Shown here piece after piece: positions 1-64,000 of a stretch of 64,000 nt of DNA. The notes beneath the pieces were generated by a model that was not told the origin of the DNA, searched no databases, and saw only the letters and a program-made list of their open reading frames with translations. The first letter of the stretch is position 1; the number at the start of each line of letters is the position of its first letter. Source of the DNA: Mobula hypostoma (taxonomy: Eukaryota); the NCBI RefSeq assembly GCF_963921235.1, contig NC_086097.1, forward strand, positions 166,534,001 to 166,598,000, given 5' to 3'. The position numbers and the translations under genes were made by a program.

Positions 1-10
1 CTTAAATTAC

Positions 11-18
11 CTCAGAAT
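11..18 (-). CDS. Putative 8-nt micro-exon (exon 4) of an unidentified gene divergent from NAPG
   Basis: Minus strand reads cttttccattttgtttttatAG|ATTCTGAG|GTAATT. It completes the phase-1 end of the 4125-4192 exon to give (G)AT TCT GAG = D-S-E. Reading through the donor hits TAA. Confidence 0.45.
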
Positions 19-1599
19 CTATAAAAACAAAATGGAAAAGTCATGAGAATCACAAAAGAAAATTTGCAAATGCTAGAAATCTGAAATAAAACCAGAAAAG
101 GCTAGAAAAACTTGGCAAATAGGAGAGTACCTGTGGAAAGAGAAAGAGTTAATATTTCAGGTTTGGGACTCTATATCAGAACTGATTAAAGTCATCTTTG
201 ATCCAGGGTACCTAATTACTCCAAGAATCTTGGCAATTTTAAGTACTTTCAAAATCATGGCTCTATATCTATGTCTGAAGATCTTTTAATTGAATCAATC
301 TATTCCTCTTTCCTTCCTTCAAGAATTATTTTCTTCAACTAATTGGTTTAAGTTCCACAGTGTTTTCAATTAAATGACTCAAATAATGAAGAACTGCTTT
401 GTAAAATAATCTTCCCATTTTTCCAAATAACTTGAAAAGAGGTTTGTGTTTCTTGTCAAAAGATAGTGGAAAAGCTGCCAATTGCTATTGTCAATTTTTA
501 TGAGTAGATCAAAACTAATGCAATATATCACATGGAAATTAATACAGTGCTGGAATACTGTGCAGGGCAGCCAATATCTAAATTAAATGAGATTAAGACT
601 GCAAGTAGGGCCTTTGAATAGAACATTTACTCAAGTTCCCTTAGTTTTTAGTTAGGTGAAAGATGTATGAACTGCAAATATAAATATAGGTTTAAGGTGA
701 GCGCGGACAATTTCTTCACACACAGCATGGTGCATTTACAGAATGAGTTGCCAGAGGAAATGATTGAGGCAGGAACAATGATAGCATTGGGAAGACACTT
801 ACTTGGACAGTTACATGGATAGGAAATGTTTAGAGGGATGTGGACCAAGTGCAGAGAAATAGCAGTAGTTTAGATGGAAATCTTAGTCAGCATGGAGGAG
901 ATGGACTAAAGGGCTCTTTTCCATGCTGTATTACTCTGTGACTTGATGACTCTATGATGACCTAATAGTCCCATGCCTCTGAGTATGGAGTTGAAGCTGG
1001 AAAAGTCTGAAGGTTGAAATTGAAGATGGAGTACGGGATTGAAGGCAGGATCCTTAATAGTGCGGAGGAACAGAGGGACCTTGTGGACCCCATGCACAGA
1101 TCCCATGAAGCTGTTGCACACGTTGATAGGGTGATTAAAAAGGCGGTGCAGTTTCTGTGCCATACAATGATGCAGATTGTTAGGATGCTGCCTACTGTGC
1201 ATCTGTAAAATGCCATGATTACCGATGTACATAGTCCAGCTCTCTACTGTGCATCTGTAGAATGACGTGAGTATAGATGTGCATAGTCCAGCTCACTTCA
1301 GCCTCCTCAGAAAGTGGAGGCATTGGTTAGCATCCCTGGTTGTGCAGAATGTCTTCAGGGACCATGGGCAGTTGTGTGAGATATGCACTCCCAGGAGTTT
1401 GAAACTGCACACTGTTTCAAACTCCTTTATTAGTTGAGGAATTGAGTTCAAGAACCGTGAGGTAATGTTGCAGATCTATAAACCTCTGGTTACAGCACAC
1501 TTGGAGTATTGTGTTTCAGTGTTGGTCACTTTATTATAGGAAGGATGAGAAAGCTTTAGAGAGGGTACAGAGGAGATTAATTAATATGCTTCCTGGATT

Positions 1600-2762
1600 A
1601 GAATGAGAATTACAATCACAATCAGGTTTATTATCACTGGCATATGTAGTGAAATTTGTTTACTTCGAGGCAGCAGTATAATGCTGTACATGATGATACA
1701 GAAAAAAATAAGTCAATTACAGTAAGTATGTATGTATATTAAATAGTTAAATTAAAAATAGTTCAGAAATAGAAATAATATTTTAAAAAAAGTGAGGTAG
1801 CGATCATGGGTTCAATGTCCAAATAGAATTCGGATGGCGGAGGGGAAGAAGCTATTCCTGAGTTTCTCAATGTGCGCCTGTAGGCTTCTGTTATCTCCTT
1901 CCTGATGTTAATAATGAGAAAAGGGCATGCTCTGGGTGATGGGAATCCTTAATAATGGACGCTGCCTTTCTGAGGGACCACTCCATGAAGATGTCTTGGA
2001 TACAGTGAAGGCTAGTACCCAAGATGGAGCTGACTAATTTAACAACTTTCTGAAGCTTATTTCGATCCTGTGCAGTAGCTACATTCCCCCGCCCCCTCCA
2101 AACCACACAGTGATGTAGCCTATCAGAATGCTCACCACGGTCCATTTGTAGTTTTCAAGTGTTTTAGGTGACAAACCAAATCTCCTCAGACCTCTAATGA
2201 AATATAGCTGCTGCCTTGCCTTCCTTATAGCTGCATCGATATGTTGGGACCAGGTTAAACCTTCAGAGATCTTGACACCCAGGAAATGGAAATTGCTCAC
2301 TCTCTCCACTTCTGATCCCTCTGAGGATTGGCTCGTGTTCCCTCATCTTACCCTTCCTGAAGTCCACAATCACTCTGTGTCTTACTGGCATTGAGTGCAA
2401 AATTGTTGCTGTGACAGCACTCTCTCTTTTGTACGCCCTCTTGTATCCATCCGGAAATTCTACCAACAATGGTTGTAACATCAGCAGATTTACAGATGGG
2501 ATTGTGTTGTACCTAGCCCCACAGTCGTGGGTATAGGGAGAGTAGAGCAGTTTGCTAAGCACACATCCCTGAGGTGCGGCAGTCGACAGATTGTCGGCGA
2601 GGAGGACATATTACCAATCCACACAGATTGTGGTCTTCCAGTTGAGAAGTCAAAGGTCCATTTGCAGAGAGAGGTACAGAGGATCAGGTTCTGTAGCTTA
2701 TCAGTCAGGACTGTGGGAACGATAGTGTTAAACGCTGAGCTATAGCCAACAAACAGCATCCT
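1600..2762 (-). mobile_element. Degenerate Rex/Babar-type LINE (RT 3' part and 3'UTR)
   Basis: ORF fragments [80 protein letters not shown]. Confidence 0.85.
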
Positions 2763-4124
2763 GAAATAGAAAGCCTATCTTAAAAGAAAAGACTGAGTGA
2801 GCTACTGCTTTTCTCTTTGGAGCAAAAGAGGAATGAGAGGGACCTGGTAGAGGCGTATAAGATGATAAGAGGTATTGATAGAAAAGACCAGTGTCTTTTT
2901 CCCAGGGCAGAAATGGCTAATATGAGAGGGTATAATTTTAAGGTGACTGGAAGCAAATATTGGGCGAAGGTCAGAGATAGGTTTTCTACATAGTGGTGGG
3001 TGCCGGGAATGTGCTGCCAGAAGTGGTGGTAGAGGCAGATATAGTACAGAGATTTAAGAGGCTCATAGACAGGCATGTGGATGAATGAAAAATGGAGTGT
3101 TATATGGGAGCGAAGCATTAGGTTGATCAGGGAGTAGGTTAAAAGTCAGTACAATATTGTGAGTTGAAGGGCCTGTACCGTGGTGTACTGTTCTATGTTC
3201 AATATTCTCGACAGGTTTTTGAACACCAAGGGAATTGGAGAACATGGAGAAAGTGGATTAAGGTCAAAGGTTGGCGAGCAGGCTCAATGTGTCATGTGGC
3301 CTGTTTCTGCTTCTATATCTTAAGATGAAATGACATTTAATGGTTGATTTGATGTGCTGTTACTGTTAGAACAATCTTATTATTTTGAAAAAAAAACTTC
3401 AATAATTTAAATTTCAAGCAAAACAACACAACATTGGAGGAACTCAGCAAGTCAGGCTGCAGCTATGGAAGAAAATGGAAGGGATCCTTCATCTGGACTG
3501 AATGATAGAGGGGAGAGGCGTACCGAGAGACAGCAGGTGGTGGATCGACCCAGGTGAGGAGGGGAAATGAGAATGGTGTCAGAAGCTAGGAGGTGATAGG
3601 TGAAGTGACAAAAGGCTGAAGATTATGGAATATCACACGAGCTGAAGGAGCATGGAATAACGGGAGGGAGGTGGAGAGGAGAGATGTAGGGGAGTAGACC
3701 CCGTTGGAAAGATGATCAATATTAGGGTCAAGTCTCTTCATCTGGAATGAAAGATTGAGGGTCAGAAGCTGGGAGGTTAAATTTCATAATATTTTAAAAA
3801 TGGAAATGTTACAAATAAATAAATAACAAGTTAGAATTAAAAATAAATTAACAGTTCAGCCTTGAATAGTTAGTGATTACAGAGCAACTGGTGCAGAAGA
3901 ACCCTTTCCGGAAGGTGTCAACAAAAAAAATCTGTGAGCCTGAGTTAATCACTTTGTCAGAACTCATCTAAGACTTGAAATATCTTTTCACAGATGCTGC
4001 TTGATCTACTGAGTGTTTCTGGTATTTTCAGTTTTTTATTTCATATTTACACCATTTGCAATATTTTTTATCACTGGAAACAAAGTTGTCAAAATGTGAT
4101 TGCCTATTAACGTTCTAGCCATAC

Positions 4125-4192
4125 CTTGGGTTAAACCTGCTGTGTGAGGAGGGTTGAAATGGGGTTTCAATTCGTTAAAAATTTTGAACTCA
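4125..4192 (-). CDS. Putative exon 3 of unidentified divergent gene (EFKIFNELKPHFNPPHTAGLTQ)
   Basis: Acceptor ttttcattttatcattacttAG, donor CAAG|GTATGG. 68 nt with only one open frame, phase 2 in and phase 1 out. No repeat similarity recognised. Confidence 0.55.
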
Positions 4193-4311
4193 CTAAGTAA
4201 TGATAAAATGAAAATATCACACTGATAAAATTATTCATGGTGGAATATTTCTGTTAGCACTATAATATAATATCACTTTAATAAAATCAAGATATTATAA
4301 AAAATTAGTAC

Positions 4312-4446
4312 TTTTTTCCATTATTGACTAATCGCTCATTGTCTTTGGGAACTAGATTGTATTCTGCTTCCTTAAACTGCTGTAGTTGTGATTTGAAAGT
4401 ATCACCACAGTGTCCAACGCAGGTATGGAGTTCCAAGATTTTGACT
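4312..4446 (-). CDS. Putative exon 2 of unidentified divergent gene (VKILELHTCVGHCGDTFKSQLQQFKEAEYNLVPKDNERLVNNGK)
   Basis: Acceptor ttacttctccatcttAG, weaker donor AA|GTACTA. 135 nt stop-free in AT-rich DNA (inside ORF 4305..4505). Phase 2/2 fits the neighbouring candidate exons. Confidence 0.5.
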
Positions 4447-4671
4447 CTAAGATGGAGAAGTAATAATGATGACATCTTTGAGTCTGGGGGGGGTGGGGTT
4501 GGCATTCTAACATTTAACTGTCATTCATTCTTTGGGGCACTCCTCTGTTTTTGTGGATGTTTGTGAGGAAAAAGAATTTCAGAATGTATATTGTATACAT
4601 TGCTCTGACATTAAATGTACCTATTGAAGATAGCATGGCAGAGCCTCTACTTTCTTAGAGGTTTGTGTAGA

Positions 4672-5072
4672 TAGACAATAGGTGCAGGAGTAGGCCATTC
4701 AGCCCTTTGAGCCAGCACCACCATTCACTGTGGTCATGGCTGATCATCCACAGTCAGTACCCTTTTCCTGCCTTCTCCCCATATCCCTTCACTCCACTAT
4801 CTTTAAGAGCTCTATCTAACTTTTTTTTGAAAGAATCCAGAAAATTGGCTTCTACTGCCTTCTGAGGAAGAGTATTCCAAAGAACCACAACCCTCTTGTG
4901 TAAAAAGGTTTTCCTTCAACTCTGTTCCAAATTGTCTACCCCTTATTCTTAAACTGTGGCCTCTGGTTCTGGAATCCCCCAACATCGGGAACATGTTTCC
5001 TGCCTCGAGTGTGTACAATCCCTTAATAGTCTTATATGTTTCAATCAGATCCCCTCTCATCCTTCTAAATTG
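4672..5072 (-). mobile_element. CR1-type LINE 3' fragment
   Basis: MRGDLIETYKTIKGL...MFPMLGDSRTRGHSLRIRG plus CR1 3' tail (ggcctactcctgcacctattgtct). Confidence 0.85.
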
Positions 5073-5662
5073 CTTTTAGAATGGCATATCATCTAAAACT
5101 TTGATAAACTTCTGTGGCTGCACAGTGGAGAGTATATTGACTGGTTGTAGCATGACCTGGTATGGAAACACCAGTGCACAGGAACAGAAAAGCCTACAAA
5201 AATTGGTGGATACCACCCAATTCATCACAGGAAACTCCCTTCCCACCACTGACTACGTCCATAAGGAGCGTCACCACAAGAAGGCAGCATCCATCGTCAA
5301 GGACTTCCATTGTCCAGGCCATGCTCTCTTCTTGCTGCTACCATCAGGAGCCTTACATCCTCATACCATCAGATTCAGAAACAGTTATTACCCTTCAACC
5401 ATCAAGCTCCTGAACCAGTGTGGACAGCTTCACTCCCCACACCTCTGTACTGATTATTGAAAATAACCTATGGTCTCACCTTTAAGGTCTCGACAACTCC
5501 TGTTCTCAGCATTATTTGTTTATTTTTTTTAGTTACAGTTTGTCTTCTTTTGCGTATTGGTTGCTGTCAGTCTTTGTGTATAGTTTTTCGTTGATTATTT
5601 GTTATACTGTGAATGCCTGCAAGAAAATGAATTGCAGGATAGTACTTGGTAACACATACATA

Positions 5663-6916
5663 CAGGTGGCCCCTGTTTTCCAAATGTTTGCTTTATGACA
5701 CCTCGCTGTTACGAAAGACCTACATTAGTTACCGGCTTTCACTAACAGAAGGTGTTTTCACTGTTACGTAAAAAGGCAGTGTGTGAATAGAGGCAGCGCG
5801 CGAGAAAAGACAGTGCACGCCCAAACAGCCAAGCTCCTCCCCTGGAACTGCATTCTAGCCGCCATTGCTTAAGCACGTGCTTTATCTCGATTTATTTTGT
5901 TCATTCGTTAGCAAGATGAGTTCTAAGGTATCAGAAAAGCCTAAAAGAGCTCATAAGGGTGTTACACTTAGCGTAAAACTGAACATAATTAAGCATTTCA
6001 ATCCTGGAGAATGAAGTAAGGACATTGTCCGTGCGTTGAACTTGGCTGCATCCACCATTCGCACTATTTATACACAGAGAGAAAGAATTTTGAAAGCTGC
6101 CGATGTTACTGTTGGTTCTGCTCGTAGCAAAGTGGTCTCTCTTAGTCGGCATCCAATAATGGATAAAATGGAAAGTCTATTGCTTGAGTGGAGTGATGGG
6201 TGTACAAAGCGTGGTGTTCCGTTAAGTTTTTTTATACTTAAGGAGAAATCAGTCAGTCTTTTTAATAAGTTGAAACAGAAAGCACTGGACGATAGTGATG
6301 CAAGTGTTGTGAAAGTGGAATTTAAAGGTAGTCATGGGTGGTTTGATGGGTTTCTGAGGTGAGGGCAGCTTCATAGTTTAACGTTTACCAAAGAGAGTGC
6401 TTCAGCTGATACTGAAGCTGCCAAAAAGTTCCAGGCAGAACTGAAGAAAATAATTACAGAAGGTGTTATTCGTATAAGCAAGCGTTTAACTGCAATTTAT
6501 TAGTCTTCCCGATTCTGGTAAGTGAAACTGCACTGTACATACATTGTTTCTACTTTATATAGGCTGTGTATTTTTATGTGTTATTTGGTATGATTTGGCA
6601 GCTTCATAGCTTAAGGTTACTGGAAAGAGTGTTTCTGCTGAGAGTGCTGCTGTGAGATTTTCGCTGTGCTAGACAGTGCTGCAGAAAAGTACTTCTACTT
6701 TATATAGGCTGTGTATTTATCATATCATTCCTGCTTTTACTATATGTTACTGTTATTTTAGGGTTTACGTGTCATTTGGCATGATTTTGTAGGTTATTTT
6801 TTGGGTCTGGGAACACTCAAATTTTTCCCATATTAATTGCTTATTCACTTTACGACATTCCGACTTACGAACCGTTTCATAGGAACGCTCTACCTTCGGA
6901 TAGTGGGGGAAACCTG
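5663..6916 (+). mobile_element. pogo/Tigger non-autonomous deletion derivative (CENP-B-type HTH only), inserted in a Rex/Babar 3'UTR
   Basis: TA|CAGGTGGCCCC...GGGGAAACCTG|TA termini. ORF 6036..6362 (STIRTI...MESLLLEW...EFKGSHGWFDGF) has stops and no DDE domain. Confidence 0.9.
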
Positions 6917-7631
6917 TACGTGGATAATGAATTTACTTTGAACCTTGAACAATGCAACTAGTCAAATGCTCTCCATAGTACATACATAGAAATTTGTGAC
7001 ATACCGTGTCCTCAAATGAAGTAGAGTGCTAACTTGCCTTCTTCATAAATGGGATCAATGTGCTGAACCCAAGATAGATCGTCCTTTATTCTGTGTATAA
7101 TTTATGTTTTTCTTGTGAATACTGCTTATATTATGTTATGTTCCATCGATGCTACTGCAAGTACTGTAGGTACTTCTGTGCACCCATGCATAACATGTAC
7201 TTGTGCATATGATAATAAATTCAACTTTGAATTTTGATTGCAATCAGTTATAGAGCCTCTAAAGCTGGTGTGTTTATACAATAAGTGCATCCCAGGTAAA
7301 AGAAAAACAGCGCATCATTGCTGAAATGACTGCCCTGCTAGAAACGAAGTGGAGGAGAGGACACTGCACTTCTCATAAAGTTTAATGGCGGTTGGCAGAC
7401 CAACATTAGGTGCCTTTATGCTACCTACTGACTTAGAGTGGGGAGTAAAGAGACAGGAAGTATACCCAATAAACTCCTCCCCCCCAAATAAACTCAAATA
7501 ATATCAAAAAGTCTACTACTTTTCAGAAAGTCAGAATGTACTTTTATACATTACGATGGCACTTTGATATCCTAACAAACTTTCCACGTAAAACTGTGTC
7601 TGTCCTAACGATCTCAATTTAGCAATTAGAT

Positions 7632-9848
7632 CAAGCAACACACACAAAATGCTGGTGAACGCAGCAGGCCAGGCAGCATCTATAGGAAGAGGTACAGTCG
7701 ACGTTTTGGGCCCAGACCCTTCGCCAGGACTAACTGAAAGAAGAGATAGTAAGAGATTTGAAAGTGGGAGGGGGAGATCCGAAATGATAGGAGAAGACAG
7801 GAGGGGGAGGGATAGAGCTAAGAGCTAGAAAGTTGATTGGCAAAAGGGATACAAGGCTGGAGAAGGGAGAGGATCATGGGATGGGAGACCTAGGGAGAAA
7901 GAAAGGGGGAGGGGAGCATTAGAGGAAGTTATAGTGAGAGGGACAGAGGGAGAAAAAAGAGAGAGAAAGAAAGGGGGAAAAGAAAAAATAATAAATAAAT
8001 AAGGGATGGGTAGGAAAGGGAGGAGGGGCATTGACAGAAATCAATGTTCATGCCATCAGGTTGGAGGTTACCCAGACGGAATATAAGGTGTTGTTCCTCC
8101 AACCTGAGTGTGGCTTTATCTTGACAGTAGAGGAGGCCATGGATGGACATATCAGAATGGGAAAGGGACGTGGAATTAAAATGTGTGGCCACTGGGAGAT
8201 CCTGCTTTCTCTGGCATACAGAACATAAGTGTTCAGCGAAACGGTCTCCCATTGTGCGTCGGGTCTCGCCAATATATAGAAGGCCGCACCGGGAGCACCT
8301 GACGCAGTATATCACACCAGCTGACTCACAGGTGAAGTGTCGCCTCACCTGGAAGGTCTGTCTGGGGCCCTGAATGGTGGTGAGGGCGGAAGTGTAGGGG
8401 CAGGTGTAGCACTTGTTCCGCTTACAAGGATAAGTGCCGGGAGGGAGATCAGTGGGGAGGGATTGGGGGGACGAATGGACAAGGGAGTCGCATAGGGAGT
8501 GATCCCTGCGGAAAGCAGAAAGGGGGGGGGAGGGAAAGATGTGCTTGGTGGTGGGTTCCTTTTGTAGGTGGCAAAAGTTACGGAGAATTATATGTTGGAC
8601 CCAGAGGCTGGTGGGGTCGTAGGTGAGGAAAAGGGGAACTCTATCCCTAGTGGGGTGGCGGGAGGATGGGGTGAGAGCAGATGTGCATGAAATGGGAGAG
8701 ATATGTTTGAGAGCAGAGTTGATGGTGGAGGAAGGAAAGCCCCTTTCTTTTATATATAAAAAAAAGGACATCTCCTTCGCCCTGGAGTGAAAAGCCTCAT
8801 CCTTTGAGCAGATGCAGTGGAGATGGAGTAAGTGCGAGAAGGGGATGGCATTTTTGCCAGAGATAGGATGGGAAGAGGAATAGTCCAGGTAGCTGTGAGA
8901 GTTCATAGTAGGGTTGCCAACTTTCTCACTCCTAAATAAGGGACAAAAGTAGCAGTCAAATACGGGACACTTGTGTTTACCCCGAGAAAGACTACCATGA
9001 CTGTGAAGCCTTGTGCAGGCACCTGTGTGTGTGCATGCGTGTACGTGCCAATTTTTTTTCCTACAAATCAGTTTTGGCTTAATCTTCCCAATTCTGCTTT
9101 TACTATATATTAGCGTTATTTCAGGTTTTATGTGTTATTTGGTATGACTTGGTAGGTTATGTTTTGGGACTGGGAATGCTCAAAATTTTTCCCATATAAA
9201 TTAATGGTAATTGCTTCTTCGCTTTACACCATTTTGGCTTATGAGAGGTTTCATAGGAACACTCTAACTTAGCGGGGGAAATACGGGACAAGGGCAGTCC
9301 CATATGGGACAAACCAATTTACCCCAATATATGGGATGACCCGGCTAATACGGGACAGTTGGCAACCCTAGTCCGTAGGCTTATAGTAGACATCAGTAGA
9401 TAAGCTGGCTTCAGAGATAGACAGAAAGATCAAGAAAGGGGAGGGTGGTGTCGGAAATGGACCAGGTAAACTTGAAGGCAGGGTGAAAGTTGGAGGCAAA
9501 GTTAATGAAGTCAATATCTTCCTCTGATGCTCCCCTCCCCCTTTCTTTCTCCCTGGGCCTCCCATCCCATGATCCCCTCCCTTCTCCAGCCTTGTATTCC
9601 TTTGCCACTCAACTTTCCAGCTCTTGGCTCCATCCCTCTCCTTCCTGCCTTCTCCTATCATTTCCCCCTCCCCCTCCCACTTTCAAATCTCTTACTATCT
9701 CTTCTTTCAGTTAGTCCTGACAAAAGGTCTCGGCCCGAAACGTTGACTGTACCTCTTCCTATAGATGCTGCCCGGCCTGCTGCGTTCCACCAGCATTTTG
9801 CGTGTGTTGCTTGAATTTCCAGCATCTGCAGACTTCCTCGTGTTTGCG
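7632..9848 (-). mobile_element. Penelope-like element, 5'-truncated, with an inverted pseudo-LTR and a 13-bp TSD
   Basis: ORF 7929..8906 has the GIY-YIG motif VIYCVRCSRCGLLYIGET and a CxxxxCxTC linker. About 295-bp inverted arms at 7632-7925 and 9517-9814. TSD ttagcaattagat at 7619-7631 and 9849-9861. Confidence 0.93.
8909..9370. mobile_element. hAT (Blackjack-like) MITE nested in the Penelope element
   Basis: TIRs TAGGGTTGCCAAC / GTTGGCAACCCTA. 8-bp TSD gttcatag / gtccgtag (2 transitions); the empty site gtccatag is present in the sister Penelope near 30998. Subterminal aatacgggaca repeats. Confidence 0.88.
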
Positions 9849-11914
9849 TTAGCAATTAGATATTTCCTTTGCACCTCATAGGAACTGCATTCAAACAATA
9901 CATGCTGCATCGTTTCTTCACAAGTGCATTCTCTACACAGCCCATATCATGCATATTAATTCTGAACAAGGAATTATTCAGTCTAGTATATCCAATATAT
10001 AAACATGAAAATATAACTTCTTCCTTCCTTTTATACTCATCTACCGGTTGACTTCTCACTATCTTCTGAATTTTATATAAATGCTGTCCTTTTTCATATC
10101 CCAACTCTGCTGCCACAGTGATCGAATTGACTTTTTAAATATGGCTTTCACCTCCCCTTTATGTAAAGGAACCACTGCATTTACATCCTTAATTTTAAGT
10201 GATGCTTGGCAAGAGTGTCTGCCACCTTGTTTCCTTCAACTGCAAGAAATGTATACATACATAAGTCTAGACGCTGCAGCCTCAACAGATGCTGTCCAAT
10301 CTCAGGAAGAACGTCTGGCCACAATTTGAAATATCTGTTTTAATATATGCCAAAACTGAGAACAAATCCGAGCACACAAGCACATAATCAGGGCATATTT
10401 CTTCAACCCACTCCAAGGCTAAAATGATAGTAAGCATCTCAGGTGTGAATTCTGATACTTTGTCTGGTAATCTTTTCTGAAAAGTCATCTGATACTTTGG
10501 AACATAAACAGAAAACACCTGGAAAAACCTGTCACTGGATCTTTTGAACCACCTGTGTAGTTATGTAAGAAGTCATAACATCTGCCTTGAATAAATTGCT
10601 GAACTCCCCGTGCCACTGATATACAATCATACAATCGCTCCTCATCTTCATCTTTTCCTGAAGGCCCAAATCAACCACAGGCAAAGGGAAAAACCATGGA
10701 CGAACAACAGAAAGTCCTTGCAAAGGACTGTGAGAATGGCCAATAGGATCATAGAGGTCTCCCTACCATCCATCAGAAACATTTGTCAGGAGTGCTACGT
10801 ATGTAGGACCCTTAGTACTTCAAGGATCCCACCCATCCATCCAGCATCCTCTTTGACTTTCTACCAACAGGCAACGGACTCCAATGCATAAAGACAAGAA
10901 CAGCCAAGATGGGAAAGTTTCTTCCCTCAGGCCATTAAGCGTTTGAACTCCCTGGGGCATTGCATTCAAAGTGTCACCAGTTAATTTGTACTGTGCCCTA
11001 CAATATTTAATTTATGCACTTCGTTTTATTTATGCATAATTCATTTAATTCTTACTTTACTAAGTTATTGTGTGTTATGTGTATGGCTGTGCTTCACACC
11101 CTGGTCCAGAGAAACTTGGTCTCTATTGATGGTACACACCTACGTATATAGCTAATTGGCAATAGACTTGACTTGACTTTAAGAGATTTACCATAGAATT
11201 TGAGGTCAATTGTCGGTGTAATGTTCCTTTTAGAAAAAATGTAAACCCCTGCCGACGTCCCCATTCCTCTACTTCATTAATACCTACCTGTATTTTCTGA
11301 ACAGTATAATTTATACTCCTGTCTCTCTTACACATTGCAGGTAATAATATGGGTATGTCTGAGACGACATTTAAGAAAATAATCATAATATTAAAATGAT
11401 AATATTAAAAAGGAGTGGGCTACACGCTGTGGAGTCCCGTTCTCTATCACATACTCCTTAGGGAGTGTTGTTCCAACCCTATCTTGCATCTTCTTATCAC
11501 ATAAAAACCACCTATTCCTATCTTTTCCAGTTTGAACAGCAACATTTGTGTCCATAAAATATCATAAACTGTCTCTACACCAAAGAGTACTGCTACCAAT
11601 GATTCTTTATTAACTTGGGCCTTACGAGAGTCAAACTCCAAACTTAACACCGAATCCATGATCATTCTTCTTTTATGAAATCCAGATTGGTATACGGTCA
11701 ATTTTCCACACTTTCTACAAAATAAGAAAGCAAGCCTTGCTATAATCATTTATTCCATTAACTTACATACAATACATGTGAAGTTAGTGAAATAGGTCTC
11801 TAACTGGAAGGATTGATCTTCACCAGGTTCCAATATAGGGGTAACAACCACTAATTTATAGGAAATAGGAAGTTGCCTTTCAATCCACATAGTATTAAAG
11901 AATATTGTACATCA

Positions 11915-12350
11915 CATGAGAAGTGTTTGATGGCTCTGGAGTTCAGAAGAATGGGGATGACCTCATTGAAACCTATTGAATGTTGAAAGTCCTCAATAGC
12001 GTGGATGAGGAGAAGATGTTTCCTATGGTGGGAGAGTCTAAGTCCAGAGGACACAGCCTCAGAATAGAATGATGTCGTTTCAGAATGGAGGTGAGGAGGA
12101 ATTTCTTCAGCCAGAGAATGGTGAATCTGTGAAATTCTTTGCCACAAGCAGCTGTGGAGGCCAAGTCTTTATGTATACTTAAGGCAGAGGTTGGTAGCTT
12201 CTTGATTGCTCAAGGCATGAAGGGATATGGGGAGAAGGCAGGAGAATGGGGCCGAGAGGGAAAATGGATCGGACATGATGAAATGGTGGAGCAGACTCGA
12301 TGGGCCAAATGGCCTAATTCTGCTCCTATATCCTATGGTGTTATGGTCTT
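11915..12350 (+). mobile_element. CR1-type LINE 3' fragment
   Basis: gagttcagaagaatggggatgacctcattgaaacc... through the tgctcctatatcctatggt tail. Confidence 0.8.
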
Positions 12351-12554
12351 AAAACCAACATAAGTATTGAATCTAATAACTGTTTAAACACATTATAACA
12401 AATACTATCTTTCCCAGATGATGTCTGAGCAGTGCTATTAATAGCCCTTTAAAGTTCAGATAATGTAAATTCAACAGCCTTGCAGGAACTGGAATATTTT
12501 TTTTCTCAGCAATCTGAGGATTGCTTGTCAAAAAAGCTGTTTCTCTATAAGTTA

Positions 12555-13275
12555 GAACATAGAACAGAACAGTACAGGCCCTTCGACCCACAATGTTGTG
12601 CCGACTCTTAAACCCTGCCTCCCGTATAACTCCCCCACCTTAAATTCCTCCATATTCCTGTCTAGTAGACTCTTAAATTTCACTAGTGTATCTGCCTCCA
12701 CCACTGGCTCAGGCAGTGCATTCCACGCACCAACCACTCTCTGAGTGAAAAATCTTCCTCTAATAACCCCCTTAAACTTCCCACCCTTTACCTTAAAGCC
12801 ATGTCCTCTTGTATTGAGCAGTGGTGCCCTGGGGAAGAGGCGCTGGCTATCCACTCTATCTATTCCTCTTATTATCTTATACATCTCTATCATATCTCCT
12901 CTCATCCTCCTTCTCTCCAGAGAGTAAAGCCTGAGCTTCTTTAATCTCTGATCATAAACCATACTGTCTAAACTAGGCAGCATCCTGGTAAATCTCCTTT
13001 CCAGTGCTTCCACATCCTTCCTATAGTGAGGCAACCAGAACTGGACACAGTACTCCAAGTGTGGCCTAACCAGTTTTATAGAGCTGCATCATTACCCCGC
13101 AACTCTTAAACTCTGTCCCTTGACTTATGAAAGCTAACACCCCATAAGCTTTCTTAACTACCCTATCTACCTGTAAGACAACTTTCAGGGATCTGTGGAC
13201 ATGTAGCCTCAGATCCCTCTGCTCCTCCACACTACCAAGTATCCTGCCATTTACTTTGTACTCTGCCTTGGAGTA
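12555..13275 (-). mobile_element. CR1-type LINE 3' fragment
   Basis: ORF 12552..13058 EYCVQFWLPHYRKDVEALERRFTRMLP...RRMRGDMIEMYKIIRG; (gttctat)n tail. Confidence 0.9.
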
Positions 13276-13702
13276 AAGATTTCTCTTCTTTACTTAAATT
13301 GGCCAAATTATGTACACTGACATGTTTTGCTAATAATGCTGCTTTTTCAGTCAGTAACTGCTAACTTCTCCCCACCATATAAAAGCATCACGCTTTCTAA
13401 CCCCTGCCCCCATTTTCTATATCGATACCCTAAACATCCCCATCTGCATCTCTTTCCCAATGCGATCACAATACATTTTCTTTGCCCTTCTACTTTGATT
13501 ATAGTTTGAGCTCTTTCATATTATATGAAAGATGAATAGGAGTAACACTGCTTAACTTCTCTAAAAGCTTTATTCCACTCCTTCAGATCGCTTTTACATT
13601 CGTCCATCTACCAGAGATCAGCTTTCTTTTTATTATCTCTCAATGTTCTGAGGATTGATTCTTTAGTTATGGAGTAAACCTCCAACAACACACTGCACTG
13701 AC

Positions 13703-13764
13703 CGCAACCCCAGCGCACTTGTCTGCGTCTGCGCGGATACCGGATGAAGGAGGCAATGTGTCAT
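13703..13764 (-). CDS. Putative first coding exon of unidentified divergent gene (MTHCLLHPVSAQTQTSALGL[R])
   Basis: ATG at 13764 in the CpG island, donor CG|GTCAGT at 13702. The phase-2 end fits the 4312-4446 exon. Kozak context is weak, so this could be a 5'UTR exon. Confidence 0.4.
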
Positions 13765-13791
13765 CGAAGAATCCGCCGAAAACTTTTTGCG

Positions 13792-13868
13792 CGCTTGCGC
13801 GGTAGATGGACTACCGGCAGATGTACGCTTGCGCGGTAGATGGATTACTGGCAGATGTACGCTTGCGC
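13792..13868. repeat. 34-bp tandem repeat (about 2.3 copies) in the promoter
   Basis: cgcttgcgcggtagatggactaccggcagatgta at 13792-13825, again at 13826-13859 (2 mismatches), then a partial third copy. Confidence 0.9.
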
Positions 13869-14086
13869 GATTTGCTGGGACTCGCAGTGCAGTTGCTTTG
13901 CGCTTGCGTACTCCTGCGTCGGTCTGTCGTTAATAATTCACACGTCGTTGCGTCAAACAACAAACACTGGGTGGTTGAGTGAAGGACAGGCAGTCAGGTT
14001 TATTCTGGTTGGTAGGACGAGTTATCTGGTTGTTTTGTCCACATACCGTTTTATTTTTTAAGCGGTCCATCTAGGAGAAAGACAAG

Positions 14087-14139
14087 ATGGCTCAAAAGAT
14101 AAACGAGGCGCTGGAACACATAGCGGCCGCCGAGAAATG
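14087..14139 (+). CDS. NAPG: NAPG exon 1 (MAQKINEALEHIAAAEK)
   Basis: AAGATGG start, donor TG|GTAAGC. Confidence 0.96.
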
Positions 14140-17100
14140 GTAAGCAAGTCAATTTTTTTTGCCGGTGAATGTTGGACTATTACTGTCCCTTAGAATTAGA
14201 GGCGGTTTTAAGTGCTTCACCTCAACCTGAGAGACCCGCAGACGCCGGCCTGGCCACCTCTGTGTGGGCGCGGGGTATTCCTGGGATTTGTAGTCTTTTT
14301 GATCAGGTGTCACTCTCAGGGGAGTGAGTTTGCACTACAACTCCCATGATGTTCTGCGAGGAAGCTTGCAAGCCCTTGCCTGCGCCGTCTCTATTAATTG
14401 GATGAAGTAGATTGTACGTTCATCTGGTGAGCGCCGCTAGTGTTGCAATACCACTTTTGGGATGAGCAGGATTGTTGCAATGACCCTCTGTGTAAAATTG
14501 GATATAAGCAAGGCTCTCCAGCCGGTTTCATAAAAGTTTGCCACAATTGCTTTTGTACTCTTTCTCGATTAATAGTGACAAGGGCCCTATAAGATCTTTT
14601 CTGTTGAGTTCCTACTTTTACCTTAAACAAACGAAATGAAAAAATTCGACCCCTCGCACTCTTCCATCGTTAAGTGCTTATTAATAATCTTGTACTTCGG
14701 CATCACTCTTCTATGCATACTCTCTTGCATCTTGATTCTCTTACATTCTAAGTTCCTATTGATTTTTTCCATGAAAATATTTGGTGATTAACTTCTGCAA
14801 GTATACTCCACAGCCATTTTGGTAGACAAAACCAGTGATTCAATTGCTTCTGGGTAAAACAACGTATCCTTGTCTTGAATGCCTTTTTATTTTGAGCTGT
14901 TGAACTCTCCGGTTCTGGACATGCCAGAGAATTTTGCATCTATCCTTTCAACCCCGTAAGATATTTGTATAGCTCAATGAGACTGACTTTTCTTCCACTA
15001 AAGTAAGTAATATAGAGTTGGGTTTATTTGGTTTCTATCATAAGACATAACTGCCAACCCAGGAATTAACCTGGTGAGCCTAATGTGGGCAGTATGCTAT
15101 GGTGGTTAAAGATAGCAATATTTTAGATATGAGCCTAGCAGGGTCCTGCAGCATAACTGAAACAAAATATCTCTACACAAATTCTCATGACATAAATATC
15201 AATGCATCATTTGGCTTCTTGAGTCATTAAATGTTAATATGCTGGTAGAGTAACCAATCATGTTGAAGGATAACTGACCACCAAGGCTTTCAATTTTTCA
15301 CCATTTAAGAATAATGTCTATTCATTTTCTCTAACAAGGATGATATCCTCATTTTTCAAGTTATCTTCATCTTCCCTTTCACCTCCCCAACATCTACATG
15401 AAATGTTTCTGCTGGAAAGCGGCATCCATTATCAGGGACATCCCACTATCCAGGCCATGCTGTTATTGATGTTGCTATTAGGGAGGTGGTACAGGATCTT
15501 CAGGGCTCACACCACCAAGTTCAGGAGCAGTTATTATCCCTCAACCATCAGGCTCTAGAACCAGAGAGGATGACTTCACTCAACGTCATTCACTCCATCA
15601 CTGAACTATTCCCACTACTTACAAACTCACTTTCAAAAACTTCATCTCATGTTCTCGAAATTTATTATTTATTTATTTACTATTATGTTTTCTTTTGTAT
15701 TTGAACAGTTGTCTTTTACACATTGGTTGCCTGCTTTGTTGGATGCAGTCTTCCTCTTAGGGTCATTGCACTTAATTGAGTACACCCACAAGAAAACAAA
15801 TCTCAGGGTTGTTTTTAGTGACAAATGTACTTTGATAATAAATTTTCTTTGAACTTAGCACATCTCCATCTCCTGACACTTGGTTAAATCTAGTATATCA
15901 GATATCCCAGTTCCCAAATCCCACACCCATTAGTTCATAATGGTTTTCCTCATTCTTCCTTCATTTTACCTTTTTTCAGTCAAACATTTACTAATTTACA
16001 TCTTTCTAGAGTTTGTTTGCCATATTTTTAAATTTGAACGGATGAGGGTGAGTCCTGGGCTGGATCTCTTGCTCACTTAAAGAAGGTGAAGTGTCTTACA
16101 TAGCCTCTCCTTTCCAGGTGTAGTGATTGCCGCAGGACCACTGTTTGGCTTGCCATGCAGGAGGTCACTTGCATATGGCATCTCCTACACTACTGTACCC
16201 ATAGTAACACCTTCACTGTTACTGTTCTTACTGAGTTTGCTGTGTTATGGCGTGACCAAGTGTCCAGAGGTATAACTGGGCAGGCAGGCTTGGCTGGCAG
16301 CCAGCCTATGAGAAGGACAACTCCAATTCCAAACCCAAGTAGATGGGACCAGTTAGAAGGGGCGTAATGACCGGTCCTCTACAGTCACTCCTGAGGACTC
16401 TTCTTCCTCCTGATGTTTGCAAGCAAAGAACCAGCCATCATCATCATCATCATCAACAAATTTCGTATCATCTGCAAATTTTGAAATTATTTGTTACACC
16501 AGTTCAGATCTTTAATAAATTTCAAAGAGTTTTGGGAATGATAAGGGTTATAATATGAAGAATGTTTGATGGCTCTGGTTCTGTACTTGCTGGAATTTAG
16601 ATGGATGGGGGGGGAATCTCAATGAAACCTTTTGAATGTTAAAAAGCCTAGACAGACTAGATGTCGAAGTGATGTTTTCCATGGTGGAGGAGTCGAGGAC
16701 AAGAGGGCACTGCCTCAGGATAGAGGGGCATCCATTTAAAACAAAGATGTGGAGAAAATTCTTTAGCCAGAGGGTGGTGAATTTGTGGAATTCATTACCA
16801 CAGGCAGCTGTGGAAGCCAGGTCATGGGGTGTATTTAAGGCAGAGATTGATAGGCTCTTGGTTGGACACGGCATCAAAGATTACGAGGAGAAGGCTGGGG
16901 AATGGGGTTGAGGAGGGGCGAGAAAAGGATCAGCTATGATTGAATAGCAGAGCAGACACGATGGGCCGAATGGCCTAATCCTGCTTCTGTGTCTTGTAGT
17001 CTTATGGAATTGTATCTAGCGTGTCTATTCAATGTAATGTATTTAGTCTAATCCAAATTTGTTTTTGAGCCTGTGAAAATATATTAATGCAATTTTTAAT

Positions 17101-20100
17101 ATTGATTGTTTTAATTCCAGTCTGAAAACCAGCTTTTTAAAATGGAAGCCTGATTATGATGGTGCAGCATCTGAATATGGAAAGGCAGGTAAGGAAAAGT
17201 GTCCACTGTAGCAGTAATTCGTGGGTTTTCAGATTGAGTTTATCAGAAACTTGTGTTTTTAATTATTTTACAATGAAAGTTGTATGTTGTTATTCCTAAT
17301 AATACATGTACTTAAATCTAAAATGCTTGATTGTTGAGATCATGATAGTTTAATATAATTTCCAGTACACAAGTGTAAAGGAGAAAGAAATAATCGTTAC
17401 CCTGGTTACAATGTAGCACAAAAAAATCCCAATAAGATAAAGAACGCAATAATAAAAAAACTACAATCTATAAATATACAAGATAGCTTGTATGCATAAA
17501 TGAAATGAAGTACCTTTATTGTCATTGCATAGTACAATTTGTCATGTACGAATACAGCAAAAATGAGTTTGCAACTCTCGTACTCAATGCTATAAAACAA
17601 CAAATAAAATAAATAAACAATAAATAAAATCAAGTAACCAGCCAGTACACGCAATGTCCAGCAGTACAAAAGTGCAACTCAGATGCATGACAGCCATAAA
17701 ACCAGTATTAAAAGTAGCAATATAACAATTTATGGATGATGCTTGATCGATTGGTTCAGAGCAATTATAGCTCTGAGGAAAAAGCTATTTTTCAGTCTGG
17801 AAGTGCGGGTATAGAAAATCTTATAACGTCTGCCAGATGGAAGAAGTTCAAACAGATGATTGCATGGGTATGTATTGTCCTTACAGATGCTTGTAGCTTT
17901 CCTTAGGCAGCATGAGCAATAGGTGTCCTCCAGGGCTGGGAGCTGTGTCCTGATGATCTTCTGTGTGCTAGAGACAACCCGCTGAAGTGCTTTACTATCA
18001 GCTGGTGTACAACTGAGATACCACACAGGGATGCAGTATGTTAAGATGCTCTCTATGGTGCAGTGGTAAAAGGTCACCAGCAAATTGATTGTATGTCCAT
18101 AAAGTGACACTAGGCACGATAGTATCAGAACATAAAGTGGCTAACAGAAAATGATACATTAGTGGTGGTTGGGCATGTGGAGGGTGGGTTATTGACTGGA
18201 GGTGTTGATCAGCCTCACTGCTTGGGGAAAGTAACTGTTTTAGAGTGTGGTGGTGCTGGCGTGGATGCTTCCTGATGAGAGTGGGACAAACAGACTATGT
18301 TGGGTTGGTGGGGACCTTCATAAGGTTACTGGCCCTTTTCCGGCACCTTTCTGTATATGTGCCATTGCTGGTGGGTAGGCCGGTGCTAGGGATGCGTTGG
18401 ATAGTTTTGACTGTCCGTTGTAGAGCCTTCCTGTCCGTCACAGAGCAGTTTGCGTACTGTGCAGTGATGTAGCACGTTAGGATGGTCTCTATTGCCCATA
18501 TATAGAATGACATGAGCGAGTATAGATCTCTTCAGTCTCCTCAGAATGTAGAGGCAGTGGTGTGTTTTCCTGATTGTGTGGAACCACGAAAGTCTGTGTG
18601 AGATGTGTGTTCCCAGGAGTCTGAAACCCCTGCAGTTTCCACTGCTGTGCCGCTGATGTAAAGAGTGGTCTGATGTCAACAATTTAAAATCGACAATTCT
18701 GTTAAAACATTTCTATTAAGGATTGTTTAGAATTAAGGGTTATGGGGAAAAGGCAGGTAGGTGGAGATGAGTCCACAGCCATATTTTATTGAATGGCGGA
18801 GCAGGCTCGTCGGGCCAGGTGGCCTACTCCTGCTCCTATTTCTTATGTTCTTATGAATTGAAAATCATTTTGTTGTAATAAAACAAGTATTACTTTGTAG
18901 TTACTAATCTACATAGAACATAGAAATCTACAACACAGTACAGGCCCTTCGGCCCACAATGTTGTGCTGATCATGTAACCTACTCTAGAAACTGCCTAGA
19001 ATTTCCCTATCATATAGCCCTCTATTTTTCTAAGCTCCATGTACCTATCTAAGAGTCCCTTAAAAGACCCCACTGTATCCACCACCACCGTTGCTGGCAG
19101 CCCATTCCATGCACTCACCATGCTCTGCGTAAGAAAAAAAAATTACCCCCGACATCGCCTCTGTACCTACTTAGATCTAAGCACCTTAAAACTGTGCCCT
19201 CTTGTGTTGGCCATTTCACCATTTTCTGTGTGAAAAACTTAACCCGACTTCCCCTCACCTAAAAGCTACGCCTCTTCTAATTTGTATAGTTTGCACAAAA
19301 TGTTCTACCATTCTTTGACAATTAGTTGCAGGAACTTTTTAAAAATGAAGTTCTGTCTGTGAACAAAAGTGCATTGTTGAACCCTAAACTTAGGTGGCCA
19401 TTCCTACTTCAGCTGTTTTATTTCCTTGAGAACCACACTAATTTAATTAAATGGTGAAAATTGTCTTATTTTAGATTTCTGGTCTTTTTTTTGTTCAGGA
19501 TAAATCTATTAGCTGGATTATACATGCCGTAATAAAGCCTGAAAACAGAATCGTACTGCAATTTAAGGGTTTTGTGATTGCATCATTGTTTTTGTATTTC
19601 AGAAGAGTTAATTGACGTATATATTTTATTTCTGAATGACAATAATGCCATGCTGGTTCTCCATAAATTTAAATGACCTAGACCGCTAATACTTCAGCTT
19701 AAAGTTGGTGTTTGAGTCTGCAAATTTTTCTTGTAAATTTAAGATGACATTGTGTTACATACCCCATAACTGGGTTGTCAAACCAGCAGAAATGGAACAC
19801 TGGTTGGCGTCTGTGATTACTAGGAACTAATAAAGTTTTATTAAAGAAATAAGTAATACAGTACACTAACTGCAAGGATATAAATGTAACAGGTTAACAA
19901 TGATAGTATACACATATACACAGAAATAGGGTAATAGGAATCAACCAAGCTCCATCGCAGTCTAGGGGTAAAATGATCAGTCTTAAGGTGAAACAGAGTT
20001 CAGTTCGGTCTAGTGTAGTTCGAAGTAATCGCTGTTGTTGTACCGCTGGGTTGGGGGGGGAGGGGAGAGAGAGAGAGAGATACAGTTAGTTTCAGACAAA

Positions 20101-20472
20101 CCTTTCGATGCCTTCTGATTCCGCTGTGGTCACCGACTGTGACCCCTCCGTTCCAGATGCGATCGGTGAACCCGGCACCCAGGCAAGGGCGGACACACAC
20201 CAGGTTCCCACCGATCGTACCTTTACACCCTGTGAGCCTCTGACCGATTCCCGCGAATCAGTCCTCCAAACTCCCACCAACCTGTGGGGCACAATGCTCT
20301 TTCCAGGGTCTCGTGGCGTGTGTCCCGTGCCTTTGCAAACCCGCTATTTTTATTCCCCCTGATGGGGTATCACCTGTCCATCAAACTTCACACTTCCTAT
20401 GGTCTCAGCAGGATTTGTTAGTGAACAGTTCAGGTTCAAAGCAAACTGTCTGTGGCAGGCGCCACATACTGA

Positions 20473-20507
<35 letters not shown>

Positions 20508-23500
20508 CCCTCTCCCCTCTCCCCTCTCCCCTCTCCCCTCTCCCCTCTCCCCTCTCCCCTCTCCCCTCTCCCCTCTCCCATCATTTTGAGTGGTTCTCCG
20601 TTGTCTCTCGTTATCTCTCTCATTAGCATCATCCATTCTGCAGCTCTGCTTGGCTTCACACATGACATTTTAAGATGACATTGTTAATATGTGAAAGGAA
20701 ATATTGTGATGAAAAGCACAACGTAGCATATTTTTGAATTAAGCCACTTAATAATTTGAGATTGTAGGTATACAACATAACATCCTTGCTTAAATATGGA
20801 GGCCAATAGTGAGTACCTGACCCATATAATTAAAGCATAATCTCTGTTCATTTCTTCCCTTGCAATAAGCTGTAACATTCTGTAGCTTTCCTAATTATTC
20901 CTAGACAGGCTGAAAAACATTAAAATGTGAAGAAGACCATGATGCCTCTTGAAAAATAAATGTGAAATCATTAAACATGAGAGAGTTCAGAAGCTGGCTG
21001 CCTCCCATCCTGAAGATTCTTCAGAAGAGGCTGGGAGATTGCTTAAGATTGGCAATGTTTCCTGACCCCAGAGAACTGGCTGGCATCAATTTCTCCCAGT
21101 TCAGAAATACAAGAGACTGCAGATGCTGGAACTTGGAGCAAATAATGAACTGCAGGAGTAACACACAAAATGCTGAAGGAACTCAGCAGGTGGGCTGCAT
21201 CTATGGAAAGGATTAAGCAGTTAATATTTTGGGTAGAGACCCTCTTGATGAAAGGTTTTGGCCCAAAACGTCAACTGTTTATTCCTTTCCATGGATGCTG
21301 TCTGACCTGCAGAGTTCCTCCTGCATTTTGTGTGTGTTATTCTGGATTTCCAGCATCTATGGACTCTCTTGTGTTTATGATTAGCTGCTGAAGTAATTTT
21401 AGTTAGCCAAAATCTGTGTAGAGGAAAATTGACAGTTGGCATCTTGCATCAAGACCCTTCACGTAGACTTCATTGGCCCAGATAAACATTCTTGACCTGA
21501 AATGTCAACTGTCCATTTCCTATTACAGATGCTGTCTGGCACATTGAGTATCTCCAGAAGCTCATTCTTTTGCTTCAGATTATTCCTGTTTTGTGTCAGT
21601 TAAAACTCTTGTCCTATTTGAGATGCATGAGAGGTTGTTTTCCAGGGTTTTGTATTGCTGTGGTGTGTGTTGGGTGGGGGAGGGAGGCTGGATTAAATTA
21701 CTTGCTTCTATATTTTTTTAAATTCCTATTCCTCTCCACAAGGTACCCAAATAAAGTAGGATCCTTTTCTTTTTTTCGCATGTAACTCCCTCTTGTATTT
21801 ATTTTGCTACAGCTATTGCATTTAAAAATGCAAAGCAGTATGATCAAGCTAAGGATGCCTTCCTAAAAGAAGCCGAATCACATCAGAACAACAGAGCGTA
21901 TCCTTTTATCACGTTATCAGATAAATGACAGTTCTTCTCTGAAGGAAACCACTTCTTGATTCTTTATCCAGCATATCTTAAACTAATTCTTGCAAACATG
22001 CTATGAGGCTGTTTTAGTCAATGAGAAGTTAAGTTGTCAGAAGATGTTATGGATTCTTTTGTCTGGTACATAACTAGTTGAAATCTTGTGAGGGGACTCC
22101 TGCCTTTCCACTGTTAAGTATTTGGGAGGGTTGATTTGTGAGATGTTTTTCTGAGATAGTTTCCTCTGGGTGGAGAACTAGGGGATTGTTCTTGGGAGAA
22201 GATTAATATTTTCATTTTTAGAATTATGTAGTCCTGAACAGTGTAGATACTCTGTTATTGAATGTAGTCAAAATTGGGGTAAATAGAATTTTGTGCTCTA
22301 AGGAATCGAGGGATAGGAAGGAAAAATTGGAGTTGACTTAGAAGATCAGTTGTGATCTTACTAAGTTCTGAATCAGCCTCAGAGGCCATTAGACTTGCTA
22401 TTTTTCCATATGTTTATATAAAACTGCAGAGAAGAATTATGTAAATATTTGATCGCTATTTCCACTGAAATAGACTACTTCATTATATGTTTTTGAGTGT
22501 AGTTGGTTAGATTTTGTACTTATAAAGTTTCAAATTTAGTTTTTAGTTGGTCATCCTTGGGGTTTTTGGTGGTGAGACATTTTATTTACATTGCCAATGC
22601 CATTTGGAACCGTTTGGCGTTTCTCTGATTTTCAGTTGGATTTGTCAGACTTTGCTCAGTTATTGTACTTTGCCCTTGAATTGGAAGACAGTCCATTCCA
22701 GTAAATTAAGCATATAACCAGAAGCAAAATGCTGCAAATGCTGGAAACCTGAATTACAAGCAAAACCTGTTGGAAATCAGAAGAGAGAAGCAATTAGTAT
22801 TTTATTGTAAAGACCTTTAGTAAAACACAAGTCTGAGTCAGAGTAATGCAACACAGAAGCAGGTCATTCAAGCCAACTCATCCATAGCTTTTTCCTATCC
22901 ATGTCTTTTAAGTGTTGTATCATGCCTGCCTCAACCACTTCCTCTGGTAGCAAATTTTATCAGTTTCAAAGTATATGTATACTGAATACAACCCTGAGAT
23001 TAGTCTTCCTATAGGCAGCCACGAAACAGAAATACTGTAGAACCTGTCTAAACGAAAAGCCCCACACTCAGAGTACCCTCTGTGATGAAGTTGCTCCTTG
23101 GGTTCCTTTTACATCCTTCCTCTCTTATACCCTAAACACGAGGGATTCTGCAGATGCTAGAAATTCAAGCAACACACATCAAAGTTGCTGGTGAACGCAG
23201 CAGGCCAGGCAGCATCTCTAGGAAGAGGTACAGTTGATGTTTCGGGCCGAGACCCTTCGTCACTGAAGGAAGAGCTAGTAAGAGATTTGAAAGTGGGACG
23301 GGGAGAGGGAGATCCAAAATGATAGGAGAAGACAGGAGGGGGAGGGATGGAGCCAAGAGCTGGACAGGTGATTGGCAAAAGGGATATGAGAGGATCATGG
23401 GACAGGAGGCCTAGGGAGAAGGAAAAGGGGGAGGTGGGGAAAAAACCCAGAGGATGGGCAAGGGCTATAGTCAGAGGGAGAAAAAGGAGAGAGAGAGAGA

Positions 23501-26500
23501 GAAAGAATGTGTGTATATAAATAACGGATGGGGTACGAGGGGGAGGTGGGGCATTAGTGGAAGTTAGAGAAGTCAATGTTCATGCCATCAGGTTGGAGGC
23601 TACCCAGACGGAATATAAGGTGTTGTTCCTCCAACCTGAGTGTGGGTTCATCTTTACATTAGAGGAGGCCGTGGATAGACATATCAGAATGGGAATGGGA
23701 TGTGGAATTAAAATGTGTGGCCACTGAGAGATTCTGCTTTCTCTGGCGGACAGAGCGTAGGTGTTCAGCAAAACGATCTACTGTCTCACATATCTCTCAT
23801 CTTGCAGAGGAATTGGTGACTGATAACTTAAAGATACAATAATAAAGTCATGAAGCAGATCCCATTACCTGCATTTGGCCCATGTCTCTCGGACCACCTT
23901 CTCATAGATCTTGATTTGCCTCAGAATCATTTTCAGACTTGTGATCATTATTAAAACTCACAATATACATTTCAGGGCGCCAGTTAAAATTTAGATTTGT
24001 AATATACTGTTAGAATACTTGTGAAGTGCTATAAATTAAAAGGGTTTATAAGATAATGAAAAAAATTGAACTGATGAACTCAAATGAACACCTGTAATGT
24101 CTTTTGTTATCAATACTTTGTCTTCCTTAACTGTCTGTTCACTGTAGTTTCTTTCACGCTGCAAAGTAAGTAAATTTCACTTATTTTCATTGTATCTTGG
24201 AATTGTGACTACTTTCTTATATTTAAATTTTAAATTACATGGCAAAGTTGGAGTACTTGTACTTTCTAGCACATTCCAAATGATTTCAAGTTAAACTTAG
24301 AGGCGTTGGAAGATTATGGAAAGAGGGCAGAAAAATGGGGTTGAGAGGGAAAAAGGATCAGCCATGATGAAATGGTGGAGCAGACTCAATAGGCCGAATG
24401 GCCCAATTATGCTCCTATGTTTTATGCTCTTACGGTGTTCTACTGCATCCATTTACTTTACAGGTGTTAGAATTTTCTTGTTTGGGAGATAATGTTAAGG
24501 TTTGCTGTAATCCTGTCCTGTCTTGTCCATACTGCACCAACCACTGCCGCTGGGCTATAATCGTGCAGGAGCAATGTGTGGTTAAGTGCCTTGCTCAAGG
24601 ACACAACACGCTACCTCGGCTGAGGCTCGAGCTCGCGACCTTCAGATCACTAGTCCCAACGCCTTAACCACTTGGCCATGCGCCACATCTAGTAGATAGT
24701 AGACTTGAAGCCACTGTGTGTACCACTGATGCAAGGACTGAATGTTTAAGGTGGTGAAAACAACTGCTTTGTTTGGAGCAGCATTCATTGTGGGACATGG
24801 AGAATATTTTGTTAAATTTCTAATTACTGTCTTGCAGGTGATATCGTATCACCACAGAATACCTAGTTTCTGACTGCTATTGTAACCTCTTCAGTGGTGC
24901 TAGAAATTTTGTGAACCCTGTAGAATATTCTACATTTCTGCATAAATATGACCTAAAATGTAATCAGATCAGACCCAAGTCCTAAAACTAGAATCCAATT
25001 AAATAACTAATATAAAACATTATACTTGTAAATTTATTTACTGAGAAAAATGACTCAATATTACATGTATTTGTTGGAAAATGTTTGTGAACCTTTGAGT
25101 AACTGGTGTGACCCCTCTCCCCCCCCGCCCCCCGTACGGCAATAACTTCCACCAAACGTTTCCGGTAACTGTTGATCAGTCCTGCACATTGGCTTGGAGA
25201 AAGTTTAGGCCATTCCTCCTTACAAAACTGTTTCAACTCTGGGATGTTGGTGGGCTTCCTTGCATGAACTGCTTGCTTCAGGTCTTTCCACAACATTTTT
25301 ATAGGATTAAGGTCAGGACTTTGACCTTTTCTCAGACACGAATTTTCTTCTTTTTAAACCATTCTGTTGTTGATTTTCTCTTGTCTTTTGGATCATTGTC
25401 TTGTTGCATTATCCAACTTCTATTGAACTTCAGGTGACAGACTGCTACCCTGACATTCTCCTGTAAATTGTCTTGATACAATATCGAATTCATTGTTCCC
25501 TCAACGATTGTAAACTGTCCAGGCCCTGAGGCAGCAAAGCAGCCCCAAACCATGATGCTCCTTCCACCATGCTTCACAGTCAAGATGAGGTTTTGGTGTT
25601 GATGTGCAGTGCTAAAAAGTTCAACATTTTTCTCATCTGTCCACAGCACATTGTCCCAGAAACATTGTAGAACATCCAGGTGGTCTTTGGTAAACTTGAG
25701 ATGTCCAGCAACGTTTTTTTTTGGAGAGCAGTGGTTTTCCTCTGTGGTGTCCTTCCATGAACACCATTCTTGTTCAGTGTCTTTCTTGTAGTGGACATAT
25801 GAACAGAGACATTAGCAAATTCTAGAAATCTCTGCAGGTCTGTTCATGTGATATTTGCGGGATGCCCACTCCTAGGGAGAGTAGCAACAGTACTGAGTTT
25901 CCTCCATTTGAGACAATTTCTGATGAACACAGGTCTTTAGAAGTGCTTATGTAGCCTTTTCTAGCTTGATGCATCTCTACAATTCTTCTAAGGTCCTCTG
26001 AAAGTTGTTTTGATTGAGGCGTGGTGAACATAAACGGATATTTCTTGAGAAGAGCAGGCTCTGTCAGTAACCTGACTTTGCCTGTCTTTTTAATAGGGCG
26101 GGGCATCTCTACAGCCCACACCTCCAATCTTATCTCATTGATTGGCACACCTGACTCCACATTGCTTTTATAGAAGGTATTACTCCAGAGGTTCACCTAC
26201 TTTTTCCCAACAAATACATGTAACATTGGATAATTTTTCTCAAATAAGTGAAAAAGTATAATTATTTGTGGGTATTTATTTAAGTGGGTTCTCTTTATCT
26301 AGTTTTAGGTCTTGTCTGAAGATCTGATCACATTTTAGGTGATATTTATGCAGAAATAGAGAGGGTTCACAGACTTTCTAATTCCACTGTATATTTGGGT
26401 GAATGGCCTAGTTAGGTTTCAGATTGATGCTGAATACCTCCTAGACTCTCTGTTAATGCTGTGGGATTTGATTTTGGTGACCATTGATTGCCAAAGTGAG

Positions 26501-29500
26501 GTGGTGGATTGTTCTGTTGTCTTTGCTTTACAGTTGAGTAGCCTAATTAGGAATCCTGTCATAGTTGGCAATAAGACACAGAGCAGAATTAGGCCATTCA
26601 GCCCATCGAATCTGCTCTGCCATTCCATCAGGGTTGATTTTATTATCCTTCTCCATTTCATTCTCCTGCTTCCTCCCCGGAACTTTTGATGCCCTTACTA
26701 ATAAAGAACCTGTCAACCTCTGCATTAAATATACCCAGTGACTTGGCCTCTACAGCAATCTATGCCAATGAATTGCACAGATTCACCACCCTCTGGTTGA
26801 AGAAGTTCCTCCTTATCTCTGTTCTAAATGGGTGTCCTTCTGAGGCTGTGCCCTCCAGTCATAGATTCCCCCTGTACAGGAAACATCCTCCTCATGTAAA
26901 CTCTGCTTAGGGCTTTCAATATTCAATTAGGTCTTAGTGAGACTTTCCTCCCCTCCCCCCCACCCTGCTTACCTTTCATTCCTGGGATAATTCTCCTGAG
27001 CCACTTCCACATCCTCTCCAATGCCAGCATATCTGTTGTTAGATAAGGGACCCAGAACTGCTCGCAGTACTCCGTGCAGTTTGATCAATGCCTTATAAAG
27101 ATTCAGCAATATATCCTTGCTTTTATATTCTAGTCCTCTCAAATAATGGCATGAGTGCTTTGTCATCTGAAGTGTTGTGAATTGAGGTAAAGGTGGGGTA
27201 ATCATCAACAAATGCTTTATCATTTCTGATGTTTATGTTGGCAGAAAAGTTCCTAGATTGATTGGTCCAAAGCAAATTCATGTTTATTTACTTTCAACCA
27301 CATACATGTACGTCACCAAATGAAGCAACATTTCTCCGGACCAAGGTACACACTACAGTTCATATAACTCACACAAACACACAAATAATAAGGTGCATTT
27401 ATGACGTAAGTTAAAGAGAAAACAATATAATGCTACTAGTGCTTCATAAATGATGAGACCTGGATAGTGGCAGGGAGTTCAGTAGACTCACAGCCTCTGG
27501 GAAGCAGGTGTTTCCTATCCTAACACTTCTTATCCTATTGCTGTCCAGAAGACTAAGGAGATTATTGTGGACTTCAGGCATGCTAGGAGCCACACTCATG
27601 TCCCCATCTACATCAACGGAGCTGTAGTGGAGCGTGTATCAAGCTTTAAATTCCTTGGTATCCACATTTCCGATGATCTCACCTGGTCCCTGAACTCATT
27701 GTGTCATTGGGTGTATTTAAGGCAGAGATTGATAGGTATCTGAGTAGCCAGGGCACCAAAGGTTATGGTGAGAAGGTGGGGGAGTGGGACTAAATGGGAG
27801 AATGGATCAGCTCATGATAAAATGGCTGAGCAGACTCGATGGGCCGAATGGCTGACTTCTGCTCCTTTGTCTTATGGTCAAACTCCTCCATCCTGATCAA
27901 AAAGGCACGACAGCACCTATATTTCCTGTGGAGCATCAAGAAAGCTCACCTCTGTCCCAGGATTACCGATGGACTTTTACTGCTGTACCATTGAGAGCAT
28001 ACTCACCAACTGCATCTCAGTGTGGTATGGCAATTGTCCCATATCAGACCGCAAAGTACTCCAGCAGGTGGTGAAAACTGCCCAGTGGATTATCGACACC
28101 CAATTGCCCACCGTTGAGAACGTGTACCATAAATGCTGCCTGGGCAGGGCGTAAAGCATTATCAAGGATGCATCTCACCCTAACCATGGACTTTTTACTC
28201 TCCTTCCATCCGGTAGGCACTACAGGAGCCTCCGCTCCCGCACCAGCAGGCACAGGAAGAGCTTCTTCCCTGAGGCTGTGACCCTGCTAAACCTCACATC
28301 ACAGCGCAAAGCAGTATTGCACCCATATTGTACTGTCTCTGTACTTTTATATTTGTATACTGTAGCACTTTTTATTCAGTTATTTTGTAAATTTTGCACT
28401 TCTAGTCAGATGCATTTCATTGGCTTTGTATCTGTACTGAGACAATAAAATTGAATCTAATCTAATCTAATTCTGCTTGATGGTAAATGGAGATGGTTGG
28501 ATGACTGGGAAGGATCATTGACAATGCTGAGGGCCTGTGTAAGCAGTGCTCCTGATAAATATTTGATGGATGGACAACATCCCAATGAGCCTCTCAGCAG
28601 TCGTTGCAATCCTTTGTAGGTTCTTGTTGTATGCTTTGCAATTCCCATACCAGGTGGTGATGCAGCCACTCAGGATACTCTCGGTGGTGTTCCTGTTTTT
28701 TTAAAATAAATGGTTAGAATGGAGTGAGGGGGGTGAAGAGTCCCTCTTGTCTTAATCTCAGTGGAGATGCTGTTGTGCTTTCTTTTTTTTGTGCATTTTC
28801 TAAGGAACTTTTGTTTCCAACAACTGTGGGCATGTTTCTTTTTGTTAAGTATGATGGTTTTTCTCCAATTCCCAATGAGTTGAAGTCAAATGCTCTTTAT
28901 GTTGAGGGCAGTTATTAACACCTAACCTCATGTTTGAATACTGGCCGTAATGAAACAGTAAGTTCTGACAATTCAAAAGAAAATCAGAGAATCTTTTCAG
29001 CCCAGAGGAGGCCATTTGATCCACGTTGGCCCCTTTTGAATCAAATTGATATTTGAATCTTCTCTCTATATTTTGCTTAAACCTGTTTAATTCACATCTG
29101 TGAATTGTTCCCCTAATCTTTCTTCCAAAGAGAAGAACCGTGACTTCTCCAGCCTAACCTCATAGCTCATTTATGGAACCACTCAAGTGAATCTCTCAAC
29201 TTATCAGGAAATACATGAATATTCCAATATGTGTGATCAGAAATAAATATTATGCTGCAGTCAATGTATTACAAAGATATAATCTTGCTGCTTTTTGTAC
29301 TCTGCCTCTGATCTCATAATCTTGTTAGCCCTACTAACCACTATCTCACCAGGTCCCTGCATAACCTTCAGGGCTCAGTTATTTTGTTTGCCTTCATTCT
29401 TTGTACCAAAATACAGCACTTCATGCTTCTCAATTAAATTTCATTTTGGTATTTAACCAGCCAATCTTCAAGACTTTCTTGTCTTTTAAGTTAGGTTTTA

Positions 29501-32500
29501 ATGTTATCTGAAAACTTTGAAATTTATGCCACATAATCAAATCAAAGTAACTGTTAATTTTTATTTTGCAATCCAATGACTATGTAGGCTTGTGTTCACT
29601 CCATCCCACAGTTTTCTAGTTAAAGAAGATAATATAGTTCTCTCAGAGTACGAGCAGGGGGCAGGAGGTGGTGGTAAGTTGACAAATCAATAATTAGCAC
29701 AAGAACTGAATAGGGAATTAACATTCAACACACACAAAAAATGCTGGTGAACGCGGCAGGCTAGGCAGCATCTATAGGAAGAGGAACAGTCGACGTTTTG
29801 GGCCGGGACCCTTTGTCAGGACTAACTGAAAGAAGAGATAGTAACAGATTTGAAAGTAGGAGGGGGAGATCCGAAATGATAGAAGACAGGAGGGGAGGGG
29901 TGGATCTAAGAGCTGGAAGGTTGATTGGCAAAAGGGATACCAGACTGTAGAAGGGAGAGGATCATGGGACATGGAAGCCTGGGGAGAGAGAGAAAGGGGG
30001 AAGGGAGCCCGGAGAGTGGAGAGCAGGCAAGGGGTTAGAGTGAGAGGGACAGAGGGAGAAAAGAGAGAGAAGAAAAGGGGGGGGGAAGAATAAAAAACAT
30101 ATTAAATAAATAAATAAGGGATGGGGTGTGAAGGGGAGGAGGGGCATTAACGGAAGTTAGAGAAGTCAATATTCATGCCATCAGGTTGGAGGCTACCCAG
30201 ACGTAATATAAGGTGTTGTACCTTCAACCTGAGTATGGCTTCATCTTGACAGTAGAGGAGGCCGTGGATTGACATATCAGAATGGGAATGGGACATAGAA
30301 TATGTGGCCACTGGGAGATCCTGCTTTCTCTGGCGGACAGAGTGTAGGTGTTCAGGAAAGCGGTCTCCCAGTCTGCATCGGGTCTCGCCAATATATAGAA
30401 GGCTGCAGCGGGAGCACCTGACGCAGTATATCACCCCAGCCGACTCACAGGTGAAGTGTCACCTCCCTTGGAAGGACTGTCTGGGGCCCTGAATGGTGGT
30501 GAGGGAGGAAGTGTAAGGGCATGTGTAGCACTTGTTCCGCTTACAAGGAGAAGTGCTGGGAGGGAGATTGGTGGGAAGGGATGGGGGGGACGAATGGACA
30601 AGGGAGTCGCGTAGGAAGCGATCCCTGCAGAAAGCAGAGAGAGTGGGGGAGGGAAAGATGTGCGTAGTGGTGGGATCTTGTTGGAGGTGGAGAATTATAT
30701 GTTGGATCCGGAGGCTGGTGGGGTGGTGGGTAAGGACAAGGGGAACCCTATTCCTAGTGGGGTGGCGGGAGGATGGGGTGAGAGCAGATACACGTGAAAT
30801 GGGAGAGATGCATTTTAGAGAAGAGTTGATGGTGAAGGAAGGGAAGCCTCTTTTAAAAAGGAGGACATCTCCCTCGTCCTGGAATGAAAAGCCTCATCCT
30901 GAGAGCAGATGCGGCAGAGACGGAGGAATTGCGAGAAGGGGATGGCATTTTTGCAAGAGACAGGGTGGGAAGAAGAATAGTCCAGCTAGCTGTGAGAGTC
31001 CATAGGCTTATAGTAGACATCAGTAGATTAGCTGTCTCCAGAGATAGAGACAGAAAGATCAAGAAAGGGGAGGGAGGTGTCGGAAATGGACCAGGTAAAC
31101 TTGAGAGCAGGGTGAAAGGCTAAAGTTGACTGGAAAGGGACACTCGCGGGAAGGACGGCAGAGCAGCAGTCACTGGAATTTATGCGAAAAGTGAGGGAGG
31201 TGCAAGACAGGTATATTCCAAAAAAGAAGAAATTTTCAAATGGAAAACGGATGCAAACGTAGCTGACAAGAGAAGTCAAAGCCAAAGTTTTAAAGCAAAG
31301 GAAAGAGCATACAAGGAAGCAAAAATTAGTGGGAAGACAGAGGATTGGGAAGCTTTTAAAAGCTTACAAAAGGAAACTAAGAAGGTCATTAAGAGAGAAA
31401 AGATGAACTATGAAAGGAAGCTAGCAAATAATATCAAAGAGGATACTAAAAGCTTTTTCAAGTACATAAAGAGTAAAAGACAAGTGGGAGTAGATATAGG
31501 ACTGATAGAAAATGATGCTGGAGAAACTGTAATGGGAGATGAGATGGTGGAGGAACTGAACGAGTATTTTGCATCAGTCTTCACTGAGGAAGACATCAGC
31601 AGTATACCGGACGCTCAAGGGTGGCAGGGAAGAGAAGTGTGCACAGTCACAATTACAACAGAGAAAGTACTCAGGAAGCTGAATAGTCTTATGGTAGTTA
31701 AAACTCCTGGACCAGATGGAATGCACCCTCGTGTTCTGAAGGAAGTAGCTGTGGAGATTGCGGAGGCATTAGCGATGATCTTTCAAAAGTCAATAGATTC
31801 TGGCATGGTTCCGGAGGACTGGAAGATTGCAAGTGTCACTCCGCTATTTAAGAAGGGGGCAAGGAAGCAAAAAGGAAATTATAGACCTGTTAGCTTGACA
31901 TCGGTGGTTGGGAAGTTGTTGGAGTCAATTGTCAAGGATGAGGTTACGGAGTACCTGGAGGCATATGACAAGATAGGCAGAACTCAGCATGGTTTCCTTA
32001 AAGGAAATTCCTGCCTGACAAACCTATTACAATTTTTTGAGGAAATTATAAGTAGGCTAGACAAGGGAGATGCAAGATTTTGTATATTTGGATTTTTAGA
32101 AGGCCTTTGACAAGGTGCCACACGAGGCTGCTTAACAAGATGCGAGCCCATGGAATTACGGGAAAGTGACATACATACGTGGATAGGGCTTTGGTTGATT
32201 GGCAGGAAGCAGAGAGTGGGAATAAAGGGATCCTATTCTGGTTGGCTGCCGGTTACCAGTGGTGTTCCACAGGAGTCCGTGTTGGGGCTGCTTTTTTTTA
32301 CGTTGTACATCAGCGATTTGGATTATGGAATAGATGGCTTTGTGGCTAAGTTTGCTGATGATATGAAGATAGGTGGAGGGGCTGGTAGTGCTGAGGAAAT
32401 AGTTTGCAGAAAGACTTGGATAGGTTGGAAGCTGGGCAAAGAAGTGGCAAATGAAATACAGTGTTGGAAAGTGTATGGTTATGCACTTTGGCAGAAGAAA

Positions 32501-35500
32501 TAAATGGGCAGACTATTATTTAAATGGGGAGAGAATTCAAAGTTCTGAGATACAACAGGACTTGGGAGTCCTTGTGCAGGATACCCTTAAGGTTAACCTC
32601 CAGGTTGAGTCGGTGGTGAAGAAGGCGAATGCAATGTTGGCATTCATTTCTAGAGGAATAGAGTATAGGAGCAGAGATGTGATGTTGAGGCTCTATAAGG
32701 CACTGGTAAGACCTCACTTGGAGTACTGTGGGCAGTTTTGATCTCCTTATTTAAGAAGGGATGTGCTGATGTTGGAGAGGGTACAGAGAATATTCACTAG
32801 AATGATTCGGGGAATGAGAGGGTTAATATGAGGAATGTTTGTCCGCTCTTGGCCTGTATTCCTTGGAGTTTAGAAGAATGAGGGGAGACCTCATAGAAAC
32901 ATTTTGAATGTTGAAAAGCATGGACAGAGTGGATGTGGCAAAGTTGTTTCCTATGATGGGGGAGTCCAGTGTGAGAGGGCATGACTTAAGGATTGAAGGG
33001 TGCCCATTCAGAACAAGGATGCGAAGAATTTTTTTTAGCCAGAGGGTGGTGAATCTATGGAATTTGTTGCCACAGGTGGCAGTGGAGGCCAAGTCACTGG
33101 GTGTATTTAAGGTAGAGATTGATAGGTATCTGAGTAGCCAGGCCATGAAAGGTTATGGTTAGAAGGCGAGGGAGTGGGACTAAATGGGTGAATGGATCAG
33201 CTCATGATAAAATGGCGGAGCAGACTCGATGGGCTGAATAGCCGACTTCTGCTCTTTTGGCTTACGGTCTTATGGAAAGTTGGAGGCAAAGTGAATGAAG
33301 TCAACAAGCTCAGCATGCGTGCAGGAAGCAGCGCCAATGCAGTGGTTGATGTAGTGAAGGAAAAGAGGGGGACGGATACCAGTATAGGCTTGGAACATGG
33401 ATTGTTCCACAAAGCCAACGAAAAGGCAGGCATAGCTAGGACCCATACGGGTGCCCATGGCTATACCTTTAGTTTGGAGGAAGTGGGAGGAGCCAAAGGA
33501 GAAATTGTTAAGAGTAAGGACTAATTCCGCTAGACAGAGGAGAGTGGTGGTAGAGGGGAACTAGTTAGGTCTGGAATCCAAAAAGAAGTGGAGAGCTTTG
33601 AGACCTTCCTGGTGGGGAATGGAGGTATCTAGGGACTGAACATCCATGGGGAAAATAAAGCAGTGGGGGCCAGGGAACTTAAAATTATTGAAAAGATTCA
33701 GAGTGTGAGAAGTGTCACGAACATAGGTGGGAAGGAATTGAACAAGCGGGGAATAAAAGAGTGTTGAGGTATGCTGAAATAAGTTCGGTGGGGCAGGAGC
33801 AAGCTGAGACAATGGGTCTTTTGTAGGAAATTAAATCCATATTTGCATTCGGTCAATCACTTTAATGTTGACCATTCAGTTGTTCGAGTACATTCAAACC
33901 TAGAAATGATATTCTCTTCTAAACATTCAGATTTTAAATTTTTTTGTACAATATTTTTTCCATGGTTCAGATGACTTGATTGAAACTGTCTTTAAGTTGA
34001 CTTTGCCACTTGAGCAAATATGTTAGGAAGATAAAGACTTTTTTTTAATCAAAGCCCATTCTTACAAAATTCTTACAAAGAAATTACTCTGGAGTTGTTG
34101 GTTCCTGTTGCTTACAAATCTTTCGCTTAAGTGGGGAATGTGAAAAAGTTATATTAAGAATATTTTAATTAACTTCTGAGAAAATTGATACTATATAAGT
34201 AATTCATTAACTTTAGTAATCTTATCTGTACAATATTAATATTGCTAGCCATACCTTCTGCAGTTTGTATTCCTTTCAGTCCAGTTGTGGTCTACAAAAG
34301 CTATTTGTTTTGTTTCAAGTATATTTTTTTTGTTCAGAGTGGGCCAAATTTTTACCTTCTGTTGGTTCCTACTAATGTGATTGTCCATAGTCAGTTATAA
34401 CATGTTTGTACATCCAGTATTCTGCCTATTACTGAATTGGCTATGTTTGAGTGAGTGATCCAGCTTGTTTATTATACATTTCATTGGTATGAAGTTAGTT
34501 TGCACTGAGTAGATCCCTATCCTGTGATTGATTTCCATTTTCTCCACAGAGCCTTTGAACAGGCTGGAATGATGCTGAAGGTTGGTTACTTGGCTATTTT
34601 AAACTCTTAAAAATTTATTTCTTTAAAAGTCAATAAATCTTTCTTTACAGATATACGAAATACAAAATGAATTTATTTCTGACAAGTGGTACAAATATTT
34701 ATTTCAACCCATAAATAGTGTGGTAGCTTTAATACATGATTTCTTAGCGTACAGTATTATTAGTACTTCATTGTTTATGGAAGTAAACTTGCATGCTTTC
34801 ATTTTATTTAGTTGAGTGGATCCTTGCACTTTTATTCAGGTAGAATTTGTCGATATGAATAGCTGATTTATTGTATCAAGCTATCCAAATAATTTTTAAT
34901 TATGTTCACAAAATAACAAGTTAATTACCAGGTATTTCTTTTTTTTTAAAAAAAACTTATTGCTTTCATCAAATGATTCTTAATTTTTTGATGTGGAACT
35001 GTAATAAACTGTAATAAGTGAACTCTTCACTTTAAGAGCCTGTCATTTCTCTGAAATGAAAACACAAAGTGCTGGCAATATTCAACAAGTAAGCCATCAT
35101 CTGTGGAGAAAGAAACAATTATTGTTTCAGTTTGCTGATACTTCATCAGAACTGGAGACATGTTTACTTACCAAATGTTCCCAGTATTTTCTATTTTTAT
35201 TTTTGAGTTTTGGGTATTTGCAGTATTTAGTTTTTGGATTTCTCTTGTCTCCCTTTGCCTGAAAGATTGAAAATCTAAATACATGGTGCTCATTGTGTCA
35301 TTTTGACATCAATTAACTGGAACATGAGTATATTCATTAAAGATATTTAGTGACATTTTTTAGGAGGATGGAATTTGTGAATCTGCTACAACATATGTAA
35401 TTACTTACAAAGGAGTTTTATTAAGTGTACAAAGGGAGTAGTTTGCCCCTGATATTGCACTTTGGTCTCATCATTAATTCCACATTGTACTGTATTGTGT

Positions 35501-38500
35501 AGATTGATATTGACATCTATTTGTTAATTGCAATGTGCCTAATGAAATGTGTATAATAGAATGTTTTAATATAGGAAATGCAGAAGTTGCCTGAAGCAGT
35601 TCAGCTCATTGAGAAAGCCAGCATGATGTTTGTAGAGAATGGAACACCTGACACTGCTGCCATGGCACTAGACCGTGCTGGAAAGTAAGAAATTCAAAGC
35701 CATAGCAATTGAACAATTCATAAACATGAGATTCTGCAGATGCTGGAAATCTTGTACAACTTATGCAAAGGAGCAACTCAGCTAGTCAGGCAGCATCTAT
35801 GGAGGGTAATAAACTGTTGATGTTTTGGGCTAAAACGCTTCATCAGGACTGGAAATGCAGAGGGCAGAAGTCAGAATAAGATTATGTGGGAGGGGGAAGC
35901 AGGTGATAGGTTGGTGGGGGAGGGGAAATGAAGTATGCAGCCAGAAGGTGATTGATGCTGCCTGACTTACTGAGCTCCTCCAGCATTTTGTGTATATTGA
36001 ACAGCTCAGAATTTTGTACTGGCAATTAACCAGCTTTTGTATTGAACCCAACTAGGAGGAATGTGCATCACTGTAGTTTGCATTTTACATTGATTTTATC
36101 CTCTATGGTCCGCAATGTTTTTTTATTTTTACAAAGCAGTACTCTTTCCATTGTACAAATTATTTGCATTGCTGCAAGTGTATCTCTACAAATGTCTTAA
36201 TGTAAATTCTGAGTAGTTTCAAAATATAGAGAATGTAAAAGACCATCTAGAAATATTGTTCATAAAAGCTTAATTTTAAATACCTATTTAATATTATTGC
36301 TATACCTTTATTCTCCGCAAATGGATTGCTCTTCTGCTTCACTTGAGTTGATGGTAATGAATACTGGGATCGTGACTCATTCCACCGATATCAGGATACA
36401 ATATAGCTTGATTTCAGTATAGAAGTACAGTACTCAGTGTTGCATTACTCCTTACACATATGTTATGCCAGGGCCCTATTCTCCCTTGCATATCCAGCGA
36501 CTGTCAAGAATCTTGGCACCATCCAGAACAAAGCAACTAGATCACGGGACACCCCATCCACAGCTCTAAACATTCATTCCCTAAGCCACTGGCACATCCT
36601 GCAGAGTGCACTACAGTTGCTTGCGTAAGGTACTGTAATAGTACTTCCCAAACCCACAGGTTCCATCACCAGGAGGGACAATGTCAATAGGTTTATGGGG
36701 ATCATTCATGTTTAAGGTTGCTAGTTCTAAGAACTGCAACTCTCTACCCAGTAGCATTGTAGGCATACATTCACCAGAATAACTGCATTTCAAGGGCGTT
36801 TAGGGTTTTTCCAGTGATGCCCACATTGCAAAACAATAACTTCTCCCAATCCTGATTCTATTTGAAACCCATTCATGACTGGAAAACAAATGTATTTATC
36901 CACCCGATTATGAACACTGCACTTCATGTTTTCTCCTATTTTGTTTCCTTATCTTAATGTCAGCTCCCAATCTGTGTTTGTGTCCAGTTTTTAGTTAAAT
37001 CTTTTCCTTGTGCCTATTGTTCCTCCTCTCTGAACTGGGTTGATGAAAGAGCAGTGCCTGCAGCTGTATTGTATATTTTACAGTGAAAAGTCTTCTATGA
37101 AGTGAAAAAGAATTCTATTATGTTTCAGGCTGATAGAAAATGTAAACTTGGAAAAAGCTGTTGACCTGTACCAGCAGGCTGCCTCCGTATTTGAGGTAGG
37201 TTGTGGATAACCAAGGTTGTTGTTTTTTATTTGAATTGTTGATTTAAAGAGAACTTTGGATGTATATTTGTTTTCATCATTAAAATCCAAGGAGAATAAA
37301 CAAAGGTAGATAATAGCAAATTATGGAGTTTGTGCAGAGTACTTATCACTTTGGTTTCCGGAAGGCTGGCATGTCACTGGAAATCCAGTAACAATCAAGA
37401 GGCCTAAATGTGATTATTAAGGGCTGTCTTTCCCTTAACATAAATCAGTAACTAGTGTTATACCATGATTTAATAGAACATTTTGTTGTGTTAAGTTTCA
37501 ATAGAATAGTGAAAATAATTGTAGAGAAGGACTTGAGTATTGTCTGCAGAGAACGTTGAGATTTGGAAGGCGTGTATAAAATCTGATTGCACTTGCAGAT
37601 AGTTACCTTACTCTTTAAACTGATTAAAATTGTGAGTAAAATGCTGTGGAGAAAAGCACTTTTATTCTAATATGTATGTTCATCCTCTATGAAGAGGATG
37701 GGAACAGATTCAGTCTTCAAAAGGGAATTGGTTTTGAGAATGATTTCCAAGGTAATCGTAGAGGGCAGGGGGTATGGGGCTAACAAGATGCCCCTATTAA
37801 TTGCCAATATAGACTTGATGGATTGGCTGATCCTCTCTGCCACACCAAAACTGATTCTGTGAGGTAAAGTACTTGGAAGAAAAACCATTGGGGATGTTTG
37901 GCTCTGATCAAGTAAGTAAAGGTGAATTCAAAGAAAATGTAATCTCAAATTGGAGATCAGAGAAGAGGCATGGTGAAAGATGATGGATGTAGCCAGTTGC
38001 GTTATAGACTGCAGAGCAGTTCTGGCATTAGTGTATTCTGGTCACAGTCACAGAAAGCCATACTGAATCTCTGGTAAAGCAAGGTCGAGGACAGCACTAA
38101 CCTGAAAAAAATCCCTGAATTTATCAGTGACAGTTTTTTTTATGCCTCAGTGTAATTAGTGAAAGAATTTTCAAGCAGTTGAATAAAATATGTTGGCTTT
38201 GTAATCTAAATAACTTTTTATTTTATAGAATGAAGACCGTTTGCGTCAGTCTGCTGAATTGCTAGGAAAAGTTTCAAGGCTACTTGTCAGGGCTCGAAGG
38301 TAAGTGCCTTTTCCAATACAAAGTTTAGCTAAAGACTCAAAATGAATGTAAGTAAAGAGAAGGATATTTTCTATTCATGAAATGTCTGCAATTGTTGTTA
38401 TGTTTTGTTAAAAAAATGTATTTTGGTTTGGATCATGTAAACTTGAGAGTAATTCTATAAAGGAATGTCTGCTATCTCCTTGCTGGTCAGCTCATCTCCT

Positions 38501-41500
38501 GCCCTTCAAACACAAAAGTTAGAGATGAGCAAGAGCCCAGACACTGACATTTACAGTCTTCTGCACAAAAGAAACATCCCCTCAATCTTAAGTAATTGAG
38601 CTCTTAATCCTGGAACACCATTGCCTAGTTCTAAATCAGCCTCATGGCATCTACTTTGTGGAACCCTTTCAGAAACATAAGATAATTTCTCTGTTCTCTA
38701 CTGAACTCCAAAGCATGCAGGGCAAAGTTTTTCAAAGTTTGGAGTGGGCAAAGGTGAGAAATTAATGCAGTGTTGAAAACAGTGGTGAGGTGTAGTGATT
38801 CATATTCTTTAACAGTAAAAGAAAAATCCATGTGGGAAAATGGAGCCCCTGTGCTCACTAGTAATTTCAGATGCACGGCAAATGATCATGCGAGGCATCT
38901 TCAGGGTTCTATGTCACAACAGTCATTTTCATGTAAATATTTTAATGTAGTTATGCACTTTTGAACATTTTAAGGCTATTGTTAAAATTGTTTGTCTTTA
39001 TGTTTAAGGCTTGATGAAGCAGCAGGATCTCTTCAGAAGGAAAAAAACATCTATAAGGAAATTGAGAATTACCCAACATGTTTTAAGGTAATCAAATAAT
39101 TTGTAATATTTCAGTTATTTTCTTCTATTCTTGAAAATTTTTATTAAGTTATGTAATCATGTTTTAAAAGGCATCATGACAAGCACATGAACAGGCAGGG
39201 CTTGGAGCGACATTATTCTATATTCTAGAACGGGTCAGCAACCTTTTTGCCTCGGTGGGCTGGATCGTGTGTTAATGAGCGGACAGCGGGCCAGATAATT
39301 GCCATAAAAACTTGAAATACGGGAATTATCCATTTTAATACATCTAGTTATATTTTGCCTCAAATTAATGAGTTACGCATGCTAGAAAATCATTTGTACT
39401 TAACCAAGGATGCCAATTAGTAATCAAAGAACTCAGTTTAGTTGCAATTTATTTCAATCTAGGCATCTTTTTAATCTATTAAAAGGACACAAAGAATCTT
39501 TAAACATAAAATGTATGAACATGATGCATTGAATGGTGGTAAATTAAGTATAATACAAAAGGAAATTTTATTGCAAACAGTCGATAAATCAACGTGAAAC
39601 TTGATGCTGTTTGTTGCTTGAAAGCTTCTCAATATTGGGTGTCAGGGTTGTTGATGCTAAGAGCAAGACATTATCCCACTGGACATCAGTCAATCTCGTT
39701 CTCAAATGGTTCTTGGTGTGCTTCATTTTTGAAAATAATTGCCCACACAGCTAAGTGCTGCCAAACAATGATGCCGTCTTTTTTGCATGGTCCACTAAGT
39801 TAGAATACTTCGCACTTGGATGAACATATTTTCTATAGATATCAAGCACTGACACATCTTCAGAATGAAATTTCAATCTCAATATGTTGTCACATTGCAT
39901 CTCAATCAATTCCATTTGAAAAATTTCTGATGCAGTGTCCACTTTCACATCAAATGGAGTAGCAAACAGCTTGAACTCATTTGCATGCAAGCAAAAATTA
40001 GGAAAGCGAGATGAAAACTCTTTTTGCAATTCTTGTACCATATTCACAAAAATGCCTGGATCTTGTGATTTACTTTTTTGTAAAGTGGGAAAATGTACAC
40101 AATTTCCTTTTTGAAGCTGGTACTCCCACCGTTGCACCTTTCTTTTAAAGGCCACAATATGACCATACATCTCGTGTATCAGTTGATTTTTTTCCTTGAA
40201 GTTGTAAATTCAAGTTATTTAAATGAGATGTAATGTCCACAAGAAATGCCAAGGTTGCAAGCCAATCAGGATCATGAAAATGTGAAGCATCCTCATTTTT
40301 GCTTTCAAGGAATATTGCCACCTCGTCATGCAATGCAAATACTCTTTCCATCGTTGACCCTCAGCTAAGCCAGCGTACATTGGAGAAATAGGCCAGGTCT
40401 CCCAGCTCACTCAATGAAGAAGTAATCGAGTGTCCAAGTGTCTTGGAAATTTCGGCACTCAGTGTCTACTTTCCTGCGTTTTGCATTCATTGCCATTGGA
40501 ATTTTTTTCTTCAATTTTATTTCGAAACGCGAGTTAATCAACAAGTATCGTAGCATATGTAAATATCTGGATATTTAGCGTGGATTTCTTGTTAAAACAC
40601 AGTGATGCTGTTTCTGTTTACAAATTTGAATGACCCCATCTGAAAACTTGCTCGTGCACGGAGAGTATCTAATAAATATTAATAAGGTAGTCTGCCTTCC
40701 CATCATTCGTAAATATAACAGTGTTTGGTTTGGAACAAAACGGAACCTGGGGCCAGTGCAACAAGATGCCATGGATGTCCATCAGTGTGGTCGCGTGAAA
40801 CACTCAGAATAAGGGGAAATCGCTCGCACGCCGGATAAGCATAGTATCCCAATATTTGCTCGTGGGCCGGATTTGGCCCGCAGGCCGTAGGTTGCCTACC
40901 CCTGTTCTAGAAATTTGATCTATAATTCTACTTGAATTAGCATCTATCCTGCTATGCCTTTCCTATTCAAGTACCAATTTTTGAACATTGTAATTGTACT
41001 GCCTCTACTACTTCTTTCAACAGCTCATTCCAGATGAACAATGTGTGGAAAAGCTCATCCCTCAGATCTCTTTTACATTTCTCCCCTCTCACCTTACACC
41101 CACTAGTTCTAGTCTCCTGATACTTGAGGGACAAATGCTCTGCCTATCTTATCTATATCTCTGCTTTTAAAATTGTAAAACCTCAATAAGCTTACACCTC
41201 AACTGCCTACATTCCAGTAACTGTAAACCCATCCTATCCCGTCTCTCCTTTCCAGTCAACATCCAGGTGAATCTCTATTGCCACCTCATCCTTCCCGTAG
41301 TGTGATGCCCAGAACTATGCACAATATTTTAAATACAGCCTTAACCAATGTTTTGCACAACTGCATCCTGGAGTCCCAACTGCTATACTCATTGCCCTGC
41401 TATACGAAGGCAAACATACCAAATGTTGTCTTCATTACCCCATATTGCCACTTTCAGTGATCTGAAGACTTGTACCACCATCAAGGTCTCTGTATATAAA

Positions 41501-44500
41501 TGTTCCTAACTTCCATGCCAGAATTTGTGGTAGAATATGTTCTATCAGAATTTGATTTCTCAAACTGCATAACCTTCTACAATTGTGGATTAATTTCCAC
41601 CTGAATTCCTCTGATTTCCACCCCCCACCTCCAAAAATATATTTTTACCTTGTAATACAGTGATCAGCTGACTATTCAGAGTTATCTTGTCGTAGAGAGT
41701 TCCTAAAATTTACTATCTTCTGCATGAAAGAAACTTCTGTCAATCCTACCTGACTGACCCTTTAATCCTGGAGCACTGCTATTTACTTCCAGGCCTCATG
41801 GCTTCTACTTTTGTTAAGCCTCTTCAGAATCCTGATTAGTTCTCAGTTCTCTAAACTTCAATGCATGCAAGGCAAGCAACTTCAAACATAGGCCTCGAAT
41901 ATATTGGGGTTACCCCTATTCAGGAATATTACTAACTTCATTTTTAAAGATGCATACAAACATAAGAAAGAGGAGACAGCATTCTTTGACTGAATTTCTC
42001 TTGAAGAATAGAGGCATAACGTATTGTACAAAAATAGTGAGAGATACAAAATTTATTATAGGTTTGAGAATCAATATTTATAATAAGAAAAAAGGAAAGA
42101 AAAGTAATGAAGGGCAGAACAGATCCTCCCCAGATGATGGCAGGATTCCATTCCCCTGAACTGTTCATAACCTGAACAGTTTGCAGGTTGGAAGTATGGT
42201 CCATCAAATTTGGTTATAGACTGTACATAAGTTGGGGTTTGTACCTTGAGATCTGTTGATAACAAACTGCTTGGATAACCTTTGGATGTTAGTTGGAACA
42301 CGGTGGCCCAAATGGTTTCCTGATTCTCCATATAGCAGTGAGTCTTCATGATGGTAGTTTACAAATGAGTCAAACATGAATGTACAAACCCCATTTCCAG
42401 AAAAGTTGGGATATTTTCCAGAATGCAATAAAAACAAAAATTTGTGATATGTTAATTCATGTGAACCTTTACTTAACTGACAAAAGTACAAAGAAAAGAT
42501 TTTCAGTAGTTTTACTGACCAACCTAATAGTATTTTGTAAACATACACAAATTTAGAATTTGATGGCTGCAACACACTCAACAAAAGTTGGGACAGAGGC
42601 ATGTTTACCATTGTGTTACATCACCTTTCCTTTTAATAACATTTTTTAATGGTTTTGGAACTGAGGATACTAATTGTAGTAGATTTGCAATTGGAAATTT
42701 TGTCCATTCTTGCTTGATATAAGACTTCAGCTGCTCAACAGTTCGTGGTCTCTGTTGTCTGATTCTCCTCTTCATGATGCGCCATACATTTTCAATAGGA
42801 GATGGGTCTGGACTGGCAGCAGGCCAGTCAAGCACATTCACTCTGTGTCTACAAAGCCATGCTGTTGTAGCCCGTGCAGAATGTGGTCTGGCATTGTCCT
42901 GCTGAAATAAGCATGGACGTCCCGGGAAGAGACGTTGCATTGATGGCGACATATGTCTCTTTAAAATTGTAATATATGCCTCAGAGTCAATGGTACCTTC
43001 ACATACATACAACTCACCCATGCCGTGGGCACTGATGCACCCCATACCATCACAGATGCTGGCTTTTGCACCTTTCGCTGATAACAATCTGGATGGTCGT
43101 TTTCATCTTTGGCACGGAGAACTCGATGCCCGTTTCTTCCGAAAACTAGCTGAAATGTGGGTTCATCTGACCACAGTACATGGTTCCACAGTCTTTCGGT
43201 CCATCTGAGATGAGCTTGGGCCCAGAGAACTCGCCGGCATAGAGTTGATGTATGGCTTCCTCCTTGCGTAATACAGTTTCAAGTTGCATTTCTGGATGCA
43301 GCGATGGACTGTGTTGAGTGACAATGGTTTTCCGAAGTACTCCCGAGCCCAGGTGCCTATAATTGTCACAGAAGCATGACGGTTTCTTAGGCAGTGCCGC
43401 CTGAGGGCTCGAAGGTCACGCGCATTCAACAGTGGTTTCCGACCTTGCCCTTTACGCACTGAGATGTCTCTGAATTCTCTGAATCTTTTCACAATATTAT
43501 GTACTGTAGATGTTGAAAGACCTAAATTCTTTGCAATCTTGCGTTGAGAAATGTTCCTTTTGAACTGACTAACAATTCTCTCTCGAATTTTGGCACAAAG
43601 GGGTGAGCCACGACCCATCCTTGCTTGCAAAGACTGAGCCTTTGATGGACGCTACTTTTATACTCAGTCATGATACCTCACCTGCTACCAATTAGCCTGC
43701 TTAATGTGGAGTCTTCCAAACCGGTGTTACTTGAATATTCTGTGCACTTTTCAATCTTGTTTTAACTCTGTCCCAACTTTTGTTGAGTGTCTTGCAGCCA
43801 TCAAATTCTAAATTTGTGTATGTTTACAAAATACAATTAAGTTGGTCAGTAAAACTACTGAAAATCTTTTCTTTGTACTTTCGTCAGTTAAATAAAGGTT
43901 CACATGAATTAACATATCACAGATTTTTGTTTTTATTGCATTTTGGAAAATATCCTAACTTTTCTGGAAATGGGGTTTGTATTTGTCTACTGTAAATCAA
44001 CTAAACACGGGTTTCCCCCCCCATCCGAAGGTAGAGCATTCCTGTGAAATGGTTTGTAAGCGGAAATGTCGTAAAGTGAAGAAGCAATTACCATTTATTT
44101 ATATGGGAAAATTTTGTGAGCGTTTGCAGACCCAAAAATAACCTACCAAATCATGCCAAATAACACATAGAACCTAAAATTACAGTAACATATAGTAAAA
44201 GCAGGAATGATATGATAAATACACAGCCTATATAAAGTAGAAATACTTTTCCACAATCATTACTGAACTGTTCTCTGTCGCGAAAATCTCACACAAGCGC
44301 CATCGGCAGAAAATCTCTCACAAGCGCTGTTGGCAAGAACACTCTGCCCAGTAACCTTTAAGCTATGAAGCTGCCAAATCATTACCAAATAACATATAAA
44401 AATACATAGCCTATATAAAGTAGAAATAATGTGTGTACAGTGTAGTATCACTTATGGGAATTGGGAAGATAGCTTGCCGAGCACACTGATGATGGTGTGT

Positions 44501-47500
44501 TGGACTGAGTCGTCACAGGTTGGGTGGTGCAGTGGCCCCCACCCTCCAGGCCATCGAGCGATACATTGCCGCGAAGCATGCAGGAATGCAGCGGTAGCCG
44601 GGAGGTATACAGCACATCTTTAAGAAAAAAGCTGAAACAAACAAGCTAATTAATTAGGTGCCGCCGACACGTAATTGTCGGCGCAGATCAGTGCCGATAT
44701 CCAATTGCGTCATCTCTGATCTGGGCTGACAATTGTGTGTCAGCGGCGCCTAATTAATTAGCATGTTTATTTCGGCTTTTTTCTTAAAGATGTGCTGTGT
44801 GCCTCCCGGCTACCGTTGCATTCTCCGTGAATTGGTATCTGTCCGTGGCCTGGGGGTTGGGGTGGTGGGACACTGGGGTGTCATCTCGTCGTCTGTTTCC
44901 ATTAGACCAGACAGCTCATCTTCTCCTATGACTGCCCGCCTCGATGTCGAAGGTCGAGGTTCGTCGTCTGCTGTGGCTGACGTGGAAGGCTTGCTTGACT
45001 GCTGAACCTCGCTCATTTTTCTATCACACAGTTCTTTGTAAGGACTGAAACCATCCTGCAAATATCTCCTAAACCGACGTACCCTTTCAAAATTAAAGTC
45101 GTACTTTATCATTACTCATTCGGTTTCGATTGTTATCCTTTTTTCTTCCAATTGCATCAGCTCTTCATCTGTCAGTTCTTGGTGATGGGATGCCAAAACC
45201 TCTTCAACGTCATGTTTGTCAGCTTCCACAAGCCAAACTTATGTTGTCCTTACTTTGTTCACCACGATCAAAACACTTAATTATGTCTAGTTGTACTGTA
45301 AGTGTAACACCCTTACGAGCTCTTTCAGGCTTTTCCGATACCATAGAACTCATCTTGCAAATGGCTGCTTACAGGCACGTGTTAAAGCAAAGCAGTTCTG
45401 AATCCGGGGGAGAGTGGCTGCTCGGGGTGCACTGCCTTTTATCTCGCGCTGATTTTTTATCGCACGCTGAATTTTTATTCATAACAGTGAAAACACCTTC
45501 TGAAAGTGAAAATAGGGTACTAATGTAGGTCTTCCGTAACAGTGAGTTTTCGTAAAGCGAACGTTCGAAAAGCAGGGGACACCTGTATGAGAATTTATTT
45601 GTGGTGGTAATTTAAGAAAGGTTGGCGGCCAGTCAGACATCCAGAGTAGCCCTATGTAATGTTTTTTTTCCCCCCTCTTTGACTTCTGTTTAGGTACTCG
45701 TAAATTGTAAACATTGAACTTGGCCCAATGCATGGTGGAGTTCAGCAATGGTTAAATGAATGAGCCACTTTACCAATTTCTCATTTAAACATTGGCCTCA
45801 AAATATTACTGTGTTGATTTGTTGCACCACCAAGTTACATTCATAGTCATAGTCATACTTTATTGATCCCAAGGAATTGGTTTTCGTTACAGTTGCACCA
45901 TAAATAATTAAATAGTAATAAAACCATAAATAATTAAATAGTAATAAAACCATAAATAATTAAATAGTAATATGTAAATTATGCCAGGAAAGAAGTCCAG
46001 GACCAGCCTATTGACTCAGGGTGTCTGACCCTCCAAGGGAGGAGTTGTAAAGTTTGATGGCCACAGGCAGGAATGACTCATTCCACCAAGATGCAACACT
46101 GAGCGTCATAGGATCTTGGTGGAATGAGTCTCTGGCTGAATGTACTCCTGTGCCCAACCAGTTCATTATGTAATGGATGGGAGACATTGTCCAAAATGGC
46201 ATGCAACTTGGACAGCATCCTCTTTTCAGACACCACCGTGAGAGAATCCAGTTCCATCCCCACAACATCACTGGCCTTACAAATGAGTTTGTTGATTCTG
46301 TTGGTGTCTGCTACCCTCAGCCTGCTGCCCCAGCACACAACAGCAAACATGATAGCACTGGCCACCACAGACTCGTAGAACATCCTCAGCATCGTCTGAC
46401 AGATGTTAAAGGACCTGAGTCTCCTCAGGAAATAGAGATGGTTCTGACCCTTCTTGTAGACAGCCTCAGTGTTCTTTGACCAGTCCAGTTCATTGCCAAT
46501 TCCTATCCCCAGGTATTTGTAGTCCTCCACCATGTCCACACTGACCCCCTGGATGGAAACAGGGGTCACCGTAGTTGAAAGTTACATGATGTGACAATTT
46601 TGGAGAGATGATGTGACAATTTTGGACAGATAAGAGATTAAAAATTTTATAATTCATTCAACAGATGTCTAATTATCCTAATTAGCTTTTTGATCTGAGT
46701 AGTCTGCTAAGCCATTTTGGAGGCAGCTATGAATTAAATACTCGTAACTCATAACAAGCGTGGCAGACCGGATTGGATAAGTACAACATACTTCCTGAAG
46801 GACATGGACAAATCATTTGTGTTTTTGCAACGCTATTGTATTTTCATGGTTACCAATACAGATGCTAGTTTTTTATTCCAGAACTTATTTAACTAACTAC
46901 ATTTAAATTCCTCATACAGTATGCTGTGTCATGATGTGAATTTATCCAGCCTTTTGAATGCTAGTCAGTAACATAACTATTATCTTAATCATGGATCTGT
47001 AGAAAGATTTTTGCTCTTGATGTGTTGGTATTTAACTGTATCAACAGTTTTCAAGAGTATGTTTCTGAAATATTCACCATATTACTTGTTTGCTTTAGAA
47101 AACAATAGCACAAGTGTTGGTTCATCTACATAGGAATGACTACGTAGCTGCAGACAAATGTGTTCGAGAAAGTTATAGGTAAGCATTAAAAATGTCCTTA
47201 TTATTTGCTGATAAGACTATATAATGCTTTTACCTGAATAAAACTGACAGCTAGAATGCAGGTGTGTTAACTCATTGGGTTTGTATACTCCCCCTTCTGG
47301 TCATACCTGACAGATTAATAGTTTTGTTAATTGGTTATAAGATTTGTGTGTGAAATGGTGAAACAATATAGAACCAATTTCATTTGGGGCAGCACAGTAG
47401 CATAGGGGTGTGTGTGTGCTCGCACACACATTTTCTTAGTGCATCCAACAGAGTAAAAATCTTAAACAACAGGAATTCTGCAGATGCTGGAAATTCAAGC

Positions 47501-50500
47501 AACACACATAAAAGTTGCTGGTGAACGCAGCAGGGCAGGCAGTATCTCTAGGAAGAGGTGCAGTCGATGTTTCAGGCCGAGACCCTTCGTCAGGACTAAC
47601 TGAAGAAAGAGTAAAAATCTTGCTGTTGCGTCTCTGTCATAATGTACAAGCGATCAACGGGGGAAATGAGCCCAAACACTAAAATTGTAAGCATTACTGT
47701 TTTTTACACTGTATGTACAGTCAGATACACGATTAGATCAATATGTTCTCATTGTGACCTCGTGAGTTTCCTTTGGGTGCTCCAGGTTCCTCCCGCAGTC
47801 CAAAGACCTACTGAGCTGCCAGTGTGCAGGTATGTGGCTATGGCTACCAGTATACGCACACCTGCTACCCTTTTGCCACAGGACTTGGGTTAGTTTGGGA
47901 TTGTAAGAATGGGTGACAAGAGTGACCTGCGCAAAGACTTAGTTTAGGAGAAAGAGTTGCGCAGTGTTGGCCTCACTCACTCGTTTGAGACCATCTGTAT
48001 ACAGTGGCAAGACAGAGTCACAACAGCTGAAGATGAAGTCAGCACAGCACCTCGCTGGGTCAGCCTTCCTGACTGTTGAGCTGAACTAGCGGTTACCTCC
48101 GTGCAGTCTGCTGGGTGCAGCCTTCGCTAAACTGGGTAGGCAAGCCCAAGTTCGCCGAGCATTTAATGCCCATTGTTTACCCTCACCTGTTTTAGGCCTT
48201 TTGTCAAAGGGGCTTACCAAGGTGTGGCCACAGTTGCTAGAAAACAGCAGTTTTGAGCCACAGGTGAGAGCTGAATGTAATGGTACAAGCTGGGGACAAT
48301 GGTAGGCAAGTGATTGCCAAGGGGGCATGAGATGCCTGCCTCATCAGAGGTGCTACACCTCCCTGACACCCCATACACCCCAATCAAAATAGTAATGGTA
48401 TATTCTAAAATTATGAAAGCCTGAATGTCCAATGCTGTTTTGTGGATAGGAAGGACATATATTTTTAGAAGCATAATTGGGAGTTTAAAAAACAAACTTA
48501 AAATATTCTGGCAATCTATGTGGTTAGCAGGCAGGAAATGTGGATCAGATGGACAAAGTTATGTCCTTATCTCAATTTTGAAGCCAATAAACTATCCAAG
48601 AAGATGATGAAACTTGATGTACAATTTCTTCCTCCCCAAGTTTAGTTTGATGCATAAGTAACGAATGATTTCTGATCTAATCTTTCTTGTTAACAGTATA
48701 CCTGGATTTAATGGTAGTGAGGACTGCATTGCCTTGGAGCAACTACTGGAAGGATTTGATCAGCAAGACCAGGATCAGGTTTTTGCTATCTGTAATTCAG
48801 CACTCTTCAAGTACATGGATAATGATGTAAGTTTGATTCCATTTATTGAGTACTAATATGAGAAACCAAGGAATAGATAAATACTTCATTGATCCCAAAG
48901 GAAATTATAGTATCACAGTAGCATTACAAGTTCGCATATATACAATATTAGAACAGAAGTAAGGAGAATAAGTAAAAGTAAGTTATCTTAAACAGTCCAA
49001 CACGAGGGGGTCATCACTTCCCTGGCCATAGGTTGACTCATTATAGACCCTTATGGCTGAGGGTAAGAATGAACTCGTATAGTGCTCCTCTGTTCAGCCA
49101 AAGTGGTATGCAGAGGACGAGAAACCTTGTAGAATTGCCAGGATTTTCCGTAAGTTCCTTTGTTGTACCACAGCCTCCAGCGTGTTCAGTTTGACTCTTA
49201 CAACAGAGCCAACCTTTCTAATCAGTTAATTGTGCCTATTGGCATCAGCCATGTTGATGACATTCCCCAAGCATACCACTGCATAGAAGATTGTACTGGC
49301 AACCACAGACTGGTAGAACATGTGAAGGAGAGGGCTGCATTTTCTAAAGGACCTCAGTCTCCTTGGGAAGTAGAGGTGACTCTGGCCCTTCTTGTACACT
49401 GCCTCTATGTTGGTGCTCCACTCAAGTCTGTCATCCAGGTGCACCCCCAGGTACTTGTAGGATCTCACCACATCCATGTCCTCACCATTAGTGGTAACAG
49501 GGAGCAGTGCAGGCTTTGTTTTCCTAAAGTCCATAACTATCTCCCTTGTCTTACTGATGTTGAGCTGCAGATGATTCAGCATGCACCATTTGACAAAGTC
49601 CTCTACCGGGTCCCCATATTCATTCTACTATTCTCCCTTTATCTATATACTACTAAAACTCTCATGCCCTGTTTGTGACCTCCAACTAGCGGCACTATTT
49701 TTGGCTAAATCGACTTAAAATGCGCTAACTTACAGAATGCAGGCAAAGTTCAGGGTTATATATTCATACAAAATTGCTCACTCGTTAAAATCAACAGCCC
49801 CGCTTTCACCTGAGAGCCGATGTCAGCCATGATAGAAACCGCGATGCAACACCACGATGCATGCATACAGCCAGCCTCAGAAGTGACTCATGATGCTCAC
49901 AGCAGCAACACCAATCGGAGCAAAAGGGCAGGGCAGCTCTATTTCGAGCGGTCTCATTCTGCTAATCACCATCAGCATGTGCAGGATTGGGACAGATCAA
50001 ACTGGGACCCATCAATAAGAGATAATTAAATCTTATTGTAATGACGTACTTCGAGACACCCATCAAACCCTTTACTGCAGTCAAGGGACATTGGTAACTA
50101 TATCATGTCCATTTAGGAGAGCGCCAACCACAACAACAAGAATAGTCAGCATCCTGGAGGCTTTGGTGTTACTGCTTCGTATCTTCTATCCAGCATTAGG
50201 GTAAAAAAAATGGTCAGCCTAATTATTGCGCGTGGAAAGAGAAGGGGGACATTATGGTCAAGAGATGATGCCAAACGTCGTCGGGAAGCGGCAAGGAGAG
50301 GGAGAGAACAAGAATCAGATGAAGTCAGGGCCGTACGACTCCAGGATCAAAGAGTTAGGACAACAAAGATGAGAGAAGAAGAGGCATGCAAGTCTCCAAA
50401 ATGACAACAACTGGCATAGAAGGAGGAGAGATGAAGAGACAAAGGAGCTGAGAAATGCATGTCTCCAGGATCAGAGGCAAACAGCAGAAGAGATAAAGAG

Positions 50501-53500
50501 ACGGTGGATGAAAGGACTGCACGTCTCCAGAATGACAACATGAAGCACAGGGGTGGCAGTTCAACCAGAAATGATGCTATTAAAAGTGTCCTTCGTTAGA
50601 CGTCGTTCTTCTTTAATAAACTGAGGTTTTCTTCTTCAATTTCCAAAACAAAGCAATACCAATAGCATTCAGGAAAATTTAATGTTCATTCTGGTCACAT
50701 CAGACTGCAGTACCCTTGTCTGAAATGGTGCCCCAATGGGTCACCCCGTTGTCTAGTACACCAACTATTGCTGACTCACCAGAGAATTTCTGCAGATGAC
50801 ATGACTCAGTGTCCGAGGTATACAGGGTAAACAGGAAATGGACCAATACAGTCCCCTGTGGGGCCCCAGTGCTGCTTATAGCCATGTCTGACACACAGCT
50901 GTGAAGCTGCACAAACAGTCTGCCAGTCAGACTGCCAGTCCAATATCCAGGATACAATGGAAGAGCCAACCTGCATTGAATGGAGCTATTCCCCCAGCAA
51001 TGAGGGCTGTATGGTATTGAAGGCACTTGTGAAATCAAAAAATATGATCCTCACAGTGCTGCCCTGCTTATCCAAATGTGAATAGGCTCTGTTCAGCAGG
51101 TAGATACCAGCACCGTTGACTCTAATCTGTTCCTGGTAGATAAACTGCAGGGGATCGAGGGCTGATCTGACCAGGGGTTGGAGGTGAGCCAGGACCAGCC
51201 ATTCTAGGGTCTTCATGATATGTGAGGTCAGGGCCAGTGGCAGTCATTCAAGACTTTTGGTCTGCCCTTCTTGGGTACTAGGACCACGCATGATGTTTTC
51301 TGCACAGTCGGGACCCTTTCCTGGCTGAAACTCGGATTGAAAATCCGCTGGAAAACTCAACACTGCTGCTTAGCACACTCCTTCAGAACTTTGAGGTTCA
51401 CAAGGTGGGTCTGTGATGACTGAGCAGTTGGTGGAAGGTGGGGGCTGGGGGAGGTGAAGATCAGGATGATAGCAGTTGGTATGTGGAGGTATGGATGGTA
51501 GGTGCAGGGGAAGGAAGGGATGGAGACAATGGTAGCCTGTGTTCATCCACGTGTTGAAATGGAGGAGGGGAGGCATTGATCCTGAGGGAGCATTGGGTGC
51601 CTTGGCACCTGGACTGGTGTGCTGGGGGCGGTAACAGGAGGGCAATTGTCAAACCTATTGAAGAATTGGTTTAATTCATTAGCCTATTCACAGCTGCATT
51701 CTGAGGCTCTGCAGCTTGGCTGATTGAAGCCAGTGATGTTCTTCATGCCTCTCCACACCTCCGTTGTGCTACTCTGCCCAAGCTCGTTCTCCAACTCTCT
51801 GTTGTATTACTGTTTAGCCACCTCTGCACATGTTTCAATTCCTTCCTGTCTCCTGATCATTTTGTGGTTGAGAAGAGCCTTCAGATCACTAGTGACCCAT
51901 CGCTTTTTGTTAGGGAAGCAGCGACCAGTCCTTGATGATATTACCATGTCCACACAGAAGTTGATATAGCCAGTGATGCAATCAATAAGTCTGTTTAATG
52001 TCCTCCCTATATGGTTCACAAAGCACATACTGGTCAGTAACCTCAAAGCAGCCCTTAAAGGCCTCGATAGCCTCTGGAGACCCTTTCTTTACTGTTTTGA
52101 TGTACTTTGGGCTTGTTACAAGGGCATGAGGTGAACCAGATTGTGATCTGATAGGAGACCATTTAAGGCTGCTCCATCATTTGACAGGTATTGGCCAGAA
52201 CTTTGCAAGTTTCAGCTTTTCTTTAATTACAATAATTTCAATCCTGAATATACTCAATAGCCCAGTGTCTGCTGTACTCAAGTAGAAAGTTCAAAAGGTT
52301 TATGAATGAAGAAATTTCTTTATCTCAATATGATCAACCACAAATCTGATTCCCTTTCTGTTCTTTTCGTCCCTTCCCCCCACGCATCCAACTTCCTGAT
52401 TCTCCCCGTTCCCACATCACACTCTCCCAGCCCCCCTCCTTTCCTATCCTTGTCTCTCACCTCTTTGTTTCTATTCACCACTTCACACACAGGATATCCC
52501 CCACTCTACATCTGCTGTTCACCTGTCTCCTATTGATTGCTATTCTCACTTCCTTATCAGAACCGAGCAGTGGTAGTGCTTTGTATTCCTGCTTATCACT
52601 GTCCATTTGCTGTCTCCTACCTTGGGCCAGAAACTTTCTGGTCCTGAGTTGCATGGCTTTATATCACTACATAGCATTTTTTTTGTTCCAGCATAGGTCA
52701 AGGTACAATTTTCTGCAGGAACCTTGGTTCATAGCTCTGTTGCGAGTTCAGGAGAGCTGTGCCACATGAACAAAAAGTCATCAAGCCACTGTTATATATG
52801 GCTTCCAATCTCTTTAAAAGCATTGTATCATATCCACATCCTGCTTAAGCCAGAGAATTCTAGAGACAAATATCAAAGTTGTATTATACATGCATACTTT
52901 GGCAATAAAATGAACCTTTTTCTATTGAGCCAAATTTGTCAGCCTTCTCACTACAAAATTTGGAATGAGGTTTTTCTACAGAATTGGAGGTAAATTATCT
53001 AAAATCAGAGTTATTTTGTAAATTTAGCACAATTTTCAGTAGTTTTGTTGTTTATCATCATCATGGTACTGTAGTCAGTTATGCAGCCTGAGAACCTGCA
53101 CTGACCATCGCACACTGATATATTCTACCCCCACTCTCCTTCACAATGGGGAAATGTAGAAACTGGAATTATTTAGTCCAAGTTGCTTTCTGTTGCATGG
53201 TGATGTTTCATACTTAGGAGCGGTGGAATTTCATCTGGATTACACATCTCTAAATGCTAGTGCACAGGCACAAAATTAATTTAAAAGATTTATTGAAGTT
53301 TTGTTTTATCCAGTGGGAGGGATTATAAAAATGGGACATGGTTTCATAGTCCATCTACAAGAAAAAGTATATTGACTTTTGGGACAATGTAGGTTCATAA
53401 AAATTCCAAAGCAGAGCACTGGTGTTCATTTACCACAAACTGCCAGAGTGCTTCATGGGTTGCTGTCCCTGGTCCAGATGGATTCTACAGATCATTGTGT

Positions 53501-53827
53501 AGCAGGTAGCACAGTGAAATCATTAGTGAAAGAATGGTTAAAATTACATCAGTATTGTTCCTATTCCCAGTGAATGAATAATTATTAGAAAACAATGTGC
53601 AAATTCATGGGAAAATATCATTCTGTTAGTTATTTGAACATCTTATTCTTGAGACTATTTAATCTAATCTATTTTCCTAGTATGCCAAACTCTCTCTGAG
53701 TTTGAGAGTTCCTGGAGGAGGAACAAAAAAGAAGTCACCTGCGCAACAAAAAAATGGAGAGTCTGCACAAAAGCAACCTGATGGTTTTGAAGAAGAGGAT
53801 GATGACTACTCCTCTGGATTGTGCTAA
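14087..53827 (+). CDS. NAPG: NAPG / gamma-SNAP (gamma-soluble NSF attachment protein), 12 coding exons, 312 aa
   Basis: Exons of 53+68+85+18+31+110+67+71+79+80+130+147 = 939 nt join in frame with GT-AG boundaries. Translation MAQKINEALEHIAAAEKCLKTSFLKWKPDYDGAASEYGKAA...LFKYMDNDYAKLSLSLRVPGGG...DDDYSSGLC* matches recalled vertebrate gamma-SNAP along its length. Confidence 0.98.
16545..17005 (+). mobile_element. CR1-type LINE 3' fragment
   Basis: ORF 16636..16911 ESRTRGHCLRIEG...FFSQRVVNLWNSLPQ. Confidence 0.85.
17121..17188 (+). CDS. NAPG: NAPG exon 2 (LKTSFLKWKPDYDGAASEYGKA)
   Basis: ttccAG acceptor, CAG|GTAAGG donor. Confidence 0.97.
17490..18680 (-). mobile_element. Two adjacent Rex/Babar-type LINE 3' fragments
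   Basis: ORF 17730..18110 FYHCTIESILTYCIPVWY...FELLPSGRRY...RLKNSFF and ORF 18295..18513 IETILTCYITAQY.NCSVTDRKALQR. Confidence 0.8.
19753..20667 (-). mobile_element. Solo LTR (probably Gypsy-type) containing (TG)n and (CCCCTCT)n microsatellites
   Basis: TGTTACA...ATGACA termini, minus-strand AATAAA near 19837-19842, CpG-retaining body. Flanked by the 15-bp direct repeat tttaagatgacattg. Confidence 0.7.
20474..20579. repeat. (TG)n dinucleotide followed by (CCCCTCT)n heptamer microsatellite
   Basis: Directly visible; explains low-complexity ORFs such as 20313..20678. Confidence 0.95.
21160..21378. mobile_element. Fold-back Penelope pseudo-LTR remnant with a degenerate hammerhead
   Basis: acacacaaaatgctgaaggaactcagcagg... 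pairs with ...ctgcagagttcctcctgcattttgtgtgt. Central cttgatgaaaggttttggcccaaaacgtc. Confidence 0.75.
21813..21897 (+). CDS. NAPG: NAPG exon 3 (IAFKNAKQYDQAKDAFLKEAESHQNNR)
   Basis: ctacAG acceptor; ends at U12-type donor GTATCCTTTT. Confidence 0.96.
21898..24147 (+). other. NAPG: U12-type (minor spliceosome) GT-AG intron, NAPG intron 3
   Basis: 5' splice site GTATCCTTTT at 21898. Branch site TTCCTTAAC at 24123-24131, ending 14 nt before the terminal AG (24146-24147). Confidence 0.95.
23135..23780 (-). mobile_element. Penelope-like 3' fragment (GIY-YIG C-terminus and pseudo-LTR) inside the U12 intron
   Basis: Closely similar to 7632-8250; carries gtgacgaagggtctcggcccgaaacatc. Confidence 0.88.
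24148..24165 (+). CDS. NAPG: NAPG exon 4, 18-nt micro-exon (FFHAAK)
   Basis: AG|T TTC TTT CAC GCT GCA AA|GTAAGT supplies the ALFHAAK-equivalent segment missing between exons 3 and 5. Confidence 0.95.
24563..24686 (-). mobile_element. tRNA-derived SINE 5' part
   Basis: Minus strand gtggcgcaTGGCCAAGTGGttaaggcg...gagcTCGAGCC (A-box/B-box-like), then the gtgtccttgagcaaggcacttaacc core. Confidence 0.75.
24892..26389 (-). mobile_element. Tc1-like DNA transposon, degenerate
   Basis: About 200-bp TIRs CAGTGGTGCTAGAAA...GTGAACCCT. Transposase fragments LWTDE, TVKHGGRSIMVWGCFAASGPG, MQQDNDPK, LWKDLKQAVHARKPTNIPELKQFCKEEW. Confidence 0.92.
26570..27145 (-). mobile_element. CR1-type LINE 3' fragment
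   Basis: RGLEYKSKDILLNLYKALI on the minus strand plus CR1 tail. Confidence 0.8.
27540..28465 (+). mobile_element. Rex/Babar-type LINE fragment split by a short CR1 tail (27698-27880, aactc duplicated)
   Basis: KTKEIIVDFR...FKFLGIHISDDLTWS, FYCCTIESILTNCISVWYGNC; ends aataaaattg(aatct)n. Confidence 0.85.
29726..33820 (-). mobile_element. Penelope-like element (RT, GIY-YIG and pseudo-LTR) interrupted by a CR1 LINE
   Basis: RT motifs FPMDVQSLDTSIPHQEGL and MGTRMGPSYACLF in 33275-33820. GIY-YIG IYCVRCSRCSLLYIGET in ORF 30147..30434. The sequence resumes exactly across the CR1 insertion. Confidence 0.92.
31119..33274 (+). mobile_element. CR1-type LINE ORF2 (RT) fragment of about 2.15 kb nested in Penelope
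   Basis: ORF 31403..32110 KTPGPDGMHPRVLKE...PEDWKIASVTPLFKKG...NYRPVSLTSVVGKLLE...QHGFLKGNSCLTNL; also SGVPQESVLG and KFADD. gaaag is duplicated at the junctions. Confidence 0.95.
34550..34580 (+). CDS. NAPG: NAPG exon 5 (AFEQAGMMLK)
   Basis: ctccacAG acceptor, AAG|GTTGGT donor. Confidence 0.95.
35575..35684 (+). CDS. NAPG: NAPG exon 6 (EMQKLPEAVQLIEKASMMFVENGTPDTAAMALDRAG)
   Basis: atatAG acceptor, AA|GTAAGA donor. Confidence 0.97.
37129..37195 (+). CDS. NAPG: NAPG exon 7 (LIENVNLEKAVDLYQQAASVFE)
   Basis: tttcAG acceptor, GAG|GTAGGT donor. Confidence 0.97.
38229..38299 (+). CDS. NAPG: NAPG exon 8 (NEDRLRQSAELLGKVSRLLVRAR)
   Basis: tttatAG acceptor, AG|GTAAGT donor. Confidence 0.97.
39009..39087 (+). 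CDS. NAPG: NAPG exon 9 (LDEAAGSLQKEKNIYKEIENYPTCFK)
   Basis: Less common AAG acceptor (tgtttaAG), AAG|GTAATC donor. Confidence 0.97.
39231..40904 (-). mobile_element. hAT (Charlie/Buster/SPIN-like) deletion derivative
   Basis: Perfect 8-bp TSD ttctagaa at 39223-39230 and 40905-40912. TIR CAGGGGTAGGCAACC on the minus strand. Transposase C-terminus DWLATLAFLVDITSHLNNLNLQLQG, MELIEMQCD, SLFGST. Confidence 0.92.
42385..43979 (-). mobile_element. Near full-length Tc1 (DD34E) transposon with a frameshifted transposase
   Basis: TA|CAAACCCCATTTCCAGAAAAGTTGGGA...|TA with about 210-bp TIRs. HTH region in ORF 43163..43630. Catalytic QQDNARPH...SPIE with 34 residues between D and E in ORF 42605..43087. 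Confidence 0.96.
44008..45585 (-). mobile_element. pogo/Tigger deletion derivative of the same family as 5663-6916, with an internal palindrome
   Basis: Shares termini and 5' region with 5663-6916 (cttccgtaacagtgag...ggggacacctg|ta). Keeps a different, C-terminal-like coding piece (ORF 44810..45112). Confidence 0.88.
45841..46578 (-). mobile_element. Young Rex/Babar LINE 3' fragment with a 9-bp TSD
   Basis: ORF 46078..46569 VEDYKYLG...KKGQNHLYFLRRLRSF, (actatg)n tail, TSD aagttacat at 45832-45840 and 46579-46587. A closely similar copy lies at 57318-57775. Confidence 0.9.
47099..47178 (+). CDS. NAPG: NAPG exon 10 (KTIAQVLVHLHRNDYVAADKCVRESY)
   Basis: ctttAG acceptor, AG|GTAAGC donor. Confidence 0.97.
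47464..47607 (-). mobile_element. 144-bp Penelope pseudo-LTR insertion with a 14-bp TSD
   Basis: TSD agagtaaaaatctt at 47450-47463 and 47608-47621; body matches the Penelope terminus. Confidence 0.9.
47561..47598 (-). ncRNA. Minimal type-I hammerhead ribozyme motif (Penelope-associated), antisense to NAPG
   Basis: uaguc CUGACGA agggucucggccu GAAA ca UC gacug. Core boxes intact; helix-III palindrome ACGU changed to ACAU. Confidence 0.6.
48697..48826 (+). CDS. NAPG: NAPG exon 11 (IPGFNGSEDCIALEQLLEGFDQQDQDQVFAICNSALFKYMDND)
   Basis: taacAG acceptor, GAT|GTAAGT donor; visible in ORF 48665..48856. Confidence 0.97.
48880..52160 (-). mobile_element. Rex/Babar-type LINE (RT region) interrupted by a Helitron
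   Basis: MKTLEWLVLAHL...LDPLQF, VRIIFFDFTSAFNTIQP, STGAPQGTVL...CHLQKFSGESAIVG|CIKG, LNISKTREIVMDFRK. Confidence 0.88.
49642..50756 (+). mobile_element. Non-autonomous Helitron (1115 bp)
   Basis: A|TCTATATACTACTAAAA 5' end. Subterminal hairpin caatggg-tca-ccccgttg then CTAG|T 3' end, no TSD. Removing it restores the host RT reading IVGCIKG. Carries charged R/E-rich repeats (RLQDQR) like RepHel N-termini. Confidence 0.9.
53681..53827 (+). CDS. NAPG: NAPG exon 12, coding part (YAKLSLSLRVPGGGTKKK...DYSSGLC*)
   Basis: ttcctAG acceptor, TAA stop at 53825-53827, acidic tail ending GLC as in gamma-SNAP. Confidence 0.97.
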   Translation, partial: YAKLSLSLRVPGGGTKKKSPAQQKNGESAQKQPDGFEEEDDDYSSGLC

Positions 53828-54114
53828 CTGTGGACAAATCTTGTTTGATATCACTTGAATCAACTTGAATTGCTATGAAGTGATGGAGGCCAAAGCTCGG
53901 AAGCATTTATTTTACATCATAACTCCATGTTTGTTTAGTTGTCAGCCTGTAACCTGTGAGATTCTGATTTGCATAAAAATGGCGCAAGTGCTAGATTAAT
54001 TTATACGTTGTGAAGTATTTAGATTTGACTAACTCTGCATTATATATAATTTGATATTAAGTGTCCTTTTTATTTTGAAATGTAATCTTAAAATGCAGTT
54101 TCTTTTTGGTTCTA

Positions 54115-54120
54115 AATAAA
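54115..54120 (+). terminator. Candidate NAPG polyadenylation signal (AATAAA); an AGTAAA alternative lies at 54851
   Basis: AATAAA about 290 nt after the stop, followed by T/GT-rich sequence in an AT-rich 3'UTR. Confidence 0.45.
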
Positions 54121-55536
54121 TGTTTTAAATCAGTGTAATTAAACTTGTTGTTTTATAAGAATATTTTCTCAATGTCCTAAAGGTAATTTATTATTTATTG
54201 TATAGATTCATCTTCAATTTAGTAAGACATTAATTGATGACACAAAACTTTGGAATATTTCAACATTTTTTACAATGTTTGATTTAATATTCCAATCGAC
54301 ACCATAGATCTGAAATATTGTACAGTTACCAAAAGGATACTAATCTTTAAGGTTGCATATCATGTTGTTTTCTGCATCAGTGTCATAGTGTGAGAACATA
54401 TGCCTGAAAATGATTTGTATGTTTTCCAGTAGAATTCAGTGTTTATGGTTATCATTGTAATTCTGTGTGTATATATACAAGCGTTTGTATATAAATTCCA
54501 ATTCAATTGATAAGCAATGGGCATGTTCTAGCAATTGTCAGTTAATATATCCTTTGTGGTGATTAGCAACTTGAAAAGTTTATTTTGTAAGTACATTTTA
54601 ATGTTAGTCCTTTTTATCTTAAAAGTACACTGCTATCAATATCTGCAGTGGCCTTCAGTTACTTCATGATCATATAAATATTAACACAGGATCATAACAA
54701 TAATATCCTTGCCTTGTTGCCACTTTGGAAAAAAGAACTTTGATTTCCAAGAGCTTGTTGGTATTCGTTATCTATCTGTACTTGGCAATGATGCTGTGGT
54801 GTAAACATAAAGTTGCTTTGTTATGTACACAGGTTTGAAATTTCATTCAAAGTAAAGTATTGTATTTAAATGGAAAGTGTTTCATTATTGTTTTTACTGA
54901 ATCTTTTTCAGTTTGTGCTATACTTTATTTTTGATGCAAGGACCTCAAATTAAGCTTGACCTCAGTATTACAACTCACTCATGGTCCTCAGTTTGTCTTT
55001 TGCATATTGGTTCTTTATTATATTTTTTCCTGTAAATGCCTGCAGGAAAATGAATTTCAGGGCAGTATGGTAATATATATGTACTTCGATAATAAATTTA
55101 CTTGAAACTTTGAGCAAGTCTTGAAGAAACAGATTGATTTAATGTTTTTATGTCATCCAAGCCCTTTTACATTCAATTGAGTACCTTGATGAGGTATAAT
55201 ATGACTCCATAGACCATTCACTTGTTTAATTTATAAATTAAGCACCTGTTCTACGCTTGTTAGGACAGTGATTATACTAAAAACAGAAATACTCAGTGGA
55301 CCAAGCAGCAACTGTGGCAAGTGAAGTAGTTAAACAGTTAATAGTTTGGTTCAAGGACTTGATGAAACCGGAAATGTTAGTAACTGTCTGATCTGCTGTG
55401 CATTTTCTATGGTTTTTCATATTAACAGACATAAGAACATAAGAAATAGGAGCAGGAGTAGCCCATCTGGCCTGTCAAGCCTGCACCGCCAATAAATAAG
55501 ATCATTGCTGATCTGGCCATACACTCGTTTCCACCT

Positions 55537-56430
55537 AAGGGCAGGTAGTGTTGAGGAACCAGGTAGGATGCAGAAGGACTTAAGCAGATTATGAGAATGG
55601 GCAGAAAAGTGGCAAATGAAATACAATGTTGGAAAATGCATGGTCACGCACTTTGGTGGTAGAAATAAATGTGCAGACTATTTTCTAAATGGGGAGAAAA
55701 TCCAAAAATCTGAGATGCAAAGGGAATTGGAAGCCCTTGTGCAGTACACTCTAAAGTTTAACTTGGGGGTTGAGTCGGTGGTGAGGAAGGTAAGTGCCGT
55801 ATCAGCATTCATTTTAAGAGGTCTAGAATACAAGAGCAAGGATGTGATGCTAAGGTTTTATAAGGCACTGGTGAAGCCTCACCTTGAGTACTATGAACAG
55901 TTTTGGGCCCCCTCATCTTAGAAAAGATGTGCTGACATTGGAGAGGGTCCAGAGGAGATTCACAAGGATAATTCCAGGAATGAAAGAGTTAGCATATGAG
56001 TAACGTTTGGGTTGGGACTCACTGGAATTCAGAAGGATGGGGGGTGGGGGGGATTTCATTGATTCCTTTCAAATGTTGAAAGGCCTAGACAGAGTAGATG
56101 TGGAAAGGATATTTCCCATGGTGGGAGAGTCTAGGACAAGAGGGCACAGCTTCAGGATAGAGGGGCGCTCTTTCAAAACACATGGAGAGAAATTTCTTCA
56201 GCCAAAGAGTGGTGAATTTGTGGAATTTGTTGCTACATGCAGCTGTGGAGGTCAGGTCATTGGGTGTATTTAAGGTAGAGATTGATATATTCTTGATTGG
56301 ACATCAAAGGTTACAGGGAGGAGGCCAGGAACTGGAGTTGAGGATGAGGAAAAAAATCAGCCATGATTGAATGGCAGAGCAGACTTGATGGGCCAGATGG
56401 CCTAATTCTGCTGCTATATCTTATGGTTGA
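55537..56430 (+). mobile_element. CR1-type LINE 3' fragment, with an oppositely oriented CR1 tail at 55425-55535
   Basis: ORF 55616..55921 MKYNVGKCMVTHFG...RGLEYKSKDVMLRFYKALVKPHLEY. Confidence 0.88.
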
Positions 56431-57197
56431 AATCTACTCCCCCAAATCTTAAGGCCATGTCCCCCAGTTAGTCTCATCTGTCAGTGGAAATGGCTTTCCT
56501 GCCTCTATCTATCCCTTTCAGAATTTTATGTGCTTCTGTAAGATCTCCCGTGGTTTTGCTTTTTGAAGGCTAGTTATATTATATGCAAGGTTGTCACTGT
56601 CCTTGGATGTGACCTGCTAATGAAAATAACCTACATATGACCCACCACCATGTGTTCAAAAAGTAATTTAAACATTCCTCTTTTCAAAATAGGGAGAAAA
56701 TTGGCTTATTGTTATTTCTCTACAACATATACAATATATACGTTGTAGAGTGTTGTAATATACATAGTCTTTCACATATGTTGTAGATTGCTCCAAGCGC
56801 TGAGCCGATTTGGTGGGATTGAGAACAGCCTCGAGCTGTCCATTCTGTTCCATTCAGCTCCATTCTACTCACTCTGTCTCTGGGGAAACAAGCTTAGCTT
56901 ATCCAGTGCAGCATACAAAATGCTGGAGGGACTCAGTGGGTCAGACTGCATCTCTGGAGATAAGTCGACTGTTGATGTTTCAGACCTTGACTTCTGGCCC
57001 CATAAGGTATTGTGTCATGATGTCAAATGTTGACAAGGAAAGTTCATATTATTTAGTATCCTTGATCAGCTGATGAATCTGGTCTCTTTCATGTTGAACA
57101 ACACCAGTTTAAAAAAAGATTAGCAAGGATTTAGAACATACTTTGATTGTTCTGTCACCAGGTAAATTGGTTCATTATTGCCACATGTGCTGATGTA

Positions 57198-58108
57198 CAA
57201 TGTTCCCTCTAATTTGTAATGACCTGTGTGCAAAAATCTTGTGCTGTACAATTCTTTTGTCCAGTGACAACAACATTTGTGCACTGAATTTTTAAGTGGA
57301 AGTAAACCTGAAGCTATTCATAGTCATAGTCATAGTCATACTTTATTGATCCCGGGGGAAATTGGTTTTCATTACAGTTGCACCATAAATAATTAAATAG
57401 TAATAAAACCATAAATAGTTAAATAGTAATATGTAAATTATGCCAGGAAATAAGTCCAGGACCAGCCTATTGGCTCAGGGTGTCTGACCCTCCAAGGGAG
57501 GAGTTGTAAAGTTTGATGGCCACAGGCAGGAATGACTTCCTATGACGCTCTGTGTTGCATCTCGGTGGAACGAGTCTCTGGTTGAATGTACTCCTGTGCC
57601 CAACCAGTACATTATGTAGTGGATGGGAGACATTGTCCAAGATGGCATGCAACTCGGACAGCATCCTCTTTTTAGACACCACCGTCAGAGAGTCCAGTTC
57701 CATCCCCACAACACCACTGGCCTTACGAATGAGTTTGTTGATTCTGTTTGTGTCTGCTACCCCAGCACACAACAGCCGATAAGTAAGGATAAGTAAGCCA
57801 TTCCACTTTAAATGAACTAGCAGTTCTTTTGCACTTCATACCCTTTGCTTCTTTGGAATTCGACATAGTGAATCAATAATTTCTTCAATAATGAGCCAGT
57901 TCTAAAATTTGCAGAAACGTCATTGCAATCTCCACATTGTGAACAGCGGCCGCATCAGAAATCAGAAAAGAAAATGTGATTATGTATGATCGTAAAGTAT
58001 ACGTAATATGCCAACGAGGTCGAGGGTGACAACTTTTTGTGTGCAGTTTAAATTTCTTTGTACGCTAGTAGCAAATGTGTGCACACGCAAACCTTAGAGG
58101 GAAAATTG
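57198..58108. mobile_element. Probable hAT-type MITE containing a young Rex/Babar fragment (57318-57775, minus)
   Basis: Terminal inverted repeats CAATGTTCCCTCTA / TAGAGGGAAAATTG; no TSD visible. Confidence 0.55.
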
Positions 58109-59199
58109 CATGCCATCCAAATGGATCATTCATTACTACACTGCAGTGAGGCAGTACAAAGGAAAACATCAATAGAATGCAGATAGTGTTACAGTTTTAG
58201 AAAATGTGCAGTGCAAGTAGACATTAAGGTGCAAAGCCTTGAGATCAAAAGTGCATCTTATTGTACAAGGGGACCATTCAATAGTCTTATGACAGTAGGA
58301 TAGAAGCTGTCCTTGAGCACGCTATTAGGCTTTTGTATCTTCTGCCCAGTGGGAGGGGGTACCAGAGAATATCTGTGGTGGGTGGGATCTTTAATGATGG
58401 CTGCTTTACTGGGGTTGAGAGAAGTGTAGAGAGAGTCCTTGGAGGGGAGGCTAGTTTCCATGATGTGCTGAGCTCTATCCACAACTCTCAGTAGTTTCTT
58501 TTGATCTCAGGCAGAGCATCAATAAGAATTGTTGATGGTCAAAGGGGCCATGCCAATTTTCTCAAAACTCTTGCGGAAGTAGAAGCGATGGTGTGCTTTC
58601 TAGGCCATGACATCTAAAACCTCACAATATAGATAATGGCATTTTAAACTAATTGTATTAATGGAGAAAGGGGATTAAGTGCGAGAGAGTTACAGACTCA
58701 CAATAGGAAAGCTATATTTCCTGAAAGATTTTCAAAAATAAATGTTTTTAATAACAGTAAGTTTATTCTGCTACTGTAAGCTAAAAGTTCTAAAGGTTCC
58801 ATGAAACTTTGTTTAGTAAATATCTTTACACAACTGTTAATCCAAGTGATTGCTTGTCAATTTCCAATGGCCTCCCATGGTGAAACTAGCTGCAGCCCTG
58901 TCTTTTGCACTCAGGCTGGCCCAGCTAATGTTGAGGATGGGGATAATTTTGGAGTTTCCTCCTCTCATTTCGTGTTTAATTGTCCATCCCGAATAATGAT
59001 ACAGGTGGTTTTGCTATAAACTTCCAAGAAGCTAGCTGTCAATCGATCAATCAATTCCAATCTAGTTACAGTTATCATACGTAATGTTACAATACAGACA
59101 TCTATTCAAAACTGCCCATACTGTATGTCCTGTTCACAAAACCCAGTACCTTAGGAGGTGGTCATTTCCAAAGTACGAGCTTCAGATAAATTGGTCATT

Positions 59200-61730
59200 A
59201 CTAGGAGAAATAAAGGGAATAGGTTGTCAGTCAGTGCAGGGTTCCCCTGTGGCCATTCCCCTTGCTAACAGGTACTCCCCTTTGGAGACTGTTAAGCGAC
59301 ATGTTCTTTCAGGGACTAACAGCAGTTGTCAGGTGTGTGGCACTGGTTGGCTCTGAGGGTTAGACGGAAATTGCAGTAAGATAGCATGATAGTGATGGGG
59401 GACTCGATGGTTCAGGGGTTTGTGGCTGTAGAAGACAAGCCAGGATGGTGTGTGGCCTCTTGGGTATCAGAGTTAAGAATGTCTCTAAGTGGCTGCAGAA
59501 AATGGGAGAAGGCAAACAGCCAAAGGTTATTGTACACATTGGTGCAAATGATATAGGTAGTACAAGAGATGAGGTCCTGCAGAATGTATAGGCAGTGAGG
59601 CAAGTAATTAAAATGTAAGACCTGAGAGCAGTCATCTATGAAAAACTCCCAGTGCTATGTGCTGGTGATTCCGGAAAATAGGCCAGATGAACATGTGGTT
59701 GAAGAACCTAAGGGCAATTATTTAGATTCTTGGATCATTAGGATCTCTTCTGGAGAGGGAGGCAACCTGTATAAGAGGGAAGGGTTGCATTTGAACCAGA
59801 GAAGGACTAATATCCTAGTGGGAAAATTTGCTTTTGCCACCAGGGAGGGTTTAAACTAGACTGGCAGGACAGTGAGATGCGAGTGAAGTCAAAGAGAAGA
59901 CAGGTACGTGTGGCAATCAGATAGTCACATTTACAGTTAAAGGACTGATAGGACCACTGCTTTAAAGTGCATCTAGTTCAATGCAACACACCCAAAATGC
60001 TGGAGGAACTCAGTGAGTCAAGCAGCATCTATGGATGGAAATGGAAAAGAATTTCAGGTCAAGACTCTTCATCAGAACTGGAAAGAAAGAGGATTGAAAG
60101 CAGCATAAAATGATGATGGGTCAGGGAGGAGCACGAGCTTGTGGGTAATAGGTAAATCCAGGTGAGAGTGGGAAGATAGGTAGGTAGGAGTAGGTGATAT
60201 GTGGGAATAATAAGAGAAGCTGGGAGGTGATATGTGAAAGAGGTTAATGTCTGAAGAACGCAAACAACAGGAATTCTGCAGATGCTGGAAATTCAAGCAA
60301 CACCAGCAACTTTGAAATAGTTGGATTGTCTGAAGAAGATGGATTGTAGGAGAGGTCAGTAGACCATGGAATAAAGGAAGGGAAGGTCTGGGTGATGGGC
60401 AGTTTGTAAGGTCAGGAGAAGGGAAAGAGAAAGGTGGAGATGGGCCAGAGGGATAAGGGAAAAAAAGGTAGGGGAGTGGTTACTGGAAGTTGGTTTCAAT
60501 GCACGTAGTTTAACAGGAAAAGTGGATAAACTGAGGGTGTGGAATGCCTCTAGGGACTGGGATATTGTGGCTGAGAGAAGGGCAGGACTGCCAGCTCAGT
60601 TCTCTGGGATACCAATGTTTTAGGCATGACAGAGGATCAGGTAAGAAAGTAGTTATGGGAAAAGTTATATCTGGTCCACAGATTAAATTGATGTACTGAA
60701 GCAGGGCCAACTTTGAGGGAATTAGGCAGAATCTAGCTGGGGTTGACCAGGTCACTATTTAAAGGCAAAGGGAAACCGGCAAGTGGGAGGCTTTTAAAAA
60801 GGTGATATCAAGATTCCAGCACATTGTGTTCTTGTTAGTTTGAAGGGTAGACATACCAAGTTCAGGGAAGCTTGGCTAATGAGAGATTGATGTTCTAGTA
60901 AGGAAAAACAAGGAAGCATACATATTTAGGCAGCTGTATACTAATGAATTCCTTGACAAATATATAATTTTAAGACCAGGCATAAGAACGAAATCAGTAA
61001 GGCAAGAAGTTACAAGATGGACTTGGCAGCCCAAATTAAAAATAATCTCAAGTGATTCTTCAGTTCTAGTAACTGTTAAAGGTCAACTAGGGAAATACCA
61101 CATTTTCTTAAGCAGCCCCTGTGTGGAGCCACAGAAATAAGCTGATAATTTTAATATCTATTTCTCCTCAGTGTTCACTAAGGAGAATATCATTGATACT
61201 GAATAATTTAGGGGAATAAGTAGTAAGGGGTTGGGCATGGGTTGTATTTGTAGCCTAGAAGTGTACTAAAGTGGGAAAATACCCAAAGCCTGATCAAGTG
61301 CACCTTCTGACTTTATGGGAGGCCTCTGAAGAAATTGCAGAAGCCCTTGTGTCGATAACTTTCTTAATTTTAAGCCACTGAATAAGTCCCAGAAAGTGGT
61401 TAATGTTGTTCCATTTTTCAAGAAGGATAGCAAGGACAGATCAGTGAGTTGTAGGGAAGTTACTGGAGAGAATTCTGGGGGATGATCTACCATCACTTGG
61501 GCACAGATCCAAGAAGGGAGAGATATAAGAGACCTGAGGGTTAACTTCTTTACAGAACATGATGAGTACCTGGAATAAATTGCCAGAGATACAATTGCAA
61601 CATTTGGATAGGTACATGGAAGGGAGGAGGTTGGAGATTTATGGGCCAAACCTGAGCAACTGGGACTAACTGTGGTTGTCATAGACCAGTTGGCCTAAAG
61701 GGCCTGTTTCCATGCTGTATAACTATAACA
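59200..61730 (+). mobile_element. Old degenerate CR1 LINE including ORF1 SGNH-esterase remnants, interrupted by Penelope fragments (about 59985-60500)
   Basis: Remnants reading GDSMV.G, RMVC, VIVHIGANDIG and GLHLNQRRTNIL, followed by ORF2 and 3' tail remnants. Confidence 0.7.
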
Positions 61731-62144
61731 CGTTTTCATGGAATTGAAATTGGTTTATTACTGCATACAAGTACAGTGAAAGGCTTGTCTTGCATATCGT
61801 TCATACAGATTAATTCATTGAGGTTGCAGAGAACAGCTTGCAACGAGTTACCATGCTCCAGATAACGCGATTGCTGTTATTATTTATAATGTGATTTCGG
61901 TAAGGAGCTAAAAGTTACTTTGGAAGTTGACAGATAGAGAAAAAAAACTTGTCTTGTTTGAGGCGGAGAGAGAAAAAATAGTTTCCATGTAGACCCTACA
62001 GTAATCAAACACAATTTTTCCTTGGCCTGTTTAAAAAAATATATTTAGAGATACAGTGCGGAACGAGCCCTTCCTTCCAGCCCAATGAGCCGCACCGTCC
62101 AGCAACCCACTTATTTAAACCTAGCCTGATCACAGGACAAATTA

Positions 62145-62336
62145 TAAACACAAAATAATCTGCAGATGCTGGGGTCAAAGGCTACCCACCAGCCATCTCC
62201 TTCCCACCCTTCTTTATAGGGCCTCTGCCCCTTCCCTCTATAGTCCTGATGAAGGGTTCCGGCCCGAAACGTCGACCGATCTTTTCCACGGATGCTGCCC
62301 GATCTGCTGAGTTTCTCCAGCGTGTTGTGAGTGTTG
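62145..62336 (+). mobile_element. 192-bp mini Penelope insertion with a 14-bp TSD and an inverted tail
   Basis: TSD cacaggacaaatta at 62131-62144 and 62337-62350. Confidence 0.88.
62242..62277 (+). ncRNA. Minimal type-I hammerhead ribozyme with an intact core (Penelope-associated)
   Basis: guc CUGAUGA a ggg uuccgg ccc GAAA cg UC gac: both conserved boxes, stem II GGG/CCC, stem I GUC/GAC, palindromic ACGU helix III. Predicted cleavage after C62273. Confidence 0.75.
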
Positions 62337-63009
62337 CACAGGACAAATTAACAATGACTAATTAACCTAGTAACCAGCATGCCTTTTGACTGTGGGAGGA
62401 ATCCGGTTTATTCGGAGGTAACCCATGTGATCACGGGGAGAATGTCCACATTCCTTACAAACCGTGTGGAATTGTACTCAGAGCTGTGATAGTGTCACTA
62501 ACCACAACGCTGCGGTGGCACTTCAAACCGGTCTCAGCCCGAAACGTCGACTGTACCTCTTCCGAGAGATGCTGCCTGGCCTGCTGCGTTCACCAGCAAC
62601 TTTGATGTGTGTTCCTTGCGCTGGTGAATCGTGTGTTCGGGACCAGGCTACTGGCATCTCCAAATCTCATCACCAGTTCAAAATTTATTCACCAAGCTAA
62701 TTTCACATCCGCAACATTGTCCTGTTTTCCATATCAACCGAGAATTTGCAGTAGAAATGTCATTTTCATCTTTGCATCATCATTAGAGAATAAATCACAA
62801 ATTAACTTCTACCAATTGTCGACAAGCAAGTTAACACAAAAAAAAACAAATGTTGGAAATCTTAAATCAAAATAACAGAGCGCACATTCGCGTTAAAGAG
62901 CCCCGACACACGCAAAATGCAGGAGGAAGTCAGCAAGTCAGGCAGCATCTATTAAAATAAAAAAACAGTCGGCGATTCGGTCCGAGACCCTTCTTCAGGA
63001 CTCAATGCC

Positions 63010-63370
63010 CGAGAGCGTCTCGGGGTCCGGGTACAGTACAGTACAATTCCGGCTCTAAGAGAATGCGCATGCACGGAAAGGAAACCGCCGACAAAAAGAA
63101 AGCGCGCAACCGCATCGACGGACCCGGCGGTGCCGCTAGGAGGGTGCGCATGCGCATTCCCGAGCGACACTCAGCGGCGATGAGGGTCTGCGGAAGGAGT
63201 GGTGGATTGGTCGTGGTGGAGCGCTTGGTGTTTGCCGCCGACGCCGGGGACTCCGACCCATGCTCCAGGGCGGTGTTGTTCGCAGGACAGCTGCCAAATC
63301 TGCACAAACTTGCCTGGAACCAAGTGAAGGGGAAGCTGGAGCCCCGGGTGACCCAGGAGGTAGCGAGAAA
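63010..63370 (+). promoter_or_regulatory. CpG-island promoter of the NPEPL1-like gene
   Basis: CpG-dense. Perfect NRF1 palindrome TGCGCATGCGCA at 63145-63156 and a near match at 63064. Confidence 0.8.
63180..63359 (+). CDS. NPEPL1: First coding exon of an NPEPL1-like probable aminopeptidase (M17 family); the rest of the gene lies beyond the window
   Basis: MRVCGRSGGLVVVERLVFAADAGDSDPCSRAVLFAGQLPNLHKLAWNQVKGKLEPRVTQE aligns without gaps to recalled human NPEPL1 LQFQASAGDSDPQSRPLLLLGQLHHLHRVPWSHVRGKLQPRVTEE (about 27/45 identities by eye). gcgATG start, phase-0 donor GAG|GTAGCG. Orthologue versus paralogue is unresolved. Confidence 0.85.
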
Positions 63371-64000
63371 GCAAGAGGTCCAAGATGGGGCCAGATGTTC
63401 AGGCTATTCAGCCCTTCTGGCTCTCTGTTGACCCGGCACCTATACTTAGGTGGCAGTGGCCCAGGGCTAAAGAGAGTGGAGTTGCTTGAAGCATGTTCTG
63501 ATGCTCAGTTTGCACCTTGATTTTTAAATTATTACTCTTCATGCTTCCCCCTGCCTCCCACTTATATATCTGTAGTCCCTTGCTCTTAACGTCCTACTCA
63601 TCTCTGAATTTTACTGCTGCACCATAGGTGACTGCACCTTTGATGGGAAAACGTAAACTCTAAAACTCTTACGTTAAAAGCATTGTGCCTGATCTTGTGT
63701 CTACCTACTTTGTGTTTTGGTGCCAATGTTTTCGTTCTCACTATCACTAGTAATGACAGTGTTTATTGTCCCTCATCTGTGGAGGCACATTATTGTGTTT
63801 AGAGTTAGTCCAGGTAAAGGATTGCACATTTCCTTCCCTGAAGGGCCTTACTGCTGCTGAAACCAGTTACAATGAAATATTTAATTGCACTTGTACTACT
63901 GGCATCCATTCCTTCTAGAACTGACTTTATAGACACAGGTAGATTCATTGCTAATTATTTATTTCTTTGAACAGAAGAACCTGGTTTGACCATCACTTGT

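Follow-up and report, generated by a model that had tools for sequence, protein, structure and literature searches.

Human NPEPL1 lies at 20q13 in the order RAB22A-VAPB-APCDD1L-STX16-NPEPL1-GNAS, and the paralogous block at 18p11 runs RAB31-VAPA-APCDD1-NAPG-PIEZO2-GNAL, without an NPEPL1-like gene. In a 64,000-nucleotide stretch of the Mobula hypostoma genome (the window; G000:C1:166534001-166598000), the first-pass annotation placed an NPEPL1-like gene next to NAPG and proposed that it was the sister copy from the early vertebrate genome doublings. The locus thus raises the question of whether this is a complete gene, how old it is, and whether its product can still act as an aminopeptidase. 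Taken as a whole, the evidence favours (with a probability of roughly 70 per cent) an intact 2R ohnologue located between NAPG and PIEZO2 and encoding a predicted weakened or non-catalytic M17 protein.

A complete second NPEPL1 gene between NAPG and PIEZO2

Coding exon 1 of the second NPEPL1 gene (63180..63359 of the window, plus strand) comprises 60 codons, with an ATG start, an open frame and a GT donor. Its peptide is 95% identical to a Hypanus protein named "probable aminopeptidase NPEPL1" (E 8.7e-29), and 57% identical to exon 1 of the usual NPEPL1 gene on contig C2 (E 2.3e-10). The splice donor of intron 1, GTAGCG (63360..63365, plus strand), is in phase 0 as in intron 1 of the C2 copy, and the intron is 3,360 bp long. 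The frame of exon 1 is open further 5', from 62961, with additional Met codons upstream; the Met at 63180 is also the start in stingray orthologue models. A Pfam scan with exon 1 alone gave no match, the exon stopping within the N-terminal domain. A CpG scan of the window revealed an island spanning the promoter and exon 1 (62851..63400, unstranded). The 500 bp from 62851 have a GC content of 0.57, a CpG observed/expected ratio of 1.07 and 43 CpGs, the highest among the windows scanned, compared with 0.41 and 0.33 for GC content and CpG ratio in the whole window. An exact palindromic match to what we take to be the NRF1-type consensus is located 24 bp 5' of the ATG (63145..63156, unstranded), and a site with one mismatch at 63064-63075. 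In the window this motif gave six strand-matches at three places, against 0.10 expected from shuffles that did not preserve the CpG islands.

The upstream neighbour on the same strand is NAPG. Its coding exon 1, presumably the segment at 14087..14139 (plus strand) as judged from its sequence, lies in a CpG island of its own. An internal exon (48697..48826, plus strand) matches zebrafish gamma-SNAP 2IFU (E 1.3e-13) and nothing else, and the last coding exon (53681..53827, plus strand), recognized by sequence reading, includes the stop codon at 53825-53827. From this stop to the ATG of the second NPEPL1 copy the distance is 9,352 bp, so the first-pass description of a CpG-island first exon with an NPEPL1 N-terminus about 9.3 kb past the NAPG stop was accurate. 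NAPG has matches at a single genome locus. The SNAP Pfam model gave nine matches, all on contigs C22 and C50 and none at NAPG, and NAPG was therefore identified through the PDB. The island at the NAPG promoter (13701-14200) holds a 34-bp tandem repeat (13792-13869, 2.3 copies) and GCGC-rich elements. Elsewhere in the window there are long open stretches (7929-9134, 12552-13088, 25332-25811, 31130-32110, 39751-40209, 42605-43651 and 46078-46581), which we take to resemble broken LINE, Penelope-type and DNA-transposon fragments.

The gene continues beyond the window, where exons 2-12 are located, and ends with a stop at G000:C1:166646284. It has 12 exons and 534 codons with a single terminal stop, and all 11 introns are GT-AG; disabled downstream exons were looked for, and all 12 exons proved intact. 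The usual NPEPL1 on C2 also has 12 exons, with 526 codons. Exons 2-11 have equal lengths and phases in the two copies, exon 1 of the C1 copy is longer by 10 residues, and the proteins are 70% identical. The two models equal the stored proteins P0126 and P0307, each named "probable aminopeptidase NPEPL1" from a Mobula ray. Both genes are thus annotated already, yet the database name 'NPEPL1' is common to both. A genome search with the full-length protein, which began with a stricter first look and may have missed weak extra copies, yielded 22 matches, 12 on C1 and 10 on C2, and no other locus. Two differences between the copies were observed at the nucleotide level. The donor of intron 9 is GC in the usual copy (G000:C2:226344869) and GT in the C1 copy, and the C1 and C2 copies differ in third-position GC (0.39 and 0.52), in line with origin from a large and a small chromosome, respectively.

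Splice joints were examined for exons 8-12 in contigs from four runs (three studies), which we presume to be RNA. Three predicted joints were present in all four runs and the fourth in three of them, with a near-identical joint in the remaining run; intron stretches were also covered by the run contigs. The genome search found no intronless NPEPL1 copy, and hence these joints most likely derive from spliced RNA. A processed or disabled pseudogene is ruled out by the 11 introns, all GT-AG, and the 534 open codons.

On C1 the genes are arranged in the order VAP (plus strand, 165.88 Mb), APCDD (minus, 165.95-165.99), NAPG (plus), second NPEPL1 (plus), PIEZO (minus) and a Gs-family alpha gene (plus, 167.74-168.0); the NAPG-side synteny was followed in the Mobula genome. 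The PIEZO gene ends about 4 kb past the stop of the second copy, and its last exon is identical to mouse PIEZO2 at 80 of 80 residues. The PDB matches listed for an exon of the Gs-family gene are Gs, a comparison by which GNAL and GNAS are not separable; from its position, its residues and the skate table we take the gene to be GNAL. PIEZO2 and a Gs-family alpha gene were thus found downstream, as the earlier claim had anticipated. The sole APCDD-family locus (three matches; G000:C1:165953556-165985118, minus strand) lies about 0.56 Mb upstream of NAPG. The APCDD genome search found no gene of this family near STX16 on C2, and APCDD1L may be missing in the Mobula ray.

On C2 the order is PIEZO (plus), NPEPL1 (minus), STX16 (minus), VAP (minus) and then a Gs-family alpha gene. 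The copy beside STX16 that had been looked for is the usual NPEPL1, with STX16, which has matches at a single genome locus, 15 kb and VAP about 135 kb upstream. The PIEZO gene on C2, the third of its family (G000:C2:226333264-226340334, on the strand opposite to NPEPL1), ends 2 kb past the usual NPEPL1 stop. It is nearer to PIEZO2 than to PIEZO1 and identical to neither, as expected for PIEZO3, and is likely to be that gene as judged from its sequence. A further PIEZO gene is located on C55. The GNAS-type gene (G000:C2:227907769-228120340), one exon of which equals the Gs-alpha sequence from the PDB search, lies 1.4 Mb beyond VAP on the strand opposite to NPEPL1, which suggests an inversion separating it from PIEZO3. 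VAP, NPEPL1, PIEZO and Gs-alpha form paralogous pairs on C1 and C2 whose order matches except for the displaced Gs-alpha on C2. Relative to the PIEZO gene the two NPEPL1 copies occupy the same slot in the same orientation, which is what the 20q13 block had been said to predict. In the available part of a preprint on Piezo3 (bioRxiv 10.64898/2026.05.15.725496) the blocks piezo2-napg-apcdd1 and gnas-piezo3-npepl1-apcdd1l-vapb-rab22a are described, and NPEPL1 is named there twice, as the usual copy only. Database models of STX16-NPEPL1 fusions exist in a fish and in mammals (P0064, P0113, P0120).

Age and retention of the duplicate pair

A first FastTree of 120 proteins gave two jawed-vertebrate clades. 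Both were recovered in a 45-row tree, in which they roughly follow the species tree and the vertebrates stand apart from three outgroup rows at 98/95. The second-copy clade (99/90) contains sharks, rays, coelacanth, bichir, sturgeon, bowfin, gar, Aldrovandia, Megalops and Synaphobranchus, and the usual clade (99/97) contains chimaera, sharks, rays, coelacanth, tetrapods and ray-finned fishes. When the three long invertebrate rows were omitted, a subset of 25 rows supported the clades at 99/98 and 98/96. With cartilaginous and bony fishes in each clade, the duplication is dated between the divergence from invertebrates and that of sharks and bony fishes. The C2 gene groups with tetrapod NPEPL1 and adjoins STX16, and the C1 gene does neither; the C1 gene is a paralogue, not an orthologue, of mammalian NPEPL1.

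NPEPL1 might alternatively have been duplicated or translocated within the cartilaginous fishes, or copied through RNA. Attraction of fast-evolving copies in the tree is possible in principle, but direct evidence for such an event is lacking. An AU test rejected a single clade of all cartilaginous-fish copies (p=0.0027), all 35 second-copy proteins, from those of sharks to those of eels, carry derived residues such as Phe442 and Leu396, none of the 11 introns is missing, and the gene occupies the slot predicted by the paralogous block. This explanation can practically be dismissed. Origin of the pair by genome doubling is, in our judgement, very probable, and the proposal of a sister copy from the early vertebrate doublings was borne out by two clades that predate the shark/bony-fish split.

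Which doubling produced the pair is a separate question. In the best free tree lamprey and hagfish stand beside the usual clade (90/68, unstarred), as they would if the copies went back to the first, pan-vertebrate doubling (1R). That branch is weak, however, and the tree expected under 2R, with the cyclostomes outside both clades, is 0.6 log-likelihood units worse than the best tree and is not rejected (AU p=0.34). Moreover, the available part of PMC10115646 (SI Table 3) has the two skate chromosomes as alpha and beta of one 1R copy: LER4 is 1alpha and LER21 (=GGA20) is 1beta, with Napg, Piezo2 and Gnal on Leri_4C and Vapb, Stx16 and Npepl1-3 on Leri_21C. Based on this skate chromosome assignment, carried over to the Mobula genome by shared neighbours only, the C1/C2 pair are likely 2R sisters, and a 1R origin appears improbable. 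Of the 23 listed species with both copies on chromosome-scale contigs (Atractosteus, at scaffold level, being excluded), 21 have the second copy on the longer of the two by a hand count, as would fit a pair of one large and one small chromosome.

Among the matches listed, the second copy occurs in sharks, rays, coelacanth, bichirs, sturgeons, paddlefish, bowfin, gars, tarpons and eels. At least 252 stored proteins had 58% identity or more, and by eight diagnostic sites 70 of them are nearer to the second copy: four form an outgroup cluster, and the other 66 come from these same fish groups. No tetrapod, chimaera, bonytongue or clupeocephalan teleost had a second copy among the matches listed, which suggests that the gene was apparently lost in tetrapods and most teleosts. 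Retention in cartilaginous fishes, as first claimed, thus holds for sharks and rays, but the gene is not limited to them. Its stated absence from the mammalian locus agrees with the lack of any tetrapod second copy among the matches listed, so that loss is likely there. The alternative of reciprocal loss with hidden paralogy does not apply in the Mobula genome, because both copies are present. Tarpons, eels and a halosaur (P0342, P0344, P0345, P0355, P0358-P0361) are the sole teleosts with a second copy among the matches listed. Neither a usual copy of eels or tarpons nor a second copy of chimaera was among these matches, which is not taken as absence.

Active site and rate of change of the second copy

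The second copy of Mobula has the five metal ligands (K270, D275, D293, D352 and E354), mapped by motif on what we take to be the bovine numbering, and the catalytic Lys, K282, which is unchanged in 35 of 35 second-copy proteins. The catalytic Arg, which ends the M17 signature NTDAEGRL (signature and residue roles as in the available part of PMC4468156), is replaced by Ser356. Position 356 is encoded by TCT, from which every Arg codon is two or more substitutions away, and contigs of runs X2 and X3 had no differing letter in exon 9. Ser356 is shared by all four myliobatiform proteins, together with Pro288Thr, Leu381Ser and Thr382Ala. Lacking the catalytic Arg, the protein is classed by its sequence with M17 homologues whose active site is incomplete, and not with the active peptidases. 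The first-pass suggestion of a second M17 aminopeptidase thus stands with respect to the M17 domains, the metal ligands and the Lys, but fails at the catalytic Arg.

At least one of the seven M17 active-site residues is altered in 13 of 35 second-copy proteins, compared with none of 39 usual and none of four cyclostome proteins; the other 22 second-copy proteins retain all seven. The altered proteins belong to myliobatiform rays (4), Rhinoraja (1), Heterodontus (1), gars (2), Megalops (2), Synaphobranchus (1) and Anguilla (2). Mapped on the species tree, these would represent about seven lineages; for the three known from a single genome each, errors in the gene model are possible. Two stingrays additionally lack a metal ligand (Asp293 replaced by Gly), and two or three of the seven residues are lost in gars, eels and the horn shark. 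The active-site enrichment over general relaxation is modest: the seven sites carried 14 changes (2.0 per site) and the 233 further sites that do not vary among the usual copies carried 175 (0.75 per site; permutation p=0.027), and p was 0.07 against other K/R/D/E sites only. For the Mobula copy alone no enrichment was found (1/7 sites vs 22/233, p=0.51). Fisher tests on 16 active-site positions (p 0.0006-0.004) were set aside, some of the pocket positions having been picked after the ray changes were seen.

The open frame of the ray gene could in principle be owed to slow ray evolution, the gene itself being a slowly decaying relic without function. In all 23 species with both copies, the second one evolves faster than the usual one (20 at p<0.05, the tests not being independent), Mobula and Hypanus differ at 25/534 residues in the second copy versus 6/526 in the usual one, and the gene has apparently disappeared from several large lineages. 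Such decay is difficult to reconcile with the 35 aligned proteins, which are full-length database models from sharks, rays, coelacanth and ray-finned fishes, with the 211 of the 233 other invariant sites kept in the ray, or with the CpG-island promoter, intact splice sites and spliced contigs. We consider a relic improbable.

M17 leucyl aminopeptidases are homohexamers. The second-copy protein matches the Pfam families PF00883 (303.5 bits, cut-off 25) and PF18295 (83 bits), and its predicted fold, built with 72 aligned sequences, has a pLDDT of 91.3 (35.7 without the alignment) and a TM score of 0.86 to C. elegans LAP1 (2HB6). The ray protein is predicted to fold, to bind two metals and probably to form a hexamer, with poor binding of bicarbonate and substrate and poor peptide cutting.

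A protein with this origin could also be a second, specialised aminopeptidase that is fully active but has a changed substrate pocket. In Mobula the five metal ligands and the catalytic Lys are all retained, the changes at Pro288, Leu381 and Thr382 adjoin catalytic motifs, and the second-copy proteins of two Mobula species differ at only 1 of 534 residues. In addition, loss of the Arg need not abolish activity: in the accessible parts of the two sources, such a loss is expected to cut activity 10- to 100-fold (PMC3078892), and mutation of the equivalent Arg in E. coli PepA did not lower activity (PMC10666288). On the other side, the stingrays without the Asp293 ligand, and the gars, eels and horn shark without two or three residues, point to catalysis being dispensable in the second-copy clade. 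Weakened catalysis of the Mobula protein is therefore the prediction we regard as probable, and a fully active enzyme as rather unlikely.

A course of events leading to a weakened ohnologue can be envisaged as follows. An ancestral block VAP-APCDD-(STX16, NAPG)-NPEPL1-PIEZO-Gs-alpha would have doubled, one block copy retaining STX16 and the other NAPG. The STX16-linked NPEPL1 would have kept the peptidase job, and the NAPG-linked one, redundant as a peptidase, may have stayed expressed from its housekeeping-type promoter. Fold, C-terminal basic motif and reading frame would then have been constrained, with the active site eroding separately in several lineages, and in others dispensable catalysis may have ended in the apparent loss of the gene. 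More speculatively, this unnamed ohnologue (in effect an NPEPL2) might have become a pseudo-peptidase independently in some seven fish lineages, with frame and fold kept for a non-catalytic role. Such a role could be, for example, that of a regulatory subunit in mixed NPEPL1 hexamers or of a tissue-specific structural protein. If this tentative idea were true, the lineages would offer a replicated natural series from active enzyme through pseudoenzyme to gene loss, and vertebrate NPEPL1 proteins would have a job besides peptide cleavage.

Comparison with known systems

The gene occupies a position that had been empty in the 18p11/20q13 paralogous block. For sharks, rays, coelacanth and early ray-finned fishes, the name NPEPL1 in databases covers two genes, a distinction of importance when orthologues are assigned or expression is studied. 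Repeated active-site loss in one copy alone provides a testable series from a duplicated enzyme to a pseudoenzyme or to loss. In the literature searched, with subscription journals mostly outside it, no paper was found that describes or distinguishes a second vertebrate NPEPL1. The skate annotation numbers copies as Npepl1-2 and Npepl1-3, and the 68 differentially retained ohnologues counted in that study (PMC10115646) may already include the gene. Retention in fish with loss in mammals is already familiar among ohnologues, and M17 duplicates with decayed catalysis have been described in Drosophila sperm.

The closest relative is vertebrate NPEPL1 itself, in the STX16-NPEPL1-PIEZO3-GNAS block, with which the second copy shares PF18295 and PF00883, the 12-exon layout, the basic C-terminal motif and the same slot and orientation relative to the PIEZO gene (68-72% identity to the usual copies aligned). 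Unlike the usual copy, it adjoins NAPG and PIEZO2, evolves about twice as fast and, in Mobula, lacks the catalytic Arg. In origin and patchy retention it resembles PIEZO3 and the 68 differentially retained ohnologues described in the part of PMC10115646 available. PIEZO2 and PIEZO3 are an adjacent pair in the same two blocks (10.64898/2026.05.15.725496, available part), but PIEZO3 was lost from the STX16 block and the second NPEPL1 from the NAPG block. The second NPEPL1 is the faster and more often lost copy and, by the skate table, lies on alpha, whereas the general trend in the accessible text of PMC10115646 is more loss and faster change on beta. With the Drosophila S-LAPs (PMC3078892, accessible part) it has in common that M17 duplicates lost active-site residues under constraint, cluster II being substituted at the same Arg; the S-LAPs, in contrast, are a separate M17 lineage, a gene-duplication expansion in insects, and are found in sperm. 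The nearest solved structures by sequence (E 2.6e-101) are C. elegans LAP1 (PDB 2HB6), whose fold is also the one matched above, and the trypanosomatid LAPs. Unlike the Mobula second copy, these have both the Arg and the TLTG motif intact in the three alignments listed.
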